Positions 1 to 64,000 of a DNA stretch of 64,000 nt are shown piece by piece (positions within the stretch are counted from its first letter, which is position 1; each line of letters begins with the position of its first letter). The stretch covers positions 3,237 through 67,236 of the forward strand of contig JABINZ010000192.1 of NCBI GenBank assembly GCA_018698135.1, in the 5' to 3' direction. This DNA is from Bacteroidota bacterium. Lineage in GTDB: Bacteria; Bacteroidota; Bacteroidia; CAILMK01; JAAYUY01. The notes beneath the pieces were generated by a model, which searched no databases, was not told the origin of the DNA, and saw only the letters and a program-made list of their open reading frames with translations. The position numbers were made by a program, and so were the translations under genes.

Positions 1-473
1 TCTTCGGTATCAGCAAATTGTTTTCAGCAGTTCAAGCCTTCAATGTCACTGAAGAGTTGAAGATCAATATCCTCAATCCAAGAGTTATCAATGCTGATAA
101 AAATCCATTTTCAGGAGGATTGGAAGTTGGATTTGAACTGCAATTGCAAAATCCAACCCGAGGAAGCTTGAAAGTTACACAACCTTATATGCAGATCCTT
201 TCAGGCAAATCTGTTATAGCGCAAAGTCCGGTCAGCCAAAAAGAATACAACATCAATCCATTGTCAGAACTAACATTAGATACTATCAAGTTTAAGCTTG
301 GATGGATGACTATTATCAACACACTACTATCAAAAAAGTATGGCTTACCTACTCTCCGCGCAAGAAAAGCCCAGCACATGAGTGTTGGGTTTTTTTATTG
401 TCCTGACCTAAGTGGGCTTAAGGTTATGAACCAGAAAAAAGTATACATGCGTAGCACGAAGGTTTTGGATTGA
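1..473 (+). CDS. Hypothetical protein, 3' part of a gene that starts upstream of the window (the frame is open back to position 3)
   Basis: The ORF 18..473 has no in-frame stop upstream to the window edge; no recognisable motifs; followed by a hairpin terminator. Confidence 0.4.
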   Translation, partial: FGISKLFSAVQAFNVTEELKINILNPRVINADKNPFSGGLEVGFELQLQNPTRGSLKVTQPYMQILSGKSVIAQSPVSQKEYNINPLSELTLDTIKFKLGWMTIINTLLSKKYGLPTLRARKAQHMSVGFFYCPDLSGLKVMNQKKVYMRSTKVLD

Positions 474-604
474 ACTACCTCAAAACGGGATCATGAAATA
501 AACCCTCCCCTACAGTAAGCGAATATAGTACTGATAATAAGCGATTAATAGACGTAGATCTGAAATTATTTAAATGCATTAAAATGCACTTTTAAAATGA
601 AAGA

Positions 605-640
605 AAGCCTTTAAATTGATGAAATTTAAAGGCTTTTTCT
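605..640 (+). terminator. Rho-independent terminator (aaagcctttaaatt-gatg-aatttaaaggcttt followed by a T run)
   Basis: Perfect ~13-bp inverted repeat with a 4-nt loop and a T-rich tail downstream of the 1..473 CDS. Confidence 0.6.
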
Positions 641-795
641 TTTTCACTCTCTTTGCAAATCTTTAAACTTTGATATGGACCGGTGGCATTAGCGGTGGCA
701 TTGCATTTTCGAACCCAAGTCCACCAGAATTGCTTGTAAGGAATAGAACTACAATTACTTGCTATGCAAACACAATTCTTTTCCTTATTGGTGTT

Positions 796-1293
796 TTACA
801 AACTTTCTAGAGCCAAATCGTAGTTCGGTTCATCGGTAGTTTCAGCTATTTGCTCTGAATAAATCACCCTACCTTCAGTATTAATAACAACGATACTTCT
901 TGAATTTAGACCTGCTAGTGGTCCATCTATAATGTTTAAACCGTAATCTTTACCAAATTGACCAGTATTAAAATCTGATAGCATAAATACATTTTCAATT
1001 CCTTCTGCTCCACAAAATCTTGTTTGAGCAAATGGCAAATCCCTTGAGATACACAAAACACTAGTATTATTAAGATTAGCAGCTGATTTATTAAAGTTGC
1101 GAACTGATGCTGCACACGTTCCAGTGTCAATACTTGGGAAAATATTTAACACTAAATTCTTTCCTTTAAAGTTGTTCAATGTTTTGGTAGATAAGTCTGG
1201 TGCTATCAGTTTGAAGTCCTTCGCTAAGCTTCCAACTTTTGGTAATTCTCCACTTGTATTTATAGTGTTACCTTTTAATGTAATTTTTGTCAT
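796..1293 (-). CDS. tpx: Thiol peroxidase (lipid hydroperoxide peroxidase, atypical 2-Cys peroxiredoxin)
   Basis: 165 aa; Tpx motifs around SIDTGTCA (peroxidatic Cys) and a resolving Cys in CISRDLPFAQTRFCGAEG; length typical of Tpx. Confidence 0.9.
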   Translation of the reverse strand: MTKITLKGNTINTSGELPKVGSLAKDFKLIAPDLSTKTLNNFKGKNLVLNIFPSIDTGTCAASVRNFNKSAANLNNTSVLCISRDLPFAQTRFCGAEGIENVFMLSDFNTGQFGKDYGLNIIDGPLAGLNSRSIVVINTEGRVIYSEQIAETTDEPNYDLALESL

Positions 1294-1330
1294 ATTATAT
1301 GTTTTATATTATTGTAAGAAGGTATTAATT

Positions 1331-2179
1331 CTATTGTTTTAATAAGGTTTCAGCTGCAAGTTTTCCCAATTCATTAGAAGCTAATGGACTTGCACCAGTG
1401 ATTAATTTTCTATCCAAACAAACGGTTTTGTCTGATTTGGTATTTATAATATTAGCTCCTAAGCTCTTTAGTTTCTCACTTAAACCCCAAGGCATTTGTC
1501 CTGGCAAATAACCAATCATAGGCGTCATCTTATCTACCGAATCAGGGAATACCGCCATTTTGTATCCTTCGTAAATAAATTTTTGATCATTGAGCGTGGT
1601 TGCTAAAAATGAACCGGGCTCATGGCAAAGGCTTATAGTAAATAAATCGTTTTGATGAGCCCAATTTAATACCTTTCCAACGTTTTCGTCTTCAGGAATA
1701 CCTATCATAGCTCCGTGTCCACCAGGCACGAATAGCGCTGCATAAGATGCGGTATCGTTGAAAAAAGAACCGATAAAGTCCGCTAATTTCATTGGGTTTT
1801 CAAAGCTGGTTTTGAAGTCATTATAAATTGCTTTTACATGTTCATCTTTTTCTGGAAAGGCCCACATTTCAAAAACTACAGGTTTTCCAGTGGGAGTAGC
1901 TATTTCAAAATCAAAACCAGCATTTTTAAGATGCAGCATAGGCAATAAGGCTTCTACCGGATGATTTCCTGTAGAAAACAATTTGCCATTCTTCATTTTC
2001 ATGTTTTTTTGTTCGGTGAAAATCACTAAGATCTTCGACTTATTGCCTTGGTATTTTGTGTATGAAATATTTTCAAAATCAGTTGTGTTAACCGTTCCTA
2101 ATTTTAAAGCAAGTTTTGAAGGACTATAAGATCCATCTGATTCTAATTTTGGTGCAATTCCTAATATTTTCTTTAGCAT
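1331..2179 (-). CDS. hchA: Hsp31-type glyoxalase III / chaperone, DJ-1/PfpI superfamily
   Basis: 282 aa; strong similarity to E. coli HchA blocks (NGKLFSTGNHP, FVPGGHGA, ISLCHEPG with the catalytic Cys, KLITGASPLASNELGKLAA). Confidence 0.85.
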   Translation of the reverse strand: MLKKILGIAPKLESDGSYSPSKLALKLGTVNTTDFENISYTKYQGNKSKILVIFTEQKNMKMKNGKLFSTGNHPVEALLPMLHLKNAGFDFEIATPTGKPVVFEMWAFPEKDEHVKAIYNDFKTSFENPMKLADFIGSFFNDTASYAALFVPGGHGAMIGIPEDENVGKVLNWAHQNDLFTISLCHEPGSFLATTLNDQKFIYEGYKMAVFPDSVDKMTPMIGYLPGQMPWGLSEKLKSLGANIINTKSDKTVCLDRKLITGASPLASNELGKLAAETLLKQ

Positions 2180-2197
2180 ATCATTTTTTTTAAGGCT

Positions 2198-3181
2198 TTA
2201 CTTAATCTTAATAACAATTTTACCTTTTGCTCTTCCTGAGGCAAGATGTGTGAATGCATCAATACTCTCAGAGAATGAATAAACTTTATCAATGATTGGT
2301 TTGATTTTTTCATCTTCAACCAATAATTTAATTTCATTCAAATGTGCTCCATTCGGCTGCATGAAAATATATTTGTACGCTGCGTTTTTAGCACTAATTA
2401 GTTTAGCTAATTCTTCTGGTAATTTGTAGTCAGCCATCCCAAACAGTTTAGCAATTTCTTCATCTAGGGGACCGGCAATGCTAATAACTTTTCCACCTTG
2501 CCTTATAACTTGCAATGCTTCCAAAGAATAGTTGTTGCCAAGTGTGTCAAAAACTATATCAGCGTCTTTTACGATGTTTTTATAGTCCTCCGTTTTGTAA
2601 TCAATTACGTGGTCTGCTCCAAGTTCTTTCACCCACTTTACATTGCTAGTACTTGTGGTTGTATATACATAGGCTCCTTTTGCCTTGGCATACTGAATAG
2701 CTATACTACCTACACCCCCTGAACCTGCATGAATAAGCACTTTATCGTTTTCCTTTATCCCTGCGAATTCCAAGGATTGCATGGCAGTAAGTCCTGCTAA
2801 TGGTAAACTTGCAGCTTCTTCGAAAGAAATATTTCCAGGTTTTTTTGAAACGGCAATACTAGTAACAGCAACATATTCTGCTATTGTTCCCATTTGTTCT
2901 TGAGGTACCCGGGAATAAACCAAGTCTCCAATTTCAAAATTCTTTACTTTATCACCTTTCTCGACTACTATTCCACTAACATCATAGGCAGTGGTACTCG
3001 GTAGAGGAATAGGAAGCATGCCTTGCAGATGTCCCAAGACAATAATTTTGTCTATGGGGTTAATGGCAGCAGCCTTAACTTCTATAAGTACATCTGTTTC
3101 TTGAATGCTCGGTTTGCTTACTTCGTTAAAGGCCAAGCTATCTCTTAATTCACCGTATTTTACTATTTGTAATGCTTTCAT
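2198..3181 (-). CDS. NADPH:quinone oxidoreductase / zinc-independent MDR-family oxidoreductase
   Basis: 327 aa; medium-chain dehydrogenase/reductase fold with GSGGVGS nucleotide-binding motif and a KGKIVIKI C-terminus typical of Qor-like enzymes. Confidence 0.8.
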   Translation of the reverse strand: MKALQIVKYGELRDSLAFNEVSKPSIQETDVLIEVKAAAINPIDKIIVLGHLQGMLPIPLPSTTAYDVSGIVVEKGDKVKNFEIGDLVYSRVPQEQMGTIAEYVAVTSIAVSKKPGNISFEEAASLPLAGLTAMQSLEFAGIKENDKVLIHAGSGGVGSIAIQYAKAKGAYVYTTTSTSNVKWVKELGADHVIDYKTEDYKNIVKDADIVFDTLGNNYSLEALQVIRQGGKVISIAGPLDEEIAKLFGMADYKLPEELAKLISAKNAAYKYIFMQPNGAHLNEIKLLVEDEKIKPIIDKVYSFSESIDAFTHLASGRAKGKIVIKIK

Positions 3182-3265
3182 ATCTGTATCAATTAACTGT
3201 TCATAATATTTTGATACAAAGATAGAGTGAGGGGTACAGTAAAAAATTGACCTATGGTAAGAAAG

Positions 3266-3841
3266 CTATTTTCTTGCTTTTTCAACCCGAATACGGCTCA
3301 AGCTTTCTTGCGTGATACCTAAATAAGATGCAATGTGATAATTCCGGGTATGCTGCTCTACATCGGGGTATTCCTCTAAAAACAAATCATACCTTTCAGC
3401 AGCAGATAATTGTAACTGATTTAAAATTCTTTTTTGCAGACTTACAAAAAGACGTTCTAAATTCCCCCTTTGAAAGGGTTCTAATTCAGGAAATAGCTTG
3501 AGCATTCCATTAATCTTTTCAGCATTAAACTCGATGATGTTTGATTCTGTAAGGCATTCAATGGTTAGCGTTGCAGATTCATTTCCGTGAATAGCGATAT
3601 AATCACTTATCCAGTCATTTTTAATAGCAAAATGCAGGGTGTGCTCTTTCCCGTTTTTATCAATGCAGTAGGATCTTAAACAACCGCCTGTAACAAAAAA
3701 TATTTTATTTACCCTTTGTCCTTGACGGATTAAGATTGATCCTTTTGGAACTATTTTTTCTTTTGAAATAGAAATAAGATACTCTTCTGCTTCTATGCTT
3801 AAAATTATGCTTTCCTTTATTTTTTTTATTAAATATTCCAT
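3266..3841 (-). CDS. Crp/Fnr-family transcriptional regulator (cNMP-binding domain plus C-terminal HTH)
   Basis: 191 aa; beta-roll cNMP-binding region followed by the HTH SYLGITQESLSRIR. Confidence 0.8.
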   Translation of the reverse strand: MEYLIKKIKESIILSIEAEEYLISISKEKIVPKGSILIRQGQRVNKIFFVTGGCLRSYCIDKNGKEHTLHFAIKNDWISDYIAIHGNESATLTIECLTESNIIEFNAEKINGMLKLFPELEPFQRGNLERLFVSLQKRILNQLQLSAAERYDLFLEEYPDVEQHTRNYHIASYLGITQESLSRIRVEKARK

Positions 3842-4517
3842 TTCTCAATAATAGGGTAATTACTCACAACGGGAGTTTAGGGACAAACCCTAGAAACAAT
3901 ATGCTAAGTTAGCTATTCTTGTATCAATAGCTACAGTCAATTGCCTTTATCGTTTCATTACTATTATCTAATAATTTCCATCATCAATTTGAACGTGTAA
4001 TATAGACTTAAAATGCTTTGAATTTGAAATAAAACAGAAGAATACTAATGAAAAAGAATTTTAACTTTAGGCTGTAACATAAAACGAGTAAATATAAATA
4101 TTTTGATTTTAAGTTCGAACCCAAATCAATTCAAACTATCGTAACCATTGCTTTTGGAAAAATATGTTCTTTCTTTAGCATGGTACAAATAATAGGACCA
4201 TATTTATTATTTGATAGAAAAAAGGCATACTTGAACCATTTAGACATTACATTATCTACAATGTATTTCCTAATTAGAATGAAGATTCGATATTGATCAG
4301 TAATGAACAAATTCTAAAATATTATTTTGCTCAATTTGGATAAGTTTTTTTATCTCTGAAAGACAACCAAAATAGTGCAAAATTGGTGGTAAAATCGGTG
4401 GACATGAGCATCAACCTTGCTTAAGATGCTAAACGTCTGCTCTTTCTGCTCAAGAAATGATGTTTCAATTTTTCATAATGAAGCTTGGAAATTTTATTGA
4501 TGAACCTTCGAAAACCA

Positions 4518-5486
4518 TCAATCTTCTTCATCTTCTTCATCAGCAAGCAAGGAAAGCTTTTCATCCGCTTGGGCTTTTGCTTTCACTATGCTTTGATTGA
4601 ATTCGTATCCGGTAATGAGCGATAAAGCACTCAGGTATAACCAAACCAGTAAAACGATAATAGCTCCAATAGAGCCATAAAGCCTGTTGTATTGGGCAAA
4701 GTTTTCTACATAATATCCAAAGCCGTAGGAAACCAATACCACGAGTATGGTGGCTAAGTAAGCACCATGACTAAAAAAACGAAAACGTTCTTCTTTAACC
4801 GTAGCAAAAAAGTAAAGAAGAGATATAGCTGTAATCGACATAAATAGTGTAATCAGCAATTTAAATGTCCAAATAAAATAAACAACCCAATTCCCTTGAA
4901 AAATCATGGAATCTTTGAAATAACTGATGAATACCTCGCCACCTATCTGAAATGACATGGCAATTAATATCATAAAAGAAATGGCGAAAGTTAATGATAC
5001 AGCAATCAGATATTTTTTCCACCAAGGTCTTTTTAACTTGCGATTAAATGCAACCAGCAGTGTATTTATTCCATTAGATGCAAAATAAATCGAAAGAATA
5101 AAACCCAAGGATAATAGACTCCCACGCTTTTTTAAAATAATGTCGCTTAAGGTTGTTTCTATGGTTTGAAAAACATTTGCGGGCATATATTCATTCATAA
5201 GAAAAACGATTTCCTGGTATAGGTTTTCTATCGGAAAGTATGGTATCAATGTAAACAAAAATATTAATGCTGGAAAAAGAGATAGGAAAAAACTGTAAGC
5301 TGTTGCACCTGACCGAAGAGCTATTGACTCACGCATTAATTGCGTATAAAAAAAACGAATTACACCATATAAAGGAACACCTGCAAAACCTGGAAAACTA
5401 ATACTCATTAAATAAACTATTATTCTATAGTTTTTAATTCTATCCTTTAACAGGATAAGTTTTCTAAGTGTTTTCGTTCTATTCAA
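4518..5486 (-). CDS. YihY/BrkB (virulence factor BrkB / RNase BN-like) family inner-membrane protein
   Basis: 322 aa, multi-TM, conserved YihY blocks (ALRSGATAYSFFLSLFPALIF; GSLLSLGFILSIYFASNG), acidic C-terminal tail. Confidence 0.8.
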   Translation of the reverse strand: MNRTKTLRKLILLKDRIKNYRIIVYLMSISFPGFAGVPLYGVIRFFYTQLMRESIALRSGATAYSFFLSLFPALIFLFTLIPYFPIENLYQEIVFLMNEYMPANVFQTIETTLSDIILKKRGSLLSLGFILSIYFASNGINTLLVAFNRKLKRPWWKKYLIAVSLTFAISFMILIAMSFQIGGEVFISYFKDSMIFQGNWVVYFIWTFKLLITLFMSITAISLLYFFATVKEERFRFFSHGAYLATILVVLVSYGFGYYVENFAQYNRLYGSIGAIIVLLVWLYLSALSLITGYEFNQSIVKAKAQADEKLSLLADEEDEED

Positions 5487-5886
5487 AGTAAGGTTTCAGT
5501 TTTTTGATTAATAGTTCTGGAGCCCTAACTGGTCTATTGGTTTTCATATCCAAAAAGACCAGAGTGGTTTCCCCAGTATGAACCAACTCTTTATTTTCAT
5601 TATAAATTTCGTAAAAAAATTTCATTCGGGCCTTAGGAATCTCCTCTATTCTTGTTCGAATAGTCAATACTTGGTCGTAATGGGCCGATTTAATATAATT
5701 GCATGTCATGTCTCTAACAGGCATAATTATCCCCGTTCGTTCCAAATCGGCATAGGGCATACCTAAACTTCGAATCATTTCTGTTCTTCCTATTTCATAA
5801 AATTTGGGATAATTGCCATAATATACAACACCCATCACATCTGTATCTGCATATAAAACCCTAACTGTTGTATCGTGTTGGAACAT
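5479..5886 (-). CDS. Acyl-CoA thioesterase, YbgC/4HBT hotdog family
   Basis: 135 aa; the hotdog thioesterase signature YADTDVMGVVYYGNY at the N-terminus. Confidence 0.75.
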   Translation of the reverse strand: MFQHDTTVRVLYADTDVMGVVYYGNYPKFYEIGRTEMIRSLGMPYADLERTGIIMPVRDMTCNYIKSAHYDQVLTIRTRIEEIPKARMKFFYEIYNENKELVHTGETTLVFLDMKTNRPVRAPELLIKKLKPYFE

Positions 5887-5890
5887 AAAC

Positions 5891-6937
5891 TTATTTCTTT
5901 TTACTTCTTAAATATAGGTTGCGGTAATTAGTATGTTGCCTCAAGTTTGTTGAAAACTCATGAAAGCCACTTCCATCTGCCTTGGCACAAAAATAGAGAA
6001 ACTCATGTCTTTCTGCGTTTAGCACTGCATCCATAGCACTCATACGAGCCATGATAATTGGGCCAGGTGTCAATCCTGAATTCTCATAGGTATTGTAGGA
6101 CGAAGTAATCTTATAATCATTCAAATAAAGTTTTTGGTCTTTTCTGTCTTTGATTAAAAACTTGATAGTAGGATCTGCTTGTAGCCTCATTTTTTTTCGC
6201 ATCCTGTTCAGATAAACTCCTGCAATTCTCTCCAACTCGCTTTCATAAACAGCCTCCTCTTGTACAATGGAAGCCATGGTGTAAACTTCGGCTTTTGAAA
6301 AACGAATAGCTTTAGCTTTTTCTATTCTTTCTTCATTCCAGAATTTATCTGCTTCTTTTTGCATACGATTGAAAAAATTCTCTATTGACGTATTCCAATA
6401 AAATTCATAACTATTTGGTATGAAATAAGAAAGCGCATTCTCACTATTCAGATTATGTTCATTTAAAAAATCCTTTTCGAGTATAAAATCTACTATTTCG
6501 GCTGAGTCAATTTCAAGCTGCGCTCCTATTCCACCAGCTAGTTCATAAATTGTTCGGTATTTATCAATAGTAAGCATGAAAGGTGTATTATTTCCTGCTC
6601 TAAGCATTTTGATCAAATCATAATTATTCATGTCTTTTGTAACAGGATAACGTCTGGCATAAATATGATTGGCATAATTCATTTTTTTTGCCACTAATTT
6701 AAACGAACGCAAATCCAATAACACACTGTCTCTTTCAAATTGATCCAGTACTTGATCGTAAGTCATTCCGCTTTTAATTTCAATCACATCATGTTTTTGG
6801 ATGTAAGCCGGATTGATGTTGGGAGCAAAAATTCCTAAATAGAATTTATATCCAACCAATAGCACAATTAATGAAAGTATGATGAATACAATGAGGACTC
6901 CCGAAAAGGGTGATTTTCTTTTTTTTCTTCTTGCCAT
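5891..6937 (-). CDS. mltG: Endolytic murein transglycosylase MltG (YceG family)
   Basis: 348 aa; N-terminal TM anchor, then YceG-like domain with the conserved LQADPTIKF block. Confidence 0.85.
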   Translation of the reverse strand: MARRKKRKSPFSGVLIVFIILSLIVLLVGYKFYLGIFAPNINPAYIQKHDVIEIKSGMTYDQVLDQFERDSVLLDLRSFKLVAKKMNYANHIYARRYPVTKDMNNYDLIKMLRAGNNTPFMLTIDKYRTIYELAGGIGAQLEIDSAEIVDFILEKDFLNEHNLNSENALSYFIPNSYEFYWNTSIENFFNRMQKEADKFWNEERIEKAKAIRFSKAEVYTMASIVQEEAVYESELERIAGVYLNRMRKKMRLQADPTIKFLIKDRKDQKLYLNDYKITSSYNTYENSGLTPGPIIMARMSAMDAVLNAERHEFLYFCAKADGSGFHEFSTNLRQHTNYRNLYLRSKKK

Positions 6938-7047
6938 AATTATTCTAAATCAAGGTTGCAAATCTACTACATCCTGAGAAAATGCATGATTAGGTATATA
7001 AAGGATTTATTAACCATATGACAAAGCAATCATTTTCTCAATTCGAG

Positions 7048-8463
7048 CTAATCTTCTACAAAAAGACAGTCCATGGTTAAGTTATTTGTGACCAGCTCAA
7101 GACTATTCGCATTTTCTGAAACACCATAAGTGGTTAGCATGCTGATAAAAACATTTTTTCTTGTTCCTGAACTTAGCAGAAACTGAAGTTTTTTATTCTT
7201 AAGCTTTTCATAGTCGACTTTGTTTATTGTAAATGGACTATTGTGAAATTTAATTTCACACAGGTTTATAATTCCATCATCACGATCAATAACAAGGTCA
7301 GCTTGGGCTTTATCATTGAACCAACTTGAATGTATTGTAAAAATTTTTGACACACCCAATTCCTTTTTAATTTGTAACACATGTTTCAGGCAAATAGTTT
7401 CGAAGGCAAATCCAGACCATGATTTATAGGTCTGCTTAACGAACATATTTGCCCATGTTCCGCTTCCTTGTCCTTGATTTGGTTCAATAAATTTAAGGTA
7501 AAACAGTGAATATTCATCTGATAACCTAAAAAGTGAGCTTTTACTTTTCTTCCCAAATGGAGTATATTGGCTTACAAAACCAGACTCAATTAACTCATCA
7601 AGACTTTTTGTAAAAACACCTCCACTTCCAAATTTGCATAAATCCAACAATCTATTTCGAGTAACCCCTTTGTTAGTTTTAGATAATTGACGAATAATAA
7701 TTTCATGAGTTTTAGAATTGGAAAATAATGAGGTGAATATTTCATTAAACTCATTAACTAAATCGCCATTGCTTTCAAAACATAAACGATCAATATTTTG
7801 GATAACACTTTCACCTTTATTTATTTTGTTTAAATAGTGTGGTACTCCTCCAATAGCCATATACAACTGAAGAATATCGTAATTGTTTAGCTGTATATTT
7901 TTACTCTTCAAAAAAAGATACGTTTCGTTTAGATTAAAAGGCATTAACCTTATTTTACACGATAATCTGTTATGTAAGCCGCCCTTGTTTTTAACAATAT
8001 TATTAATCATAAAAGATGCAGCAGAACCACAAATAACAACAACAAGGTCGTTTCGTTTGCTACAGTATGTATTCCAAAAATGTTCAAATGCCATTAGGAA
8101 CTTAGACCGTGTGGTAGCTATCCATGGAAACTCATCAATAAATATTACCTTCTTCTCTTTTTTCGTCAAGCTGTTCAGGTATTCTTCCATTAATTGAAAT
8201 GCGGAAAACCAATTATCGGGAGTTTTTGTTTTACTAAATCTGCTTGATGAAGATTTTAATTGACTATGAAAGTTTTGGAGCTGATCTCGCATATTACCTT
8301 GATAATATCCGGTTAGTTCAAACACCATATGCTTTCTGTAAATTTCTCGAATCAGAAAAGTTTTCCCAATCCTTCTTCTTCCATAAACTACAACTAACTC
8401 TGAAGCATTGCTAGACAGCATCTTATTCAGCGTTTTTATTTCATTTTTTCGCCCAATTAGCAT
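7048..8463 (-). CDS. AAA+ ATPase (Arch_ATPase / DUF234 family ATP-binding protein)
   Basis: 471 aa; Walker A GRRRIGKT, Walker B VIFIDEF, C-terminal DUF234-like region; family common in Bacteroidota. Confidence 0.7.
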   Translation of the reverse strand: MLIGRKNEIKTLNKMLSSNASELVVVYGRRRIGKTFLIREIYRKHMVFELTGYYQGNMRDQLQNFHSQLKSSSSRFSKTKTPDNWFSAFQLMEEYLNSLTKKEKKVIFIDEFPWIATTRSKFLMAFEHFWNTYCSKRNDLVVVICGSAASFMINNIVKNKGGLHNRLSCKIRLMPFNLNETYLFLKSKNIQLNNYDILQLYMAIGGVPHYLNKINKGESVIQNIDRLCFESNGDLVNEFNEIFTSLFSNSKTHEIIIRQLSKTNKGVTRNRLLDLCKFGSGGVFTKSLDELIESGFVSQYTPFGKKSKSSLFRLSDEYSLFYLKFIEPNQGQGSGTWANMFVKQTYKSWSGFAFETICLKHVLQIKKELGVSKIFTIHSSWFNDKAQADLVIDRDDGIINLCEIKFHNSPFTINKVDYEKLKNKKLQFLLSSGTRKNVFISMLTTYGVSENANSLELVTNNLTMDCLFVED

Positions 8464-8499
8464 ATTTCACGCCTCATTACAATATCCAATTATGTTTTA

Positions 8500-8546
8500 A
8501 ATCCTTCCAAATATACAGTTTTGTTTGAGTTTTGGAAGCGTTTCAG
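8500..8546. repeat. Hairpin repeat copy 1 (aatccttccaaat...N18...tttggaagcgtttca)
   Basis: 8-9 bp stem cttccaaa/tttggaag; a second, near-identical copy lies 98 bp downstream. Confidence 0.6.
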
Positions 8547-8597
8547 TTATTAATATTTATTGGATTTAGATTTTCACACATACTTACCCCTGTTTGT

Positions 8598-8643
8598 AAT
8601 CCTTCCAAATGTATGATTTTATTTAAGATTTGGAAGCGTTTCA
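8598..8643. repeat. Hairpin repeat copy 2 (aatccttccaaatg...atttggaagcgtttca)
   Basis: Same flanks (aatccttccaaat / tggaagcgtttca) as copy 1 in direct orientation; lies between the cytochrome stop and the AAA ATPase start. Confidence 0.6.
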
Positions 8644-8702
8644 AGCAAACAACAACCTTGATTAAGAGCTAAAACAGGTTTCAGAAGATTTTAGAACTCA
8701 CA

Positions 8703-10700
8703 TTAGTTCATCAGCTTCCTAAACTCATTCAATTCGGAATTTGAAGGATATTTTTGATTCAATAAACTGTAATACTCCTTTGCACGCAAAATTTCTCTCC
8801 TGCTGATGTATAGTTTTAACAAGTTTAAATGAGCATTAAAATAATCTGGATCAATCCGTAATGCAGCATTGAAGTTTTTTTCAGCTGCTGGAAAATTATT
8901 ACTTATTAAATTTATAAAACCAAGATTATTATGCGCAATTGGAATCTTTGGATTCTCCGTAATAATAAATTCAAACTCTCTCTGAGCTTCGGCATATTTC
9001 TTTTTTAGGAGATATTCAGTACCCAGTTTATTTCGGTAATCAAGATTATAAGGCTGCTGATTTACTGCGATTGAAAAATATTGAATAGCCTTGTCGATTA
9101 ATTTCAAATAATGATACGACTGCCCAATCTGATAATTCATCACTGGATTTTCAAACACTTCATTCTTTACGTTTTTTTCAGTCAGTTGAATTATTTTGTT
9201 GTAGTTCTGTGCTAAAAAATAGTAGTAAATCCACCATTCAACAATTTCAATTTCCGAATACTTTTTAAAATAAAAGCTGGCTGAATCCAATAAGGAAGGA
9301 TCTGGATTAAACTTTTCAAAATGATACAAATAAGCCCTACCTATTGTTAAATTATCAGGATTACTATTGGTCATGCACTTTAAACCAAGAAATGCACCTG
9401 TTTCAATTTCATCAGTACTTTTTATCTCTTTTTTCCATTTATCCGTAACCCTTATATAATGATCAGAGATTCGCACATGTGGAATATCGAAAACACCGGT
9501 TTTTACCATATGACAAGTCATGCAGTTGTCGTTTTGCTTATTTCTTTCCAAAAAGCTTTCCTGACATACAAGCTTATTATCCGTATTATGACAGCTCATA
9601 CATTGATTTCGAAAAGTATCTATGGGTGTTTCTTTATAACTGATATGTCGCATAGATGCCGTAAAATGACATTTTGTACAGGTCAAAGGTTTGAAATCGG
9701 GATGATTTTGAGTAGCAAGAAAACACTTGCTTCTTTGAAGTCGTTCGGGATGTGTTTCCATCCAAAAAGCGTCCTCTTCATTTTCATACTTTTCTCTGAA
9801 AACATCCATAACTTCGGTTAAATACATGCCGGGTTTAAAGTCATAAAAATCTTTTCCTTCTTTTAAAACAGCATTTCCTTGCGTATGACATCTTGCGCAA
9901 AGTTCAAATTGCAAATCAGCTGATAATCGTTTTGGATTAACAATGGTGAAGTCAGCCTGCAGATCAGTATTCACAACCCTCCCTGATTTCATTGCTTCCA
10001 CATGCAATTCTCCAGGGCCATGGCATCTTTCACAATTAATTCCTAAAGGGATTTCTTCGTATTTATTTAACGAACCTTTGACTGGAGTTGGATAGGAATT
10101 ATGACATGTAATGCATTCGTGACCAATTATTCGACTAAATCGGGCATTATTACCTCCTTCAAAACCTGGGGGAAAATCCAATAAACTGATTTGAGTGTAG
10201 TACGTAAAAGGAACCTGAAAAAGATAGCCATTTACACTTTGGATATGCGAATTGGTATGCTGACCCGAACCAACAATGTAATCCACTATTTCTGTTCGCT
10301 CATATATTGTGTCTCCTTCTTCAACTCTGTACTCCTTGAGCATCATTAGCCCATTGTTCCAAAAAGGCTGATAATAGTAGTTTGACTTAGAGTCGTACAA
10401 AGGCAGATGTGGATTAAAAACAGATGCACTTTTTTCTTTGTTTGCAGCTCCCCATGAATGTCCCATGCCCGTTTGCATATAGGCTTTCCACATATCTAAA
10501 TGACATTCTTTGCAAGCCTCAATACCAACATATTCCACCGAATCGTGTAGATTAAGGAAACCCAAACTGTATACCAGTTCCTCGTCTGAAGAGTGCAGTA
10601 CTTCAAGCTCAGTTCTTTTCTGAGTCAAGGTAACAAAGAGTATTACAGCAATTGAAAAAAAGCCATAAAGAGGCAGCAAATATTTCTGTTTTTGGATCAA
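8703..10700 (-). CDS. Membrane-anchored multiheme (7x CxxCH) c-type cytochrome fused to C-terminal TPR repeats
   Basis: 665 aa; N-terminal TM; heme motifs CKECH, CITCH, CERCH, CARCH, CTKCH, CMSCH, CMTCH; C-terminal ~190 aa TPR-like (AEAQREFEFIITENPK...AHNNLGF..., AEKNFNAALRIDPDYFNAHLNL). Confidence 0.8.
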   Translation of the reverse strand: MIQKQKYLLPLYGFFSIAVILFVTLTQKRTELEVLHSSDEELVYSLGFLNLHDSVEYVGIEACKECHLDMWKAYMQTGMGHSWGAANKEKSASVFNPHLPLYDSKSNYYYQPFWNNGLMMLKEYRVEEGDTIYERTEIVDYIVGSGQHTNSHIQSVNGYLFQVPFTYYTQISLLDFPPGFEGGNNARFSRIIGHECITCHNSYPTPVKGSLNKYEEIPLGINCERCHGPGELHVEAMKSGRVVNTDLQADFTIVNPKRLSADLQFELCARCHTQGNAVLKEGKDFYDFKPGMYLTEVMDVFREKYENEEDAFWMETHPERLQRSKCFLATQNHPDFKPLTCTKCHFTASMRHISYKETPIDTFRNQCMSCHNTDNKLVCQESFLERNKQNDNCMTCHMVKTGVFDIPHVRISDHYIRVTDKWKKEIKSTDEIETGAFLGLKCMTNSNPDNLTIGRAYLYHFEKFNPDPSLLDSASFYFKKYSEIEIVEWWIYYYFLAQNYNKIIQLTEKNVKNEVFENPVMNYQIGQSYHYLKLIDKAIQYFSIAVNQQPYNLDYRNKLGTEYLLKKKYAEAQREFEFIITENPKIPIAHNNLGFINLISNNFPAAEKNFNAALRIDPDYFNAHLNLLKLYISRREILRAKEYYSLLNQKYPSNSELNEFRKLMN

Positions 10701-10786
10701 ATGCCTAATTTTAAAACGAAAATAAGGCTATTCATGGAATAGAATTCATAAATCTTTTGTGCAAGATGTGGAAAGCAATGCAATCG

Positions 10787-12499
10787 TTAACCAATGATCA
10801 TACCTGCTATACTCGCTGATAAAAGTGATGCAATTGTGCCACCAGCGAGTGCCTTCAAACCCAATTTTGAAAGATTTTTCCGCTGCCCGGGAGCCAATGC
10901 ACTGATACCTCCTATTTGAATCCCAATTGAAGCAAAATTTGCAAACCCACACAAAGCATAGGTTGTAATAATCACTGACCTTGGATCAGTTAACAGGAAG
11001 GAATTTTTCAGATTAGACATACTAGCATATGCATAGAACTCATTCAATATGGTTTTTTCACCTAAAAGCTGGCCAACCATTACCAAGTCCACATTAGGAA
11101 TCCCAATTAACCAGGCAATTGGGGCAAAAATCATCCCCAATAAGTACTGCATGTTTAGGCCTTCGTATTGTCCTCCACTATTTACAGCAATAATTTCATT
11201 TAATCCTGTAGGAGCTCCAATCCAATTGAAAACCACATAATTAAGCATGGCCATTAAAGCTGTAAACACCAAGAGCATTGCCCCAACATTGACTGCTAGT
11301 TTCAATCCGTCAGTTGTTCCTTTAGCTAAGGCATCCAACACATTGCTACCTACAACTTCTTTTGAAACTTTCAGATCTTTATCAATCTTTTCACTCTCGG
11401 GATGCATGATTTTAGCTATGAATAGAGCCGCTGGAGCATTCATTATGGATGCTGTAAGCAGGTGTGTTGCAAATAGCCTTTGTTGTTCAGGATCTGATCC
11501 TCCTAAAAAACCAATGTAAGCTGCAAGTACACCTCCTGCAATTGTGGCCATACCTCCTGTCATGAGTGCCATTATTTCAGATTTGGTCATTTTCTCCAAA
11601 TAGGGCTTAATAACCAATGGAGCTTCGGTTTGACCAATAAAAACATTGGAGGCAGCAGCCAAACTTTCCGCACCCGACAAGCTCATTGTTTTTTTCATTA
11701 CCCAAGCAAAAACGAAAACAATTTTCTGCAAAATACCAAAGTAATAGAGCAAGGACGTAAAAGCTGAAAAGAACAAAACAGTTGGTAGTATTTTGAAAGC
11801 GAAAATAATCCCAAAAGAATCTGTGTTTTCTACCAAAGAACCAAAAACAAAAGCAGAACCTTTATCAGTAAACGCTAATAATTCAACAAAGAACCTAGAA
11901 ATATAACCAAAACCAGTTTGAACCACACCAATTTTCAAAATACTAAATGCAAAAATTATCTGCAGACTTATACCAACCAAGGGAATTCGCCAATTGATGC
12001 CCTTTTTATTATTACTGATTAAAAATGCAAAGAAAACTAATACTAAAATTCCAAGTATACCCCGGTAATCAGCAAATAAGTTCGAACTTATTGATGACGA
12101 TCGCAAAACAAATACATGAGTGGAATTTTTAATGACTAACTCTCTTTCATTACACTTAATTATTTCGAATTCCTGAACATGAGAAGAGGATGATTTCAAA
12201 ACCAAAGTAGATGTGCTATCGATAAAATTCCATTGCCCTTTTAGCTCTAGCTTACTTTTAGTATTTGAATATACATAGCTGCCGTTTTCATTGATTGATA
12301 ATGTTAAATGAGCAATTGGGACAGTTTTTTTAACACCAATTTTCCCTGCCTGACTGGGCATAAAATTCCACTGCTTTTTGAAATTACTAATTTCAATATT
12401 GCTGGCTTGTGCAATTTGTAAAGTGGAAATAATAAATAGGATAAAGAAATAAAAGAGTTTGCGCTTTGGCCTAATTTGAATCAGTTTCAGTGGATTCAT
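10787..12499 (-). CDS. Concentrative nucleoside transporter (NupC/CNT family) with an N-terminal signal peptide and an extra ~130-aa extracytoplasmic domain
   Basis: 570 aa; C-terminal CNT signature (GFANFASIGIQIGGISALAPGQR...); the N-terminal extension has no recognisable motif. Confidence 0.8.
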   Translation of the reverse strand: MNPLKLIQIRPKRKLFYFFILFIISTLQIAQASNIEISNFKKQWNFMPSQAGKIGVKKTVPIAHLTLSINENGSYVYSNTKSKLELKGQWNFIDSTSTLVLKSSSSHVQEFEIIKCNERELVIKNSTHVFVLRSSSISSNLFADYRGILGILVLVFFAFLISNNKKGINWRIPLVGISLQIIFAFSILKIGVVQTGFGYISRFFVELLAFTDKGSAFVFGSLVENTDSFGIIFAFKILPTVLFFSAFTSLLYYFGILQKIVFVFAWVMKKTMSLSGAESLAAASNVFIGQTEAPLVIKPYLEKMTKSEIMALMTGGMATIAGGVLAAYIGFLGGSDPEQQRLFATHLLTASIMNAPAALFIAKIMHPESEKIDKDLKVSKEVVGSNVLDALAKGTTDGLKLAVNVGAMLLVFTALMAMLNYVVFNWIGAPTGLNEIIAVNSGGQYEGLNMQYLLGMIFAPIAWLIGIPNVDLVMVGQLLGEKTILNEFYAYASMSNLKNSFLLTDPRSVIITTYALCGFANFASIGIQIGGISALAPGQRKNLSKLGLKALAGGTIASLLSASIAGMIIG

Positions 12500-13130
12500 T
12501 ATCTTCTTCGATTTTTTTTATGATGTCTCTTATCTTAGCTGCTTTGAAATAATCTTCCCGATTAATGGCTTCTTTCAATAAAGTTTTTAAGCGACTCACA
12601 GAATAGTTGTTGTAATCTTCTTCTTTCTCAAGCAATGCCTGCACAGACTCTTCTAACTCGTCTTCATTCTCCTCAAAACCTTCAGTAAGTTTCTCTTCTG
12701 CTTGGGTTCCTTTAATATCCATTGATTTCATAGAAATTCCAGCCTCTTCAATCACACTTTCAAAGGTATAAATCGGACAATTAAATCGCAAAGCCAAGGC
12801 AATTGCATCGGAAGTTCTGGAATCAATTTCCTGACTAGTTGTGCCATCAGTTGCAATCAAATTCGCATAAAAAATTCCCTCATGAATTTTATGAATAATC
12901 ACTTCCTTAACTCTGATTCCAAATGAATTTGAGAACATTTTAAAAAGATCATGAGTCATAGGACGTAAGGGCTCAATCTTCTCAATTTCAATAGCTATAG
13001 CTTGCGCTTCAAGCACTCCAATTACGACTGGTAACTTACGTTCTCCATTCACTTCTTCCAATAGAAGCGTATAGGAAGAAGCTACATTGCCTGATGAAAT
13101 ACCCAATATTTTCAACTGTACTTTTTGCAT
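12471..13130 (-). CDS. Bifunctional nuclease (BFN/DUF151) domain protein with C-terminal UVR motif
   Basis: 219 aa; DUF151-like N-terminal domain (LPVVIGVLEAQAIAIE...), acidic linker, UvrB/C-like motif EDYFKAAKIRDII; overlaps the transporter gene by 29 nt. Confidence 0.65.
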   Translation of the reverse strand: MQKVQLKILGISSGNVASSYTLLLEEVNGERKLPVVIGVLEAQAIAIEIEKIEPLRPMTHDLFKMFSNSFGIRVKEVIIHKIHEGIFYANLIATDGTTSQEIDSRTSDAIALALRFNCPIYTFESVIEEAGISMKSMDIKGTQAEEKLTEGFEENEDELEESVQALLEKEEDYNNYSVSRLKTLLKEAINREDYFKAAKIRDIIKKIEEDNESTETDSN

Positions 13131-13220
13131 CTAAATAAATTATGACTGATCAAAGTTAACTCAAGCGCTTCAGAAAAGAAAATTTTAAGTGAAATTTAAA
13201 GCTAAGGTAATTGATATACA

Positions 13221-13928
13221 TTATCCTTCAAAATGAAAGGAAATGAAAACAAAATTTGAATAAAACTTGTCAAATATGCCTGTATAAATATCATCATAAG
13301 GGGCAAGTATATTGTTTATGCCTCTACTGAGCTTGATTTCGGGAGAAAACTTAAAGAAATAAAAATACATATCGAATCCACATCCAAATTCATAGGCATA
13401 TGAGAAAGGTTTAATAGCAACTACTGAATTATTTGGATCACGAACAGCTTGTGCATCGGAACCAAAATCCCATGATCCCTTTGCTCCTCCGATAACATAA
13501 AATCGAATATTTCCGTGTCTGACAGATTTATACTTAACCAAAACAGGTAACTCAAAAAAGACCGATTCAATGCTTTTAGTGATGATGGAATTGTCAGCAA
13601 AATAGTAATTAATAGAACGAGAAGAAAGTACCAATGAAGGTAATGCTCTTAAGTCAAAAAATTGTCCAAAATGAATATCAGAAACAGCACCAATAGTAAT
13701 GCCTGGTATTCGTTTCATCTCCACTGTTAATAAGGAGGTTTCTTCATAAAACTTGGGTGAAAATTCGTACTTAAAAGTGGAAAAGCTGGTGCCTAAAGTA
13801 AACCCAAAATGAATTTTACGTCCATAATCAAAACGAGGCAAGTTTCTGGTTTGTGCATTTAACAAGACCGGAAAAAGCACCATTAAAAGTATGATTACTA
13901 TTATTTTATGCCTGTGTATATTGTACAA
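13221..13928 (-). CDS. Outer-membrane beta-barrel protein (PorT-like/OmpA-like barrel), signal peptide
   Basis: 235 aa; signal peptide, alternating hydrophobic beta-strand pattern, aromatic C-terminus (ISFHFEG). Confidence 0.5.
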   Translation of the reverse strand: MYNIHRHKIIVIILLMVLFPVLLNAQTRNLPRFDYGRKIHFGFTLGTSFSTFKYEFSPKFYEETSLLTVEMKRIPGITIGAVSDIHFGQFFDLRALPSLVLSSRSINYYFADNSIITKSIESVFFELPVLVKYKSVRHGNIRFYVIGGAKGSWDFGSDAQAVRDPNNSVVAIKPFSYAYEFGCGFDMYFYFFKFSPEIKLSRGINNILAPYDDIYTGIFDKFYSNFVFISFHFEG

Positions 13929-14632
13929 ATTCCTAAACTTAATGTTTTTGCCTCTAACTTACTAAAACCAATTTCTTTTAATAATGATAAAAACGCTTCT
14001 CCATAAGGAAACTGCTCAACAGATTCGGGTAAATAACGGTATGCATAAACATTACCGCTTATAATTCGACCAATTAAAGGTACAACTCTATTAAAATAAA
14101 AAAGATACAATGCCTTAATTAGTTTTGAACTAGGCATTGAAAATTCCATAATTAACAATTTACCATCCTTCTTAAGAACTCTATGCATCTCTTTCAAACC
14201 TTGATTCAAATTTTCAAAGTTCCTTACGCCAAAAGAAACGCTAACTGCATCAAAAAAATTGTCTTCAAAAATAAGATTTTCTGAATCACCAAGCTGAAGC
14301 TCAATTACATTATCCAGTTTAAGTTTTTCAACTTTGACCTGACCTACTTCTAACATTTTTTCTGAAATGTCAACGCCAATTATTCTTTCAGCATTCAAAT
14401 CTTTTGCTTCCTGAATAGCTAAATCTGCTGTTCCAGTAGCAATATCCAATACTATGTTTGGATTATTCTCTTTCAATATTTTGGTCGCAATTTTACGCCA
14501 TCTAATATCAATTCCAAGAGAGAGTATACGATCCATTAAATCGTATTTTTGGGAAATAGAATTAAACATTTCCCGCACATATATCTTCTTTCCCTGCTCT
14601 CGGGCAAGGTCAGCTTCATTTTTATTCATCAA
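13901..14632 (-). CDS. ubiE: Demethylmenaquinone / ubiquinone C-methyltransferase UbiE/MenG
   Basis: 243 aa; UbiE blocks (EMFNSISQKYDLMDRILSLGID.RWRK; LDIATGTADLA; SVSFGVRNF; VLKKDGKLLIMEFS). Confidence 0.85.
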   Translation of the reverse strand: MMNKNEADLAREQGKKIYVREMFNSISQKYDLMDRILSLGIDIRWRKIATKILKENNPNIVLDIATGTADLAIQEAKDLNAERIIGVDISEKMLEVGQVKVEKLKLDNVIELQLGDSENLIFEDNFFDAVSVSFGVRNFENLNQGLKEMHRVLKKDGKLLIMEFSMPSSKLIKALYLFYFNRVVPLIGRIISGNVYAYRYLPESVEQFPYGEAFLSLLKEIGFSKLEAKTLSLGICTIYTGIK

Positions 14633-14637
14633 TTAGA

Positions 14638-15969
14638 TTACAAAGATTTTAGAACCTCCACATAATTGTCGAGTTCCGCTTTGCTTCTCTTTTCTGTAAC
14701 TGCTATTAATAAGCCTGTGTTTCCAAATTTCTTAAGATTCAAACCACCCATTATCTTTTGATCGTGCAATTTGGCCAGTATATCATCTACATTTTTCTCA
14801 CAATTGATGGCAAATTCATTGAAAAACTCTTTCTTGTATTTTAACTCAAATCCAGGTATTTTTTCAATTTCTTCTGCCAAATAATGTGCCTTGTTATAAC
14901 ATTGCTTAGCTACTTCGACTAAACCTTCTTTTCCAATATAAGTCAGGTAGGTTAGAACGGCCAATGTAATAAGACCTTGGTTTGTACAAATATTCGATGT
15001 TGCTTTTTCGCGCTTGATGTGTTGCTCGCGTGTTTGTAAAGCCAATACAAATCCCTCTTTGCCTTTTGAATCGAGTGTTTTACCAGCCATTCTTCCCGGC
15101 ATTTTACGAATATTAGCGTCCTTGGTTGCGAATAAGCCGATGTAAGGTCCACCAAAACTCAATGGAACACCTAACGGTTGACCCTCAGCAATAGCTATGT
15201 CAGCTCCATAATCGCCTGGTGATTTTAATATACCAACTGTAATAGGATTAAAAGAAACGATAAACTGTACTTTGGGAAACTCTTTCACTAATTTGTTGAT
15301 TTCATCAACTTGCTCCAAATTGCCAAAAAAGTTAGGATGTTGCACGATGACAGCGGCTACATCATCACTCAATTTTGACTTTAAATCAGCCAGACTAATG
15401 GTTCCATCATCTTCTGCGATTTCATCATAAGTGACACTTATTCCAGATAAATAAGTTGTTAATACTTCCTTATAATGATCGTGAAGTGTAGATGCAACCA
15501 GAATTTTATCTTTTCGGCTTATATTCATGGCCATAATAGCTGCTTCAGCAATAGCACTTCCTCCATCATATAATGAAGCATTGGCAATATCCAATCCGGC
15601 TAACATACTTACACATGATTGAAATTCATACATAACCTGTAAAGTACCTTGGGATAATTCTGCCTGATAGGGTGTATATGCTGTGTAAAACTCTGGACGA
15701 GATATGACATGATCAACAATTGCTGGAATAAAATGATCGTAAGCGCCTCCACCTAAATAGCTGGCAAATTCCGTTACGGTTTCATTTTTATTACTTAAAT
15801 CTCTCATATGCTTTAATACTTCATATTCAGAAAAAGCATCTGAAATTTTCAGATCACCTTTTAATCTTAATGAAGCAGGAATATTTGAAATTAAATCTTC
15901 AAATGAATTTACACCAATAATCTTAAGCATTTCTGCTCTTTCAGCATCAGTATTTGGAATGTAAGTCAT
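14638..15969 (-). CDS. gcvPA: Glycine dehydrogenase (decarboxylating) subunit 1, GcvPA; start placed at the internal Met 'MTYIPNTD', not the longer ORF start at 16026
   Basis: N-terminal 'MTYIPNTDAERAEML' and the PLP-dependent GcvP alpha-subunit blocks; ~443 aa, typical of split GcvPA. Confidence 0.85.
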   Translation of the reverse strand: MTYIPNTDAERAEMLKIIGVNSFEDLISNIPASLRLKGDLKISDAFSEYEVLKHMRDLSNKNETVTEFASYLGGGAYDHFIPAIVDHVISRPEFYTAYTPYQAELSQGTLQVMYEFQSCVSMLAGLDIANASLYDGGSAIAEAAIMAMNISRKDKILVASTLHDHYKEVLTTYLSGISVTYDEIAEDDGTISLADLKSKLSDDVAAVIVQHPNFFGNLEQVDEINKLVKEFPKVQFIVSFNPITVGILKSPGDYGADIAIAEGQPLGVPLSFGGPYIGLFATKDANIRKMPGRMAGKTLDSKGKEGFVLALQTREQHIKREKATSNICTNQGLITLAVLTYLTYIGKEGLVEVAKQCYNKAHYLAEEIEKIPGFELKYKKEFFNEFAINCEKNVDDILAKLHDQKIMGGLNLKKFGNTGLLIAVTEKRSKAELDNYVEVLKSL

Positions 15970-16104
15970 GTAAATATTTTTTATTATGATGTTTTTAACT
16001 AAATGACAATATTTTTGCGGTGGCAAGTTAATAATTTTAGTTGTTCTTCATATTAATTATATTGGAGAAAAACATATCTACACAACAAACTATTTATCAA
16101 AGAG

Positions 16105-16725
16105 ATGATTAAAAAAATAATCAAAAAAGCAGAGTATATTTCAAGTCAGCCAACATGGAAAACATTAGTATTTGAAAAAAGTCATGAATATGCTTTTATT
16201 GGGCGGTCTAATGTTGGAAAATCATCACTGATAAATGCCTTGTGTGATAAGAAAAAGTTAGCACTGGTTTCAAAAAAACCCGGTAAAACAAAAATGCTTA
16301 ATTTGTTCAGGATCAATGATGCATGGAATTTAATGGATTTACCTGGCTATGGTTATGCAAAAGCATCTAAAACTGATCGAGTTGGATTTCAGGAAATGTT
16401 GAGTGATTATTTCAATAATCGCAAAAACTTGGTCAATGTGTTTGTGCTGGTGGATCCCAATATTCCTCCGCAAAAAATTGATATTGATTTCATCAACTTT
16501 CTGGGTGAAAATGTAGTGGCTTTCGCAATTGTGTATACCAAAACGGATAAAAGTACATTGAACAAAATCAATCAAAACATACAGGCATTCGAAAGAGAAC
16601 TGCTAAAAGAGTGGGAAGAACTCCCCCCTTCTTTCCGTACATCAGCAAATACCAAAGATGGAATTGAAAAGATAACCAGTTATATTGATCAACTCAATAA
16701 GGAAGTTGAATTGTTGAAGGATTAA
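16105..16725 (+). CDS. engB: Ribosome biogenesis GTP-binding protein YihA/YsxC/EngB
   Basis: 206 aa; G1 GRSNVGKSS, G3 DLPGYGY, G4 TKTD. Confidence 0.85.
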   Translation: MIKKIIKKAEYISSQPTWKTLVFEKSHEYAFIGRSNVGKSSLINALCDKKKLALVSKKPGKTKMLNLFRINDAWNLMDLPGYGYAKASKTDRVGFQEMLSDYFNNRKNLVNVFVLVDPNIPPQKIDIDFINFLGENVVAFAIVYTKTDKSTLNKINQNIQAFERELLKEWEELPPSFRTSANTKDGIEKITSYIDQLNKEVELLKD

Positions 16726-16831
16726 GAAATTGCTAAACTGTTAAATTGCTAAACTGTTAAATTGTTATATTGTAGAATTGCTTTGCTTCCTATTCGTCAT
16801 TGCGAATGGAACGAAGTGGAAAGACGCAATC

Positions 16832-18271
16832 TCATCGATAAATCTGAATAGTTTGAATTCGGTGTTTCCCAATTAAAGGAGTAACTTTTACAATGTATGT
16901 TCCTTTGTTTAGCTTTTCGATATTTATTCTGTGCCATTTTTCATGTAAATCAGTAACATGATAAAGCCTGTCTCCACTTACTGAAAACAATTCAATTTCA
17001 CCAATGCTTAAATCCAAATGATAAGACTGTATGTACAGATAGGTAGTAGCAGGATTGGGATAAATCAAAAAGTCCCGTATAAAATCTACCTCAATGTCTG
17101 TTGAACCACATTTCTTTACTAAAATCTGATAGGCACGACTAGAAGTTGCCTCCATAGTACAAGCGTCATCGACAACAGAAACTGAAAAACTATAGGGTAT
17201 AGTGCTTATATCTGTAGTAGTTGTTGCCCATAAAAAAGTTCCTGTAGGATGCTTTGTTTGATTATTATTATCAGACCAATGTACACCAGCAATTTTGTTA
17301 TTTAAAGTTAGCCTTAATGTATCCTTTGAATCATAATCATTTGAATGAATAATAAACTTAGCTGTATCTCCTCCACAAACCTCTTTGTAATATGGACCCG
17401 ACAATACAGGAGGATTGTTATTCGGACAACTCAGAACAATGAATTGAAAAATTCTGTTTACAAGTCCAAGTCGAGTAGCACCACGATATACAGATGCTTC
17501 AACCATAAAAACCGTAGTCTGAATTTTCATGGGTCGAAAACGTAATTTCTGCGATTGCGCATGCAAAACAAAACCTCTGGGAAATGGATATTGATCTGGA
17601 AACCCCCAATAGTAAATAGGTTTACTATAACTATAGTTATCGCTGTAGCTAATTGGATGCCCTGTATTTGCAGGTATTTCTTTCATGGAATAGACAATGG
17701 AATCATACTCCTTTTCATTTGAGCATGCCAAATCAACTTCAATATCTCGTCCGATGCAGAAAATCTGAGTAGGCAAAGATTGAAAGTCTGGCGAATTTAC
17801 TTTAGACTTCAAACAAATATTTATCCTGGACTCCAATACAGCAGCCTGCCCCTCTTTTAGGGTCATAATATTTTTATTGAAAAACAGGTCGTCAACTCGC
17901 AGGATAATTTCACATTCTGTTGGTAATCTTTGTATGACTAAAACACCCTGGTATATACATTCCTGAAAACCAAAAGGAAAAGAACATGATAAATTATCAC
18001 AACGCGTACAGCAATGCTTGCAAACGGGTGTTACATCTTTTGTTGCAACCTGTTCTAGGATTATCTTTTTAGCCAAAGCACCCGATTTTGCATAATTTAC
18101 AGACAACAGTTTTTGCTTGAACTCTTCTTCATTGCAATCCCTGTAAAGTTTTGCCTCAATTAAAAAACTATCCTGCCCTATTTGTGTCCAGCCTATTTCG
18201 CCAGCCATAAAACTAGCTTTTGCCAAAAACCCAGTAGTAATCAATAATAAGGTTAAAAGTAAATTTTTCAT
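16832..18271 (-). CDS. Secreted T9SS cargo protein, paralog A: signal peptide, Cys-rich N-terminal domain shared with the next three genes, type-A T9SS C-terminal sorting domain
   Basis: 479 aa; N-terminal GEIGWTQIGQDSFLIEAKLYRDCN, SYSKPIYYWGFP, FRPMKI, YQILV blocks shared with paralogs B-D; C-terminus IYPNPA...KGTYIVKV... resembles a Por_Secre_tail. Confidence 0.7.
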   Translation of the reverse strand: MKNLLLTLLLITTGFLAKASFMAGEIGWTQIGQDSFLIEAKLYRDCNEEEFKQKLLSVNYAKSGALAKKIILEQVATKDVTPVCKHCCTRCDNLSCSFPFGFQECIYQGVLVIQRLPTECEIILRVDDLFFNKNIMTLKEGQAAVLESRINICLKSKVNSPDFQSLPTQIFCIGRDIEVDLACSNEKEYDSIVYSMKEIPANTGHPISYSDNYSYSKPIYYWGFPDQYPFPRGFVLHAQSQKLRFRPMKIQTTVFMVEASVYRGATRLGLVNRIFQFIVLSCPNNNPPVLSGPYYKEVCGGDTAKFIIHSNDYDSKDTLRLTLNNKIAGVHWSDNNNQTKHPTGTFLWATTTTDISTIPYSFSVSVVDDACTMEATSSRAYQILVKKCGSTDIEVDFIRDFLIYPNPATTYLYIQSYHLDLSIGEIELFSVSGDRLYHVTDLHEKWHRINIEKLNKGTYIVKVTPLIGKHRIQTIQIYR

Positions 18272-18302
18272 CTGATGAAAATATTTATGTTGATTTCAAA
18301 AT

Positions 18303-21194
18303 CTATTCTATTAATATTCGCCTACTAAGCTGAAATTCATTCAAATCCAACTGAAGAAAGTAAATTCCTTGTTTCAGACCAATAACATCTATTGTACAAG
18401 GTAATTTAGCATTATTATCCGACAACACTTTCATACCTACGGTATTAAATATTGAAATTGATTGACAATTAGTAATTTTTCCAACATCAATGAATAACTT
18501 ATCTGATACTGGATTGGGATAAATTGTAACGAATTGTTCGTGATTTTCATGTAGCGAGCTGAAAACTTCTATCAATTGCTCTTTTGTCAATTCACCAATA
18601 CAGGTTGAATCACTGATAGCTATTAGTTTTACATCCAGCAATCCTTGATTAAGATAAGTATGAGATGGATGCTCGAAAAACGAACTATCTCCATCACCAA
18701 AATACCATAAATAATTAGTAATTATACCAGAGCTTATACTACTTTGATTTATAAACTGAACCTGCAAAGGCAGAGTTCCTGTATCTTTATCAGCTACAAA
18801 GTCTACAATCGGTAGAGGATTCAAATTAAAATAGATTTCCTTGCTATTTGCACAACCATTGGAATCACTAACTTTATATACTAATGGGTTCGTTGAATTT
18901 GATTTAGATGGATTGAAAAAATGATCAAAACCAATTCCTGTGCTACCACTCCAAATTCCTCCATCAGGCGAAACATAAGGTTCCAAGTCAAGGTATTCAT
19001 CTTCATCGCAAAAACTAAATGCTTGAATAATATTGATTTTAGGATAATCTTTTATCGCAACAGTTGTTTTGTCGAAAGTGAAACAATGGGTTGCTGTATC
19101 TGTATAGGAATAGAATAACAAGTAAGATTTTGCATCGGCTTTATTAACTCTTAACACATTATTCTTAACAAGTATGGTATCCTGACCATACCAGATTCCT
19201 CCTTTTGGAGATACAAAACTATCAAGAGCCAGATTTTCATCATTCAGGCAAATATCTGGAATAGGTAAAAAGTTAATCTTGGGTTCTTTGTCGTAAAAAA
19301 CTATTATAGTGTCTTTATCCTTACAGCCATTTTCATTAATCGCTTCACAACTAAAAGTACCGGGCATGTAAACAATAATACTTTCTGTATGTCCTTTGGG
19401 GCAAGTGCAAGACAAATCCAGCCAATTAAAAGATGAAATTATATGACCTTCATCAAATTGGGGTGTAGCACTCAGTTCTACTGGATTACCAGGGCAGGTA
19501 ATTGTATCCTGAGATAGAGAAATATTGAAGTCATCGACTTTAATCCACATGCTATCTGTATCGGAAAACATTGAATCTCTTACTTCTAAAATTACAAGTG
19601 TATCCTTTACCAAAGAATTTAGTTGCAAAAAAGATGTTGAATCTCCAGTACTCCATATATAACTGACATGGCTAAGTGAGTCCGAAACTATAGGAGTAAT
19701 TGAAATGCTCCCATTCTTACAAATTACTGTGTCATTCGGTAATTCAACTTTAATTTTTTTCAGAATTTCTAACGTATCAAAATAAGCTTTTGTACATCCA
19801 CTTCCTTCCACTTCCAATCTGATTGGATATGAGCCAATACTATTTATAATTAAAAAATAATCAGCATTCGACTTTACATGCTTGTTATTAACATACAATT
19901 TGTAGGATATGACACTTTTTGTATTGATTGCTTTTAATTCATATTTATTTATTCCAACATGTAAGATCTCTATTTCGGCCTTTGGTGAAGGTTCAACATA
20001 TATCAAATAAGATTTTGAGGATTGCCCATAAGCTGGACACTTATTGTCATATATCTGTAACGTAAGCGTATAAGGGTTTACAGAAATATCTGAGCTATCT
20101 GTTTGCCAATATAAAGTACCACTTGCTTTCCTAGTTGTTAAATTGTTATCTGACCATGTGCTCCCTGCTGGTTTTTGAATTAATTTATATTGAACAGTAT
20201 CATGGAAGTCAGTATCAGTATATAAAACTGGTAGTACTAGATTATTACCTGCACAAATTCGTAATGTGTTTAAGTTAGAAAATCGAGGCTTATTATTTTG
20301 AGGACATGAAATAACCTGAAAAGCTATGTCTCGATTAACTTCCCCTATTTTCACATACACTCCACTAATTTTTCGCCATTCAATTACTTTTAACATTAAG
20401 AATGTGCTTTCAATTTTCATTGGTCGAAATTCGATATCTCCAGTTTGCTTGTTAAGACGAAAGCCAGTACCATGTGGTAATGTGGCATTTGCATTTGGGA
20501 ATCCCCAGAAATACAATGGTTTATCATAACTATAACTGCCCGAATAACTTATAGTAGTACCATAACTATTACGTGGTTGGTTAAGCTCATACGAAATTGA
20601 ATCCGACAAATTGCCGATGGAATCTCTATCCTGATCATTTGCTCCAATATTGTAATGAAAATCAGTACCAATACAACCTAATAAGATAGGATCATTCATT
20701 AATTGTGGGCTATTATCGCAAGGACTTAAACATCGATTTAATACTGAATAAACAAAAACGCCTACTCCTCCACTGGATAAATTTGATGTGCCAACTCTTG
20801 AATCCCCATAGTTCTCAAACCTGATTTCACAAATACTACCAACATTTCCAAGATAAACTACTTTGAGGGCAATCTTTTTTTCTATTCCATATGGAAAAGT
20901 TGAATTACCATTACACCTTGAATCAATGCTTGAACAAATGGGAGTAATATCAACTGTAGAAGAAAATGCTAATGATTCAGACCTGATCAACGTGTTAGTA
21001 CTATGATCTCTAATATTAAGTGTATTTGTTGAACCTTGAATCCCATTACAATCTCGATAATAAGTATACTTAACCAAAAAACTATCCTGACCCACACAAG
21101 TCCAAGTAATATCAGAACCATATTGATGGGTGGCTTTTGCAAAAAAACTTAAGGATACAATTAATAAAACAAAAAACAACTTTCTCATAATCAT
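18303..21194 (-). CDS. Secreted T9SS cargo protein, paralog B: Cys-rich N-terminal domain, Ig-like/PKD region, type-A T9SS C-terminal domain
   Basis: 963 aa; signal peptide; N-domain DITWTCVGQDSFLVKYTYYRDCNG, SYSYDKPLYFWGFP, FRPMKI; PKD motif WYFGDGDSS...HTY; C-terminus IYPNPVS...GIYFLQL...; 4-bp start/stop overlap with paralog C. Confidence 0.75.
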   Translation of the reverse strand: MIMRKLFFVLLIVSLSFFAKATHQYGSDITWTCVGQDSFLVKYTYYRDCNGIQGSTNTLNIRDHSTNTLIRSESLAFSSTVDITPICSSIDSRCNGNSTFPYGIEKKIALKVVYLGNVGSICEIRFENYGDSRVGTSNLSSGGVGVFVYSVLNRCLSPCDNSPQLMNDPILLGCIGTDFHYNIGANDQDRDSIGNLSDSISYELNQPRNSYGTTISYSGSYSYDKPLYFWGFPNANATLPHGTGFRLNKQTGDIEFRPMKIESTFLMLKVIEWRKISGVYVKIGEVNRDIAFQVISCPQNNKPRFSNLNTLRICAGNNLVLPVLYTDTDFHDTVQYKLIQKPAGSTWSDNNLTTRKASGTLYWQTDSSDISVNPYTLTLQIYDNKCPAYGQSSKSYLIYVEPSPKAEIEILHVGINKYELKAINTKSVISYKLYVNNKHVKSNADYFLIINSIGSYPIRLEVEGSGCTKAYFDTLEILKKIKVELPNDTVICKNGSISITPIVSDSLSHVSYIWSTGDSTSFLQLNSLVKDTLVILEVRDSMFSDTDSMWIKVDDFNISLSQDTITCPGNPVELSATPQFDEGHIISSFNWLDLSCTCPKGHTESIIVYMPGTFSCEAINENGCKDKDTIIVFYDKEPKINFLPIPDICLNDENLALDSFVSPKGGIWYGQDTILVKNNVLRVNKADAKSYLLFYSYTDTATHCFTFDKTTVAIKDYPKINIIQAFSFCDEDEYLDLEPYVSPDGGIWSGSTGIGFDHFFNPSKSNSTNPLVYKVSDSNGCANSKEIYFNLNPLPIVDFVADKDTGTLPLQVQFINQSSISSGIITNYLWYFGDGDSSFFEHPSHTYLNQGLLDVKLIAISDSTCIGELTKEQLIEVFSSLHENHEQFVTIYPNPVSDKLFIDVGKITNCQSISIFNTVGMKVLSDNNAKLPCTIDVIGLKQGIYFLQLDLNEFQLSRRILIE

Positions 21195-24067
21195 TCAATT
21201 AGTATTCGCTTTTGAAACTGATTCTCATTTAATTCTATCTGAAGAAGATAAACGCCTGGTTTAAAAGTACTAACATTAATTGTACAAGGAAGTGTTTTTT
21301 CGTTTTGAGAGAACACTTTTTCGCCTAGGGTATTAAATAAGGAAATTGATTGACTGATAGTAGTTTTTCCCAAATCAATAAATAAACTTTGTGAGACAGG
21401 ATTTGGATAGATTTGCACAATTTGATCAGGATGTTTACCTAATGAACTAAATACCTCTATCAATTGCTCTTTTGTCAATTCACCAATACAGCTTGAATCA
21501 CTGATAGCAATTAGTTTTACATCCAGCAATCCCTGATTTAGATAAGTATGAGTTGGATGCTCGAAAAACGAACTATCTCCATCACCAAAATACCATAAAT
21601 AATCAGTAATTATACCAGAGCTTATGCTACTTTGATTGGAAAACTGAACCTGCAAAGGCAGAGTTCCTGTATCTTTATCAGCAACAAAATCTACAATCGG
21701 TAGTGGATTCAAATTAAAATAGATTTCCTTGCTATTTACACAACCATTGGAATCAGTAACTTTATAAACTAATGGTTTCGTTGAATTTGCTTTGGATGGA
21801 TTGAAAAAATGATCAAAACCAATTGCTGTGCTACCACTCCAAATTCCTCCAACAGGCGAAATATAAGGCTCCAAATCATAGTATTTGTCTACATTACAAA
21901 AACTAAAGGCTTGAATCATATTGATATTAGGATAATCTTTTATCTCAACAGTTGTTTTGTCGAAAGTGAAACATTGTGTGGTTGTATCTGTGTAGGAATA
22001 AAAAAGCAAATAATGTTTAGCTTGTGCTTTATTTACCTGCAACATATTGTTTTTAACAATAATAGTATCCTGACCATACCAGATTCCTCCTTTTGGAGAT
22101 ACAAAACTATCGAGAGCCAGATTTTCATCATTCAGGCAAATATCTGGAATCGGCAAAAAGCTAAGCTCAGGTTCTTTATCATAAATAACTACAATTGTAT
22201 CTTTGTCCATACAGCCATTTTCATTAATCGCTTCACAACTAAAAGTACCTTGCATATAAACGATAATACTATCGGTGTGTCCTTGTGGGCATGTGCAAGA
22301 CAAATCCAGCCAACTGAAAGATGATACTATTTGGCCTTCATCAAATTGCGATGTAGCTCTCAGTTCTACTGGATTACCAGGGCAGGTAATTGTATCCTGA
22401 GAAAGTGAAATACCAAAGTCATCGACTTTAATTAATATAGAATCCTCATCACTACAGCCATCGGTATTTGAAGTTGATAAATGAAAGTAAGTATCTTTAA
22501 ATAAGGGTATCGTATTTAGATAAGAGTTCGTATCCCCTCCTATCCACAAATAGGATAGTGGTGAGCTTGTTCCTATAACTTTGCTTTGAATTTGAATACT
22601 ATCTCCCATGCAAATAATAGTATCTATTGGCAATTCAACTTTAAGGACATTTTGGACATTAAAAGTATCAACAGACTTCTGCACACACCCAAATTGATCT
22701 TCGACTATAATATCCAAGGGATACAATCCACTTTGATTAAAATCCAAAGAACATTTGAAATTTTGTGAGATTGTGTCTCCATTTATAAGCCAATTAACAA
22801 TAGCTGCAGGAACTTTTTTATAATTATACTCAAGTATGTATTTGCCGCAATTTTGATCAAGAATAGTAAATCCGGGTTTCAAATTTGAAGATCTTACCCT
22901 TATCTGCACTTTTTTGTAATCATGTCCATTTATAGGACAATGTTGATCGTGTGCATTGACAACGAAAGTATAGGGAATAGAACTTACTTGTTGCTCTGAT
23001 GGCACCCAGTTTAAAACTGCCAACAAACTATCTTGGGAATATTTTGTTATTGACCATTGAACACCTGATGCAAATGAATCCAACATCAATGTAAGTGAAT
23101 CATTTATATCCTTATCATAGACCATATAGCTTAATTGTATTGTATCGCCTACACAAATTTCTTCATAATAATCGCCAGTAATAATAGGTAAGTTATTTCC
23201 CGTACAAGACATAACAATTAGTTGATGATCTCTAATGGTTTCGGCAATTTTAATCCATGTATTGTTTACTTTTTTAAATCTTTTAACTTTTACGGCAACA
23301 ACAGTTTGTTCAACTTTTTGCGGATTAAATAATAAAAATCCATTTCTGTTATCCATATGAATACCTTTCGGCAAATAATTATTTTTTTGAGGGAAGCCCC
23401 AAAATGAAATAGGCTTGTCATAAGAATATGAGCCAGAATAAGTGCAATTATCTGTCAGTTCATAGGAAACAGAATCTGTTGTTGAATTTGCTACAATATC
23501 ACTTTGCGCACTTATTTGATAATTGAGTAAACTATTTTGATTTAAGCAGATTAAAGTAGTGGGATCATCGGCAAATTCCATGGAGGCATTTATTGGAAAT
23601 AAACATCTATCAAGTTTAGCATTAAGATATAAAATGTCATTGCTCGATGCTCCAGTTGTAATATTATCACTTCTGCAACACATACTGGCACTAATCAATA
23701 AGTTGCAACAACTTCCAGCATTAGATAATACAAATAATTTTACATACTCAAATTTTGAAATACCATATGGAAAAGTACAAAATTGAGGGTGTGTGCATTT
23801 ATTGCATGAAGAAGCACAAGTAGGTGTAATATCAGTTTCTGCGGGTTGTGTAATAGTTTCTGAAGCCAATAATGCACCGGTCTCACACTTGATAGTAACC
23901 GTTAGATTACTTGGGAACAATGTGGCACATTCTCGATATAGAGTTGTAGTAATCAGAAAACTGTCCTGACCAACACAGCTCCATTCAATTTCGCCTCCGG
24001 TAATATGAATGGCTTTTAAAGAGAAGCTTGCTAAAATAATGGATAAGATTAAAAGTAATTTTTTCAT
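21191..24067 (-). CDS. Secreted T9SS cargo protein, paralog C: same architecture as B
   Basis: 958 aa; N-domain GGEIEWSCVGQDSFLITTTLYRECA, SYSYDKPISFWGFP; ~340 aa ~90% identical to paralog B ending in the PKD motif; type-A CTD. Confidence 0.75.
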   Translation of the reverse strand: MKKLLLILSIILASFSLKAIHITGGEIEWSCVGQDSFLITTTLYRECATLFPSNLTVTIKCETGALLASETITQPAETDITPTCASSCNKCTHPQFCTFPYGISKFEYVKLFVLSNAGSCCNLLISASMCCRSDNITTGASSNDILYLNAKLDRCLFPINASMEFADDPTTLICLNQNSLLNYQISAQSDIVANSTTDSVSYELTDNCTYSGSYSYDKPISFWGFPQKNNYLPKGIHMDNRNGFLLFNPQKVEQTVVAVKVKRFKKVNNTWIKIAETIRDHQLIVMSCTGNNLPIITGDYYEEICVGDTIQLSYMVYDKDINDSLTLMLDSFASGVQWSITKYSQDSLLAVLNWVPSEQQVSSIPYTFVVNAHDQHCPINGHDYKKVQIRVRSSNLKPGFTILDQNCGKYILEYNYKKVPAAIVNWLINGDTISQNFKCSLDFNQSGLYPLDIIVEDQFGCVQKSVDTFNVQNVLKVELPIDTIICMGDSIQIQSKVIGTSSPLSYLWIGGDTNSYLNTIPLFKDTYFHLSTSNTDGCSDEDSILIKVDDFGISLSQDTITCPGNPVELRATSQFDEGQIVSSFSWLDLSCTCPQGHTDSIIVYMQGTFSCEAINENGCMDKDTIVVIYDKEPELSFLPIPDICLNDENLALDSFVSPKGGIWYGQDTIIVKNNMLQVNKAQAKHYLLFYSYTDTTTQCFTFDKTTVEIKDYPNINMIQAFSFCNVDKYYDLEPYISPVGGIWSGSTAIGFDHFFNPSKANSTKPLVYKVTDSNGCVNSKEIYFNLNPLPIVDFVADKDTGTLPLQVQFSNQSSISSGIITDYLWYFGDGDSSFFEHPTHTYLNQGLLDVKLIAISDSSCIGELTKEQLIEVFSSLGKHPDQIVQIYPNPVSQSLFIDLGKTTISQSISLFNTLGEKVFSQNEKTLPCTINVSTFKPGVYLLQIELNENQFQKRILIE

Positions 24068-24071
24068 AGGG

Positions 24072-25772
24072 CTATTTTATTAAAATACGCTTCCAATATT
24101 TTTCAGTTTGCGTATCAAGTTGAAGGATGTATACTCCTGTATTTAATGAGCTTATGTCCAATAAATAGGGTAAATTAGTTTTTGATTTTTGCAATACAGT
24201 TTCGCCTAAAGAATTGAAAACACTAATTGCTCGAATAACTTCAGGATTTTCAAACTTTAACAGGATTTGTTCACCTGCTGGATTTGGATAAACCACTAAT
24301 TTTTTTGCTTTTACTGGAGATATCGACACATTGGTATCATAAACTAAAGTATCAAAATAAATGCGCTGACATTGCTGAGTTTCAACCTGCAGCGTATATG
24401 GATATTTCCCTGGTTTATCAAATTTATAATGCATGGAAGGTCCGGCAAAAACAAATCCCGGATTGAAATTCCCAACCCATGTGTAAGAAGGATTCTTTCC
24501 AACAATCGTTTTTGCATGAAAATAATAAAGACCTCCTCCACTGTCAATTTTGGTATGTTCTGCTTCTGGCAGAGGTTTTACTAAAATTTGATAGGCTCTT
24601 GTTGCACTCCCATTTACCGGACATGCATCATCTTTTACTGTAACCGTAAAAACATAAGGAATGTCACTGGCATCTTCTTTAGCAGGTGTCCAAGAGAGCG
24701 TTCCTGTTGGATGTTTTACTACTTTATTATTATCATTCCATAAAGCTCCTGAAATACTTCCATTCCAGCTTATCAATAAAGTATCTTTTGAATCGTAATC
24801 ATTTGTGTGAATACTGAAGTGTACTGTAGAAGTAGCACATGTTTCTTTATAATAGGGCCCAGCTAAAACAGGTGCATTGTTTTTTGGACATTGAATTACA
24901 ATAATGGCAATTTCGCGGGTGGTCTCACCAATAATTTTTTGCCCATTACGGAACTCAGTCACTTTCTCTGCCATAGATGAAAAGCCAAAAGAATCCGGTC
25001 TGAATTGAATTCCACCACAAATTTGATCCAAATGAAATCCTCTAGGAAATGGTAATTTCTCATTTGGATATCCCCAAAAATACATGGATTTATCAAATGT
25101 AAATGGACTATTATAGGTAACAATAGCAGTAGATGATATTTTTGGAGCCACCCACTCATATGATAGGGAATCGAGTAAGCCTCCACTTCCTCCAACATCA
25201 ATATCTACAACTCCATGGCAAAAAACAAAATCCTGATCTTTACAAATAATAGCAATGGGAGGATTCGTAAAACTCGGGGAATTATCACATGGAGAAATAC
25301 ATCGGTTTAACCATGCTTCCAAATGAAAAGGACTATTTCCCTGAATATTTGTGAATGCTTTACTTCTGCAACAAGCTGTATACGACATACTAATTTCGCA
25401 ACAACTAACTGAACTTGGTATTACAATCAACTTTGAATAAGTGTATTGTTCGATACCATATGGAAAAGTACTGTTGGGATCCTGACAACGTGTTGAAGTT
25501 GCTCCACAAGTTGGTGTAATATCAACCGGAGGTGGTTTCATTATTGTAAGGTTTTGAATTAAAGTGCCTGTTGATTTACACTTAATAGGCATTTGAATAG
25601 AATCTGGCATTGCAGCTTGATTGCAATCTTTATACAAGACCATTTTAATTATAAAACTATCGGAACCTATACACGTCCAGGTAATATCACCTCCAAGATA
25701 GCCAGTTTGTGCTTTTACAAAAAATGATAAAGAGATAAATAGAGCAAGTGCTAGAAAAGTCTGTTTTTTCAT
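24072..25772 (-). CDS. Secreted T9SS cargo protein, paralog D (start placed at the internal Met 'MKKQTFLALALF' signal peptide, not the longer ORF start at 25892)
   Basis: N-domain GGDITWTCIGSDSFIIKMVLYKDCN, FTFDKSMYFWGYP, FRPDSF, YQILVK; C-terminus VVYPNPAGE...GVYILQL... type-A CTD; 4 bp from paralog C. Confidence 0.7.
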   Translation of the reverse strand: MKKQTFLALALFISLSFFVKAQTGYLGGDITWTCIGSDSFIIKMVLYKDCNQAAMPDSIQMPIKCKSTGTLIQNLTIMKPPPVDITPTCGATSTRCQDPNSTFPYGIEQYTYSKLIVIPSSVSCCEISMSYTACCRSKAFTNIQGNSPFHLEAWLNRCISPCDNSPSFTNPPIAIICKDQDFVFCHGVVDIDVGGSGGLLDSLSYEWVAPKISSTAIVTYNSPFTFDKSMYFWGYPNEKLPFPRGFHLDQICGGIQFRPDSFGFSSMAEKVTEFRNGQKIIGETTREIAIIVIQCPKNNAPVLAGPYYKETCATSTVHFSIHTNDYDSKDTLLISWNGSISGALWNDNNKVVKHPTGTLSWTPAKEDASDIPYVFTVTVKDDACPVNGSATRAYQILVKPLPEAEHTKIDSGGGLYYFHAKTIVGKNPSYTWVGNFNPGFVFAGPSMHYKFDKPGKYPYTLQVETQQCQRIYFDTLVYDTNVSISPVKAKKLVVYPNPAGEQILLKFENPEVIRAISVFNSLGETVLQKSKTNLPYLLDISSLNTGVYILQLDTQTEKYWKRILIK

Positions 25773-26005
25773 AAGATTTCTGTTTATTGATAAGAAATTT
25801 TTCACTACAAGCATAAGAGAAATGAGTTTTACCTTTTCAGGAAAATTCGTATTAACATCCTTTAGTATATATGTCAGACCAAAAGTAACCATTAAACATA
25901 AAATATTTGTTTAATTTTACAATCAGACAATTTGTTAAAAAATGTCAAAATTATTCTGCTGGCATATCATTTGCCAATTTGATTCTTGATTTAAAATAAA
26001 AAAAC

Positions 26006-27457
26006 ATGAATAAAATAGGGAAACAACTAATACTACTCTTAATTGCAGGGATTTTAGGTGGAATAATTGGCGTTGGAATTGTCATGTCAATTGATAATAA
26101 TGACAAGAATACCGATGGCAACAAACCAGGCAATCTTACTAATTTTACAGTCGACCAAATTACAATACCCACATTCGATTTTTCAGTTATAGCCGAACAC
26201 ATTACACCAACTGTTGTTCATATCAAAACAACGATTGATGCTAGTTCAGTTGAAAATCCACATAAAGGCAATCCATTTTTTGAGTTCCTTGATCCAAAAA
26301 TGTTTAAATATCCACAATCAGGAAGTGGCTCAGGTGTTATCATATCATCTGATGGCTATATTGTGACAAACAATCATGTTGTAGCTGATGCAGATAAAAT
26401 TGAAGTAAGCTTATACGATAAAAGAACTTACATGGCTGAAGTAATTGGTAAAGATCCACAAACCGATTTAGCTTTAATAAAAATAGATGCCAAGGACTTA
26501 CCAATTTTAGACTATGGAAATTCGGATGAATTGAAAGTTGGTGAATGGGTGCTAGCACTTGGAAATCCTTTTAATTTAAACTCGACTGTAACCGCTGGTA
26601 TTGTTAGTGCCAAAGCCAGAAGCATTGGAATATTAGGTGGTGGTTCTGCAATAGAATCATTTATTCAGACTGATGCCGCAGTAAATCCCGGGAATAGTGG
26701 AGGAGCCTTAGTAAATGTGGAAGGAAAACTTGTTGGCATTAATACAGCTATTGCTTCCAGAAGTGGGCAATATGAAGGTTATTCATTTGCTGTGCCTTCA
26801 AATATTGTTATTAAGGTTATTAATGATATTAAGAAATATGGAAAAGTACAACGCGGTTTACTTGGTGTAAATATTTCTGAAGTAACTACTGAAATTGCCA
26901 AGGATAACAAATTGGATAAACCTATAGGTGTATATATTCAGGATGTTGTTGCAGAAGGTGCTGCAAAAGAAGCTGGAATAAAAAAGGGCGATATAATAAT
27001 AAAAATCAATGACAGGAAAGTAAACTCAGTGCAAGCTTTGCAAGAAGAAGTTTTCATTAACAGACCTGGAGATAAAATTGACGTCACTTTAATCAGAAAC
27101 GGAAATGAAAAAGTATTTAGTGTAACTCTTAAAGATTTCAAAGGCAATGAAGAAATTGTTATTGATAAAACAGATGAATTAAGACGTGAACTAGGTGCTG
27201 AATTTGCTGAGTTAACTGCAAAAGAAAAAGCCAGAATGGGTCTTGAGAATGGAGTTCGGGTGAGTAATGTTTCCAGTGGAAAAATGAAATCTGCAGGCAT
27301 TCCTAAAAACTTTGTGATCACGAAAATTGATCGAAAAAGAGTCATTAAAATTGAAGATGTATATGAATTTCTTGGAAGTGCCAAAGATGGCGTACTTATT
27401 GAAGGAATTGAACCTGATGGTTCAAAAGCATATTATGGCTTTGGATTAAGTGATTAG
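26006..27457 (+). CDS. htrA: Periplasmic serine endoprotease DegP/HtrA/DegQ (trypsin-like domain plus two PDZ domains)
   Basis: 483 aa; N-terminal TM/signal, catalytic triad context (TNNHVV; DLALIKI; GNSGGAL), two PDZ-like regions. Confidence 0.9.
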   Translation: MNKIGKQLILLLIAGILGGIIGVGIVMSIDNNDKNTDGNKPGNLTNFTVDQITIPTFDFSVIAEHITPTVVHIKTTIDASSVENPHKGNPFFEFLDPKMFKYPQSGSGSGVIISSDGYIVTNNHVVADADKIEVSLYDKRTYMAEVIGKDPQTDLALIKIDAKDLPILDYGNSDELKVGEWVLALGNPFNLNSTVTAGIVSAKARSIGILGGGSAIESFIQTDAAVNPGNSGGALVNVEGKLVGINTAIASRSGQYEGYSFAVPSNIVIKVINDIKKYGKVQRGLLGVNISEVTTEIAKDNKLDKPIGVYIQDVVAEGAAKEAGIKKGDIIIKINDRKVNSVQALQEEVFINRPGDKIDVTLIRNGNEKVFSVTLKDFKGNEEIVIDKTDELRRELGAEFAELTAKEKARMGLENGVRVSNVSSGKMKSAGIPKNFVITKIDRKRVIKIEDVYEFLGSAKDGVLIEGIEPDGSKAYYGFGLSD

Positions 27458-27481
27458 TTTTGATTTAAGGTTAGAGTTTAT

Positions 27482-27518
27482 AAAGGCTGTTCCGAATAAT
27501 TCGGGATGGCCTTTTTTT
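27482..27518 (+). terminator. Rho-independent terminator of htrA (aaaggctgttccgaa-taa-ttcgggatggccttttttt)
   Basis: Imperfect ~12-bp stem plus a T7 run 25 nt after the htrA stop. Confidence 0.6.
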
Positions 27519-27519
27519 G

Positions 27520-27658
27520 ACTCATCCCCTAACCCCTTCTCTAAAAAATCAAAGAAGGGGAATTGATCCTACTTCAAAATATAAATTTATTCACAAATAT
27601 ATAGGAGTACAATGTGTTCCCTTCTTTACGCAGTAGAGAAGGGCTAGGGATGAGTTCC
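27520..27658. mobile_element. MITE-like palindromic element copy 1 (~139 bp, ~22-bp imperfect terminal inverted repeats actcatcccctaaccccttctct / agagaagggctagggatgagt), coordinates approximate
   Basis: Terminal inverted repeats plus an inner inverted repeat (agaagggga / ttcccttct); AT-rich centre; near-identical second copy at ~28043..28182. Confidence 0.65.
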
Positions 27659-27664
27659 TAACAC

Positions 27665-28030
27665 CTATACTTCAAAACTAATTTTCACCCTATCCAATAC
27701 TAAATTGATATCACCAAGTTCTTTATTTTTAAAGCGAATGATTCTATATCCCAAATTCTTTAAAACTGCTTCTCTATCTTGATCATATTCCATTTGGAAA
27801 TCGTGAATCTTACCATCTAATTCAATAATCAATTTATACTCTGCACAATAAAAATCAACAATATAAAACTCTGGTTGGGTTGAGTCTTTTATCACAATTG
27901 GATGCTGTCTGAGAAACTTCTTTCCTCCGAGTTTTCTATTTCTTAGAATGTTCCATAGTATTTTTTCAGCTGGAGTTTGATTTTTCCTCAAATCTCGAGC
28001 TGTGTTTTTTATAGCGTCCCATTTATTCAT
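27665..28030 (-). CDS. DUF559 (Vsr/MutH-like PD-(D/E)xK endonuclease domain) protein
   Basis: 121 aa; typical DUF559 blocks (QTPAEKILWNILRNRKLGGKKFLRQHPI; DFYCAEYKLIIELDGKIHDFQ...D.DR...L...GY...RF.N); sits exactly between the two MITE-like copies. Confidence 0.75.
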   Translation of the reverse strand: MNKWDAIKNTARDLRKNQTPAEKILWNILRNRKLGGKKFLRQHPIVIKDSTQPEFYIVDFYCAEYKLIIELDGKIHDFQMEYDQDREAVLKNLGYRIIRFKNKELGDINLVLDRVKISFEV

Positions 28031-28042
28031 GGCTTGAATTTA

Positions 28043-28182
28043 ACTCATCCCCTAACCCCTTCTCTGAAAAATCAAAGAAGGGGAATTAATCCTACTTCAA
28101 AACTATAATTTTATTCACAAATATATAGGAGTACAATCTGTTCCCTTCTTTACGCAGTAGAGAAGGGCTAGGGATGAGTTCC
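28043..28182. mobile_element. MITE-like palindromic element copy 2 (direct repeat of 27520..27658, a few substitutions), coordinates approximate
   Basis: Aligned by eye to copy 1 over ~140 bp with a handful of mismatches (ctaaaaaa vs ctgaaaaa; ttgatcc vs ttaatcc; aaatataaattt vs aactataatttt). Confidence 0.65.
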
Positions 28183-28188
28183 AAATAC

Positions 28189-28752
28189 CTACAAAAACCG
28201 CTTCTGCATTTTGCTCTTCTGGTGCATTTCCTCCGCACCACTGATCTTCTTAAGATGAGATTTGGGAATTGTCATCGCTAAGTTTTGTCCAATAACCTCT
28301 ACATGTATTATAAACTTATGATGCCCCTGTGCTTCAGCTAAATTCCCAATTAATCCCTCAAGTGGTCCTCGAATAATTTGAACTGCATCTCCAAGTTTGT
28401 ATTCCTGCGTATTCACTTCAATTTCAATATCAGATTCTAACATTTTTTTTACGGCTAAAATCTGTCGTTCAGGAATTGGTTCGGGAAATCTTCCAAGCCT
28501 GACAAAAGAGACAATTCCTTCTGTATTTAGAACATCATAGTAATCATCCATTCCAATTTTAATAAATATATAGGACTTGAATACAGCTTCTTCAACCCAT
28601 TTTTTGCGATCACTCCATTGTTTCAGAATTTTGTGAATCGCCAGATAATGCTCTACCCCTTTTTCAGTAAGCTTCTCACTAACTTTCTTTTCGCCTCTTG
28701 ATTTTGTATATGCTGCATACCACTTGGGTTCCTTATCAATAATAGTTGCCAT
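28189..28752 (-). CDS. UpxY-family (NusG-like) transcription antiterminator
   Basis: 187 aa; NGN-like N-terminus (WYAAYTKSRGEKKVSEKL...), KOW-like C-terminus (KLGDAVQIIRGPLEGLIGNLAE...); family typically leads Bacteroidota polysaccharide loci. Confidence 0.7.
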   Translation of the reverse strand: MATIIDKEPKWYAAYTKSRGEKKVSEKLTEKGVEHYLAIHKILKQWSDRKKWVEEAVFKSYIFIKIGMDDYYDVLNTEGIVSFVRLGRFPEPIPERQILAVKKMLESDIEIEVNTQEYKLGDAVQIIRGPLEGLIGNLAEAQGHHKFIIHVEVIGQNLAMTIPKSHLKKISGAEEMHQKSKMQKRFL

Positions 28753-28779
28753 TTCTTACATGATAATTTAGTCTTTTGT

Positions 28780-30810
28780 CTAAATCAACTCTTTTAATCC
28801 TTTTGCTGTTTCCTCAAAACTGAATTTCGGTTCATAGTTAAAATCTCGTTTTGCAGCATCAATTTTACCAGCAATATCGTAATGAAACTTGCCAGCAGCG
28901 TGAATAGTTGGATGCAAGAATCCAAATAATCCCAACATACTATCAGCAAGGCTAAACATGCTGCACATCCAATTCGGGAGATGAATTGGCTTATAATCTG
29001 TTCCTAAACTTTTGGCTATGGTTTGATAAATATCGTCAACACTCATCGTGTGTTCATTCCCAGCAATCCAATACCACTTGCCATAGGTGTTTTCTTTTTT
29101 TTCAGCTTTGAAAAAAGCTTGAACAATATCATCTACATGGGATGTAGAACGAAAATTCCTTCCATTTCCAAATACCAATTGTTTTGGCCAGCTAAACATC
29201 CCCAGAAAATTCAATTGTCGCGGGGGTGCAAATGGCCCGAAAAACCAGAACCCTCGCATGGATGTTCCATCAACAAATCCTTTCTTTGTTTGATCCAATA
29301 AATACTTTTCGCCCAGATATTTACTTTTTCCATAATTCTTGTAGGGCGATGCTATATTGTATTCATCAAATATCCTTTTCTTTTTCGTGCCATGACCACA
29401 AACTGAATCAGTAGACATGTAAATAATTCTTCGAATGTTTTTTTCTATGCAAGCATCCACCAAATTTTGGGTTCCTTTTTCATTAACCTGATATAGCACT
29501 TTGATCTTGGATGGATAAATAGCACCAGCTATATGAAATACGCTTGTCACGCCATCCAATGCATCCGAAATATCTTTTTTATTAGTAATATCACCATACA
29601 CTATCTCATAGTTCGATGGTAAATCCAACAAATCACTGTGTGATTTTTGAACTAATAGCCTAACGGCACGGTTGGACTGAAACTCACCATCAATATCTCC
29701 ATTGATCATGATGTCGATCATACGATTGGCCAACCAACCTGGAGCACCTGTTATTAACAGTTTTCCCTCTTCTTTTGACACATTTGCATTCTCCTTAAGC
29801 TTCATTCCCAGCTTAGTTGTGCCTGTAATTCGTTTGTTTGCTTCATGTACAGCATCCGAAATCAATTCTTTTGTAGGAATTATTTTATAATCCAAATCTT
29901 GTACTGCTTTAGAACTATCATACCATGAAAAGTTCCCAAAAACACTCTTTGCATAAGATGCTTCAAGTATGGGTTGCATGCCAAATAGTTTAAAAATAGG
30001 AGCAGTCATTCGAGCACCCAAAACAATTAACCATTTTGGTATTTTAATAACAGGTTTTGAAAAAAGACTATAATCTGATAATGTATCATAAAACTCTTTG
30101 AAAGTAACGTTTGAACCACCCAGAATATATTTCCCTTGTTTCTCACCTCGTTCAAAAAGATTAACCTGAGCTTTGGCAATTTCTGTAACTGATGCCAACG
30201 ATATACCTCCGGAAAAATAGAATGGTTGACCCTTTGAAACATAATCAGTAATGATTTTATGAGGGGGAGTCATCTTAGGATCATTTGGACCGATTACCCA
30301 AGATGGATAAACTCTCCTGATGTCAGCATTTTTCTCCTGAATCAATGATTCAACAAAATCTTCTGCTATCAGTTTTCCGTTTACATACGGACTTTCAATG
30401 AATTTTGTACGATCATTCTCGGTGATAAGAACATCCTTATTTTCACTTCTACCTAAAACGACCACAGAACTTGTATAAATTAGAATAGGAACCTTCTGCT
30501 CCAAGCAGGAATTGAAAAAGACCTCTGTAATTCCAGCTGTGTTCTGAATGATCCGGTCTTCATTTGATCGACTGGTCGTGTTTTCTGCTGCTAAATGAAA
30601 AACTGCATCAATATGAGTAAGTTGATTGGCATATGATTCAGGATTAAGTAAATCGCAATTATGTGTTTTTGCGCCTAATTTTTTGAGTTTAAATACATTT
30701 AAGTTTTCTCTCCTGATCAGAATTGTTGTATCATATCCCCTGCTCAATAATTCTTTAGCAACATGAAATCCAATATGCCCCGATGCCCCTGTTACAACAA
30801 CTTTTTTCAT
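28780..30810 (-). CDS. Tandem-SDR fusion protein: two complete NAD(P)-dependent epimerase/dehydratase (extended SDR) domains in one polypeptide
   Basis: 676 aa; domain 1 Rossmann VVVTGASGHIGFHV with YVNGK (YxxxK); domain 2 Rossmann LLITGAPGWLANRM with YGKSK (YxxxK); each ~330 aa. Confidence 0.75.
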   Translation of the reverse strand: MKKVVVTGASGHIGFHVAKELLSRGYDTTILIRRENLNVFKLKKLGAKTHNCDLLNPESYANQLTHIDAVFHLAAENTTSRSNEDRIIQNTAGITEVFFNSCLEQKVPILIYTSSVVVLGRSENKDVLITENDRTKFIESPYVNGKLIAEDFVESLIQEKNADIRRVYPSWVIGPNDPKMTPPHKIITDYVSKGQPFYFSGGISLASVTEIAKAQVNLFERGEKQGKYILGGSNVTFKEFYDTLSDYSLFSKPVIKIPKWLIVLGARMTAPIFKLFGMQPILEASYAKSVFGNFSWYDSSKAVQDLDYKIIPTKELISDAVHEANKRITGTTKLGMKLKENANVSKEEGKLLITGAPGWLANRMIDIMINGDIDGEFQSNRAVRLLVQKSHSDLLDLPSNYEIVYGDITNKKDISDALDGVTSVFHIAGAIYPSKIKVLYQVNEKGTQNLVDACIEKNIRRIIYMSTDSVCGHGTKKKRIFDEYNIASPYKNYGKSKYLGEKYLLDQTKKGFVDGTSMRGFWFFGPFAPPRQLNFLGMFSWPKQLVFGNGRNFRSTSHVDDIVQAFFKAEKKENTYGKWYWIAGNEHTMSVDDIYQTIAKSLGTDYKPIHLPNWMCSMFSLADSMLGLFGFLHPTIHAAGKFHYDIAGKIDAAKRDFNYEPKFSFEETAKGLKELI

Positions 30811-30831
30811 TCTGTATTAATTTGCTTTTGC

Positions 30832-31611
30832 TTATAAATATTTTGCGCTAAATCCTAATCGCTTCCTGAAATAATAGAGTAACACTAAAACAGCATTTTT
30901 AATTGCTCCCTTAGAAACACTTTTTGAAGGTGCGCGGTAATGAATAGGAACTTCCTGATAGCGTTTTTTGCGTAATAAATAACGCATTTCTGTTTGGTAA
31001 AAATGTGCTTTTGACTTAAAAGGATAATCAATGATTTGCTTAACAATTTCACGATGAAATGCTTGAAAGCCAGAAGTCATGTCATACATGCGAGTGCCTA
31101 ATAACAGGTTTGTCATCCGGGTTCCATTTTTTGAAAGTAAACGCCTGAAAAGTGGTGAATCGGCCATAGAGCCACCATTGTTGAAACGGCTGCCAAATGC
31201 ACATTCATTGCCTTCGTTTAAAACGCGTATAAACATATTGATAGCCCTTGGATCGTGTGATAATCCTGCATCCATTTCAATAATAATATCATGATTATGA
31301 TTGTAAGCTTCACGCAAACCACGCATGTAGGCATCCACTACATTTCTATTCTCAGGAGCCCAAACGGTTTTAAATCGTTTGTCTTTGGCTTCTAATTCCT
31401 GGCTCATTACCAAAGTTTTATCCTTTGAAACATTATCAATTACAAAATAGGCTGTTCCCTGACCCAATTTATCAAACACTTTTTTGACAAGAGTCACGAA
31501 CTCGTCAAAGCCCTCTTCCTCGTTAGCCATAGGAACCGTGATTGCAAAATCATTATCGTAATAGTTCATGCTATTAATTTTAAGCAATGCAAAAGTACCA
31601 AAAGCAATCAT
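30832..31611 (-). CDS. Glycosyltransferase family 2, polyprenol-phosphate sugar transferase (DPM1/GtrB-like) type
   Basis: 259 aa; GT-A fold, DxD-region IIIEMDAGLSHDP, DPM1-like blocks; no C-terminal TM helices. Confidence 0.75.
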   Translation of the reverse strand: MIAFGTFALLKINSMNYYDNDFAITVPMANEEEGFDEFVTLVKKVFDKLGQGTAYFVIDNVSKDKTLVMSQELEAKDKRFKTVWAPENRNVVDAYMRGLREAYNHNHDIIIEMDAGLSHDPRAINMFIRVLNEGNECAFGSRFNNGGSMADSPLFRRLLSKNGTRMTNLLLGTRMYDMTSGFQAFHREIVKQIIDYPFKSKAHFYQTEMRYLLRKKRYQEVPIHYRAPSKSVSKGAIKNAVLVLLYYFRKRLGFSAKYL

Positions 31612-31708
31612 TTTTTGTCCATGCTTTTACATCTTGATTTGTTGTGCAACATTCAATGATTAATATAGTGCTATATGTATATTCTTAAATAATCTATAAA
31701 TTCGCAAC

Positions 31709-32398
31709 ATGCTAAGACCATTTGAAGATCAGTTCATCGATATTCATACTCATCGAAAAAGTTGCAGGAACTTTGTTTTCATTCTTCGTAATGTATTTGC
31801 GGAAGAAATGGATAATGATTTACTTGCCAAACAAGATACATACTCATTGGGGCTTCATCCCTGGCACATCAAATATGGAAATCTTGAAAGTCAATTCAGA
31901 CGATTAACCCAATTTGCAAAATACCCCAAAGTATTGGCAATCGGAGAAAGTGGCCTTGACAAAAAAATTGAAACTCCTTTAGCTGAGCAAATCGAAGTAT
32001 TAAAAGCACATATAACAATCTCTGAAAAACTGAAGAAACCACTTATCATACATAATGTTAAATCCACTAATGAATTATTAAGAATTCGACAAGAAAGTAA
32101 AGCCAATATCCCTTGGATTTTTCATGGTTTTAGTGGTGATTTTGAAAAAGCTACTAAAATTTTTGATGCCGGCTGCTATATATCTATCGGTCATTTATTA
32201 ATGAATAAAAACAGTAAAACATTTAAAGAATTTCAAAAATTCCCTTTGGATAAATTGTTTTTCGAAACAGATGACAAATCATTTACAGTTATTGAACTTT
32301 ATCAATTAGCTGCCGATTTTAAAGATTGCTATGTCGAAAAAATAAAAGAACAGATCTTTGCGAATTATAAAAGACTGTTTGATGAGCTCACAATTTGA
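31709..32398 (+). CDS. TatD-related metal-dependent hydrolase/DNase
   Basis: 229 aa; IDIHTH metal-binding start, GESGLD, IHN...F and HGFSG blocks of the TatD/amidohydrolase TIM barrel. Confidence 0.65.
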   Translation: MLRPFEDQFIDIHTHRKSCRNFVFILRNVFAEEMDNDLLAKQDTYSLGLHPWHIKYGNLESQFRRLTQFAKYPKVLAIGESGLDKKIETPLAEQIEVLKAHITISEKLKKPLIIHNVKSTNELLRIRQESKANIPWIFHGFSGDFEKATKIFDAGCYISIGHLLMNKNSKTFKEFQKFPLDKLFFETDDKSFTVIELYQLAADFKDCYVEKIKEQIFANYKRLFDELTI

Positions 32399-33113
32399 AA
32401 ACCACTGGCAATCGCGAACCAAATTATTATTGGGTGAAGAAAAACTAAATCGCTTAAATCAGGCGCATGTGTTAGTTATTGGCTTGGGTGGGGTTGGTGC
32501 AACTGCTACCGAACAATTGGTACGGGCAGGAATTGGTGAACTTACAATTGCTGATAGCGATCAAGTGAGTTTAAGTAATATAAACCGCCAACTTCCGGCA
32601 TTGCATTCAACAATTGGGATGGATAAAACGGAAGTTATCGCTAACCGATTAAAAGATATAAATCCTGATTTAAAATTGAATATTGTAAACACTTACCTGA
32701 AGGATGAAAACTTAACAGATCTTGTTTCAAAACCATACGATTATATTGTGGATGCAATAGACACACTTTCGCCCAAAGTTTTTCTTCTTTTTCATGCCAT
32801 GAATAATAAGCAAAGGCTTGTAAGTGCTATGGGGGCAGGTGCTAAACTCGATCCGACAAAAATACATATTGCTGATATTGCTGACACACACACTTGTAAT
32901 TTGGCCATTCATGTTCGGAAAAGACTAAGGAAACTAAATATTACCAGCGGTTTTAAGGCCGTTTATTCCTCAGAAAAAGTCATTAAAGAAGCATTGATTT
33001 ATGTCGAAAATGAACAAAATAAAAAAACCAATGTGGGTACAATTTCTTATATGCCTGCTATTTTTGGGAACTATTGTGCATCAGTAGTAATTAATGACTT
33101 AATAAAAGAATAA
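32382..33113 (+). CDS. tcdA: tRNA threonylcarbamoyladenosine dehydratase TcdA/CsdL (ThiF/MoeB/HesA E1-like), start placed at the internal Met 'MSSQFENHW'
   Basis: Rossmann VLVIGLGGVGATATEQLVRAGIGELTIADSDQVSLSNINRQ typical of TcdA; overlaps the tatD stop. Confidence 0.8.
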   Translation: MSSQFENHWQSRTKLLLGEEKLNRLNQAHVLVIGLGGVGATATEQLVRAGIGELTIADSDQVSLSNINRQLPALHSTIGMDKTEVIANRLKDINPDLKLNIVNTYLKDENLTDLVSKPYDYIVDAIDTLSPKVFLLFHAMNNKQRLVSAMGAGAKLDPTKIHIADIADTHTCNLAIHVRKRLRKLNITSGFKAVYSSEKVIKEALIYVENEQNKKTNVGTISYMPAIFGNYCASVVINDLIKE

Positions 33114-33114
33114 G

Positions 33115-33867
33115 ATGAACAAATTAGTATTGATAATTGCATTGGTAGCATCTACAGTTTATACATACGCTCAGGAACTAATTACAGATCGACCAGATCA
33201 AACTGAATCGGCTCAGGTTGTGCCTTTACATAGTTTGCAAATAGAATCAGGATATGTCTTTGAAACAAAAATTCAGCTTGGAGAAAAAACAATTACCGCA
33301 AACTCTACACTTTTGAGGTATGGAATTATTAAGGATTTTGAATTAAGACTTGGCGTTGATTATTCTATATACACGCCCAAAACAGGAGCTGCAAAATTGA
33401 AAGGTTTTAATCCTATTTATGTTGGTTTTAAGCTTGAATTTACGAATGAGGATGGAGTATTTCCCGGTATTGCTTTACTAGGAGGTTTAGGAATTCCCAA
33501 AATTGCAAGCGAAGATTTTAAAACAGATAGAATAGCACCAGACCTAAGGTTAGCATTTTCGCATACATTCTCAGAAAAGCTTTCGTTAGGTTATAATGTA
33601 GCGATTGAATGGGATGGAAATCATAATATGCCCGTGGGAGTTTATACCGTAGCATTAGGATTAGGACTTACAGAAAAGTTTGGATGCTATATTGAAGCAT
33701 TTGGAGATATTTGGAATAAGGAAGGTGTCCAACAATTAGCTGATGGAGGATTAACTTTCCTACTATATGACAATTTACAAATAGATGCTTCTGCAGGAAT
33801 TGGATTAAATGACATGGCAACAGACTACTATTTATCCGCAGGATTGAGTTGGCGAATTCCAAGATAA
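33115..33867 (+). CDS. Outer-membrane beta-barrel 'transporter' (MetA-pathway phenol-degradation-like OMP family)
   Basis: 250 aa; signal peptide then ITDRPDQTES...LQIESGY, characteristic of that OMP family; C-terminal aromatic barrel end. Confidence 0.6.
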   Translation: MNKLVLIIALVASTVYTYAQELITDRPDQTESAQVVPLHSLQIESGYVFETKIQLGEKTITANSTLLRYGIIKDFELRLGVDYSIYTPKTGAAKLKGFNPIYVGFKLEFTNEDGVFPGIALLGGLGIPKIASEDFKTDRIAPDLRLAFSHTFSEKLSLGYNVAIEWDGNHNMPVGVYTVALGLGLTEKFGCYIEAFGDIWNKEGVQQLADGGLTFLLYDNLQIDASAGIGLNDMATDYYLSAGLSWRIPR

Positions 33868-33908
33868 ATTATTGTTGCTCGTCCTATCTTGAGCCAGAAT
33901 ATTGAAAA

Positions 33909-34934
33909 TTAATTAATAGAAGCCAAATCTTCATACCAGCTATGAATGAGTTTTATTTCGTCTTTTCCAACTAACTCCATATCTACCAAAGCTTGGTAGC
34001 ATTTTATAACATTATCGCTTAAATATTGTTCTCCCGATTTGATATCTAAATCTTCCAATGTTTTAACAATCCTATCGTTGTTTAAATAACCTGGAATTTC
34101 ATCTTCAAAATCCTTCATTAAATTATGCTCGTTTCGATCTTGCCACACGGTAGAGTTATGAAAAAGTAAATGCCAATTGTTTTCCCACAAAATGCGTTGA
34201 GCAATAAAACTTCGCCAAATGTCGGTCATACGAAAACTACAGTAGGATGGCAAATACATCAATGGAAATGCCTCTTTAAACCAAGTAGTGTTCTGACTAT
34301 TAAACGGACACCAACTTCCCTTTCCTAAAGCTAAATTAAAATCCTTTTCAAAACTTACAGGCAAAGGATATGATAAACGAAACATGGCATCTACATCCGG
34401 ATTTTCATCAGCTAAACCTTGCTGTATGGGTGAAATAATGTCTTTTATGGGGAAAGAATCCTTAGCCGGTTGAATCTGTTGCAAATGCTCCAATGAAAAA
34501 CCACGTGGCCAAATGAATTTATCTGTAAAATAGGTGTAGGTATTCAACCAATAATCACCTTCCGAAACAGCTGATTTTTGCTGAATGTTTCGATCTGCCC
34601 AAAAAGAAGCTCGTGGAAAGTTGTCATCATCTGTTTCCAGCATCAATTCAGCACCATTTTGAATAGCCAATAAATAACCAATATTTTTACGACCATAATG
34701 ACGGGTTGGAACTTCTTTGGCAAACTTGAATTTCAGTTTTAATTGCTCCTCGTAAGAATAAAAATCACATCCATTCAGTTCAAATTTGTCAGGCGACTTT
34801 GTATCACCAATTACTATAAAGTCAACATTGTTTTTCAAGCTACCTTCAGCCAGACTTTTCATCACAGGATTAGGAGCAGAAATTGACGTTATTATCAGGG
34901 CTGTTTTTTCCATTACATCAGATTTTGCGAGCAA
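33909..34934 (-). CDS. Hypothetical protein, possibly a DUF288/STELLO-like glycosyltransferase
   Basis: 341 aa, no signal peptide; acidic DDD-containing block (MLETDDDNF); the assignment is a weak resemblance only. Confidence 0.35.
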   Translation of the reverse strand: MLAKSDVMEKTALIITSISAPNPVMKSLAEGSLKNNVDFIVIGDTKSPDKFELNGCDFYSYEEQLKLKFKFAKEVPTRHYGRKNIGYLLAIQNGAELMLETDDDNFPRASFWADRNIQQKSAVSEGDYWLNTYTYFTDKFIWPRGFSLEHLQQIQPAKDSFPIKDIISPIQQGLADENPDVDAMFRLSYPLPVSFEKDFNLALGKGSWCPFNSQNTTWFKEAFPLMYLPSYCSFRMTDIWRSFIAQRILWENNWHLLFHNSTVWQDRNEHNLMKDFEDEIPGYLNNDRIVKTLEDLDIKSGEQYLSDNVIKCYQALVDMELVGKDEIKLIHSWYEDLASIN

Positions 34935-35200
34935 AAATACAAAGCATTTGCTTATCTACCCTTTCTTAATAGAATTCAAATGATCTAGAAAACTGTTTAG
35001 AGAAAAAAGAACAAATTCATAAATAGCATTATGCGTTACATATTTATAAAACTATTACATAAATTTGAGAATTCTTTATCTGATTTGGTTGACAATAAAT
35101 ATCTGTTTTTGATCAAAGCATTAAACATTCGCATTATAATTATATATCGTAGTTATTGTGAAATAAACATTCGTTAGAAACCAAGTTAGGGAACATTAAA

Positions 35201-35782
35201 ATGAAACAATTTGTACTTATATACTTGATAATCACATTTTGGCATATTTCCTATGCTGATTCATGGGAAGAACCAAAAACGAAAGTCTATTATAGTTCAG
35301 ACAGCTCATATTATGTGTGTATAATACCTGGTAAACTTATTAAAGAAAGCTTAGAAAATTATAGAGATTCTATGGATTTAGATATTCTTGAATTTGAACC
35401 GTGTATTGCAAAAATGTACACAAGAAGTTTGATAGGAGATAGTTTAGTTTGGGAAAAGCAATTATTGAATAAAATATCTCCTATTTCTGCTCATGTTTCA
35501 AATAATGGGAAATATCTTGTTACAATAGATAATTGGTATTACTCAGGATTTGGTGATGAGATTATTGTGATCTATGATAGTTTTGGAACACAACTTTTAA
35601 ATTTATCACTTGAAAACATATCACCATATTCGCTTGATAATTTTGAAAGAACATCAACTTCAATATTATGGAATTGTGGAATAGAACTAATTGGGAATAA
35701 TATCCTTTCGATTTGTTTCGTTTATGGAAAATTAGAAAAAACAATTCCAGTTCAAATTGATTTGGATGCAATGTTTAAATAA
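35201..35782 (+). CDS. Hypothetical secreted protein
   Basis: 193 aa with N-terminal signal peptide (MKQFVLIYLIITFWHISYA); no recognisable domain. Confidence 0.4.
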   Translation: MKQFVLIYLIITFWHISYADSWEEPKTKVYYSSDSSYYVCIIPGKLIKESLENYRDSMDLDILEFEPCIAKMYTRSLIGDSLVWEKQLLNKISPISAHVSNNGKYLVTIDNWYYSGFGDEIIVIYDSFGTQLLNLSLENISPYSLDNFERTSTSILWNCGIELIGNNILSICFVYGKLEKTIPVQIDLDAMFK

Positions 35783-35809
35783 AACGTTCCCTAATAAATA
35801 GGAGTTCAC

Positions 35810-35846
35810 TTACTCGCGCGCACATTATGTGCGTGACCAAAACCAC
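35810..35846. repeat. REP-like GC-rich palindrome (actcgcgcgcacattatgtgcgtgac...), copy 1, 5' of the RAYT gene; coordinates approximate
   Basis: GC-rich imperfect palindrome in an AT-rich background; identical 26-nt core repeated at ~37243. Confidence 0.7.
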
Positions 35847-35907
35847 TAACATCCATTTTGAAACTGAAAAAACCTACACAATCACATATTTTCACTATTT
35901 TTACTTC

Positions 35908-36456
35908 ATGTCTGAAAAATATAAATTTCATAATCCCGATGGAATATATTTCGTCACATCAACAATTGTTGAATGGGTACCATTGTTTCTGAAAAAGAAA
36001 ATGTGCGATATCATTCTCAACTCATTAAAATTTTGTCAACAAGAAAAAGGATTAGTTATACATGCGTGGTGCATCATGCCAAATCATATTCATTTAATCA
36101 TTAGTAGAAAAGGGACGTATTTCTTATCTGACATTTTAAGAGATTTTAAAAGATTTACATCTATTAAGATTGCCAAAGAAATCGAATCTTCTAATTCCGA
36201 TAAAGATCAAAAAGCTTTAAAAGTTTTCAGTAAAAGGGCTGAAGAGCTGAAACGAATCAAGAAATATAAAATTTGGCAGGATGGAAATCATCCTGTTGAA
36301 TTGTATACAAATAAAATGCTTGATGATAGGTTGAACTATCTACATGAAAATCCAGTTAAAAGTAGTCTAATGTCAATTGCAGAAGACTATGCATATTCAT
36401 CAGCTAAAACTTACTGTGGAGAAAAAGGACAATTGGAAATTGAACTTATTGAATAA
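35908..36456 (+). CDS. REP-associated tyrosine transposase (RAYT; IS200/IS605-like Y1 HUH transposase); start placed at the internal Met 'MSEKYKF'
   Basis: HUH motif in IMPNHIHLI, catalytic Tyr region DYAYSSAKTY, ~180 aa; flanked by inverted GC-rich palindromes. Confidence 0.8.
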   Translation: MSEKYKFHNPDGIYFVTSTIVEWVPLFLKKKMCDIILNSLKFCQQEKGLVIHAWCIMPNHIHLIISRKGTYFLSDILRDFKRFTSIKIAKEIESSNSDKDQKALKVFSKRAEELKRIKKYKIWQDGNHPVELYTNKMLDDRLNYLHENPVKSSLMSIAEDYAYSSAKTYCGEKGQLEIELIE

Positions 36457-36470
36457 AAGTTATTGCTAAA

Positions 36471-36509
36471 TGTGTTGCACGCGCAAAATGCGCGCACTAG
36501 TATTGAGAA
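36471..36509. repeat. REP-like palindrome (tgcacgcgcaaaatgcgcgcac), related to copy 1 but in inverted orientation, 3' of the RAYT gene; coordinates approximate
   Basis: Perfect 9-bp stem gcacgcgc(a)/(t)gcgcgcac with an aaaat loop; shares the cgcgcac motif with the flanking REPs. Confidence 0.6.
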
Positions 36510-36617
36510 GAAGGATTGACACAGCGCAGATCTCAACCCCTTGGAGTCATGACAAATATTTGGAATTTTAATAACAATAGCATATATTTGTAGCATATAC
36601 TAACAAAATATACAACA

Positions 36618-36848
36618 ATGCAAAATTTATCATTAAAACTAGATGACTCAATTTTTAAAGAAACAGAAAGTTTACTGAAAAAATTTAAAGTTCCTAGAAA
36701 TCGATACATAAATGAAGCATTAGCATTCTATAATCAGATTCAGAAAAGGAAATTGTTAGAAAAACAGTTAGAAAAAGAATCGAAACTTGTAAGTAAAGAA
36801 AGCATAAATGTTTTAAGCGAATTTGAATTACTCGAAGATGCATATTAA
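36618..36848 (+). CDS. Putative antitoxin of a MazEF/PemIK-type type II TA pair
   Basis: 76 aa, small, overlaps the downstream MazF-like toxin gene; no strong motif of its own. Confidence 0.5.
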   Translation: MQNLSLKLDDSIFKETESLLKKFKVPRNRYINEALAFYNQIQKRKLLEKQLEKESKLVSKESINVLSEFELLEDAY

Positions 36849-37179
36849 GCAATTTGAGATTTGGATTGCTGACCTTAATCCTAGAATAGGAACTGAGCCA
36901 GGTAAAACACGACCAGTTGTAATTGTTCAAACTAATTTATTAAATAGCAAGCATCCTTCATCAATAATATGCCCTCTAACAACAAACATTCAAAAAGAAA
37001 GTAAAATACTGAGAGTTCATCTGAAAAAAAGAACCGCAAATCTTGATAAAGCAGCTGACATCCTTATTGATCAATTAAGAGCTATAGACAATAAAAGACT
37101 AATAAAAAGAATTGGGAGATTAACATCTAATATTGAAGAACAAATCAAAGAAAATATAAAGATTGTTCTTGATTTATAA
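36838..37179 (+). CDS. mazF: Type II toxin-antitoxin system toxin, PemK/MazF family endoribonuclease (start at the internal Met 'MHIKQFEIW')
   Basis: Characteristic MazF/PemK N-terminus (FEIWIADLNPRIGTEPGKTRPVVIVQTN...) and length ~113 aa. Confidence 0.8.
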   Translation: MHIKQFEIWIADLNPRIGTEPGKTRPVVIVQTNLLNSKHPSSIICPLTTNIQKESKILRVHLKKRTANLDKAADILIDQLRAIDNKRLIKRIGRLTSNIEEQIKENIKIVLDL

Positions 37180-37242
37180 AGAATTACTTTGACTTGCTCA
37201 TCAGCACTCAACTAGTCCCATATGAACTCAACAATTAATCCC

Positions 37243-37283
37243 TCACTCGCGCGCACATTATGTGCGTGACGAAAACCGAAAAA
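37243..37283. repeat. REP-like palindrome copy 2 (same 26-nt core actcgcgcgcacattatgtgcgtgac as at 35810), 3' of the TA pair; coordinates approximate
   Basis: Direct repeat of the 35810 copy. Confidence 0.7.
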
Positions 37284-37331
37284 CAGTGCTAACTTCTCTT
37301 AAATAGTTGAACTCAACAATTAATCTTCAAA

Positions 37332-38345
37332 TTAATTCTCATTCGATTGCAGAGATTTGAAACTTACAATCTGATTTTTATCTTCATCCCATAAACGAAG
37401 CCTAAGGCTTTTAAAACTATTCTTTATGGTAATGGGTTTGATATGAAATTCCTCATTTTCGCTCAAGCATTTTTGCAAATAATAGTTGGGTATTTTAGGA
37501 CTTAAATGATGGATATGATGAATGCCTATATTTCCAGTAAACCACTGCAGTATTTTTGGTAATTTAAAATATGAACTTCCTTTTAATGCCATCGTTTTAT
37601 AATCCCAACTTTCTTTACGTTCCCACTGAACATCATCGAATTGGTGTTGGATGTAGAAAAGAGAAACACCTGCTGCTGAAGCAATTAACAAAATGGGCAA
37701 CTCAATAAGAATAAACGCTTTGAATCCAATCATTAGACTTATGCCCACTATAATAGCAGCCATAACAAGATTGATCAGATGAACATTCAGGTGTTCTTTA
37801 ACAGTTCGATCTTTGGATGAAAATCTATTCTGGATGAGAAAAATGAAGAGTCCACCAATAGGAAACATGAGCAAAGGATGACGATAGAATTTATAAAATC
37901 GTCTTTTCGATTTGGGTAACTTCAGATATTCCTTAACCGTAAACGTCTTAACATCTCCTACTCCTCTTTCATCTAAGTTCCCGACAGTTTGATGATGAAT
38001 ATCATGGCTTATTTTCCATTTCCAAAAAGGAGTAAAAAAGAATAAGCCCAATATAGAACCTACTATTTTATTCCATTGTCTGGATTTATAAAAAGATCCG
38101 TGTCCGCAATCATGAAAGATAATGAAAATCCGAACTGAAAAACCAGCTGCTATAAAGGATAGTAGAATGGTTAACCAATACGAAACCGATAAGCTTTGGT
38201 ACATAAAATACCATACGATTAAGAATGGGCCAACTGAATTAACAATTTGCCAAGCGCCTCGCAAGCTACTTGGATGATTATATTTAGAAACGATTTCGTA
38301 CCAGGATAATTTGGTATTGGAATCTTCTTGCACATTGTGTTTCAT
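37332..38345 (-). CDS. Membrane fatty-acid desaturase (acyl-lipid/acyl-CoA desaturase family)
   Basis: 337 aa; three His boxes HDCGH, HDIHH, HHIHH and four TM regions. Confidence 0.85.
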   Translation of the reverse strand: MKHNVQEDSNTKLSWYEIVSKYNHPSSLRGAWQIVNSVGPFLIVWYFMYQSLSVSYWLTILLSFIAAGFSVRIFIIFHDCGHGSFYKSRQWNKIVGSILGLFFFTPFWKWKISHDIHHQTVGNLDERGVGDVKTFTVKEYLKLPKSKRRFYKFYRHPLLMFPIGGLFIFLIQNRFSSKDRTVKEHLNVHLINLVMAAIIVGISLMIGFKAFILIELPILLIASAAGVSLFYIQHQFDDVQWERKESWDYKTMALKGSSYFKLPKILQWFTGNIGIHHIHHLSPKIPNYYLQKCLSENEEFHIKPITIKNSFKSLRLRLWDEDKNQIVSFKSLQSNEN

Positions 38346-38557
38346 TACCTTCCAAAGATAAATAACATTTTATTAATATCATCGTTCTCTAATTAGCTTT
38401 TTGACTATCTGCTGCCTTTAAAAATGTTTAATTTCCGTATTTTTCTTCTGAAAAAAATGCAGCTATTTTTAATTGAATTAAAGGATTACGAAAATTAATG
38501 CATGGACTTCAATAAATTTCTTTCATAATATATCGGTTTAATAAAATTTATCTCAAT

Positions 38558-40576
38558 ATGCCCAAGAAGAAGAAACAGATAGCAAAACAGCCTGAAATTA
38601 AAGTTGAAAAGAAATCACAAAAAAAGCAAACTCTTGCCTTTGTCGATTACAAACACATGGGTTGGGTATTAGGAGGAATTTATTTTATCCTCATGGCTAT
38701 TATCAGCTTCACCTACCATAAAATTGGGGATTACGGAATAGAAACTGACTTTTTCTGGTCATACGTGCCTCAGGCACAAAGCTTTTTGGATGGAACTATT
38801 GAAATTGATAAATACCGAGGACCATTATATCCAATGATTTTGGCACTAGTACAAATAATCACAGGGAATTATTTTTCCGCAGGAATACTCATTGCAGTTC
38901 TATCGTCCAGTATTGTTATATATTTCATTTACAACATACTGCGAAACTTATTCACACCACTGGTTGCATTAATAGCAACTATTCTAATGGCTGTAAACAC
39001 AACCTTTAACTTGTATACCTATTCAGCAGGAACTGATATGTTCTTTTTCCTGATAGCCTCAGCTGCATTGTACTTTCTGCTTCGCAACAAAGAATATAAG
39101 TGGAGTAATTTATTGCTGGCTGGGCTATTTGCTGGATTGGCCTACATTACTCGTTACAATGGTGTGTTTATCGTAATAACAACACTGGCAGTAATACTTT
39201 TTATCAATTTATTTAAAACCACATGGCTTAATCGTATTATTGCTTCTGCTATTTTTATTGGAACCTTTATTATTATTATCACTCCTTGGGGTGTTTATAC
39301 CCACAAAGAAAAAGGCAAAGCTTTTTTCAATCAAAACTATCAGAATGTTGCCTATGAATATTTGGCAAAAGGTGAAATGGGTTGGGACGAATTCTGGTAT
39401 CAAGGCAATCGCGATAAGTACTCTTCGCTAAGTCAAGTTATATTTAAAGAACCAGCTAAATTTTTTAAACAGTATTTCAATAATGGCTTTGATCATTTAG
39501 GAAAAGATTTAAGTAGTTTAATTGGATGGCATATTTCTATTTTCTCACTATTGGGTTTACTCCTATTGTTTTCAAAACCACCTAATAAACAACAATGGTC
39601 TTATTATTTAGCCAGTTTACTATTTTTTGCTGTGCTATTACTGGTTTTTTATAGCGAGCGATTTTCTCTATTTCTGATTCCATTCTATACAGTTTTTGCT
39701 GTGAATTTTTTGTTTGCTGAAAACAAGTTTCTTAAAGACAAAATTGTTAAGTCGAATGTTTTAATAATCCTACTTTCAGGAATATTAATCATCTGGACCT
39801 TTTCAAACTCCTACACATACAACAGTGAAAATATAAATTCAGGTGATAAAAACTTGCTAAAACTAAAAGAGCAATTCGACAAAGCAGAACCTATTGAAAC
39901 AAGAGGTGATAAAATTATGGCCAGAAAGGGGCATATTGCCTATTATTTAGGTTTGGAAAAACCATGGGTGCCCAATGCGTCTGACTACAATGAACAATTA
40001 GCTTTGATTTTGCGAAGTGGAGTCGATTATGTATCTTATGGAGTTTGGGAAATGGGCCGAGGACTTAACTTTTTGCAAGATCCTAACAATCTCCCACCAC
40101 ACTTTGAGTTGGTTGCCTATTCAAATCAAAAGAACAAAGTCATTACACAAAAAGAAGAGGGCAATCAAACCTATAAAATTGAGGTTAAAAAAAGACAAGA
40201 ATTTGGTTTGATTTACAAAATAAAAATTGATTCGGCTGAAGCACAAATTGTAAAAGCAGGCGATTGGATGAACGAACACTTCCCTTTTAAAGATCACCCT
40301 GAAGTAAAGGAAGAAAAAATTATGGCCGCCATGCCACTAATCGGATATTATATCAACCGTACATTTGTGGAATTCGCTCCATCTGAAGCTCAATTTTTAG
40401 TAGCGGATTTAAAGCAAAAAGGGATAAAATATCTATATTTTGGCAAGCACGAAGCATCACGATATTTGAATCTGGCCTTTTTATTAAATCCAGATATGGC
40501 ACCACAAGGTTTGACTCCTATTTTAGATTTGTCCGCAAACTCACAGTATCCGGCCATACTGTATGAAGTGAAATAA
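38558..40576 (+). CDS. GT-C fold glycosyltransferase, family 39/83-like (ArnT/PMT-like) with C-terminal soluble domain
   Basis: 672 aa; >10 predicted TM helices in the first ~400 aa resembling ArnT/PMT topology, basic N-terminus, C-terminal ~270-aa soluble domain. Confidence 0.55.
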   Translation: MPKKKKQIAKQPEIKVEKKSQKKQTLAFVDYKHMGWVLGGIYFILMAIISFTYHKIGDYGIETDFFWSYVPQAQSFLDGTIEIDKYRGPLYPMILALVQIITGNYFSAGILIAVLSSSIVIYFIYNILRNLFTPLVALIATILMAVNTTFNLYTYSAGTDMFFFLIASAALYFLLRNKEYKWSNLLLAGLFAGLAYITRYNGVFIVITTLAVILFINLFKTTWLNRIIASAIFIGTFIIIITPWGVYTHKEKGKAFFNQNYQNVAYEYLAKGEMGWDEFWYQGNRDKYSSLSQVIFKEPAKFFKQYFNNGFDHLGKDLSSLIGWHISIFSLLGLLLLFSKPPNKQQWSYYLASLLFFAVLLLVFYSERFSLFLIPFYTVFAVNFLFAENKFLKDKIVKSNVLIILLSGILIIWTFSNSYTYNSENINSGDKNLLKLKEQFDKAEPIETRGDKIMARKGHIAYYLGLEKPWVPNASDYNEQLALILRSGVDYVSYGVWEMGRGLNFLQDPNNLPPHFELVAYSNQKNKVITQKEEGNQTYKIEVKKRQEFGLIYKIKIDSAEAQIVKAGDWMNEHFPFKDHPEVKEEKIMAAMPLIGYYINRTFVEFAPSEAQFLVADLKQKGIKYLYFGKHEASRYLNLAFLLNPDMAPQGLTPILDLSANSQYPAILYEVK

Positions 40577-40587
40577 TTCCTTGCTTC

Positions 40588-43053
40588 ATGGCAAAATCAG
40601 AAAACCAAAACATCCACTTATTTGCAGAAATTATTTTGCCATTTCCGTTGCATAAATCATTTACGTATAGAATTCCTCTTGAATTTCAAGATCAAGTTGA
40701 AATAGGCAAACGAGTTTTAGTACAATTTGGGAAAAAGAAAATTTACACCGGCATTGTACTTGAGATGCACAACCTACAACCCGATACATATAAAGCCAAA
40801 GACCTTTTGGACGTGTTGGATGAACATGCTGTTGTTAACGATTCTCAAATTAAACTTTGGAAATGGATTGCGCAGTATTACTGTTGTTCATTGGGCGAGG
40901 TAATGAACACAGCCTTACCCGCCAGCATGAAAATGGAAAGTGAAAGTCGTGTAATACTTAATTATGACTTTGATGGAAACATTGATTATTTGCACGAATA
41001 CGAAAAGATAATTGTTGAAAGTCTGCGAAAGCAAGAGGAACTGTCGGTTGTCGAATTGGAGCAAATACTTCAGATTAAAAATGCTTTTCCTTATTTAAAA
41101 TCACTTTACAATCAGGGTGTTATTTTCTTCCGTGAAGAAGTGCTTACAGCATACAAACCTAAACTGGAAACTGTTTTAGAATTACATCAGGATTTTTCGA
41201 CAAAAGAAGCCTTAAAAGCATTGTTTTCAACACTATCTGCCGCACCAAAACAATTGAATTTACTTTTGGCTTACCAACAAATCTCACAATCGTTTCCGCT
41301 GGTTATTAAACGAGATGTCCTTAATAAGGCCGAAGTATCAACAGCCATCGCTACAGCATTAATAAAAAAAGGAATCTTTGTTGAAAAAAAGATCAATATT
41401 GATCGGATTGAAACATTCATTCAAGAAAAAGAAGATTTTGAACTGAAAGATTTCCAGCAGCAAGCATTTGATGAGATTAAACTGAATCAGAAAAGTCAGG
41501 ATGTAGTTTTACTTCATGGAATAACCAGTTCAGGAAAAACACATGTTTATCTAAAACTAATTGAAGAAATAATTGAGCAAGGAAAACAGGTACTATATTT
41601 AGTTCCTGAAATAGCATTATCAGCTCAATTAATCAGAAAACTACGAGCTTATTTTGGTTCTGAAGTTGGTATATATCATTCCAAATTCTCCGCCAACGAG
41701 CGTTATGAAATATGGCATAAAACACTAAACAAAGAATACAAAGTAGTATTAGGAGTTCGTTCAGCATTATTTTTACCTTTCCAGAATTTAGGATTGGTGG
41801 TAGTTGATGAAGAACATGAAAACACCTATAAGCAACAACATCCTGCTCCAAGATATCAGGCACGGGATACAGCCATTGTATTGGCCAATTTACATGGAGC
41901 TAAAACCATTTTAGGTAGCGCCACTCCTTCTTTTGAAAGTTATTACAATGCGGCTAAGAAGAAATTTGGACTGGTTACAATGAATAAGCGCTATAGCGAA
42001 GTAACACCACCCGAAGTTTTAATTAGTAATTTAGCTGAAGATCAAAAAAGAAAAAGATTAAAAGGACAGCTAACCAGTCTTTTATACGAAGAATGTGTAA
42101 AGACTTTAGAACAAGGCGATCAGATAATATTATTTATCAATAGAAGAGGTTATGCACCCTACTTAGAATGCCAAACATGCGGTTGGATTCCTTATTGTAC
42201 GAATTGCGATATCAGCATGACCTATCATAAATACAGTCATCGGGTAAATTGTCATTACTGTGGAAGCAAACAGAAAGTTCCAAATACTTGTATTCAATGT
42301 GGTAATTCATCAATGTTGATGAAAGGTTTTGGTACCGAAAAAGTAGAAGATGATATTGAAATCATTTTTCCTGATTATCAAGTCATGCGAATGGACATGG
42401 ATACGACCAGGAGCAAAAAGGCTTTTGATACCATGATAAGAAGTTTTGAAAAGGGTGAATATCAAATTTTGATCGGCACACAAATGGTTACCAAAGGATT
42501 AGATTTCGAAAAAGTTAAACTGGTTGGTATTTTGAATGCAGATCAAATGTTAAGCTTTCCTGATTTCAGAGCAGTGGAAAGAAGCTATCAGCTTATGTCG
42601 CAAGTTAGTGGACGTTCTGGAAGAAGAGAAGACAGAGGCAGGGTTGTTATTCAAAGTATGAATCCAGCGAATAAAATTTTTGACTTTTTAAAAGAACATA
42701 ATTATTCTGGTTTTTTCAAAGAATATTTACCTGAGCGCGATGAATTTAATTATCCTCCATTTAAGAAACTGATCAAATTAACACTTAAAAACAGAGATAA
42801 CAATCTTTTACTTGAAGGAAGTCAGTTATTAGGAAGTCGATTAAAGCGAATAGTCGGAAACAAAATGTTAGGGCCTGAGGCGCCATTGGTTTCCAGAATA
42901 AGAAGTGAATACATTCAGGAAATTATTATTAAGCTCAATAGAAATAATAATATTCCTCAAATCAAAAATGAAATAATGGATGAATTGGCTTCTTTTAGCT
43001 TTATCCCCAAGTATCGTAGAATAAAGATTATTGTTGATGTCGATCCGTTTTAG
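40588..43053 (+). CDS. priA: Primosomal protein N' (replication restart helicase PriA)
   Basis: 821 aa; Walker A GITSSGKT, DEEH box VVVDEEHE, Cys4-type zinc-binding region (CQTCGW..C.NCD...CHYCG...C.QCG). Confidence 0.9.
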   Translation: MAKSENQNIHLFAEIILPFPLHKSFTYRIPLEFQDQVEIGKRVLVQFGKKKIYTGIVLEMHNLQPDTYKAKDLLDVLDEHAVVNDSQIKLWKWIAQYYCCSLGEVMNTALPASMKMESESRVILNYDFDGNIDYLHEYEKIIVESLRKQEELSVVELEQILQIKNAFPYLKSLYNQGVIFFREEVLTAYKPKLETVLELHQDFSTKEALKALFSTLSAAPKQLNLLLAYQQISQSFPLVIKRDVLNKAEVSTAIATALIKKGIFVEKKINIDRIETFIQEKEDFELKDFQQQAFDEIKLNQKSQDVVLLHGITSSGKTHVYLKLIEEIIEQGKQVLYLVPEIALSAQLIRKLRAYFGSEVGIYHSKFSANERYEIWHKTLNKEYKVVLGVRSALFLPFQNLGLVVVDEEHENTYKQQHPAPRYQARDTAIVLANLHGAKTILGSATPSFESYYNAAKKKFGLVTMNKRYSEVTPPEVLISNLAEDQKRKRLKGQLTSLLYEECVKTLEQGDQIILFINRRGYAPYLECQTCGWIPYCTNCDISMTYHKYSHRVNCHYCGSKQKVPNTCIQCGNSSMLMKGFGTEKVEDDIEIIFPDYQVMRMDMDTTRSKKAFDTMIRSFEKGEYQILIGTQMVTKGLDFEKVKLVGILNADQMLSFPDFRAVERSYQLMSQVSGRSGRREDRGRVVIQSMNPANKIFDFLKEHNYSGFFKEYLPERDEFNYPPFKKLIKLTLKNRDNNLLLEGSQLLGSRLKRIVGNKMLGPEAPLVSRIRSEYIQEIIIKLNRNNNIPQIKNEIMDELASFSFIPKYRRIKIIVDVDPF

Positions 43054-43281
43054 ATTTAAACTAAAATGCCTTGCAATTAGCTTAGGCAATAAAATATGGA
43101 TTTCTCAGGAAGTATAATACGGAGAACTTATTATCTTAAGTCAGTTCAACAACTCCAAATCACCAGCCTTCTTTATTTACTTTCAACTGAATTTAATTTC
43201 CATATTGTACATTAAAACATAATCCTTATTTTTGCCTCGCATTTTAAAACAGCAAACAAGCAATATCTAATTAAAAACATT

Positions 43282-43677
43282 ATGGGTAAAGGTGATCCTA
43301 AAACAAAAAGAGGTAAAATTTTCAAAGGTAGTTTTGGCAAACATCGTTTAGCAAGAAAGCCAAAAGAAGAGGTAATCGTTGTCAAAAAGAAAGAGAAAGT
43401 TGTCGAGGAAGTTATTGAAAAAGAGGTTATTGAGGTAGTTAAGGAAAAGAAAGCTCCTGTAAAAAAAGCAGCACCTAAAAAGGAAACCACTGAAAAAGTT
43501 GAGCCCAAAGCAGAAAAAGCAGCAGAAGTAGAAAAAGCCCCTGCTAAGAAAGCTCCTGCAAAAAAAGCTGAGCCAAAAGCTGAAAAAGAGGAGAAAGCTT
43601 CTGTAAAGAAAGCAGCAGCAAAAAAAGCTCCTGCTAAAAAAGCTGCAGCGAAGAAAGAAGATAAAAAAGAAGAATAA
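43282..43677 (+). CDS. 30S ribosomal protein THX with a long K/A/P/E-rich histone-H1-like C-terminal extension
   Basis: N-terminus MGKGDPKTKRGKIFKGSFGK matches THX; the remaining ~100 aa are AKKA/PAKK low-complexity repeats. Confidence 0.7.
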   Translation: MGKGDPKTKRGKIFKGSFGKHRLARKPKEEVIVVKKKEKVVEEVIEKEVIEVVKEKKAPVKKAAPKKETTEKVEPKAEKAAEVEKAPAKKAPAKKAEPKAEKEEKASVKKAAAKKAPAKKAAAKKEDKKEE

Positions 43678-43694
43678 TACTTTTGATATAAATT

Positions 43695-43729
43695 AAAGCC
43701 CTTTTCCAATTTGGTTTAGGGCTTTTTTA
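43695..43729. terminator. Bidirectional rho-independent terminator (aaagccc-ttttccaatttggttta-gggcttttttt)
   Basis: 7-bp GC-containing stem with T-run on the + side and an A-run equivalent on the - side; lies between convergent THX and the 43727 gene. Confidence 0.55.
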
Positions 43730-43969
43730 CTTTAATAATTTTCCAACAATTGTTAATCTCTCAAATACTTGTATAGTATGCGGGGCATCTTTTAATTCAT
43801 CGGTCAAATCCTGTCCTGCCCAGTGTTCATAATGAAAGCCTTTCTTCCAATACCTGCTTTGGCTTGCATCATATATCAACGATTTAAAAGCCAGCCAAAT
43901 TTCATCCATATCCTGTCCATTACGCAATGCTAATTCACCTCGAGTATATTCAGGAATCACACTCATCAC
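43727..43969 (-). CDS. Small conserved hypothetical protein, likely co-transcribed with asd (4-bp overlap)
   Basis: 80 aa; no recognisable motif; stop/start overlap with asd. Confidence 0.35.
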   Translation of the reverse strand: MMSVIPEYTRGELALRNGQDMDEIWLAFKSLIYDASQSRYWKKGFHYEHWAGQDLTDELKDAPHTIQVFERLTIVGKLLK

Positions 43970-44958
43970 GAAACGATTTTATTGTTTAACAAGTATTCTA
44001 AAATTTGTACAGCATTCGTAGCTGCTCCTTTTCGCACATTATCAGAAACAATCCACAAATTCAAGGTTTTGGGCTGACATAAATCTAGCCTGATTCTACC
44101 CACAAATATGTCGTCTTTTTCATAAGCATTAACAGGCATTGGGTAAATGTTATGCTGAACGTCATCCTCAACAACAATTCCGTCAGTTGAAGACAACAAT
44201 CTGCTTACATCTTCCAATTTGAATTCCTTTTCAAATTCAATAGTCACACTTTCAGAATGACCACCAATAACAGGGACACGAACAACTGTACTGGTTAAAT
44301 TTAATTCTGGGATACCAAGTATTTTCCTGGATTCATCCAGTAATTTCATTTCTTCAGAAGTGTAACCATTTTCAAGAAAATCACCTCCATGAGGCAATAC
44401 ATTCAGATCGATTTGATGAGGGTATATTTTAAATTCAAAATCGCCTTCTCGTTCTCTCATCAATTGATTAATCCCATTGATGCCAGATCCGGAAACAGAC
44501 TGATAGGTTGAAACAACCACTCTTTTCAATTGAAAAGCAATGTGTAGTGGATTTAAAACAGCCACTAGTTGTATTGTTGAACAGTTTGGATTAGCGATTA
44601 TTTTATGACTACTTGTAATTGTATAGCCATTTATTTCAGGTACAACCAAAGGAATATTTTCATGCATGCGCCAACAAGATGAATTATCAATAACATAACA
44701 TCCAGAATCTGCGAATTTCACAGCCCAGTCTTTAGAAGCTGCTCCACCAGCTGAAAACAAAGCAATATCAGGTTTTTGGTTCAAAACATCTTGAACACTA
44801 ATTAATTCGTACTTCTTTCCCTCTACAAAAATCTCATCTCCAATTGAGGAGTCTGATGCTGCAACCAAAAGATGGTCATATTGAATCCCTCTTTCATGGA
44901 TAATTTGAAGCATTTTCTGCCCTACTATTCCTTTTGCACCTATTACAGCTAATCTCAT
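43966..44958 (-). CDS. asd: Aspartate-semialdehyde dehydrogenase (start placed at the internal Met 'MRLAVIGAKG')
   Basis: N-terminal Rossmann VIGAKGIVGQ, active-site Cys block IANPNCSTIQ. Confidence 0.9.
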   Translation of the reverse strand: MRLAVIGAKGIVGQKMLQIIHERGIQYDHLLVAASDSSIGDEIFVEGKKYELISVQDVLNQKPDIALFSAGGAASKDWAVKFADSGCYVIDNSSCWRMHENIPLVVPEINGYTITSSHKIIANPNCSTIQLVAVLNPLHIAFQLKRVVVSTYQSVSGSGINGINQLMREREGDFEFKIYPHQIDLNVLPHGGDFLENGYTSEEMKLLDESRKILGIPELNLTSTVVRVPVIGGHSESVTIEFEKEFKLEDVSRLLSSTDGIVVEDDVQHNIYPMPVNAYEKDDIFVGRIRLDLCQPKTLNLWIVSDNVRKGAATNAVQILEYLLNNKIVS

Positions 44959-45091
44959 ATCTGCTAATTTATATTCAAAAATAAGCAGCACAAACCTAAC
45001 GACAAATTTGTTTTCCTACAGATACTTCATACAAGCCAAATCAAGAATATGTATTTTTGAAGAATAAACTTTCTCTATTACAAATATTTCT

Positions 45092-47689
45092 ATGCAAAAA
45101 GTATTGATTCTTTTCACATTATTTATCCCGCTGATCGGTTACACTCAATTAATTGATGATTTTGAAGATGGTGATTTCAGTTCAAATCCAACATGGACAG
45201 GAAACACTGGCAGTTTTATTATCAATGGTGATAATCAGCTGCAGCTAGATACCATCGGAAGTGCTACAAAATTTCTTCTCACTGCAAATAATAGCATTAC
45301 CGATACAGAATGGAATTTCTGGTGCAAATTAAATTTCGATCCATCAGCAAACAATCAACTTAAAGTGTATCTGGCTTCAGATAAGCAGGATTTCACAAAA
45401 GCCCTGAATGGTTATTTTATAAATATTGGTGAAAATTTAGCGCAGGATGGAATCGATTTATACAAACAAGAAGGCTTAACAGAAACCCTATTAATTGCTG
45501 GGATAAATGGTCATGCCGCTAAAAAACCTGAAATACGGATTAAAGTCCTGCATAAAAAAGATGGGATGTGGGAATTGTATGTTGATACTTTAGGAAACAA
45601 GAATTTTGTTTTGGAAGGATCTGCTATTGATACAGCAATCAAAACCTCAAACTATTTTGGTGTTTACTGTAAATACACGTCAAGCAATGCCAATGATTTT
45701 TATTTCGATGATTTCTATATAGGTGGAGAGCAAATAGATACGATTGGCCCAAAGGCCGTTGAAACAGATTTTCTAACAAAATCGACATTTCAAATTCAGT
45801 TTGATGAAGATTTCTTGACGGATTCCGTAGATGTATCTGATTTCTCGCTGATTGCTCTTACATCTCCGACTTACACCGCTTATCTAATTACTCATGTTCA
45901 GATTCTAAACTCAAAAACTCTTTTGCTTGATATTAGCCCTGAAACTTTTCTCTCATACATCCCAATAATGTTTTCCTATAAAATATATGACAAGATTGGT
46001 AACTTAAATTCATCAGGAGGAATTAGAATTTTCAACGGCCTAAACTTTAAAGACATTGTAATCAATGAGATTATGCCCGATCCCTCACCAGCAAATAAAT
46101 TACCTGAGGCTGAATTTATTGAGTTAGATAATATTACTAATAGCACAATAAATTTAGAAGATTTCATTATTTCTGATCAGTCAAAGCAAACAGTTTTACC
46201 TGATTTTAAACTTGAGCCAGATAAATATGTAATTCTGTGCAATCATCAAGACACTTCACTTTTTAGTCCATTTGGTGAAGTTATTGGCATCTCTCTTCCA
46301 TCCTTAAACAATACGTCAGACATAATTACTTTAAGAGATAAGTATGAAACCTTGGTTGATTCAATTAGCTACAGTGACAACTGGTATAAAGATGATATCA
46401 AAAAAGAGGGTGGTTGGTCTTTGGAATTGATTAATCCGAAAGAGAATTGTCTTTTTGATAAGTATAATTGGACAGCAAGCATTGATAAAAATGGAGGGAC
46501 ACCTGGAGATGAAAATTCAAATTATGATCAAACATTTGGATTCAATCCTCCACAAATTGTTACGCTTTCTACTATTTCAGATTGTGTAGTTCAAATTACT
46601 GCCAATAAAAAACTTCGCGATATTGACGACATATCATTAACGACCTGTCATATTACATCACTGACAAATATTCAGGAAAACATAAATTTCATTTCAAAAT
46701 CACAACCAGCAACCAATACATATGAATTTACTTGCAATAAAACATTGGAGAAGAACAGTATTTATCATATTCAAATAGCACATTTAATGGATTGCAATAA
46801 CTACATGACTGTGGTTGACACGCAATTAGCCATTCCTGTTAATGCTGATAGTGCCAATTTGGTTATTAATGAGATTCTTTTCAATCCATACCCAAATAGT
46901 TATGATTTTGTTGAAATTTACAATCGTTCAAAAAATATTATTGACCTAAAAACAATCAAGATTGCTTCCTTTGATGACAGCATGCAAATCAAAAATGTAA
47001 ATTCAATCAGTGCGAAAACAAAAATTCTTTATCCAGAAGAATATTTAGTCATCTCTGAAAACACATCAGATATTGAATCACAGTATTTGTGTAAATATCC
47101 TGATCGATTATTCCAAACAAAACTTCCATCCTTTTCAGATGATGAAGGAATTGTAGCCTTACTGGATCAAAACAATCAGGTCATTGATATGTTTCATTAT
47201 TCCAGTGATATGCATTTTGCTTTATTGGATGATGATGAAGGCGTGAGTATGGAACGAGTTAGTTTTGAAGAGAAAACAGCCAATCCCTCGAATTGGCATT
47301 CAGCAGCTTCATCCTATGGATATGCAACACCTACTTATCAAAACTCTCAGTTCAGCGAAACAAGTGTTGGAGAAAAAGAACTCTGGCTCGAACCAAAAGT
47401 TTTTTCACCTGATGGAGATGGTTACAATGATGTATTATTTATTAATTATGCATTTCAAAATGCAGATAATTTTGGCCGCATTCGCATTTACGATATTGGT
47501 GGACGATTAATTAAAACTCTGGTCAATAACGATTTATTTGGTTTGGATGGTTTTTATAGCTGGGATGGCATTAATGATCATGGAGAATTGTCGCCATCAG
47601 GCGTTTATATTATTGTAGCCGAAATCAATAATTTAGACGGCAGCACATTTAAATATAAACGGACTTGCACATTAGCTAAGTTTCAATAA
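45092..47689 (+). CDS. Large secreted protein with two lamin-tail domains (LTD) and a T9SS type-B (CHU_C-like) C-terminal domain
   Basis: 865 aa; signal peptide; LTD motifs VINEIMPDPSPANKLPEAEFIEL.N and VINEILFNPYPNSYDFVEIYN; C-terminal FSPDGDGYNDVLFI type-B sorting motif. Confidence 0.7.
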   Translation: MQKVLILFTLFIPLIGYTQLIDDFEDGDFSSNPTWTGNTGSFIINGDNQLQLDTIGSATKFLLTANNSITDTEWNFWCKLNFDPSANNQLKVYLASDKQDFTKALNGYFINIGENLAQDGIDLYKQEGLTETLLIAGINGHAAKKPEIRIKVLHKKDGMWELYVDTLGNKNFVLEGSAIDTAIKTSNYFGVYCKYTSSNANDFYFDDFYIGGEQIDTIGPKAVETDFLTKSTFQIQFDEDFLTDSVDVSDFSLIALTSPTYTAYLITHVQILNSKTLLLDISPETFLSYIPIMFSYKIYDKIGNLNSSGGIRIFNGLNFKDIVINEIMPDPSPANKLPEAEFIELDNITNSTINLEDFIISDQSKQTVLPDFKLEPDKYVILCNHQDTSLFSPFGEVIGISLPSLNNTSDIITLRDKYETLVDSISYSDNWYKDDIKKEGGWSLELINPKENCLFDKYNWTASIDKNGGTPGDENSNYDQTFGFNPPQIVTLSTISDCVVQITANKKLRDIDDISLTTCHITSLTNIQENINFISKSQPATNTYEFTCNKTLEKNSIYHIQIAHLMDCNNYMTVVDTQLAIPVNADSANLVINEILFNPYPNSYDFVEIYNRSKNIIDLKTIKIASFDDSMQIKNVNSISAKTKILYPEEYLVISENTSDIESQYLCKYPDRLFQTKLPSFSDDEGIVALLDQNNQVIDMFHYSSDMHFALLDDDEGVSMERVSFEEKTANPSNWHSAASSYGYATPTYQNSQFSETSVGEKELWLEPKVFSPDGDGYNDVLFINYAFQNADNFGRIRIYDIGGRLIKTLVNNDLFGLDGFYSWDGINDHGELSPSGVYIIVAEINNLDGSTFKYKRTCTLAKFQ

Positions 47690-47697
47690 AAAAAATC

Positions 47698-47856
47698 TTA
47701 ACTAGCCAACATTGTTTCAACACCTTCTGAATGTGATTCAATATCAATTAGGGTTTTAATATAAGCTGAAATATTTCCAGATGTCATGAATGAGATTGCT
47801 TGTTCTCTTTTTTCGCGAATAATTCTTTCGAGTTCAATTCTTCTTTGCTTTTTCAT
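47698..47856 (-). CDS. Possible small ORF (52 aa, MKKQRRIELERIIREKREQAISFMTSGNISAYIKTLIDIESHSEGVETMLAS), below the 60-aa ORF-track cutoff
   Basis: Hand-translated from the minus strand; charged N-terminus; no homology assessable. Confidence 0.2.
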   Translation of the reverse strand: MKKQRRIELERIIREKREQAISFMTSGNISAYIKTLIDIESHSEGVETMLAS

Positions 47857-48220
47857 CGTTTTGTCCTTTTACTGATTAACGGAAAATCCTGTTTGTTCTT
47901 ATACGTATGAACTTGTTTATTTGTTACAGTATAAATTCATCTTAATAAATTCAATATCCAGGCCAGCTGATTATTCCATTTAGTAGTTTTACGATTTCTA
48001 TGAGAAAATAGGTTGTTTGATTTAGGAAAGATGTAAATCCAAGTCTGCAAAGACTCAGAAAGAAATAATACTCAGAAAGACAAAATAACTACAGTGACGA
48101 GAAACCAGAAACGAGATACAAGAAACCAGAGACGAGAAACCAGTCACAATCCTAAAAACTAACACCAATATTTCCTATATTTGCAGGCTCATATGAACAA
48201 GGAATAATACATATTAAAAC

Positions 48221-49549
48221 ATGTTTGAGAACTTAACAGAACGGCTAGAAGGAGCTTTTAAAACGCTTAAAGGAAAGGGTCGTATAACAGAGATTAATGT
48301 TGCACAATCTTTAAAGGATGTCAGACGGGCACTCATTGATGCTGACGTTAACTATAAAATTGCGAAAGAATTTACCGATGAAGTGAAAATTCAGGCAATT
48401 GGTGCAAATGTTATCAACGCTGTTTCTCCCGGACAATTAATGATAAAAATTGTTCATGACGAGTTGGTAAAACTTATGGGTGTCAACAAAAAAGACATCA
48501 ATACCAAAGGCAATCCAGCAGTCATCTTGCTTTCAGGTTTACAAGGATCTGGTAAAACCACTTTTGCAGGAAAACTTGCAGGTCACATCGCAAAACAAGG
48601 AAAGCAACCCTTGTTGGTAGCAGGTGACGTATACCGTCCTGCTGCAATTCAACAAATTAAAGTACTTGGTGAACAAATTAACGTTCCAGTTTATAGTGAT
48701 GAAAATATAAAAGATCCTGTTAAAATTGCCCAAGATGCTATAAAACATGCTAAATCTAATAACAACAATGTTGTTATAATCGATACGGCAGGTCGCTTAT
48801 CAGTTGATGAGGCCATGATGAATGAAATTTCCAACATCAAAAAAGCAGTAAATCCAGGGGAAATACTATTTGTTGTTGATGCAATGACAGGACAAGATGC
48901 TGTGAACACAGCAAAAGCATTTAACGACACTTTGAATTTTGATGGAGTTGTGCTGACCAAACTTGATGGTGATACAAGAGGTGGAGCAGCTATTTCAATT
49001 TTAAAAGTTGTTGAAAAACCAATCAAATTTATTAGTATTGGTGAAAAATTGGATGCCATCGATATCTTTTATCCTGATCGTATGGCCAGTCGTATTCTGG
49101 GTATGGGAGACATTGTTTCTTTCGTAGAAAAAGCACAGGATGTATTTGATGAACAAGAATCCAAGAAACTTCAAAAAAAGCTCCGACAGAGCCAATTTGA
49201 TTTTGAAGATTTACTGAATCAATTACGACAGATCAAAAAAATGGGAAACATCAAAGATTTGATGGGCATGATTCCGGGCATGAATAAAGCAATGAAAGAT
49301 CAAGAATTGGATGATGACTCTTTCAAACATGTTGAAGCAATCATTTTTTCCATGACACCAGCAGAAAGAAAGCATCCTGAATTGCTTAATGGACTCAAAA
49401 GGAAACGAATTGCAGGAGGTAGTGGAACCAGTATTCAGCAAGTTAATCAGTTGGTAAAACAATTGGAAGACATGCGAAAGATTATGAAAAAAATGAACAA
49501 ACCGGGATTTAAAGGAAAAATGGCTGCGCAAATGCCATTTAAACGATAA
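48221..49549 (+). CDS. ffh: Signal recognition particle protein Ffh
   Basis: 442 aa; N-domain, G-domain (GLQGSGKTT, DTAGR, TKLDGD) and Met-rich M-domain. Confidence 0.95.
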   Translation: MFENLTERLEGAFKTLKGKGRITEINVAQSLKDVRRALIDADVNYKIAKEFTDEVKIQAIGANVINAVSPGQLMIKIVHDELVKLMGVNKKDINTKGNPAVILLSGLQGSGKTTFAGKLAGHIAKQGKQPLLVAGDVYRPAAIQQIKVLGEQINVPVYSDENIKDPVKIAQDAIKHAKSNNNNVVIIDTAGRLSVDEAMMNEISNIKKAVNPGEILFVVDAMTGQDAVNTAKAFNDTLNFDGVVLTKLDGDTRGGAAISILKVVEKPIKFISIGEKLDAIDIFYPDRMASRILGMGDIVSFVEKAQDVFDEQESKKLQKKLRQSQFDFEDLLNQLRQIKKMGNIKDLMGMIPGMNKAMKDQELDDDSFKHVEAIIFSMTPAERKHPELLNGLKRKRIAGGSGTSIQQVNQLVKQLEDMRKIMKKMNKPGFKGKMAAQMPFKR

Positions 49550-49616
49550 TTCCTTGTTTAAACCAAAATAAATCAGATATTTGCACGACTTTTAAAACAT
49601 TCAAATTTTATTTAAA

Positions 49617-50369
49617 ATGGCAGTTAAAATTAGATTGCAACGCAAGGGGAGAAAAAAAGCACCATATTATTATATAGTGGTTGCGGATGCCCGCTCTCCC
49701 AGAGATGGTAAATTCATCGAGAGGATAGGTTCTTATAACCCGATTCCTACTATACCACAAATTGATATTGACACAGACAAAGCAGTAAGCTGGCTAGATT
49801 TAGGAGCAGTTCCTACCAAAACAGTGAAAACACTTTTGTCAACTAAAGGTGTTCTGTTTAAGAAGCATTTATCAAGAGGTATAAAAATGGGTATTCTTAC
49901 TGAAGAAGAAGCTGAAGTAAAATTCAATGAGTTCATTGCTCAGAAAGCAGACCAGTATAGTAAGAAAATTGAAAAATTAGAAGACAAAACAACTAAGAGT
50001 AAGCAGGCAGCTTTAGATCACGAGGCTGAGGTAAATAAAAAACGTGCAGCAGCAATAGCAGCAAAAAGAAAAGCGGAGATTGACGCATTAACTCCGGCAG
50101 AAGAGGTTGAGGAAGAAGTAGAAGCAACTGAAGAAGTTGTTGAAGCTAGTCCTGAAACAGCTACAGAAGAAGTTGCAGCAGAAGTTAAGGAAGAAGTTGT
50201 TGTAGCAGAAGCTCCGAAAGAAGAAGCTCCTGTTGCTGAAGCTAAGGAAGAAGCTGTTGTTGCAGAAGCTCCAAAAGAAGAAGCTCTTGTTGCTGAAGTA
50301 AAAGAAGAGGCTGCTGCTGAAGAAGCCCCAAAAGAAGAAGAGAAAAAAGAAGAGGCCGATAAGAAATAA
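49617..50369 (+). CDS. rpsP: 30S ribosomal protein S16 with long acidic E/A/V-rich C-terminal extension
   Basis: N-terminus [40 protein letters not shown] matches S16; ~140-aa extension of EEA/KEEA repeats. Confidence 0.9.
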
Positions 50370-50388
50370 TCCTATTCAATGAGAAAAT

Positions 50389-50898
50389 ATGCTGCAAATT
50401 GAAAATATCTTTCACGCAGGAACGATTACAAAAGCACATGCATTCTCAGGCCAAATTAAAATAGTTTTCTCGAGCATATACAAAGCCGAGAAAGAACCTC
50501 AAGGTACTGTCTTTATTATGATTCATAAAAAGCCAGTACCTTTTTTTATTGAAGAATGCTCACATTTTTCAGCATCTTCAGTTATCTTAAAACTAGAAGA
50601 TATCAACAGCATTGATCAAGCAAAAGAACTCATTGGCCTTGAATTCTTCCTGAACAATACGTTCCAAACAGCATCATCTGACGAAGAATTTCAGATGGCG
50701 TATTTGAAAGGATATTCTGTCTTTGACCAGCATAATAGTAAAATTGGAATTGTTCAGCATATCATTGAAAATCCAGCACATTACATTCTGGAAACAGCAG
50801 ATGGCATTCTAATTCCCTTTCATGAAGACCTTCTCATCGAGTTGAATATTGAGAAAAAGGCTGTTTATCTCCAAATTCCGGAAGGACTTATCGATTAA
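50389..50898 (+). CDS. rimM: Ribosome maturation factor RimM
   Basis: 169 aa immediately downstream of rpsP (conserved ffh-rpsP-rimM synteny); RimM N-terminal beta-barrel plus PRC-barrel pattern. Confidence 0.75.
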   Translation: MLQIENIFHAGTITKAHAFSGQIKIVFSSIYKAEKEPQGTVFIMIHKKPVPFFIEECSHFSASSVILKLEDINSIDQAKELIGLEFFLNNTFQTASSDEEFQMAYLKGYSVFDQHNSKIGIVQHIIENPAHYILETADGILIPFHEDLLIELNIEKKAVYLQIPEGLID

Positions 50899-50903
50899 AT
50901 TTT

Positions 50904-51863
50904 ATGGAAAATTTTCAAGTTGGTGATCAGGTCGAGTTTATCGATGATAATACTGTTGGAACCGTTGTTTCTATTCTGGACAATAAGCAACTTATCATTT
51001 CCATCGAAGGACTTGAAATTCCTGTATATAAATCACAACTCATAAGAATATCAAAAGGACCAGTAAAAGCAACAAATCTGGCCGAAAAATACAAAGATGA
51101 TTTAACACAGGTTAATAGCTTTACACAAAAATCAGAAGCAACAAATAAAGGATTATTTATTGCACTTTCAACTGGACAAAAACCTGAAACATTTCAATTC
51201 CAATTGATAAACGATACAAAAAATCAAATTTACTTCACTTTTTACAGTCAAATAAACAATGCGAGCAGTGCCCTTTGTCATGGTCATTTAAAAGCTTATT
51301 CCGACACGGCATTAATTACTTACGATCAACTTGGATCCGTTAAATTTCCTACTTATACCATTTGTATTCTCCCATTTAATGAATATGCAACTGAAATTGA
51401 TGAGTCCTTTTCTTATTCCTTTTCACCATCAGGGAAAGAATTAATGAAAAAACAGGAAAAAGCACCTTTGGTTGATTATCATGCATGGTTGTATGAAATT
51501 GAAAAACAAGAAGCTACTAGCACTGCTCCAATTCAAATTATTGAATCTGAGCCAGAAGCAATTATCGATGTTGACAGACCAGATAATATAATTGATTTAC
51601 ACATTGATAAAATTGAACCCAATTTCGACATTTTAGCAAGAGATGAAATTTTTCAAATTCAGTTTAATTATTTCATTAAAGAATTTGAGAAAATGATTGC
51701 CTTCGACTATGAAAACATCATTATCATTCATGGAATCGGGATTAATACCTTAAAAGAAAAAATTAGGAAATACTTGAATGGGAACAAATATGTTCTTCAT
51801 TATAAGGATGCAAACGTTAGAGAATACGGTTATGGAGCTACTGAGATTTTTCTGAAAAATTAG
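50904..51863 (+). CDS. Smr-domain protein (DUF2027 N-terminal region plus C-terminal Smr nuclease-like domain)
   Basis: 319 aa; Smr motifs IDLH and IIIHGIGINTLK near the C-terminus. Confidence 0.65.
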   Translation: MENFQVGDQVEFIDDNTVGTVVSILDNKQLIISIEGLEIPVYKSQLIRISKGPVKATNLAEKYKDDLTQVNSFTQKSEATNKGLFIALSTGQKPETFQFQLINDTKNQIYFTFYSQINNASSALCHGHLKAYSDTALITYDQLGSVKFPTYTICILPFNEYATEIDESFSYSFSPSGKELMKKQEKAPLVDYHAWLYEIEKQEATSTAPIQIIESEPEAIIDVDRPDNIIDLHIDKIEPNFDILARDEIFQIQFNYFIKEFEKMIAFDYENIIIIHGIGINTLKEKIRKYLNGNKYVLHYKDANVREYGYGATEIFLKN

Positions 51864-51962
51864 AAACTTTTCTTTTTTTTGTAACAGAATAACAACCAAA
51901 GTATAATATTTGTTTATTTTGTGGTGTTATTATTCAAATCATTCCCTTTAATGCAAACTATA

Positions 51963-53534
51963 ATGCGAAAAATAATTTTATTGCTAGTCTTTTTTTCCAT
52001 CTTGCTGAACTTATCCGCTCAGCAGAAATACAGGGTTTATTTCAAAGATAAAGCTGGGGTTGAATTCAACCCTGAGGCTTATTTTGATCAAAAAGCAATC
52101 GACAGAAGAATTAAACATGATGTTTCATTGTATGATCCAAGCGACTTCCCGTTAAATCAAAATTATGTAGGCCAGGTTAGGGAAATAGCAGATGCAAGCG
52201 GTTTTGAATCACGTTGGTTTAATTTTGTTTTAGTGGATGTTTCGAATCAAAAACAGTTAGATGACTTAAGAAAACTGGATTGCGTGGCTAAGATGGAGCA
52301 ATCCATAAAAGTCGAAATACTGTATACTGCCGAAACTGAATTCAGTGATGAGTATTACGATGAAGAGCTCATGAAAAACCAAACAGAACGTTTTGGTGGA
52401 AGCTTGTTGAAAGAAAAGGAGTTAGATGGAACAGGGGTTCGGATCGCTATTTTTGATGGTGGATTTCCAGAGGTAAATACACATCCGTCTTTCACTCATA
52501 TCATTAATCAAAACCGACTAGTTGCCACCTGGGATTTTATCAAAAACAAGGAAAATGTTTTTTATGGCAATAATCATGGTCGAATGACTTTTGCTTGTGT
52601 TGGTGGTTTTTGGAAAGAAAACAACATTGGACTGGCTACAGGTGCTGAGTATATGTTAGCTAAAACAGAAATCGGCACAGAACCTTTTGCTGAAGAAGAA
52701 TACTGGATGGCAGCTGCCGAATGGGCTGATAAAAATGGAGCCGATATTATTAATAGTTCCTTGGGTTATGGTCACCATCGCTATTTCACCAATGATATGG
52801 ATGGAAAAACTAGTTTGGTGGTAAAGGCAGCTCATATGGCTGCAAGAAAAGGGATTTTAGTCGTTAATTCAGCAGGAAATGAAGCAACTGACAGCTGGGA
52901 AACAATTATTACTCCAGCTGATGGAGACTCTGTATTGGCAGTTGGAGGAATTGATCCTGATCTCGATTATCACATTTCTTTTAGCTCATATGGACCTACG
53001 GCAGACAAGCGAATGAAACCCAATGTTTCAGCTTTTGGTCATGTGGTTACAGCCGACAAAAAAGGATTAAAAGAAGTAGATGGAACCTCATTCTCATCCC
53101 CCCTAACAGCAGGATTTGCAGCTTGTATATTGCAACACAATCCTGGTTTTACCAATATGGATTTGTTTTATGAGTTGGAGAAATCAGGACACCTCTACCC
53201 ATATTTTGACTATGCGCATGGATATGGCGTTCCACAAGCATCCTATTTTTTAGATGCAGATAAAAAACCAATTCAGCAAACATTTGAATTTATTGAAGAA
53301 GATGATAAATTGATTGTTCGGGCAATTTTAGAAAACTACAACAATAAAAATGCGACAAACAGCAATCATCTTTTGTATTATAACATGGAAGGAGAAGACG
53401 GTATTCTTGAGTCCTATTATGTTGTTGAAGTCTCACAAGAAGTAGTTCTTGAATTTGATCGGACAGAGATGGATGCAACTCCCAAAACGATCAATGTACA
53501 TTTTAGAGGATTCAGCTCTCATTATAAATTTTAA
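51963..53534 (+). CDS. Secreted S8-family (subtilisin-like) serine peptidase; start at signal-peptide Met 'MRKIILLLVFF'
   Basis: Catalytic D (VRIAIFDGG), H (NNHGRMTFAC) and S (DGTSFSSPLTAG) blocks. Confidence 0.85.
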   Translation: MRKIILLLVFFSILLNLSAQQKYRVYFKDKAGVEFNPEAYFDQKAIDRRIKHDVSLYDPSDFPLNQNYVGQVREIADASGFESRWFNFVLVDVSNQKQLDDLRKLDCVAKMEQSIKVEILYTAETEFSDEYYDEELMKNQTERFGGSLLKEKELDGTGVRIAIFDGGFPEVNTHPSFTHIINQNRLVATWDFIKNKENVFYGNNHGRMTFACVGGFWKENNIGLATGAEYMLAKTEIGTEPFAEEEYWMAAAEWADKNGADIINSSLGYGHHRYFTNDMDGKTSLVVKAAHMAARKGILVVNSAGNEATDSWETIITPADGDSVLAVGGIDPDLDYHISFSSYGPTADKRMKPNVSAFGHVVTADKKGLKEVDGTSFSSPLTAGFAACILQHNPGFTNMDLFYELEKSGHLYPYFDYAHGYGVPQASYFLDADKKPIQQTFEFIEEDDKLIVRAILENYNNKNATNSNHLLYYNMEGEDGILESYYVVEVSQEVVLEFDRTEMDATPKTINVHFRGFSSHYKF

Positions 53535-53544
53535 AGATAAAAAA

Positions 53545-54243
53545 ATGCATAAAGTACTTTTTATAAGCATACTGCTCCTAACCTCATTTTGTCTGTCAGC
53601 ACAAGATGTTGTGTTTGAAAATGAAGTTAAAGATTATAGTCAATTAGATGAAAACGGACCTAACCTTAAAAAGTTCAGTCACACCTATGTGACCTATGGC
53701 TTAAATCTAGGAGAAAACATAGCAGGTGCAAAAATTCATTATGGCAGCTCCGGCTTTTATGAATTTGGGTTCCGACACAAACGAAAATTCAGTAAAGTAT
53801 TTTCAGGAGGCTATGGAGTAAGTGGTCGTTTTTCATCGTTTAAGCTGGTTCAGGAAGCGGGAAAGATATTGCCAGATGCTAGCATTAATAAAAAAGAAAC
53901 GCTGAGCTTTTATAGCATTGGTGGCGAATTATATTTCAGAATTAATTTTTCGAAAAAAAGAGGAAATTTAATCGGACTATATATGGATCTGGGAGGACGA
54001 GCAGATTATAATTACCACATGCTACTTCAACGAAAAAATAAGGTTGGCAGCGTCACGTTTAAATCTAACAGTTATGGTTATGATTTCGACATTCCATATA
54101 ATTTTGGCCCCTTGTTTCGTTTTGGTTATAACCAATTTGCTCTTACGGCTAATTATCGTTATTCCGATTTTTTTAAAAGCAGTGCTAACCTTCCCGAATT
54201 ACCAAGATTAATGCTAGGTATAGAAATCAGCACATTTGACTAA
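53545..54243 (+). CDS. Hypothetical outer-membrane/secreted protein (signal peptide; likely beta-barrel)
   Basis: Starts at the internal Met 'MHKVLFISILLLTSFCLSAQD'; alternating beta-strand pattern; ends in an aromatic residue. Confidence 0.45.
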   Translation: MHKVLFISILLLTSFCLSAQDVVFENEVKDYSQLDENGPNLKKFSHTYVTYGLNLGENIAGAKIHYGSSGFYEFGFRHKRKFSKVFSGGYGVSGRFSSFKLVQEAGKILPDASINKKETLSFYSIGGELYFRINFSKKRGNLIGLYMDLGGRADYNYHMLLQRKNKVGSVTFKSNSYGYDFDIPYNFGPLFRFGYNQFALTANYRYSDFFKSSANLPELPRLMLGIEISTFD

Positions 54244-54245
54244 AA

Positions 54246-55163
54246 ATGGGTACGTATAAACATATTGCGCCCATTTGTTTATTTGTTTACGGACGACCAG
54301 AGCATACCCTCAAAACGCTTCGTAGTCTTACCCAAAACTTATTAGCCAAGGATTCAGTTTTATATATTTATGCTGATGGCCCTAAAGATGGTATTGGCGA
54401 AACTGCTCAAAAAAACATAGCAGAAGTCAGGCGAATAATAAGATCAGAAAGTTGGTGTAAAGAGGTTCACATAATTGAATCAGATAAAAATAAAGGACTG
54501 GCAAATTCAATTATTTCAGGTGTAAGCGAAATAATTGAAAAACACGGTCGAGTTATCATTTTAGAAGATGATCTTGTTCTGTCTCCTTATTTTTTAGAAT
54601 ACATGAATGATGCGCTGGATTTTTATGCGGATCATGAGGAAGTTATGCATATAGCAGGATTTACACCTAGTTTCAAAACACAACTGAATGAAACATTCTT
54701 TTTTCCTGTTCCAACATGCTGGGGCTGGGCTACCTGGCAAAGAGCATGGAAAGAGTTCAACCCTTCTGCTGCTGATTTAATGACTAAAGTACTTGAAAAA
54801 GGACAAAATCAATTTGACTTCAATCGGAGTATCAATTATGTCAGAATGCTCAATCGAAATGTACATGCTAAAGTTGATTCGTGGTTCATTCGCTGGTATG
54901 CTTCTATTTATTTGCAGGATGGCTTGTGTCTGCATCCCGGAAAATCTTTAGTGCAAAATATTGGCCTTGATCGCACTGGAGTTAATTCCTACAAATCAAA
55001 TGTATTTGAAACCCAGCTTGCTGAAAAAGTAAACATACAGAAAATACCTTTAGAACTATCGAAGAAAGCTATTAAAGCTTATAAGCGATTCAATTGGAAA
55101 GTGAAAATGCGGCACACACCTGAATATATTTGGCGTGTTTTGACTGGCAATGTGGATACATAA
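54246..55163 (+). CDS. Putative GT-A fold glycosyltransferase
   Basis: 305 aa; N-terminal Rossmann-like beta-alpha-beta (PICLFVYGRP...LYIYADGP), acidic EDD motif (ILEDDLVLSP). Confidence 0.45.
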   Translation: MGTYKHIAPICLFVYGRPEHTLKTLRSLTQNLLAKDSVLYIYADGPKDGIGETAQKNIAEVRRIIRSESWCKEVHIIESDKNKGLANSIISGVSEIIEKHGRVIILEDDLVLSPYFLEYMNDALDFYADHEEVMHIAGFTPSFKTQLNETFFFPVPTCWGWATWQRAWKEFNPSAADLMTKVLEKGQNQFDFNRSINYVRMLNRNVHAKVDSWFIRWYASIYLQDGLCLHPGKSLVQNIGLDRTGVNSYKSNVFETQLAEKVNIQKIPLELSKKAIKAYKRFNWKVKMRHTPEYIWRVLTGNVDT

Positions 55164-55247
55164 GAAGTATAAACTGAGTCAGAAAGAATAGGAGACTTCA
55201 AGATAATTTGAGTAATAATTTCTAAATTTACATCAAGAATCAAATAA

Positions 55248-55496
55248 ATGGGACGACCAACAGTACATTTCGCAGATAATAAAACCAATAACGCTTTAAA
55301 AAAACTCTACAATAAATTAAGTCCTGCTGGAACGCCTGTGCAAAGACTAGAATATTTCATCGAATTAATTTTGTTACGGATTTTCGAAACCAAAGTCAAA
55401 CAAGACAACAACTTCAAACCACTTCGACCATTATTTTCTGCTGATAATAAATGGAAGAATCCAAAAACAGGAGACCGCGAATGGAAAACAATGTAG
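55248..55496 (+). pseudogene. Short N-terminal fragment resembling the start of a restriction-modification methyltransferase/HsdM-like subunit; probable gene remnant
   Basis: 82 aa only; runs into and overlaps the DUF1016 gene in another frame; the resemblance is weak (LEYFIELILLRIFE...). Confidence 0.3.
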
Positions 55497-56536
55497 CAAA
55501 TACGGGCTTATTTTCAGAAATTAAAACTTTAATAGAAAGCAGTAGAAGAAATGTTGCCCTTGTTGTAAATACTGAAATAAGTATGCTATACTGGAGTATT
55601 GGGCAAAAAATAAGTGTTTCTGTTTTACAAAATAAAAGAGGCGAATACGGTAAACAGATTGTCTCTACACTGTCGCGACAATTACACCTCGAATTTGGTA
55701 GTGGATGGAGTGAAAAGCAATTACGGCATTGTCTCCGTTTCTATGAAGTTTATCCTGATATTCAAATTGTCTCTACACTGTGGAGACAATTGAGCTGGTC
55801 ACATTTAAAAGAACTTATTCCAATACATGACTGTATAAAACGGGATTTTTACATTGAAATGTGTAAAATAGAAAAGTGGAGTGTACGTACTTTAAGAGAA
55901 CGTATTAACTCCATGCTATTTGAACGCACGGCCATCAGCAAAAAACCAGATAAAACCATCATTAACGAAATTGAAGAATTAAAAAGCGACCAGAAACTCA
56001 GCCCCGATTTGGTTTTCAAAGACCCATATTTTCTAGATTTTTTGGGTTTGAAAAATACATTCTCTGAAAAAAATCTTGAGTCGGCCATATTAACCGAACT
56101 ACAGGAATTTATTATTGAATTAGGTTCTGACTTTGCCTTTTTAGCCCGTCAAAAGCACATTACTATTGATCATGACGATTATTATATTGATTTACTTTTT
56201 TACCATCGCCAGTTGAAATGCTTGGTCGCCATTGAATTAAAAATTGGTAAATTCAAGGCATCTTACAAAGGGCAAATGGAATTGTATTTACGATGGCTGG
56301 AAAAACATGAGCAAGTACAAGGCGAAAATTCGCCCATTGGATTAATCCTCTGTACAGGGAAAAACGAAGAACATGTAGAGTTATTGCAATTAGACAAAAG
56401 CAATATTCGTGTTGCTGAGTATCTGACCAAACTACCAGCTAAAAAAGTATTGGAAGCCAAATTACATCAGTCAGTTGAAAGAGCAAAAAACAGGTTAACC
56501 CAAAATTCAGATCAGGAATATGGCAAAGAAAATTAA
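55481..56536 (+). CDS. DUF1016/YhcG-family PD-(D/E)xK nuclease-fold protein (start at the internal Met 'MENNVANTGLF')
   Basis: YhcG N-terminal blocks (FSEIKTLIESSRRNVALVVNTEISMLYWSIGQKI), C-terminal PD-(D/E)xK-like region (DLLFYHRQLKCLVAIELKIGKF). Confidence 0.75.
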   Translation: MENNVANTGLFSEIKTLIESSRRNVALVVNTEISMLYWSIGQKISVSVLQNKRGEYGKQIVSTLSRQLHLEFGSGWSEKQLRHCLRFYEVYPDIQIVSTLWRQLSWSHLKELIPIHDCIKRDFYIEMCKIEKWSVRTLRERINSMLFERTAISKKPDKTIINEIEELKSDQKLSPDLVFKDPYFLDFLGLKNTFSEKNLESAILTELQEFIIELGSDFAFLARQKHITIDHDDYYIDLLFYHRQLKCLVAIELKIGKFKASYKGQMELYLRWLEKHEQVQGENSPIGLILCTGKNEEHVELLQLDKSNIRVAEYLTKLPAKKVLEAKLHQSVERAKNRLTQNSDQEYGKEN

Positions 56537-56693
56537 CGAAGCAACATCAACAGACATTCCTGTTATCCAGCGACTCGTAAATGGTTATAGTTGGAAATTG
56601 GGCGACATCTTATTGTATCAAGCTACTTATAGAATAATCGATAATTTAAAAGCTGATTATTCAACTTTAAGTTATTAGAAACAAAAAAAACAC

Positions 56694-57452
56694 GTGACTA
56701 ATCATCCTAAAATATCAATCATCACAGTAACCTACAATGCTGAAAAGCTAATAGAACGAACCATCAATAGTGTTGTGGGGCAAAGCTATTCCAATATTGA
56801 ATACATTCTTGTTGATGGAGCCTCTACCGACCTAACTCTTACTGTCGTAAAAAAGCACGAAAAGAAAATTGCAAAGGTTATTTCTGAACCCGACAAAGGA
56901 TTGTATGATGCCATGAATAAAGGTTTAAGTCTGGCCAGTGGCGATTATGTTTGGTTTTTAAACGCTGGTGATGAAATTAATGATTTGGACACAGTGGAAA
57001 AGATGATTGCTATGGGGCAATCTGATATTTACTATAGCGACACCCTGGTTGTAAATGACGAAGGACAAAATATTGGATTATTGAGTCAGCTTACCCATAA
57101 TAATGCACCCGATAATTTAAGCTGGAAAAATATGAAAAAAGGGATGGTTGTATGCCATCAAAGCTTTGTGGTTAAACGAGATATAGCTCCCTCCTACTCA
57201 AAAAACTATAAACTGAGTGCAGATATCGATTGGGTTATTAGATGCTTGAAAGCATCGAAATCGGTTATCAAATGTGACTTTGTTTTAGCAAAGTTTTTAA
57301 CAGCCGGATTAAGCAAACAGTATTTGGGAAGTAGCATGAAGGAACGTTATTCTATTTTGAAAAGCCACTTTGGTTTTATTCCCAATCTTTGGAGTCATGT
57401 ATTTCTGATGTTGCGATTCCTTAAGTCAGGACGAAAAAACAAACTTCAATAA
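56694..57452 (+). CDS. Glycosyltransferase family 2
   Basis: 252 aa; ISIITVTYNAEK...LVDGASTD...DKGLYDAMNKG...FLNAGD classic GT2 (GT-A) signature. Confidence 0.85.
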   Translation: MTNHPKISIITVTYNAEKLIERTINSVVGQSYSNIEYILVDGASTDLTLTVVKKHEKKIAKVISEPDKGLYDAMNKGLSLASGDYVWFLNAGDEINDLDTVEKMIAMGQSDIYYSDTLVVNDEGQNIGLLSQLTHNNAPDNLSWKNMKKGMVVCHQSFVVKRDIAPSYSKNYKLSADIDWVIRCLKASKSVIKCDFVLAKFLTAGLSKQYLGSSMKERYSILKSHFGFIPNLWSHVFLMLRFLKSGRKNKLQ

Positions 57453-57461
57453 ATCATTCAT

Positions 57462-58142
57462 ATGAAAAAAATCTTATTACTCTCTTGTTTTCTTATTCCT
57501 TCCATTTTATTTGCCCAAGATAAATCGGTAGATGCCCTAACAGTTTGGAACAACTACTTGGAAGCAATTGGTGGTGAAGATCTTAAACAGATTAAAACAT
57601 TTGAATCAATAAATAATTTCGGAGTGAATACTAAGGCCACAATGAAAGTTAAAATAATATACCCTAATAAGCATTACATGAAAATATCGGATCCTGAAGG
57701 TGAGTTTATCTCCATTTACAATGATGGTCAGGGAATTAATATTATTGATGGAAAAGCAACAAAAATGAGCGAATCAGAATTACATTCTTCCAGAATGTCA
57801 TCGTTAATTTTTCCAGAGTATTATGCCGTAGAACAAGGTAATAAAATTATTCTCGAGGAAACTATCGAAGGTGAATCCGAAACAACTTATGTTATTTTAG
57901 TTAGTGATGAATACCGATCGATGAAATACCATATTAGTGGAAAAACCTGGCTTCCTATAAAATCTGAAGATATGGGAAAAGAATTAATTCTAAACACATT
58001 TATTACTGAACAAAACATCACGATGCCTTCAAAATCCACTTTTATTGCTGACAGTTATGAATTTTCTGTTGAATTAGTTAGTTTCAAATTGAATGGAAGA
58101 ATTAAGAAATCATATTTTGATATTTCAAAATATACTAAATAA
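57462..58142 (+). CDS. Hypothetical secreted protein (possibly LolA-like fold)
   Basis: 226 aa; signal peptide MKKILLLSCFLIPSILFAQ; no motif recognised. Confidence 0.4.
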   Translation: MKKILLLSCFLIPSILFAQDKSVDALTVWNNYLEAIGGEDLKQIKTFESINNFGVNTKATMKVKIIYPNKHYMKISDPEGEFISIYNDGQGINIIDGKATKMSESELHSSRMSSLIFPEYYAVEQGNKIILEETIEGESETTYVILVSDEYRSMKYHISGKTWLPIKSEDMGKELILNTFITEQNITMPSKSTFIADSYEFSVELVSFKLNGRIKKSYFDISKYTK

Positions 58143-58151
58143 TATTCTCCA

Positions 58152-58853
58152 TTGAGCGAAATTGCAACTGATATTATTCAAAAGCATCTAAAACCTAATG
58201 ACAAATTTATTTATGGATATGCAATTCTGAAAGGCTTGCCTGATCCTGTTTTTGGGAACTATCAATATGGGATTTCTATTGAAAAAAAACTGGATGACTC
58301 AATTCTGGATCAGGTAAAAAATGGACCAACACACGAATATCACAAGCATTATCTGACGATGAACAAAAAGCTGGATGAGTTAGCTATCGCTATTACCTCC
58401 GATTTGAATAAAAGTGGAATTGAATCTATAAATATCACTCCTTCTACAACTACCGAATTACTGAATACCAAATATAACGAAGATTTACGAACAGAGCTTT
58501 CACACAAAATGGTCGCAACCAGAGCTGGTTTAGGTTGGATTGGTAAAACAGCTCTCTTTGTCTCAAAGAAATTTGGAACCCGACTCAGATTAGTAAGTAT
58601 TCTAACAAAAACGGAATTAGTGCCTGCACAAAACCCAATTGAAAAAAGCCGCTGCGGTACTTGCTCAATTTGTGTTGAGGCATGTCCTGCGAATGCTGCA
58701 ACAGGCCAATTATGGAATGTGACAATTGATAGGGATGAATTCTTTAATGCTCAAGCTTGCAGAGAACAGTGTCGGATTTTTGGAGAATCCAAACTTAATT
58801 CTGATATCCGAATTTGTGGGATTTGTGTGGCAGTTTGTCCTATAAAACAGTAA
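58152..58853 (+). CDS. 4Fe-4S double-cluster binding protein (QueG/reductive-dehalogenase-related)
   Basis: 233 aa; C-terminal CGTCSICVEACP and C...C...CGICVAVCP ferredoxin-type motifs. Confidence 0.5.
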   Translation: MSEIATDIIQKHLKPNDKFIYGYAILKGLPDPVFGNYQYGISIEKKLDDSILDQVKNGPTHEYHKHYLTMNKKLDELAIAITSDLNKSGIESINITPSTTTELLNTKYNEDLRTELSHKMVATRAGLGWIGKTALFVSKKFGTRLRLVSILTKTELVPAQNPIEKSRCGTCSICVEACPANAATGQLWNVTIDRDEFFNAQACREQCRIFGESKLNSDIRICGICVAVCPIKQ

Positions 58854-59606
58854 TTACTGTTTCAATTCAGCCCAAACAAAAACATTGGTAGCCAAAAATG
58901 GATTATTTGTTATTTTACCTCTAAAAATATACTTTTTCAGAAATCGTTTTAATGAGCTATCCTTCATCACATCCAGTGGGGCAGTCATTAGCTTCGCTTC
59001 TTTCACTTCAAAACCAGAATCCTCCAATAATCTAACAATTCTTTTCTTGGTATAGATTCGAGCATTGGCCCAGCGTTCGTGTAAAGGCCTGGGTAGCCAT
59101 GAGAAAAAGGGAACTCTATTCCATGGGAGCAAAGGTAATTTTGCTCCGTGTGTTTCTAACAGCCACCATTTGTGTGGTACTGTGATAGCTATCTTTCCCC
59201 CGGGTTTTAAAAAGTGCTTGAATCGCCTAACCGTTTTCTCTGACTTAAAATGCTCAATCACTTCAAAACATATCAATCGATCAAATTTCTGATCAGGAAC
59301 TTCTTCCTCAACATTCATTAAAAGAATTTGACAATTTTGAAGATACTGTTCTGAACATGTTTGCTCAAATGCCACTTTGTTTTCCGGAAAAATATCAACA
59401 CCTGTGCAGTTTTGAAATTCTTTAGCCAGTAACACAACTGTATTGCCATTCCCACAGCCGATATCGACCATTGACAAATCATTGCCAATAAAATTTGGTA
59501 TTTGTCTTACTAATTCTGCACGGGTTTTAACAAACAAATCGTTATGAGAAGCAGGCAAACCAATATAATGACCGTCCTTAAAACGATTCTTATCAACTAT
59601 TGACAT
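58854..59606 (-). CDS. Class I SAM-dependent methyltransferase
   Basis: 250 aa; motif I VDIGCGNGN, motif post-I/II spacing typical of Methyltransf_11/12. Confidence 0.75.
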   Translation of the reverse strand: MSIVDKNRFKDGHYIGLPASHNDLFVKTRAELVRQIPNFIGNDLSMVDIGCGNGNTVVLLAKEFQNCTGVDIFPENKVAFEQTCSEQYLQNCQILLMNVEEEVPDQKFDRLICFEVIEHFKSEKTVRRFKHFLKPGGKIAITVPHKWWLLETHGAKLPLLPWNRVPFFSWLPRPLHERWANARIYTKKRIVRLLEDSGFEVKEAKLMTAPLDVMKDSSLKRFLKKYIFRGKITNNPFLATNVFVWAELKQ

Positions 59607-59608
59607 TT

Positions 59609-62089
59609 CTATTTTTCCTCAATTTTCTCTTCCTCCACCATGATGTCTTCGTCCGTGGGTTTCATATAGGTATAAATGGTAAACAGAATCAAAATGCCCA
59701 TTAATACAGATGAAGCCAAGGAAATTTTCTCTCCGGCAATATAGGATTTAGGCTCAAATTTAAATTCAATTTCATGTTCCCCTGCAGGAATATTCATTGC
59801 TCTTAAAATATAATTAGCTCTAAAATGTGGTACTAACTTTTTATCGAGATAGGCATTCCAACCCTTATCGTAATAAACTTCCGAAAAAACGGCTATCTGC
59901 TCCGAAGTAGCTGACGTTTTATAGCTTATTTTATTAGGGGCATAGCTTACCAAATCAATACTGGCTTTATCATCTGAGTTTTTTGTAAAGTCTTTTACCT
60001 GATTTTTAAAAACTTCATCAACTACAGCAACCGATTTCAGATCAACATTTCGCAGCATATTAATTTCTTCATCGGCATTAGCTACCATTTTAACATCCTG
60101 AATAAACCATGCATTTCCAAAATTATTTGGATTTTGAATCACTCCATTTGCTTGGTCTCCAGCTATATAATACTTAGTATTAAGCATATTCAAGCAAGGT
60201 GTTTTCTCAAATGGTACATTACCATCCTTTTGTAATTCCGCAATTAAAGCTTGTAATTCAGGTGATAAATGATATTCTATCATATCCTGATAACGTGCCA
60301 TTTTTGCTCCATGATAGCCACCAACCAATTTATGGTAATAGGCTTTTGTTGCACTATTCCATGGATCAGTGGTTAAATCCATCACGCGATAATGTGGATC
60401 ACTATCTTGTAAAACAGCCTGATCTGCAGCTGTCATTGCAACAAATTCTTTTTGATTTCTTGATTTGCGATGAAAATCATCTTTGTTAAAATAGCGTTTG
60501 TCAACTCCCCAGAAATCAAATAAAATGGCAATTCCTAAAATTGCAAATACTACATTCAATTTGATTTTATTTTTCAGATACGCAAATAAAGTCCCTGCAG
60601 CAATGGTAATTAGAACAAATGATCTGAATGCATCCATACGCATCAGTCTTGCCCTATCTTCCCGAATTAAATCCATTGGCCATCCTCCTTCTTCAAAGCG
60701 TGTATCATTCACACTTGTGAAATCAAAAATATTTCCACCAAACAAGGCTATCAATAAGGTTATTCCACCAACACCATAAAAACTATATTTTAAGGCCTTT
60801 AATAAATCATCTTTATTGGATTCTTTATTCAGAAATTCTTTAACGGCTAATGAAGATAAAATAGGTACTGCTAATCCAACAATTAGCAAGAGTGTCATGG
60901 GAACTCTAAACTTATTGTATAAGGGAAAGTTATTAAAAAACAAATCTGTTAAAAACATAAAATTCGAACCCCAAGCAAGCATGAGAGCCAACACAGCCGT
61001 AGCAAATAGCCACCATTTATATCGGTGCTTGACAATAAACATACCCATGACGAAAAGGAATAACATAATGGCACCAATATAAATTGGCCCGGAAGTAGAG
61101 GTCATACTACCCCAATAAGTAGGAACAGCTTGTAAGCTTTTTTTAGGAACTCCTGCCTTAGCTAAGCTAGACTCGGGACCTAATTCCTCTCCTGAGGCAC
61201 CTCCTGAAAAATAAGGGATTAAAAGTGTAAAACTTTCCTTTACGCCATAACTCCAGCGCAAAGCATAGTCTTTTTCCAAACCACCACCATCAACTTGTTT
61301 GGCTGTGATTTCAGAACCTCCACGCATGGTATATTTGGTGTATTCATTGGTTGTCCACAGCGCTGTAATATTAATTCCAACAGCTAAAACAAGTGCCACA
61401 GCCAATGCCGACATAGATTTTACGAAATCCAAATAGCCCTTTTTCTTGACCACATCAATAAACTCAACAATAAATAAGATGAGTAACATGATCATTAGGT
61501 AATAGGTAATTTGTAAGTGATTAGCCCGAATTTCAGTGGCTAAAGCCATAGCAGCAAGCGTCATTCCGCCAATGTATTTTTTCTTTAATGCCAAAATTAC
61601 ACCAGCCAAAACCAATGGCATAAAACCAACAGCAAGTGCTTTTGTTAAGTGACCTGCTTCTATATTGATAAAATTATAGGAGGAAAATGCGAAAGCCAAT
61701 CCTCCAATAAAGGCCAAAATTGGTCCTGCTCCAAAAACAAGCATGAGAATATAAAAACATATAAAATAAACGAAAACATAACCCATTGGCTCACCCAACC
61801 GCAATTTGATATACTTCATCACATAAGTGGCAAAGTTATTTGGGTATTTAACCCAAACCTGATAGGTAGGCATACCACTAAAAATAGCATTGGTCCAAAG
61901 ACTCAGTTCACCAGTTTCATGCAAATGTGTCTTTATTTCCTGTTGCATTGCTTTCGCCATGATGATATCATGTTGCCGAAGCGTTTTATTTTCCAGAACA
62001 GGAGAAAAGTAAACAGCCAGTATAATAATAAATCCAACTATTGCTGCTAAATGCGGTAAAATGCTTTTGTATTCAATTTTTAAATTCAT
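59609..62089 (-). CDS. YfhO-family membrane protein (GT-C fold glycosyltransferase family)
   Basis: 826 aa; ~13 TM helices, long periplasmic C-terminal domain; characteristic YfhO N-terminus (LAAIVGFIIILAVYFSPVL...). Confidence 0.75.
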   Translation of the reverse strand: MNLKIEYKSILPHLAAIVGFIIILAVYFSPVLENKTLRQHDIIMAKAMQQEIKTHLHETGELSLWTNAIFSGMPTYQVWVKYPNNFATYVMKYIKLRLGEPMGYVFVYFICFYILMLVFGAGPILAFIGGLAFAFSSYNFINIEAGHLTKALAVGFMPLVLAGVILALKKKYIGGMTLAAMALATEIRANHLQITYYLMIMLLILFIVEFIDVVKKKGYLDFVKSMSALAVALVLAVGINITALWTTNEYTKYTMRGGSEITAKQVDGGGLEKDYALRWSYGVKESFTLLIPYFSGGASGEELGPESSLAKAGVPKKSLQAVPTYWGSMTSTSGPIYIGAIMLFLFVMGMFIVKHRYKWWLFATAVLALMLAWGSNFMFLTDLFFNNFPLYNKFRVPMTLLLIVGLAVPILSSLAVKEFLNKESNKDDLLKALKYSFYGVGGITLLIALFGGNIFDFTSVNDTRFEEGGWPMDLIREDRARLMRMDAFRSFVLITIAAGTLFAYLKNKIKLNVVFAILGIAILFDFWGVDKRYFNKDDFHRKSRNQKEFVAMTAADQAVLQDSDPHYRVMDLTTDPWNSATKAYYHKLVGGYHGAKMARYQDMIEYHLSPELQALIAELQKDGNVPFEKTPCLNMLNTKYYIAGDQANGVIQNPNNFGNAWFIQDVKMVANADEEINMLRNVDLKSVAVVDEVFKNQVKDFTKNSDDKASIDLVSYAPNKISYKTSATSEQIAVFSEVYYDKGWNAYLDKKLVPHFRANYILRAMNIPAGEHEIEFKFEPKSYIAGEKISLASSVLMGILILFTIYTYMKPTDEDIMVEEEKIEEK

Positions 62090-62194
62090 CGGATTGGGTT
62101 TGTAAATGAAATTAAGAATTAGTTATTCTAAAAGATCGTAATACTTTCTTGTATCAGGGGTTCAAAATTACTATAATTGCATCAAAATTCAGAT

Positions 62195-63163
62195 ATGAAT
62201 ATCCAGACACTTACACAAGTAATTAAAAATCACTTTAATCTATTCTTGAAAGGAATAGGTATGGGAACTGCAAATGTAATCCCTGGCGTTTCGGGAGGCA
62301 CAATTGCTTTGATTACAGGAATTTTCGAACGTTTGATAGATGCGATTAAATCCTTTGATGTAAAGGCATTCAAGCTGATTTTTAAGGGGAATTTCAAAGA
62401 GTTTAAAGAGCACACCGACTTATGGTTTCTGATTTCTATTTTTACAGGTGTAATTGTTGCCATTGTCAGTCTGGCTAAGCTTTTCGATTTTCTTTTTGCC
62501 AATTACCCCTATTATATTTGGGCATATTTTTTTGGTTTAGTTCTGGCTTCCATTTTTTTTGTTGGAAAAACCATCACAAAATGGTCGATTCCTGTTTATC
62601 TGTTTTTAACTTTAGGAACTGCCATTGCAGTTGGTATTTCAATTCTTAACCCAGCAAGTCCGAATGATGGATTTTTCTATTTAATGATTTGTGGGGTAGT
62701 TGCCGTTTGCAGCATGATACTCCCCGGACTTTCAGGTTCATTCGTTTTACTCTTAATGGGTAATTATCAATTGGTAGCAATAGATGCCATAAACAATAAG
62801 GATCTACATATATTATTACCGGTTTTAATTGGAGCTGTTGTAGGACTAGTAGCCTTCTCACATTTGCTATCATGGATTTTTAAGAAGTATAGAAATCAAA
62901 CCATTGCTTTGCTAACTGGCTTTATTTTAGGCTCGCTTGCCATATTATGGCCCTGGCAATTCGAGGAATATCTGATAGATAATGCAGGAAATTTCATTTT
63001 AAAAGATGGTGAGAAAATAGTATCCTCTTATGTTAAGTTTATGCCCGAAAGTTTCAATGGAGAAGTTATTGGAATAATCTTTACTATTTTTGTTGGAATA
63101 GTCAGTATTTGGCTTATTGAACGCTTTGCTTCAAAGAAAAAAGAATTACCAACAGAATCATGA
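62195..63163 (+). CDS. DUF368-family membrane protein (undecaprenyl-phosphate translocase PopT family); ATG start at 62195
   Basis: Two internal repeats each with the PG(V/L)S(G/R)SG motif (IPGVSGGTIALITG; LPGLSGSFVLLLMG), ~8 TM. Confidence 0.75.
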   Translation: MNIQTLTQVIKNHFNLFLKGIGMGTANVIPGVSGGTIALITGIFERLIDAIKSFDVKAFKLIFKGNFKEFKEHTDLWFLISIFTGVIVAIVSLAKLFDFLFANYPYYIWAYFFGLVLASIFFVGKTITKWSIPVYLFLTLGTAIAVGISILNPASPNDGFFYLMICGVVAVCSMILPGLSGSFVLLLMGNYQLVAIDAINNKDLHILLPVLIGAVVGLVAFSHLLSWIFKKYRNQTIALLTGFILGSLAILWPWQFEEYLIDNAGNFILKDGEKIVSSYVKFMPESFNGEVIGIIFTIFVGIVSIWLIERFASKKKELPTES

Positions 63164-63897
63164 AACAATATGGATTGATCGGATATCCTCTTTCACATTC
63201 TTTTAGCAAAAAGTTTTTTGAACAAAAATTCATTGATCATGGCTTGCATGATCATGAATTCATCAATTTTGAGCTCAATTCTATTGATAAATTCACAGAC
63301 CTACTAAGCAATCAACCCAACTTATCAGGCTTAAGCGTTACCATTCCCTATAAGGAAGCAATAATCCCTTTTTTAGATGAATTGGATTCAACTGCAAAAG
63401 AAGTAGAAGCAGTGAACACCATAAAAATAACCAAATCCAATAATTCGATTACAACCAAAGGATTCAATACAGATGTCTTTGGTTTTGAAGAGTCTTTAAA
63501 ACCACATTTTAAAACAGAACATTATAAAGCCCTGATTCTTGGTAGCGGTGGGGCTTCCAAGGCTGTTGCTTTTGCATTAAAAAAGTTAGGTATTGCCTAT
63601 CAGATCGTATCTCGCTCCAAAGGAGATATCCTTTATAAAAATATTGATAAGCAAATTATTGAAAAACATTTGCTTATTGTCAATACAACTCCACTTGGTA
63701 TGTTTCCAAACTTTGACACCTCTCCGGCTATTCCTTACCACTATCTTGGTAAAAAGCATTTGGTATTCGATTTGGTTTACAATCCAGCAAAAAGCTCCTT
63801 TCTCAGTCAATCCGAAAAAAATGGAGCGCAGATAGTAAACGGTATAAAAATGCTCGAATTGCAAGCGAATAAGGCTTGGACAATTTGGAATTCCTAA
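63160..63897 (+). CDS. aroE: Shikimate 5-dehydrogenase
   Basis: 245 aa; N-terminal GYPLSHSFS substrate-binding block, LSVTIPYKE, NADP Rossmann LILGSGGASKAVAFAL. Confidence 0.85.
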   Translation: MKQYGLIGYPLSHSFSKKFFEQKFIDHGLHDHEFINFELNSIDKFTDLLSNQPNLSGLSVTIPYKEAIIPFLDELDSTAKEVEAVNTIKITKSNNSITTKGFNTDVFGFEESLKPHFKTEHYKALILGSGGASKAVAFALKKLGIAYQIVSRSKGDILYKNIDKQIIEKHLLIVNTTPLGMFPNFDTSPAIPYHYLGKKHLVFDLVYNPAKSSFLSQSEKNGAQIVNGIKMLELQANKAWTIWNS

Positions 63898-64000
63898 TTT
63901 CCAGGACAAAAATTCATAAAACTCATTTTAATTATATTTCTCCTGTAAAAAACAAAAATTTTGTTCAAACTATAATTCAAAATTTATATGCTCAGTCGGA

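What the first reader, a model, noticed from the sequence alone, without database searches (positions are those of the whole stretch)
16832..25892. Four-gene tandem array of paralogous T9SS cargo proteins sharing an unassigned Cys-rich N-terminal domain
Four consecutive minus-strand genes (479, 963, 958 and ~566 aa) are packed with 4-31 bp spacing or overlaps. All four start with a signal peptide plus a ~350-aa domain carrying the same conserved blocks (G-D/E-I-T/E-W-T/S-C-V/I-G-Q/S-DSF...YR-D/E-C; ITP.C...C; SYSYDKP.YFWGFP; FRPMKI; YQILV) and many conserved cysteines, and all four end in a type-A T9SS sorting domain. I could not match the N-terminal domain to any named family. The N-terminal domains are ~30-40% identical to each other, which suggests diversification of a secreted cell-surface module. 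The array is transcribed divergently from htrA.
Basis: partly seen in the sequence, partly recalled or inferred. Interest (0 to 1): 0.7.

Follow-up and report, generated by a model that had tools for sequence, protein, structure and literature searches.

The report
Tandem array of secreted adhesin-like proteins

Summary
There are four tightly packed minus-strand genes of 479, 963, 958 and 566 aa. Each has a signal peptide, a shared ~375-aa N-terminal region (27-41% identical between paralogs) and a type A T9SS sorting domain above the curated cut-offs.

The N-region is not one domain and not catalytic. AlphaFold2 (pLDDT 87) gives three beta-sandwiches:
- A is Cys-rich, ~140 aa, with no named family and only generic Ig/Fn3-like fold matches.

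The module is not rare. A profile finds 12,713 protein clusters, 3,256 of them at E<=1e-30. It almost always sits directly after the signal peptide, fused to PKD, SprB or laminin-G modules and to type A or type B T9SS tails. All members carry generic names.

Copy number varies. A syntenic relative has two genes in the same htrA-engB slot, and other relatives have three-gene arrays elsewhere. The genes are mosaics: the C-terminal halves of G2 and G3 are 86% identical in DNA, while their N-modules are ~36% identical.

The best reading is C-terminally anchored adhesin-like proteins with diversifying N-terminal tips. This is a new member of a known kind, of modest interest.

The parts
24072..25772 (-). 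G4: 566-aa T9SS type A cargo. Layout: signal peptide, domains A-B-C, a degenerate PKD-like domain, then the CTD. It is the first gene of the array.
   Evidence: ORF. The 566-aa form is identical to deposited P0001. Por_Secre_tail 49.6 bits; Big_9 22.4 bits, just under its cut-off, at domain C; PKD sub-threshold.
21191..24067 (-). G3: 958-aa T9SS type A cargo. Layout: signal peptide, A-B-C, ~390 aa of unassigned Cys-containing repeats, PKD, CTD.
   Evidence: PKD_4 52 bits, Por_Secre_tail 49 bits. It has no close ortholog in the syntenic relative L016.
18303..21194 (-). G2: 963-aa T9SS type A cargo with the same architecture as G3.
   Evidence: Its N-module is 56% identical to the second gene of the syntenic locus L016.
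16832..18271 (-). G1: 479-aa T9SS type A cargo (signal peptide, A-B-C, CTD). It is the most divergent paralog and has lost several Cys pairs.
24573..25712 (-). N-terminal A-B-C module of G4 (residues 21-400). Domain A is 25284-25700, B is 24888-25283, C is 24573-24887.
   Evidence: tblastn self-hit. AF2 model pLDDT 87.4, pTM 0.79. Domain limits come from the secondary structure and from hhalign.
22892..23998 (-). N-terminal A-B-C module of G3.
   Evidence: tblastn with the G4 module: 34% identity, E=3e-72.
19989..21119 (-). N-terminal A-B-C module of G2.
   Evidence: tblastn with the G4 module: 37% identity, E=1e-70.
17114..18223 (-). N-terminal A-B-C module of G1.
   Evidence: tblastn with the G4 module: 35% identity, E=9e-77.
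18305..19544 (-). C-terminal half of G2 (repeats + PKD + CTD), 85.7% identical in DNA to the matching part of G3.
   Evidence: blastn: G2 nt 1651-2890 against G3 nt 1636-2875. dN/dS 0.24, dS 0.43.
21193..22432 (-). C-terminal half of G3, the partner of the G2 segment above.
24075..24293 (-). Type A T9SS sorting domain (CTD) of G4.
   Evidence: PF18962 49.6 bits, TIGR04183 50.2 bits.
21194..21412 (-). Type A CTD of G3.
   Evidence: PF18962 49.4 bits, TIGR04183 45.6 bits.
18306..18524 (-). Type A CTD of G2.
   Evidence: PF18962 45.1 bits, TIGR04183 38.7 bits.
16835..17065 (-). Type A CTD of G1.
   Evidence: PF18962 38.0 bits, TIGR04183 29.6 bits.
25773..26005 (.). Divergent intergenic region between G4 and htrA, presumed to hold the promoter of the array.
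   Evidence: Sequence read. The generic sigma-70 scan is uninformative. A TAnnTTTG-like motif (TACTTTTG) lies ~105 bp upstream of the 25772 start; this is my own reading of the sequence and is only a lead.

Best explanation
The four genes encode non-enzymatic, adhesin-like cell-surface proteins of a T9SS-bearing Bacteroidota bacterium.

Proposed pathway:
1. Each protein is exported by Sec, using a signal peptide with an x-K-A cleavage site.
2. It folds in the periplasm into a string of beta-sandwich domains.
3. It is recognised through its type A C-terminal domain, passed through the T9SS translocon, and the CTD is cut off by the PorU sortase.
4. The new C-terminus is most probably linked to anionic LPS.

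The protein would then be held by its C-terminus, with the conserved N-terminal three-domain module projecting outward as the distal tip. That module is domain A (a disulfide-stapled, Cys-rich sandwich) followed by two cadherin-like domains B and C. The tip would be the ligand-recognition part. The PKD and Ig-like repeats of G2 and G3 would act as a longer stalk.

The array grows, shrinks and is reshuffled by duplication and by recombination at domain boundaries. This gives the cell several tips of different specificity or antigenicity on short (G1, G4) or long (G2, G3) stalks.

What is shown: gene structure, CTD membership, the fold class, the family size and N-terminal position of the module, copy-number variation and mosaicism. 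What is inferred: secretion, anchoring, binding function and the ligand.
For: - Type A CTDs are above the curated cut-offs in all four genes. The T9SS type A pathway with PorU cleavage and A-LPS attachment is described in PMC10202324.
- Signal peptides are visible in the sequences: MKK..., a hydrophobic stretch, then (L/F/V)KA.
- The AF2 model of the G4 module has pLDDT 87.4 and pTM 0.79, is all-beta and has three sandwiches.
- B and C are homologous to each other: hhalign E=2.4e-4 over 95 columns. Sub-threshold profile hits point the same way: Big_9, He_PIG, Cadherin_4 and desmoglein.
- No catalytic family is found by Pfam, NCBIfam or fold search.
- Cys columns co-occur in pairs across 168 family members (phi 0.5-1.0), and the Cys losses in G1, G2 and G4 follow those pairs. 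This is as expected for real disulfides in exported proteins.
- The module starts at median residue 27, and at or before residue 60 in 166 of 188 instances. This is consistent with a distal tip on a C-terminally anchored protein.
- Family partners are PKD, SprB repeats, Laminin_G_3 and Ig_7. Tails are type A in 99 and type B in 21 of 145 representatives.
- Copy number varies. The syntenic slot htrA<->engB holds 2 genes in L016 against 4 here. Three-gene arrays occur at other loci in L013 and L015.
- Mosaicism: the G2 and G3 C-halves are 86% identical in DNA and under purifying selection (dN/dS 0.24), while their N-modules are ~36% identical. G1 against P0003 is 99.6-100% identical up to the B/C boundary, then 70% and 48%.
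Against: - No member of the family has been characterised experimentally. Names are all generic and literature searches found nothing on the module.
- No ligand-binding site can be named.
- The T9SS core genes are not in the window, so secretion competence is inferred only from the CTDs and from another CTD protein nearby.
- Type A cargo can be released instead of anchored (PMC10202324).
- All cadherin-type sequence matches fall below family thresholds, and the Ca-binding motifs are only partly present.
- The structures are predictions from a shallow alignment of 18-19 sequences.
Confidence: 0.65

Rival explanations
1. The proteins are released, soluble T9SS cargo. After PorU cleavage they would diffuse away and bind or sequester something in the medium (polysaccharide, metal, other cells) and would not act as anchored adhesins.
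For: A substantial subset of type A CTD cargo is released and not A-LPS-anchored, and the rule that decides this is unknown (PMC10202324). G1 and G4 are short, with no stalk.
Against: The N-terminal position of the module is conserved and it is fused to long PKD, SprB or Ig stalks. Both features fit a displayed tip better than a soluble binder. Nothing here discriminates directly.
Confidence: 0.15
2. They are gliding-motility adhesins of the SprB/RemA type. In that case they would be loaded on the gliding track and propelled along the cell surface.
For: Family members are labelled 'gliding motility-associated-like protein' by one source. A relative (P0035) combines the module with SprB repeats, and 21 of 145 relatives carry the type B (CHU_C) tail typical of SprB-like adhesins. 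RemA uses a type A CTD (PMC10202324).
Against: The four genes have no SprB repeats and no lectin domain. There is no PorP/SprF-like neighbour, since the flanking genes are housekeeping. G1 and G4 are very small for motility adhesins. The 'gliding' label derives from the CTD family name, not from experiment.
Confidence: 0.1
3. Domain A is a functional (catalytic or inhibitor) domain. It could, for example, be a macroglobulin-like protease trap or a carbohydrate-active accessory module, and B and C would be only spacers.
Against: Those hits are to non-catalytic accessory sandwiches, at 5-14% identity. No thioester motif, catalytic triad or enzyme family is detected. The family's most conserved residues are Cys, Gly, Pro, Asp and aromatic residues, which is typical of a structural scaffold.
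Confidence: 0.05
4. The array is mainly a surface-variation device. Paralogs with different tips would be expressed alternately to escape phages, grazers or competitors that recognise them, and binding would be secondary.
For: Copy-number variation and modular mosaicism are seen between strains and paralogs. Metagenome contigs repeatedly break inside the array.
Against: There are no invertible-promoter-type inverted repeats, no simple-sequence tracts and no silent cassettes in or around the array. The gene spacing suggests co-transcription of all four genes. The C-halves are under purifying selection.
Confidence: 0.05

Closest known systems
T9SS type A CTD cargo proteins (PF18962 / TIGR04183), e.g. 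the surface-anchored adhesin-type effectors reviewed in PMC10202324, including RemA of Flavobacterium johnsoniae
   Same: Signal peptide plus a C-terminal type A sorting domain above threshold in all four genes. Multi-domain beta-sandwich passenger region. PKD domains in G2 and G3.
   Different: The passenger's N-terminal A-B-C module is not in any characterised cargo that I could find. No lectin, peptidase or glycosidase domain is present. Secretion and anchoring are not shown for these proteins.
Bacterial cadherin-like / He_PIG / Big_9 Ig-domain adhesins (e.g. the cadherin-like modules of the staphylococcal adhesin SraP, PDB 4m00/4m02) and eukaryotic cadherin EC domains
   Different: All sequence-profile matches are below the family cut-offs. 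B carries a ~26-residue insertion (SYSYDKPxYFWGFP...PRGFHLD) and a Cys177-Cys295 staple that is not typical of cadherins. Ca2+ binding is untested.
'Gliding motility-associated C-terminal domain' (CHU_C, type B CTD) proteins of Cytophagia and Chitinophagia that begin with H-I-x-G-G-E...YRDC...QRCCR
   Same: They have the same N-terminal module, as distant branches of the same family: P0020 Microscillaceae, and P0021/P0022 plus 120 Chitinophagaceae relatives. The module is likewise placed directly after the signal peptide.
   Different: They carry a type B sorting domain instead of type A. They are only 22-25% identical to G4. The subfamily in the window has extra Cys pairs and the domain B insertion.
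Clustered protocadherin / Dscam loci (analogy only)
   Same: Several variable N-terminal Ig/cadherin 'tips' are combined with a nearly constant C-terminal part. The G2 and G3 C-halves are 86% identical while their tips are ~36% identical.
   Different: Here the variants are separate complete genes produced by duplication and recombination, not alternative exons. There is no evidence of homophilic recognition.

Membership tests
T9SS type A cargo | C-terminal Por_Secre_tail / TIGR04183 domain scoring above the curated cut-off | tested here: met
   PF18962 scores 38.0, 45.1, 49.4 and 49.6 bits against a cut-off of 27. TIGR04183 scores 29.6, 38.7, 45.6 and 50.2 bits against a cut-off of 23. In all four genes the domain sits at the extreme C-terminus.
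T9SS type A cargo | N-terminal Sec signal peptide | tested here: met
   By inspection only, as no predictor is available. Each protein has a basic n-region, a 12-15-residue hydrophobic core and an x-K-A site before the conserved mature N-terminus. In the family the module starts at median residue 27.
T9SS type A cargo | Genome encodes the T9SS core and attachment complex (SprA/Sov, PorV, PorU, PorZ, GldK-N) | not testable with these tools
   None of these genes was seen among the window ORFs scanned. The only indirect support is a second CTD protein (LTD + CHU_C) at 45092-47689.
T9SS type A cargo | T9SS-dependent export, CTD removal and A-LPS linkage | not testable with these tools
   This needs experiment. 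The mechanism is taken from PMC10202324.
Cadherin-like / Big_9 / He_PIG bacterial Ig domains (domains B and C) | Profile match above the Pfam gathering score | tested here: not met
   Big_9 scores 22.4 bits against a cut-off of 23.6 on G4 domain C. He_PIG and Cadherin_4 appear only as sub-threshold hits in relatives. Desmoglein-2 gives E=0.14.
Cadherin-like / Big_9 / He_PIG bacterial Ig domains (domains B and C) | Seven-strand Greek-key beta-sandwich superposable on cadherin EC domains | tested here: met
Cadherin-like / Big_9 / He_PIG bacterial Ig domains (domains B and C) | Inter-domain Ca2+-binding motifs (DxD, DxNDN, xEx) | tested here: inconclusive
   Conserved D192 and D201-S202 (98% and 95%), and DNSPxF / NNxPV linkers, resemble but do not reproduce the canonical set. 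Metal binding is not testable here.
PKD domain (G2, G3) | PKD_4 / PKD profile above the gathering score | tested here: met
   G2 PKD_4 41.8 bits and G3 52.1 bits, against a cut-off of 27. The G4 match is sub-threshold at 16.9-19.7 bits.
SprB/RemA-type gliding adhesins | SprB repeats or RemA lectin domain; for SprB, a type B CTD with an adjacent sprF/porP gene | tested here: not met
   No SprB repeat or lectin domain is present, the CTD is type A, and the neighbours are engB, gcvP, ubiE and htrA.
Catalytic T9SS cargo (peptidase, glycoside hydrolase etc.) | A recognisable catalytic domain by profile or fold | tested here: not met
   No Pfam or NCBIfam catalytic family is found. The NF038113 M36 peptidase hits cover only that model's CTD positions 782-869. 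The fold searches return only beta-sandwich accessory or adhesion domains.
Unnamed 'A-B' N-terminal module family of Bacteroidota T9SS cargo (defined here by profile A2) | Full-length match to the 269-position A-B profile directly after the signal peptide, with the conserved Cys framework | tested here: met
   G1-G4 score 328-409 bits over profile positions 1-269. There are 12,713 library hits, 3,256 of them at E<=1e-30. The Cys pairs co-vary.

The most novel reading that the evidence does not exclude
Domain A, together with the modified cadherin-like domain B, would define a major and so far undescribed class of N-terminal 'tip' recognition modules. These would be used across Bacteroidota on both type A and type B T9SS cargo.

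Arrays like this one would be cassette systems. Recombination at domain boundaries would re-assort divergent tips, with their variable disulfide patterns, onto conserved stalks. That would tune what the cell sticks to, or what can recognise the cell.

If a defined ligand class emerged (algal glycans, other cells, phage), thousands of 'hypothetical' or 'PKD domain-containing' surface proteins of marine and soil Bacteroidota would gain an annotation.
Probability: 0.2. Interest if true: 0.55.

Novelty: new member of a known kind. Interest (0 to 1): 0.3.

Why it matters
T9SS cargo make up much of the cell surface of Bacteroidota, the main particle- and polysaccharide-degrading bacteria of oceans, soils and guts, and many of these proteins are annotated only by their sorting tail.

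This work shows that the 'unassigned' head of the four proteins is a three-domain Ig/cadherin-like tip. The tip recurs in more than ten thousand protein clusters, always at the N-terminus. That gives a concrete target for a new domain-family definition and for binding studies.

The two-versus-four gene difference at one chromosomal slot, and the mosaic genes, also illustrate how such surface repertoires evolve. For this window the practical message is modest: these are ordinary adhesin-like surface proteins, not a new enzyme or system.

Tried and rejected
- **Known catalytic domain.** Rejected. Pfam, NCBIfam, PDB sequence search and fold searches give nothing catalytic.
- **Rare, lineage-restricted family.** The first word-indexed search suggested this, with only 22 hits. 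The exhaustive profile search rejected it, with 12,713 hits.
- **One ~350-aa domain.** Rejected in favour of three domains.
- **Domain A as a diverged copy of B or C.** No support: hhalign gives E=0.047 over 19 columns and E=0.69.
- **Gene conversion between the C domains of G1 and G4 (57% identical).** Rejected. Domain C is simply the better conserved domain family-wide, at 55-75%.
- **Phase variation by an invertible promoter or repeats.** No suitable inverted repeats were found. The sigma-70 and terminator scans were uninformative, with fewer promoter-like sites than in shuffles, and they do not model Bacteroidota promoters.
- **Functional linkage to htrA.** Adjacency is kept only in close syntenic relatives (L007, L016). 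Arrays in L013 and L015 sit elsewhere.
- **afdb50 fold library.** Not available.
- **The search for related loci with the broad alignment.** Failed for lack of a conserved stretch. It worked with a narrower alignment but returned only 6 loci.
- **Literature searches on the module.** Nothing specific was returned.
- **Middle repeats of G2 and G3 (aa ~400-790).** They stay unassigned apart from faint PKD-like hits.
Full report
**Observation**

ORF listing confirms four consecutive minus-strand genes:

| Gene | Coordinates | Length |
|---|---|---|
| G1 | 16832-18271 | 479 aa |
| G2 | 18303-21194 | 963 aa |
| G3 | 21191-24067 | 958 aa |
| G4 | 24072-25892 | 606-aa ORF |

- The 566-aa form of G4, starting MKKQTF at 25772, is identical to the deposited protein P0001.
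- The genes are separated by a 31-bp gap, a 4-bp overlap and a 4-bp gap, so co-transcription is likely. That is an inference.
- htrA (Trypsin_2 + PDZ, 26006-27457) is divergent. engB (16105-16725) is convergent. Further flanks are housekeeping genes: gcvP subunit, ubiE, a NusG-like gene and an epimerase.
- Base composition is uniform across the window at ~33% GC, so nothing marks the array as foreign.

**Sorting signals**

- All four proteins end in a type A T9SS sorting domain above the curated cut-offs. PF18962 scores 38-50 bits against 27, and TIGR04183 scores 30-50 against 23.
- The NCBIfam 'M36 metallopeptidase' hits cover only that model's CTD positions and are not evidence of a peptidase.
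- G2 and G3 also carry a PKD domain just before the CTD. G4 has a sub-threshold PKD-like segment.
- Each protein begins with a typical Sec signal peptide ending in x-K-A, read directly from the sequence.

**The shared N-region**

- Paralog identities are 27-41% in the first two domains and 26-57% in the third.
- tblastn E-values between paralogs are 1e-70 to 9e-77, and there are no further copies in the window.
- No Pfam-A or NCBIfam model covers the first ~300 residues, in these proteins or in 13 relatives scanned.
- Profile searches of PDB sequences find nothing for domains A or A-B. The only hit is a marginal desmoglein-2 match (E=0.14) for the last ~110 residues.

**Structure**

An AlphaFold2 model of residues 25-400 of G4, built on a 19-sequence alignment, has pLDDT 87.4 and pTM 0.79. 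It is all-beta, with strand patterns for three separate sandwiches. I call these A (~25-163), B (~164-295) and C (~296-400).

- Foldseek returns tandem-Ig receptors and adhesion molecules.
- hhalign shows B and C are homologous to each other (E=2.4e-4, 95 columns). B carries a ~26-residue insertion that is exactly the 'SYSYDKPxYFWGFP...PRGFHLD' block.
- A has no detectable sequence relation to B or C.
- Both B and C start with cadherin-linker-like motifs (DNSPxF, NNxPV). Big_9, He_PIG and Cadherin_4 give sub-threshold hits there.

So the 'unassigned Cys-rich domain' is an unnamed Cys-rich sandwich followed by two cadherin-like domains. It is not a catalytic fold.

**Cysteines**

Cys columns co-occur in pairs across 168 family modules. 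In G4 numbering the pairs are:

| Pair | phi |
|---|---|
| 125-158 | 1.0 |
| 93-101 | 0.92 |
| 34-162 | 0.82 |
| 177-295 | 0.81 |
| 89-96 | 0.54 |
| 65-124 | 0.48 |

- There is also a vicinal 134/135 pair.
- The losses in the window's own paralogs follow these pairs. G1 lacks 34+162, 65+124 and 134+135. G2 lacks 65+124, 93+101 and 134+135. G4 lacks 93+101.
- This is what real disulfides in exported, functional proteins would produce. The pairings themselves are inferred, because model coordinates could not be inspected.

**Family size and architecture**

- The word-indexed search found only 22 relatives, all from uncultured Bacteroidota.
- The exhaustive profile search with an A-B alignment found 12,713 cluster representatives at E<=1e-3, 8,991 at E<=1e-10 and 3,256 at E<=1e-30.
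- Some weak hits probably match only the cadherin-like part. One example is a 4,886-aa protein hit 41 times at profile positions 215-249.
- Among the 150 best hits almost all match the full profile. The module starts at median residue 27, and at or before residue 60 in 166 of 188 instances.
- Downstream partners include PKD, SprB repeats, Laminin_G_3 and Ig_7.
- By local HMMs, 99 of 145 representatives end in a type-A-like CTD, 21 in a type-B-like (CHU_C) CTD, and 25 in neither. Many of the last group are fragments.
- A distant branch (H-I-T-G-G-E-M...YRDCN...QRCCR) is common in Chitinophagaceae and occurs in Microscillaceae.
- Every name attached by a source is generic: 'PKD domain-containing', 'T9SS type A sorting domain-containing', 'gliding motility-associated-like' or 'hypothetical'.
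- Three literature searches found no description of the module.

**Comparative context**

- The exact G4 protein occurs on 12 contigs from several marine MAG assemblies (GCA_0186...). Many of these contigs break inside the array, as expected from the G2/G3 repeat.
- In a fully syntenic relative (L016, GCA_042584205.1) the gene order is epimerase - NusG-like - htrA <-> array <- engB - gcvP - ubiE. There the slot holds only two genes. One is an ortholog of G4 (60% in A-B) and one is an ortholog of G2 (56%). G3 and G1 have no counterpart.
- In a Black Sea MAG (L007) htrA is followed by a G4 ortholog. Next comes a 510-aa gene that consists only of the 'C-half' of G2/G3 (58% identical) behind its own signal peptide, with no A-B-C module.
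- Other relatives carry three-gene arrays at unrelated loci. L013 lies between uvrB and glnA and includes an 83-aa remnant of a module. L015 is the other case.
- Copy number and architecture therefore vary. The adjacency to htrA is synteny, not a functional link.

**Mosaicism**

- G2 and G3 share a 1.24-kb C-terminal segment at 85.7% DNA identity. dS is 0.43 and dN/dS is 0.24, which indicates purifying selection. Their N-terminal 550 residues are only 25-50% identical per 50-residue block.
- G1 and a variant from another sample (P0003) are 99.6-100% identical through residues 1-282 (signal peptide, A, B). They are only 70% identical in domain C and 48% in the CTD.
- P0003 comes from a 1.5-kb contig, so an assembly chimera cannot be excluded.
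- Both patterns point to recombination at domain boundaries. No inverted repeats or simple-sequence tracts suggestive of programmed switching were found.

**Mechanism**

Combining the tested features with the established T9SS pathway (PMC10202324) gives this proposal:

1. Sec export.
2. Periplasmic folding and disulfide formation.
3. CTD-dependent translocation.
4. CTD removal by PorU and, most likely, attachment of the new C-terminus to anionic LPS.

The N-terminal A-B-C module would then be the distal end of a surface fibre. Its strict N-terminal position across the family, its faster divergence relative to the stalks, and its Ig/cadherin-like folds argue that it is the recognition end of adhesin-like proteins. 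The ligand is unknown.

Rivals are listed with their tests: released binders, gliding adhesins, a functional domain A, and a pure surface-variation device.

**Verdict**

- The N-module lacks a name but is structurally recognisable and extremely common.
- The finding is a new member of a known kind, namely T9SS-exported multi-Ig adhesin-like proteins in a variable tandem array.
- Interest is modest (0.3). The residual value lies in defining domain A as a family and in testing tip-specific binding.

Noticed in passing
window 18305-19544 and 21193-22432: The C-terminal halves of G2 and G3 are 85.7% identical in DNA, while their N-halves are saturated. MAG contigs that carry the array often end inside this repeat.
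   Followed up: yes
L007 11433-12965: In the syntenic Black Sea MAG, the gene after the G4 ortholog is a 510-aa protein. It consists of a signal peptide fused directly to the 'C-half' (repeats + PKD + CTD) of G2/G3 and has no A-B-C module. This shows that the module can be gained or lost.
   Followed up: partly
window 16832-18271 vs protein P0003: G1 and a variant from another sample are 99.6-100% identical through residue 282. They are then 70% identical in domain C and 48% in the CTD, a sharp breakpoint at the B/C boundary. P0003 comes from a 1.5-kb contig, so a chimeric assembly is possible.
   Followed up: partly
window 45092-47689 (+): An 865-aa protein with Lamin Tail Domains and a type B (CHU_C) T9SS sorting domain. 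The organism therefore appears to use both CTD types. No porP/sprF-like neighbour was seen.
   Followed up: no
window 51921-53534 (+): A 537-aa subtilase (Peptidase_S8). I did not check whether it carries a T9SS tail.
   Followed up: no
window 27665-28030 (-): A DUF559 (endonuclease-like) gene lies between the NusG-like gene and htrA. It is present in L007 but absent from the otherwise syntenic L016, so it is a small variable insertion next to the array.
   Followed up: partly
window 16727-16758: A perfect tandem duplication of a 16-nt unit (AAATTGCTAAACTGTT x2) lies in the convergent intergenic region between engB and G1.
   Followed up: no
window 25773-25892: The mechanical G4 ORF extends 40 codons upstream of the deposited start. 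A Bacteroidota -7-like motif (TACTTTTG) lies inside that extension, which favours the 566-aa start.
   Followed up: partly
L013 6817-7065: An 83-aa ORF between two array members matches only the first ~33 positions of the module (E=2e-10). It is probably a remnant of a decayed paralog.
   Followed up: no
L010 (JBAZMO010000070.1): A contig binned as 'Patescibacteria group bacterium' encodes a full family member (333 bits). Because the other relatives found here that carry an organism name are almost all Bacteroidota, this looks like a binning error.
   Followed up: no
window 8703-10700 (-): A 665-aa protein combines a cytochrome c7-like multihaem region with TPR repeats.
   Followed up: no
G2 residues ~400-790 (window ~18825-19995) and the G3 equivalent: About 390 aa of repeated Cys-containing ~85-aa units (pattern D-T-x-x-C-x-G...GC...D...V) have no Pfam assignment beyond faint PKD-like hits. 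They are presumably further Ig-like stalk domains.
   Followed up: partly

Follow-up and report, generated by a model that had tools for sequence, protein, structure and literature searches.

How do two neighbouring genes come to carry strongly unlike N-terminal halves and a shared, closely similar 3' segment? The question is raised by two long paralogs, B and C, which lie next to each other in a stretch of 64,000 nucleotides (the window) from an uncultivated member of the Bacteroidota, a host known from metagenomes alone. The explanation that we consider likely is that both heads are old and the shared tail is younger, ectopic recombination between the adjacent paralogs having given C a tail of the B lineage, probably via gene conversion.

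The two genes belong to a tight array of four co-oriented paralogs at 16.8-25.9 kb of the window, in the order A-C-B-Z (Table 1), which is flanked by genes encoding an HtrA-type protease and a GTPase of the MMR_HSR1 family (EngB-like). Gene C starts 4 nt past the stop of gene A, and its own stop overlaps the start of gene B (ATGA). For gene A the ORF list points to an inner start (MKKQTF...) near 25772 as the likely true one. This gene is 100% identical between strains over 940 nt, while gene Z is ~81% identical from strain to strain. No further partial copies of the shared segment or of the N-module were found by tblastn in the 64-kb window, and Rfam gave zero matches between 15 and 31 kb. 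A scan for sigma-70 promoters and terminators (16.0-27.6 kb), the consensus of which is not the Bacteroidota type, returned fewer promoter-like sites than shuffled sequence.

Table 1. Positions in the window of the four array genes and of the segments compared between genes B and C.
Feature	Position	Strand	Remarks
Gene A	24072..25892	(-)	606-aa ORF; short paralog; family N-module and T9SS type A CTD
Gene C	21191..24067	(-)	958 aa; divergent N-half, probable B-lineage block, CTD
Gene B	18303..21194	(-)	963 aa (961 by NCBI call); resident long paralog
Gene Z	16832..18271	(-)	479 aa; short paralog; 31 nt downstream of gene B
N-half of B	19545..21194	(-)	aa 1-550
N-half of C	22433..24067	(-)	aa 1-545
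Block copy in B	18568..19544	(-)	977 nt; aa 551-876; Ig-like domains 3-5 and PKD
Block copy in C	21456..22432	(-)	977 nt; ~C aa 546-871; three Ig-like domains and PKD
Least-diverged block core in B	18615..18974 (C counterpart 21503-21862)	(-)	~360 nt; ~94% nt identity
Divergent island within block, B	19078..19177 (C counterpart 21966-22065)	(-)	100 nt; 26% diverged vs 8.6% in rest of block
Linker and T9SS type A sorting domain of B	18303..18567	(-)	outlier CTD; 59 B-unique sites
Linker and T9SS type A sorting domain of C	21191..21455	(-)	71% nt identity to B counterpart

All four products carry a type A sorting domain in their C-terminal ~75 aa (PF18962, 2e-9 to 5e-13, the Por_Secre_tail match in gene A reaching 5e-13; TIGR04183 above cut-off). 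The Pfam scan yielded PKD (PKD_4 at aa 788-866 of gene C), Por_Secre_tail and weak Ig/Big_9 matches only. The AF2 model (mean pLDDT 89) predicts a chain of beta-sandwich (cadherin/Ig-like) domains in residues 1-400 of B and then two Ig-like domains, and the top 30 Foldseek matches of this N-part include protocadherin and Ig chains (probability 0.93-1.0). A second model, of aa 401-963 (pLDDT 89.6), places domain borders at aa ~554/555 and ~878 and shows the sorting domain of B as a beta-sandwich of its own, preceded by a linker of low confidence. A hydrophobic, signal-peptide-like N-terminus, e.g. MKKLLLILSIILASFSLKA, was read by eye from the translations, and a helix is predicted at residues 4-17. 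By inference from these features the four products would be all-beta Ig/cadherin-like proteins, putatively adhesin-like T9SS cargo at the cell surface.

Genes B and C are joined by a single gapless BLASTN alignment of 1240 nt (18305-19544 against 21193-22432, offset 2888) at 85.5% identity. The earlier note had proposed, by eye, a common block of ~1 kb with ~95% nucleotide identity (~340 aa at ~90%), lying between N-domains only ~35% identical and a more diverged CTD. Pairwise alignment indeed reveals a discrete block and no uniform divergence along the genes; it lies close to where it had been placed, with its edges moved to those given in Table 1. At the protein level B residues 551-890 show about 87% identity (tblastn gives 87.7% for 551-875), and the N-halves 33-34%. 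The nucleotide figure was too high: identity is 88.0% in the interval originally proposed for B (18510-19550) and 89.7% over the 977 nt of the block, where 101/977 positions differ, and the core is the sole part that approaches 95% (90-98% per 60-nt window at about 18610-18969). The longest run of identity between the two copies is 50 nt. They thus form a direct repeat of 977 nt and 90% identity, 2888 nt apart.

The 5' edge of the block is abrupt, a step and not a gradient, and begins at the codons for IKVDDF. A maximum-chi-square scan located the 3' breakpoint at 18568 in B (21456 in C), where divergence rises from 10.3% (block) to 30.6% (CTD), and 0/300 permutations were as extreme. Both edges (aa 551 and ~876) coincide with domain borders predicted by AF2, the tract starting at the border of predicted Ig-like domains 2 and 3 and its high-identity part ending at the PKD/linker border. 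Inside the block, the scan statistic of the divergent island was matched in 0/200 permutations; here C is the odd one out with respect to B and to two variant alleles described below, its unique sites lying at repeat positions 372-441.

The difference between block and N-halves reflects age and not constraint, because, where B and C have the same residue, four-fold degenerate sites are saturated in the N-halves (72% differ, random expectation being about 67%) and far less diverged in the block (22.6%, 24/106). The comparison of synonymous divergence inside and outside the block, which had been suggested as a check, therefore yields a tract far below its flanks, one of the marks of gene conversion. 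Block dS is ~0.38 and dN 0.073 (Nei-Gojobori); over 40-codon windows dS ranges from 0.08 to 0.93, and from 0.08 to 0.26 in the core. The earlier reading of a recent gene conversion or recombination consequently holds for recombination between the paralogs, to which the discordant phylogeny below also testifies, but not for its date: with this dS and an island that is 26% diverged, the event is old. The CTD was likewise rightly described as more diverged than the block (61-63% protein identity for linker and CTD, dS 0.71, dN 0.27, the latter four times that of the block), although the synonymous contrast, 38.9% (7/18) of four-fold sites versus 24/106, is marginal. Clearer evidence that the CTD has a history of its own comes from other strains, whose B-type genes bear a C-like CTD; the linker and CTD of C have ~89% nucleotide identity to the CTD found on both B-type and C-type genes of another strain.

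Relatives of the two genes place their segments differently. Two orthologs of gene B from other species (P0003 and P0004) have its length and architecture, and the N-half of B is 49-50% identical to them; the N-half of C has only ~34% identity to all of them. In an exhaustive HMMER search of 1.84 billion representative proteins, the N-half of C gave no match above ~41% identity except for a 98% identical fragment (P0130), which according to a cluster look-up sits in the 90% cluster of a variant C-type gene (P0268). As far as protein comparison can tell, the N-half of C branches deeply within the family and is known from this population alone. The blocks behave in the opposite manner: B and C share 87% identity here, and both copies lie at an equal distance from P0003 (65.4% and 65.5%) and from P0004 (57.9% and 59.0%). 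Tract and flank are thus in conflict: by the N-half B joins the two orthologs and C stands apart, and by the block B joins C.

The syntenic locus of one related genome (L007) consists of HtrA, an ortholog of A (a 497-aa gene, 63% identity to gene A), a B-type gene and the GTPase gene, with neither C nor Z. In another (L006) an A-like partial gene (76% identity to gene A) is followed by a B-type gene. Related genomes therefore have A and a B-type gene only at this site, and the block is already present in that B-type gene, whose architecture is complete: N-module, two Ig-like domains, three Ig-like domains, PKD and CTD. A profile search of genome contigs with the B-type alignment, in which the profile settled on generic PKD and N-module motifs, yielded 80 PKD proteins, all distant and none a close relative, and a search of metagenome contigs with the tail of B gave one close locus (L008).

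Two variant alleles, X and Y, allow the tail to be examined with four sequences. Their sources are metagenome contigs assembled from short reads, and MAG bins in which strains may be mixed, so that the phasing of the alleles is uncertain. Repeat positions 1-540 contain 20 sites that support BX|CY, positions 541-1242 contain 79 that support BC|XY, and BY|CX is supported by none; the switch in topology along the tail is significant (chi-square p = 1.6e-20). Between positions 541 and 960 the B1 copy goes with C1 (85-97% per 60-nt window) and X with Y (100%), with 57-95% between the groups, X and Y being unphased and Y possibly a hybrid.

We propose that the ancestral site would have held gene A and a B-type gene of full architecture. 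Upstream of B, this lineage would then have come to possess another long gene, C, whose 5' 1.6 kb represents an ancient and otherwise unsampled branch of the family. The 3' 1.24 kb of C would derive from the B lineage, the inferred source of the block, by non-reciprocal homologous recombination of a presumably RecA type, that is, by gene conversion of a pre-existing and collinear C. Later and smaller exchanges may have produced the low-divergence core, the divergent island, and a linker and CTD of different history. The outcome would be two proteins that differ in their heads but have stalk, PKD domain and type of sorting signal in common, with the direct repeat as a by-product. As no C-type ortholog from outside this population shows the tail of C before the event, the transfer from B to C, and conversion rather than fusion, can be called no more than probable.

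A further possibility, which we regard as tentative and somewhat doubtful, is that the locus is an actively shuffling cassette system in which the block repeats now generate deletions (A-C/B hybrid-Z), duplications (C-B/C hybrid-B) and swaps of heads and CTDs in the population. Three contigs suggest it. The first (L093) runs from the end of A through the C head and a tail that is C-type up to repeat position 608 and B-type from 639 on, into the B CTD, a 31-nt spacer and Z. The second (L008) carries A, a C head, a tail and Z, and lacks B. In the third (L094), C is followed by a B head whose CTD is C-like and terminates in ATGA, and then by the start of another B. The switch in L093 falls within an identical run of 30 nt, which is too short to act as a junction in a graph with k>=55, and a second contig (L095) of the same MAG (GCA_018656055.1) crosses identical runs of 38-47 nt unbroken. 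In addition, the C-type and B-type tails of strain 2 are 100% identical from position 541 on. If these contigs are taken at face value, blocks and CTDs would act as recombination handles and the three contigs as reciprocal products of unequal crossing-over, accompanied by allele replacement between strains; such live head-swapping is conceivable, though we would not expect it to be the case.

Against this stand the nature of the contigs and their sources. All hybrid contigs are short (3.6-5.5 kb) and stem from short-read assemblies, the MAG bin of L094 (GCA_018673595.1) carries several variants of gene C, and both variants are present in JGI sample 3300072015. L095, moreover, is a wild-type C-to-B contig with both of its ends at one and the same point of the repeat, which is what a loop in the graph would produce; the contig ends within the repeat are suggestive both of a crossover and of assembler error. 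Elsewhere a C gene of the Y' type overlaps the next gene by 4 nt, in the normal C-B style, which weakens the reading of L008 as a deletion. Divergence of 10% strongly lowers RecA-dependent recombination. The block is diverged to this degree and its identical runs do not exceed 50 nt, so that continuing exchange in this genome is not demonstrated. The hybrid C/B genes look like products of unequal crossing-over but could be chimeras of assembly or strains.

Conversion of a pre-existing C also has to be weighed against its formation de novo, by fusion of a segmental duplicate of the last ~1.24 kb of B to an N-half from a remote member of the family, either imported or relocated, without any full-length C having been converted. 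The absence of C and Z from the outgroup loci implies that the array grew by insertion, the lack of any close relative of the C N-half fits import, and a junction at a domain border is what viable domain shuffling would lead one to expect. However, collinearity between the N-half of C and B-type proteins extends across the two Ig-like domains and reaches the junction, and conversion between collinear genes yields an in-frame junction and a gapless tail without further assumptions. The patchiness of the block calls for later exchanges in either case. This less likely route, a foreign head on a duplicated B tail, is in our judgement improbable, and gene conversion from the B lineage remains the preferred account.

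Variable heads on conserved stalks are common among adhesins. C might accordingly be an old duplicate of the whole of B, with a constrained block and with an N-half and CTD evolving fast under diversifying selection, and no recombination at all. The low dN/dS of the block (0.073/0.38) and the higher dN of the CTD agree with this, but it is very improbable: uneven protein constraint was rejected on the contrast at four-fold sites, which are saturated in the N-half (72%) and not in the block (23%). Nor does it account for a stepwise 5' edge, or for a B N-half that is nearer to the orthologs of other species (50%) than to that of C (34%) when the blocks show the opposite. That both copies are one repeat mis-assembled or duplicated in a single metagenome contig is less probable still: contigs from MAGs and metagenomes do match the window, and others break off inside gene C, but the copies differ at 101/977 positions with identical runs of at most 50 nt, and four contigs from independent assemblies, two with both block copies (L003 and L004) and two bridging the C-B junction (L001 and L095), reproduce the arrangement at 99.9-100% identity.

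Ectopic gene conversion and concerted evolution between bacterial paralogs are familiar from tufA/tufB and from the opa genes of Neisseria. The array resembles them in having a tract of low synonymous divergence, discordant flanks and a patchy interior that suggests several events; unlike them, its tract is 10% diverged, so that homogenisation is old or rare here, and the comparison rests on unphased metagenome alleles. Programmed antigenic variation by cassettes is found in Neisseria pilE/pilS, Borrelia vlsE and Mycoplasma systems. Variable and constant segments in a clustered family, and a shuffling for which homologous recombination is proposed, are points in common, whereas here the variable part is the entire N-half and not short segments, and the four genes are complete ORFs with a start, a hydrophobic N-terminus and a CTD, with no truncated silent cassettes. 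A silent-cassette system was rejected on these full ORFs and on the lack of extra partial copies in the window.

The homologs of the N-module include many proteins of 1400 aa with PKD, Ig_7 (PF19081) and CHU_C type B sorting domains, some of them named 'gliding motility-associated' in their source. The N-module, predicted to be an all-beta multi-domain rod, is in this respect like the SprB-like/CHU_C adhesins of gliding Bacteroidota, although the array proteins have type A CTDs and are much shorter. In Porphyromonas gingivalis, the C-terminal adhesin modules of rgpA, kgp and hagA are rearranged in combinatorial fashion and pass from gene to gene and from strain to strain, which was attributed to domain rearrangement, allelic exchange and gene conversion, and their repeats break short-read assemblies (PMC5266723). 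The array shares with these genes the pattern of paralogous cargo with a T9SS type A CTD, differing N-terminal parts and common C-terminal modules. In contrast to them, it is a tandem of neighbouring genes, whose shared unit consists of three Ig-like domains and a PKD domain. The Pfam scan of the array proteins gave no peptidase C25, cleaved-adhesin or DUF2436 match, and the likeness to gingipains and HagA is one of evolutionary mode only.

Contig breaks, and possibly chimeras, are to be expected at the repeat in MAGs of this lineage, and the annotation of these genes in public MAGs should therefore be used with caution. No new mechanism is involved, and the mode is a familiar one in the evolution of bacterial surface-protein families. 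Nevertheless the locus is a clear-cut case from nature of T9SS surface proteins that are mosaics at the domain level, beyond the well-studied oral pathogens, with recombination joints at predicted domain borders and a sorting domain that acts as a separately exchangeable module. Should the hybrid haplotypes be true, unequal crossing-over would be creating surface-protein diversity in a wild population of an uncultivated bacterium. If head-swapping also occurs, the copy number of T9SS adhesins and their combinations of head, stalk and CTD would keep changing within one species that is otherwise near-identical.

The tandem T9SS cargo genes A, C, B and Z are tightly spaced: 4 nt separate A from C, the stop codon of C overlaps the start codon of B (ATGA) and 31 nt lie between B and Z. 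Each of the four proteins has a type A T9SS sorting domain at its C-terminus (CTD; PF18962 / TIGR04183), and B and C additionally carry a PKD domain. They also have in common an N-terminal module of ~400 aa without a Pfam model. The family to which it belongs is large in Bacteroidota: an exhaustive search yielded 3269 representatives at E<=1e-3, and many members are 1400 aa long with a sorting domain of type B (CHU_C). The AlphaFold2 models of B are confident (pLDDT 89-90) and present residues 1-400 as a chain of beta-sandwiches, with strings of cadherin and Ig domains as top structural matches. In these models, residues 401-963 fold into two and then three more Ig-like domains and the PKD domain, after which a ~10-aa disordered linker leads to the CTD. 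We infer a putative adhesin-like surface role for the proteins of the array.

Genes of the array and its two flanks
Feature	Position	Strand	Remark
A	24072-25892	minus	ORF
C	21191-24067	minus	ORF
B	18303-21194	minus	ORF
Z	16832-18271	minus	ORF
HtrA-type protease gene	26006-27457	plus	one flank of array
MMR_HSR1-family (EngB-like) GTPase gene	16105-16725	plus	other flank of array

The last 1240 nt of B and C can be aligned without gaps (18305-19544 vs 21193-22432) at 85.5% identity. A maximum-chi-square scan split this tail at 18568/21456 into a block side at 10.3% divergence and a CTD side at 30.6% (0/300 permutations as extreme), and the shared block is therefore placed at 18568-19544 / 21456-22432, a stretch of 977 nt with 101 differences (89.7% identity) and a longest identical run of 50 nt. 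At the 5' edge, upstream of 19544, similarity falls abruptly to that of distant paralogs. At protein level the N-halves share 33-34% identity, the blocks ~87% and the linker-plus-CTD parts 61-63%. The gapless alignment and the chi-square split bear out the shared segment described in the earlier note, but its identity was overstated: the ~95% claimed for it measures 88% over the same interval, and ~94% is confined to the block core (~18610-18969). The B/C arrangement recurs at 99.9-100% identity in the independent assemblies L003, L004, L001 and L095, and both block copies are present in L003 and L004. A plus-strand ORF of 171 aa (21809-22324) runs antisense within the block of C and is probably spurious; the list of ORFs of 150 aa or more has no plus-strand entry at the equivalent position of the B copy (~18921-19436).

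Within identical residues, 72% of the four-fold degenerate sites differ between the N-halves of B and C, and since composition alone predicts ~67% these sites are saturated. The corresponding figure for the block is 22.6% (n=106), a contrast which rules out that the block is the mere conserved part of an old duplicate and which agrees in kind with the recombination proposed earlier. The exchange had also been called recent, but this figure, together with a Nei-Gojobori dS of 0.38 (dN 0.073), shows that it was not. In the CTD 38.9% of such sites differ (n=18), with dS 0.71 and dN 0.27. The contrast between block and N-halves reflects age and not constraint. The block is patchy, dS ranging from 0.08 to 0.93 across 40-codon windows, and an island of 100 nt within it (19078-19177) shows 26% divergence, compared with 8.6% elsewhere in the block (0/200 permutations as extreme).

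The related MAG GCA_042584205.1 (L007) is syntenic on both sides of the array (epimerase, NusG-like and HtrA genes; GTPase, GDC-P, UbiE and others), and its HtrA-GTPase interval contains just two genes, an ortholog of A (63% identity) and the long gene P0004. In a second relative (L006) an A-like gene is followed by P0003. The N-halves of P0003 and P0004 are B-type (49-50% identity to B, 34% to C) and both genes carry the block, at 65% and 58-59% identity, equal toward B and C. For the N-half of C no relative above ~41% identity was found among 1.84 billion representative proteins, except for one fragment of a variant C-type gene from the same metagenome population. This pattern and the isolation of the C N-half indicate that the block originally belongs to the B lineage and that C is chimeric, with an old head on a B-lineage tail. 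The head/tail junction in C is in frame and gapless and lies at the border of Ig-like domains 2 and 3 (block from aa 551, domain 3 from ~aa 555); the high-identity part stops at the PKD/linker border (~aa 876-878). We favour an origin in which B would have converted a pre-existing collinear C; a possible, less favoured route is that a duplicated tail of B became fused to an imported head.

Beside the HtrA gene, two direct copies of ~165 nt (27506-27667 and 28029-28191; 87-95% identical), each with an internal inverted repeat of ~20 nt (CTCATCCCCTAACCCCTTCTC ... GAGAAGGGCTAGGGATGAG), flank a minus-strand ORF of 121 aa (27665-28030) that is DUF559 endonuclease-like (Pfam 1.5e-32). As the syntenic locus of L007 has just ~100 nt between the NusG-like and HtrA genes, the ORF and its flanking copies look like an insertion, possibly MITE-like; the region gave no Rfam match.

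Further alleles were obtained by cluster and context look-ups, and positions are counted here within the final 1242 nt of each gene. Two come from short-read metagenome contigs of a variant strain: X, a B-type gene followed by Z (L005), and Y, a C-type gene (L008). X is 100% identical to the B of the window at positions 61-540 and 97% at 1-60; at 541-960 its identity to B and to C alike is 57-95% per 60-nt window, and its CTD is C-like. Beginning at 541, Y is 100% identical to X over the remainder of the gene and on into Z, with the exception of a single mismatch close to the 3' end of the gene. Parsimony-informative sites group BX|CY at 20 sites in 1-540 and BC|XY at 79 sites in 541-1242, and no site supports the third topology (p = 1.6e-20). 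If the contigs represent true haplotypes, this switch along the tail points strongly to recombination. Gene A is 100% identical between the two strains over 940 nt (L008 1-940 vs window 24072-25011), whereas gene Z is ~81% identical (L008 3822-4951 vs window 17145-18302) and the C and B tails 57-93%, so that the array is hypervariable, an island in an otherwise near-identical background. In another strain, on an 8294-nt contig of JGI 3300072015, a 720-aa gene (Big_9, PKD, CTD) preceded by a partial 493-aa gene replaces the 606-aa A upstream of a C-type gene; array content thus varies beyond B and C.

The CTDs encoded at 18306-18530 (B) and 21194-21418 (C) are just ~24% identical to those of P0003 and P0004, whereas the adjoining blocks reach 58-65%, which makes the linker/CTD junction a second mosaic joint, and a recurrent one. 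It appears that the T9SS CTD evolves, or is exchanged, as a module of its own. The CTDs of B and C fall into a single group together with those of the variant alleles (59-85% aa identity); within the population that of B is the outlier, with 59 B-unique sites, and that of C has ~89% nt identity to the CTD carried by the variant B-type and C-type genes.

Three contigs with hybrid C/B structures (L093, L008 and L094) could be real deletion or duplication products, although we consider this rather doubtful. In L093 a C head is C-type to position 608 and B-type from 639, and is followed by the CTD of B, the 31-nt spacer and Z, as expected of a deletion product; L008 likewise leads from a C-type gene directly into Z. 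L094 passes from C to a B head whose C-like CTD runs into the ATGA junction, followed by a second B start; this is the structure expected of a duplication product. Moreover, the switch in L093 falls within a 30-nt identical run, which should be no junction at the usual final k-mer sizes, and L095, from the same MAG (GCA_018656055.1), passes longer identical runs unbroken. However, L095 is itself a wild-type C-to-B contig, both ends of which lie at one repeat position as in a graph loop, and all the hybrids are short-read contigs of 3.6-5.5 kb. In another contig the gene following a Y'-type C gene overlaps it by 4 nt, as in the normal C-B junction, and both variants were found in JGI sample 3300072015. 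The MAG bin of L094 (GCA_018673595.1) has contigs for several variants of gene C. Separate contigs of this bin (cluster members P0257, P0269, P0273 and P0278) carry C1-type and Y-type heads, and since several contigs hold different variants of one gene the bin mixes strains. Gene models of public MAGs at this locus may be chimeric.

A silent-cassette antigenic-variation system was excluded for the array by the ORF list and a tblastn search for extra copies within the window. The way in which the array evolves matches the concerted evolution of bacterial genes through gene conversion in general. In P. gingivalis, rgpA, kgp and hagA encode T9SS cargo with differing N-terminal parts and with C-terminal adhesin modules that are shared and exchanged, and their repeats confound short-read assembly (PMC5266723). 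Although the array proteins do not belong by sequence to the gingipain/HagA family, their mode of evolution matches.

Follow-up and report, generated by a model that had tools for sequence, protein, structure and literature searches.

Paired BoxC/PIT/TM repeats around a YcjD-type DUF559 endonuclease gene in Bacteroidota: a candidate nuclease-plus-repeat element

Between two convergent genes of a Bacteroidota genome, a small gene for a DUF559 endonuclease is framed by two nearly identical palindromic repeats, and the question that this locus raises is whether gene and repeats are parts of one genetic element. DUF559, the domain of YcjD, is a very common bacterial "domain of unknown function", and we know of no function for YcjD. 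The repeats resemble the BoxC/PIT/TM motifs (TM units hereafter). These have been in the literature since 1992, are present in hundreds of genomes and form very stable triplexes in vitro; to our knowledge, they have no known function, origin or mobilising enzyme. We found no paper in the open-access literature that links DUF559 or YcjD to BoxC, triplexes, palindromes, MITEs, homing or mobility. The original prediction for this locus described a self-contained inserted cassette, in which MITE-like hairpin elements stand on both sides of the endonuclease gene, and all of the coordinates and sequences it gave are present in the DNA. Here, the cassette is followed through the 64-kb stretch of DNA that was analysed (the window), its relatives and other bacteria.

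Architecture and history of the cassette

The cassette lies, as predicted, between the htrA terminator on the left and the UpxY stop codon on the right (Table 1). Its two direct repeats (27520-27658 and 28043-28182; 139 and 140 nt) are identical at 135 of 140 positions, and the DUF559 ORF nearly fills the gap between them, leaving 6 nt on one side and 12 nt on the other; both points agree with the prediction. The 23-mer ACTCATCCCCTAACCCCTTCTCT occurs exactly twice in the 64 kb, with zero occurrences expected, and each repeat copy folds far better than its shuffles (-52 and -49 kcal/mol, z about -7). The similarity between the copies overruns the repeat ends just given, to ATGGC as the left limit and ...TTCCnAAnACCTA as the right limit, and the repeated unit is therefore about 523 nt from start to start. 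The right overrun takes in the stop codons of both DUF559 (27665-27667) and UpxY (28189-28191), which refines the predicted right border. The direct repeat itself ends exactly in ...ACCTA in both copies, and the tail motif also stands after UpxY and recurs in L121 and L123. UpxY ends 2-4 residues earlier in the window (KMQKRFL before the stop) than in relatives with an empty site (KLQKRLLSGDS and KLQKRFLSG before the stop). The 12-nt leader on the other side of the gene is retained beside gene-less copies, as L126, L131 and L132 are homologous to the window up to 28023.

Within each 140-nt element, two three-part units are arranged as an inverted pair, with an AT-rich spacer of about 58 nt between them. 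A purpose-written TM detector, run on the window and on shuffles, found exactly four units in the window and none in the shuffles, and the two pairs that they form are the only TM pairs within the 64 kb. Unit 1, read on the minus strand, is CCCCTTCTTT-loop-AGAGAAGGGG-TTA-GGGGATGAGT, that is, a pyrimidine arm, a purine arm and a mirror third segment, and it contains the 19-mer CATCCCCTAACCCCTTCTC; unit 2 reads CCCTTCTTT-loop-AGAGAAGGG-CTA-GGGATGAGT. The spacer of the right pair also carries TAtaTTTG, about 100 nt upstream of the DUF559 ATG, a candidate that resembles the Bacteroidetes -7 promoter box; a sigma-70 promoter scan, which does not cover Bacteroidota promoters, gave nothing useful.

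Table 1. Features of the cassette and of its two borders (window positions)
Feature	Position	Strand	Basis or remark
htrA intrinsic terminator	27482..27518 (hairpin 27482-27514 + T-tail)	+	terminator scan: 15-pair stem + T-run; left border of insertion
TM/BoxC unit 1, left pair	27520..27560	-	TM detector
AT-rich spacer, left pair	27561..27618	.	22% GC; differs between lineages (alignment)
TM/BoxC unit 2, left pair	27619..27655	+	TM detector
Conserved repeat tail, TAGGTGTTAGGAA on minus strand	27656..27667	-	provides DUF559 stop codon
DUF559 (YcjD-type) endonuclease gene, 121 aa	27665..28030	-	Pfam PF04480, E=1.5e-32
12-nt leader, right pair to DUF559 start codon, taaattcaagcc on minus strand	28031..28042	-	homology
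TM/BoxC unit 3, right pair	28043..28083	-	TM detector
AT-rich spacer, right pair	28084..28142	.	22% GC
TM/BoxC unit 4, right pair	28143..28179	+	TM detector
Conserved repeat tail, right copy	28180..28191	-	its TAG = UpxY stop codon
UpxY/NusG-like antiterminator gene	28189..28752	-	Pfam NusG, E=1.8e-17; right border; synteny in L123, L165, L166

Two more distant relatives preserve the empty site. In L165 and L166, whose UpxY proteins are 72% and 70% identical to that of the window, the gene order is the same (GT2-epimerase-UpxY-><-HtrA-T9SS), and the UpxY-htrA spacer of 85 or 102 nt contains the shared terminator only, with no DUF559 gene and no repeat. On this comparison, the cassette is a real insertion, as had been proposed. 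The cassette occupies this site in the window, L121, L122, L128 and L123-L127. Since the last five carry the cassette at the matching place between flanking proteins of about 80% identity, the insertion is old and vertically inherited, not recent. A shared arrangement in relatives, combined with a lack of other genomic copies, had been named beforehand as a point against a mobile cassette. The empty site, the relatives with the shared arrangement and the copies elsewhere all speak for the prediction, with refinements.

These copies, for which the prediction had suggested a search, number at least eight (some of them partial) on five metagenome contigs, all of them outside this locus and lacking the gene; they belong to the lineage-specific form of the element. 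L123 has three pairs, spaced differently from those of the window. In the alignment across lineages, the TM halves are nearly unchanged and the spacer has diverged. The 140-nt element does look like a MITE, as predicted; it is small, non-coding and dispersed in many copies, with terminal inverted repeats, and gene-bearing units with matching ends do exist. However, no target-site duplication was seen at the window or at the solo copies, and no transposase was found, the sole associated gene being the PD-(D/E)XK nuclease, so that "MITE" describes the looks of the element and no mechanism is demonstrated by it.

Identity of the repeats and of the nuclease

A BoxC/PIT/TM unit has a stem of at least 6-7 nt with a short loop, followed 1-6 nt after the purine arm by a third segment that mirrors it, for which G.G, A.A or T.A triads were accepted. 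In all four window units, the stem has 8-9 pairs with at most one mismatch, and the third segment has 9-10 mirror matches. Each window pair joins a TTA-loop unit to a CTA-loop unit, and in the published BoxC/PIT/TMECO inverted pairs a TTA-loop unit (type A) is joined to a C-rich-loop unit (type B) (PMC4666352). Across 270 hairpins, the hairpin's own third segment obeys the mirror rule in 47%, against 12% when the segment is taken from another hairpin. The 19-mer CATCCCCTAACCCCTTCTC has exact matches at at least 120 genome loci from a wide range of phyla (Cyanobacteria, Bacteroidota, Armatimonadota, Cloacimonadota, Chloroflexia, Patescibacteria and Alphaproteobacteria). By motif structure and sequence, these results show that the window elements belong to the BoxC/PIT/TM intrastrand-triplex motif family.

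The original prediction held that each element can fold as a long hairpin. This fold is stable and is the minimum-energy form, but the element is better read as two local hairpins with mirror segments. Between the window and L123 (CCCCTCTTT/AGAGAGGGG/GGGGGTGAGT), the three segments of unit 2 change together, and these compensatory changes support two BoxC/PIT/TM units; the single long hairpin was rejected because arms 1 and 4 are non-complementary in most family members and the compensatory changes are local. Isolated E. coli TM units form a triplex, as observed by CD or NMR (PMC4666352), and the window units are predicted from their motif architecture to be triplex-forming.

The protein matches the Pfam DUF559 profile with 112 bits (gathering cutoff 20.6) over positions 3-104 of 109. 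It contains D59, E70, D72 and H76, which are invariant in 24 homologues and are assumed to be the active-site residues, the catalytic role being taken over from the family. It also matches PDB 3HRL, an endonuclease-like protein of N. gonorrhoeae (E=7e-13). The YcjD equivalog model NCBIfam NF007294 matches at E=1e-21, with 77 bits that fall below its cutoff of 218; by profile score, the window protein is a relative of YcjD and not an ortholog-level match. E. coli YcjD (b1289) and PDB 3HRL share its protein family and small size, but only about 40% identity. PADLOC returned only weak matches, with "homing endonuclease" (HEase) at E=7e-4. Between the window and L123, dN/dS for DUF559 is about 0.085, with synonymous sites (dS) saturated, a substitution pattern that shows the gene to be under purifying selection. 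A 98%-identical variant carries a nonsense codon in the gene.

DUF559 genes and TM motifs across bacteria

The association of the gene with TM units extends beyond this lineage. Seven chromosomal DUF559 loci were sampled independently, picked solely by the length of their contig. Six of them have strict TM units no more than 110 nt away from DUF559 and the seventh has degenerate units, an enrichment of 16-fold over the flanking +/-4 kb (P=3e-7). TM or TM-like G/C hairpins adjoin the DUF559 gene in all 12 plasmid and chromid loci, which come from Cyanobacteria, Alpha-, Beta- and Gammaproteobacteria and Deinococcota (five phyla in our count); a perfect-stem detector accepts 7 of the 12 (7.5-fold, P=2e-10). 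Neighbouring intergenic DNA served as the baseline for enrichment. Altogether, the three-part motif flanks DUF559 in at least six phyla, and among 151 TM units in 883 kb (120 loci) DUF559 is the only recurring gene that TM units enclose. TM units are absent from nine more distant DUF559 loci (30-47% identity), all of them on viral contigs, and this limits the association to the chromosomal YcjD-type subfamily and does not extend it to all of PF04480. Within that subfamily, the sampled sequences show that the genes are generally flanked by TM motifs.

Like the window gene, E. coli ycjD has BoxC units close by, and the sequence directly after it includes a remnant of its 3' end. In K-12, BoxC/TMECO no. 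9 lies about 170 nt downstream of ycjD and pairs invertedly with a hairpin that overlaps the ycjD stop codon, and within the 154-nt spacer of this pair, 39 nt repeat the ycjD 3' end at 90% identity. The chance that one of 18 TM sites falls at ycjD is about 0.003. E. coli has 23 TM units and one ycjD. Of 5,426 complete E. coli genomes, 3,375 have ycjD, and about 38% are without it at this locus. In the window, the halves of the left-pair spacer resemble the 5' and 3' ends of DUF559 in the right order (post hoc colinear-ends test, P about 4e-4 to 2e-3); an unconstrained local alignment of the spacer with DUF559 was not significant against shuffles of this AT-rich sequence. The post hoc result is suggestive of the spacer being a relic of the DUF559 gene.

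The layouts vary. In L012, L153, L169 and L143, a single pair has the gene in its spacer; in the window, L091, L160 and L167/L168, the gene stands between complete pairs; elsewhere it has TM on one side only. Both orientations occur. A TM-DUF559-TM unit also stands in frame inside a 1165-aa LeuRS (leuS) ORF and inside methyltransferase ORFs of 1162 aa and 1382 aa, and a DUF1156 methylase gene is interrupted by the unit. Intein-like ends are missing from the in-frame copies, which the ORFs cross without a break.

Possible explanations and comparison with known systems

The explanation that we prefer, and to which we give about an even chance, is that the cassette is an old, vertically inherited copy of a two-part system, consisting of BoxC/PIT/TM repeats and their own YcjD-type DUF559 endonuclease. 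In such a system, the DUF559 protein would recognise the TM pair, in the form of duplex sequence or of an extruded hairpin or triplex, and would nick or cut in or beside it. Repair of the break from another copy would then duplicate TM pairs there or close by, in a gene conversion that resembles homing and would act preferentially in cis, and where the repair template carries DUF559, the gene would be copied too. Gene-bearing units would be the autonomous or master form, and the 140-nt pairs MITE-looking derivatives from which an internal deletion has removed the gene. Any action of DUF559 on TM DNA is something we infer from linkage, and the same is true of the mode of copying. Transposition is beyond a PD-(D/E)XK nuclease on its own, and no target-site duplication was seen; the copying step is therefore hypothetical. 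Other points also weigh against the two-part system: its support is linkage throughout; the window cassette has long been at one locus, with no sign of recent movement; the arrangement is variable; and the viral DUF559 genes without TM, the E. coli genomes that lack ycjD at its locus, the non-significant unconstrained alignment of the spacer and the negative findings of Holder et al. and Hoyne & Maher, given below, count against it.

The same linkage would arise if DUF559 were a selfish homing-type gene and the TM pairs merely its landing sites, spread or maintained by some other, unlinked mechanism; the nuclease would cut the spacer of empty pairs and be copied in by repair. This reading we consider unlikely, although several observations speak for it: the gene sits exactly in the single-pair spacer in three of the loci named above (L012, L153 and L169), the cassette lies inside conserved genes such as leuS and DNA methyltransferases, as homing elements typically do, there are many more solo pairs than gene-bearing ones, Vsr-fold homing endonucleases exist, and the nonsense codon of the 98%-identical variant fits the decay phase of a homing cycle. 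However, the window gene has stayed under purifying selection at one locus over saturated synonymous divergence, unlike the usual gain and decay, the gene lies between complete pairs and not inside one in the second group of layouts, and the conservation of TM sequence across phyla is left unexplained. Rather unlikely, too, is a host housekeeping or repair nuclease that acts on triplex or hairpin structures or on Vsr-like T:G mismatches, beside which TM would lie for an indirect reason, such as autoregulatory sensing or locally raised repair. TM motifs block polymerases in vitro and mark unstable regions (PMC4666352), which makes a dedicated nuclease plausible, and purifying selection, vertical inheritance, a single copy per locus and the Vsr fold are in keeping with it. 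But whole units in frame in unrelated host genes look like mobility and not like regulation, and the gene is dispensable, being absent from the empty-site relatives and from the E. coli genomes already mentioned. A T:G mismatch as a Vsr-type substrate was rejected: the canonical CAT/GTG mismatch of the outer arms exists because each half mirrors its own hairpin, and in the window copies it is absent, the outer arms pairing without any T:G.

If the flanks of a potentially toxic nuclease had been selected as generic cis-acting hairpins (terminators, insulators or mRNA stabilisers), there would be no specific relation between protein and repeat. The position of the pairs between convergent genes and next to a terminator, their stable folding, the promoter-like sequence in the spacer and the fact that such repeats are common in spacers of this type would all fit, but what recurs at DUF559 across the phyla is the specific three-part motif and not any hairpin, and the enrichment was computed against neighbouring intergenic DNA. 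In addition, some TM-flanked copies of the gene are embedded in long ORFs, so that transcription and translation have to pass through the units, and Hoyne & Maher, as cited in PMC4666352, report no promoter or terminator activity of TM elements; we consider this explanation quite improbable. A purely local tandem duplication of about 523 bp with no wider meaning is extremely improbable: the copies are indeed 523-524 nt apart and their similarity includes short flanks beyond the pairs, but the element is found at other loci and in other phyla, L123 has its three differently spaced pairs, and only the pairs, not the gene, are duplicated.

The two-part system, if it holds at the window, invites a wider and more tentative proposal, to which we give somewhat less than an even chance: YcjD-type DUF559 nucleases may be the long-missing partner enzymes of BoxC/PIT/TM repeats throughout bacteria, the two together forming a new class of nuclease-plus-structured-repeat genetic element whose gene-bearing units can colonise even essential genes in frame. 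The physical link of DUF559 with TM, consistent from E. coli through to Cyanobacteria and Bacteroidota, provides a testable hypothesis for both, namely the action of YcjD on BoxC in E. coli K-12. The in-frame units indicate that a nuclease domain with repeat-encoded linkers can be added to essential proteins such as LeuRS, which bears on how proteins gain new domains, and also on genome annotation, since some DUF559 genes are now labelled "leucyl-tRNA synthetase".

Among known systems, the repeats are closest to BoxC/PIT/TM(ECO) itself (Bergler 1992; Hoyne & Maher 2000, 2002; Holder et al. 2015, PMC4666352). The order of parts is the same (pyrimidine arm, loop, purine arm, 1-6-nt loop, mirror G/T/A segment), as are the frequent inverted pairs of TTA-loop and C-rich-loop units and the intergenic, multi-copy occurrence across phyla, and one window arm is identical over 19 nt to cyanobacterial copies. 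The window stems are AT-drifted (CCCTTCT/AGAAGGG instead of CCCTCTCCC/GGGAGAGGG), and the AT-rich spacer is long. Holder et al. and Hoyne & Maher describe the motifs as unlinked to mobile elements or gene classes and without in-vivo effect (PMC4666352). In the published work, the motifs are intergenic only, with no associated gene and no mobile-element link, whereas the units here flank DUF559 and elsewhere stand in frame inside ORFs. Rickettsia palindromic elements (RPEs; Ogata 2000) are, like TM and TM-DUF559-TM, short dispersed palindromes that occur in frame in protein genes, but they have no associated nuclease gene. MITEs are short dispersed palindromes as well, and the 140-nt pairs likewise look like internally deleted gene-carrying units; MITEs are, however, lineage-specific, whereas TM units are conserved across phyla, with no DDE or other transposase.

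For the nuclease, the comparison is with the I-Bth0305I family, in which, according to Table 1 of PMC3424549, Vsr-fold nucleases act as homing endonucleases. These enzymes (Dassa 2009, PMC2677866; Taylor 2011) have a related fold and, like DUF559, are encoded by small genes inside conserved host genes. They sit in self-splicing introns or inteins, whereas DUF559 units show neither intron nor intein features; Rfam gave no family in the window region at E<=1 and no intron or other RNA family in 14 related loci at gathering score. Unlike the I-Bth0305I family, the in-frame DUF559 copies appear to be translated through, with Pro/Ser/Gly/Glu-rich linkers encoded by TM.

In its overall logic, the DUF559-TM system may work like REP/REPIN and RAYT (Nunvar 2010; Bertels & Rainey 2011, PMC3116915), without being a member of that group. 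There, as here, a single-copy, vertically inherited nuclease gene is flanked by its own dispersed structured repeats, many of which are solo and often in inverted pairs, and the link to RAYT was also first drawn from flanking alone. The parts are different: RAYTs are HUH/Y1 (IS200/IS605-like) single-strand transposases and DUF559 is a PD-(D/E)XK (Vsr-fold) nuclease, while REPs are simple hairpins with a conserved tetranucleotide and TM are triplex-type motifs. If the proposal is true, bacteria would possess a nuclease-repeat class analogous to RAYT/REPIN that is built on a Vsr-fold nuclease and triplex-capable DNA.

Structure of the cassette and identity of its repeats

The cassette had been described as two near-identical direct repeats of about 140 nt that frame a small DUF559 gene between the htrA terminator and the end of UpxY, and this layout is borne out in full: 135 of 140 repeat positions are identical, the borders lie where they had been placed, and the enclosed ORF encodes a 121-aa protein. 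A 23-nt end motif of the elements occurs exactly twice in the window (0 expected). The repeat similarity runs slightly further than originally stated and on one side ends exactly at ...ACCTA, which contains the TAG stop codons of both DUF559 and UpxY. The gene is an ordinary PF04480 member; D59, E70, D72, H76 and the other residues invariant in 24 homologues are all present. It matches PDB 3HRL with E=7e-13 and the NCBIfam YcjD model with E=1e-21, the latter below the model cutoff.

Features of the cassette and its borders in window coordinates
Feature	Position	Strand	Basis
htrA terminator, with T-run	27482-27514
Left repeat	27520-27658
TM unit 1	27520-27560	-	three-part detector
TM unit 2	27619-27655	+	three-part detector
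DUF559 ORF	27665-28030	-	Pfam DUF559, E=1.5e-32
Right repeat	28043-28182
TM unit 3	28043-28083	-	three-part detector
TM unit 4	28143-28179	+	three-part detector
End of UpxY/NusG-like gene	28189-28191

The 19-mer CATCCCCTAACCCCTTCTC from the element has exact matches at at least 120 loci in the species-representative genome collection; those listed come from Cyanobacteria, Bacteroidota, Armatimonadota, Cloacimonadota, Chloroflexia, Patescibacteria, Latescibacterota and Alphaproteobacteria. Common to these loci is an order of CCCTCAYCCCCTAA, CCCCTTCTCC-loop-GGAGAAGGGG, a short spacer, CCCCTCTCCC-loop-GGGAGAGGGG and CTGGGGGTGAGGG, and a full-text search with these strings pointed to Holder et al. 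2015 (PMC4666352). At the sequence level, each half of the 140-nt element is the BoxC/PIT/TM(ECO) motif described there (hereafter TM unit), in which a pyrimidine arm, a purine arm and a mirror third segment allow a purine-motif intrastrand triplex. The motif forms a stable triplex in vitro, is carried by more than 260 genomes, is very abundant in Enterobacteria and Cyanobacteria, and marks variable genome regions; no function, link to mobile elements or favoured gene neighbours are known for it (PMC4666352). In E. coli K-12 there are 23 copies, which form inverted pairs five times, always of a TTA-loop unit and a C-rich-loop unit (PMC4666352). Rfam holds no family matching the elements.

When the three-part rule was turned into a detector, exactly four TM units were picked out in the window of 64 kb, and shuffled sequence gave none; each 140-nt element is therefore an inverted pair of units with TTA and CTA loops, separated by some 58 nt of AT-rich spacer (22% GC). 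The original prediction had each element folding as one long hairpin. Stable folding is confirmed (-52 and -49 kcal/mol, z about -7 against shuffles), whereas the single hairpin is less well supported than the three-part reading. The latter is preferred because one unit that reads CCCTTCT/AGAAGGG/GGGATGAGT in the window reads CCCCTCT/AGAGGGG/GGGGGTGAGT at the related locus L123, its three segments having changed in concert, and because the downstream segment of 270 pyrimidine-purine hairpins mirrors their own purine arm in 47% and another hairpin's arm in 12%. The window repeat can thus be classed as an AT-drifted new member of the BoxC/PIT/TM family, every sequence-level character of which it displays. 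The family itself may extend beyond the strict stems of 7 nt or more that published searches have required, as suggested by plasmids of Picosynechococcus (L167) and Pseudanabaena (L168), in which pairs of a short-stem variant, CCCCC-loop-GGGGG-CTA-GGGGG, flank DUF559.

Several other features of the window were recorded. Within the right pair spacer (28084-28142), at a distance of about 100 nt upstream from the start of DUF559, is a TAtaTTTG that resembles a Bacteroidetes -7 promoter box; its counterpart in the left pair (27561-27618) would face antisense into htrA. A 131-aa ORF (43282-43677, plus strand), whose N-terminus (MGKGDPKTKRGKIFKGSFGKHR) we take to be like ribosomal protein bTHX, continues into a long, histone-H1-like tail that is rich in Lys and Ala and has a coding sequence of 15-nt repeats. 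Similarly, a 250-aa ORF (49617-50369, plus strand), presumably ribosomal protein bS16, ends in a long C-terminal extension, acidic and rich in Glu, Ala and Val, for which 27-30-nt repeats code. At 55658-55790, two palindromic 26-mers (ATTGTCTCTACACTGT..GAGACAAT) lie 107 nt apart within one ORF, presumably of the YhcG/DUF1016-type putative nucleases, and encode a repeated QIVSTL(S/W)RQL motif.

Insertion, age and spread in the lineage

The order UpxY, pair, DUF559, pair or pairs, htrA is common to seven loci fetched for comparison. Two of these (L128, and L122 from Bacteroidetes MAG GCA_018692855.1) are identical to the window, and the variant locus L121 has a DUF559 98% identical to it. The remaining four (L123-L125, L127) come from one relative, with DUF559 72%, UpxY 80% and HtrA 80% identical to the window and, in L123, three pairs at the locus. 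That the cassette is a discrete insertion was upheld by empty sites at L165 and L166, where UpxY is 72% and 70% identical to that of the window and the gene order is kept (glycosyltransferase, epimerase, UpxY, convergent HtrA, T9SS protein); here the UpxY-htrA spacer of 85 and 102 nt consists of the shared terminator and has neither DUF559 nor a TM unit. Empty and filled sites together date the entry of the cassette to an ancestor shared by the window and L123 lineages. In the window, UpxY now stops at the TAG of the repeat tail, 2-4 residues short of its length in the relatives with empty sites.

Synonymous sites have become saturated since the insertion (pS 0.71-0.83), and DUF559 has been retained (dN 0.19, dN/dS about 0.085). 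Between the window and L123 the TM halves are nearly unchanged, while the spacer has diverged. On these comparisons, the cassette is judged to be an old insertion. A search for copies elsewhere had also been proposed, and a lineage-specific pattern from the pair spacer located at least eight further copies or part-copies at unrelated loci on five metagenome contigs, 85-92% identical to the window copies and without the gene; for example, they lie after T9SS protein genes, or between a peptidase gene and a uvrA-like gene.

In L121 (150-360 and 547-549), the gene has an in-frame TAG, and a nested palindromic insertion of about 70 nt damages the outer arm of the upstream pair. A 32-nt version (TTGCTTTCGCTGAAGCTTCAGCAGAAGCAAAG) occupies the same position in solo copies at L129 (about 380-430) and L130 (about 60-100). 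It has the appearance of a second mobile palindrome, of smaller size, with the TM arm as its target.

DUF559 genes and TM units in other bacteria

The association can be approached from either side. Among the 120 19-mer matches listed, five loci encode DUF559 and four of them do so directly beside TM units; DUF559 is the only gene repeatedly enclosed by such units. When homologues were selected solely by the length of their contigs, without regard to TM units, strict units lay no more than 110 nt from DUF559 at six loci (L143, L153, L158, L160, L161, L162) and degenerate units with flanking direct repeats at L159, a 16-fold enrichment for the seven loci over their +/-4 kb flanks (P=3e-7). A collection of plasmids and chromids gave 33 records by tblastn for DUF559, of which 12 were read (Picosynechococcus, Pseudanabaena, Synechocystis, Azospirillum, Methylobacterium, Sinorhizobium, Shinella, Deinococcus, Photobacterium, Neisseria gonorrhoeae, Qipengyuania and Sphingomonas). 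In all 12, TM or TM-like G/C hairpins adjoin DUF559, and seven pass a perfect-stem detector (7.5-fold enrichment, P=2e-10); the variant differs among taxa and is the same on both sides of a given gene. An association with TM units is shown to be the rule among DUF559 genes of the YcjD type, across at least six phyla. More distant DUF559 genes examined on viral contigs were without TM units. In the Photobacterium sp. GJ3 chromid (L174, 3370-4954), 15 regularly spaced units start about 90 nt past the DUF559 gene.

In two recurrent arrangements, the gene lies in the spacer of one inverted pair (L012, L143, L153, L169) or between complete pairs (the window, L091, L160, L167, L168). Some cassettes sit within other genes. 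In L012 (Bacteroidota MAG JAYTXX010000027.1), a 1165-aa LeuRS ORF (981-4478, minus strand) continues uninterrupted across TM-DUF559-TM, which sits immediately ahead of the TTRPDT motif, and contains three further solo units in frame, with peptides PPSPLEKGLGDE, LTPALSKGEGD and SPSPLERARGEA, resembling the RPE insertions of Rickettsia. This explains the JGI label "leucyl-tRNA synthetase" on several free-standing DUF559 proteins. In cyanobacteria, type IIG/PglX-like methyltransferase ORFs of 1162 aa (L091, 2381-5869) and 1382 aa (L097, 3847-7995) read through the same arrangement, and in a Synechocystis B12 plasmid (L169, 2316-4840) the cassette splits a DUF1156 methylase gene into three ORFs. 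DNA methyltransferase genes appear to be a repeated target. The units in these ORFs translate to Pro/Ser/Gly/Glu-rich, linker-like peptides, and the predicted DUF559 active-site residues are intact.

In E. coli K-12 (NC_000913.3; L133, 1,351,040-1,351,830), ycjD (1,351,407-1,351,760) is the DUF559 gene, followed some 170 nt downstream by BoxC/TMECO no. 9 (1,351,204-1,351,239; Table 1 of PMC4666352). Given 18 TM sites in 4.6 Mb, a particular gene would have one within 200 nt by chance with a probability of about 0.003. TMECO no. 9 and a hairpin that overlaps the stop codon of ycjD make up an 80% inverted repeat, and in the 154-nt spacer of this pair a stretch of 39 nt repeats the 3' end of ycjD at 90%. 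In the window, the 5' end of the gene (TGAATAAA) is matched by the first half of each pair spacer and the 3' end (AGTTTTGAAGTA) by the second half, in the correct order (post hoc P about 4e-4 to 2e-3); unconstrained alignment of spacers and gene was not significant. Together with the ycjD relic, this match suggests that solo pairs, which lack a gene, may be internally deleted gene-bearing units.

At the fabI-sapF region, ycjD and BoxC no. 9 are absent from 2,051 of 5,426 complete E. coli genomes; in the one such strain examined, MCJCHV-1 (L164, NZ_CP030111.1), a TetR-type regulator and an RND efflux operon (eefRABC-like) lie next to fabI instead. The neighbour of ycjD, fabI, is also known as envM. 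BoxC was first described at this locus, in the envM paper (Bergler et al. 1992; reference 46 of PMC4666352).

Relation of nuclease and repeat, and known systems

The cassette is shown to be an inserted unit in which a conserved nuclease gene is combined with two inverted pairs of a triplex-type repeat that is itself both conserved and dispersed. The favoured explanation, at about even odds, is that nuclease and repeat are functional partners: DUF559 would nick or cut at TM pairs, and the break would be repaired from another copy, spreading pairs and sometimes the gene. It is doubtful that DUF559 is a homing gene using TM pairs merely as landing sites, and unlikely that it is a host repair nuclease for TM-type structures. 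Generic cis-acting hairpins are improbable and local duplication very improbable, since both fit poorly with the in-frame insertions and the distribution across phyla.

Our literature searches found no paper linking DUF559 or ycjD with BoxC/TM units. As far as found, the DUF559-TM association, the in-frame colonisation of genes by TM-DUF559-TM units and the gene relics inside pair spacers are new. If nuclease and repeat do act together, the 30-year-old BoxC puzzle would become experimentally approachable in E. coli K-12.

The cassette can be classed with the nuclease-associated structured repeats. The original MITE label holds as regards small, dispersed, gene-free copies, but the cassette is not a strict MITE because it has neither a transposase parent nor a target-site duplication; nor is it an intron- or intein-borne homing endonuclease. 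As a working analogy, RAYT/REPIN comes closest: there, a single-copy, selected, vertically inherited nuclease gene is likewise flanked by its own repeats, although the nuclease fold differs and the cassette is therefore not a member of that system.
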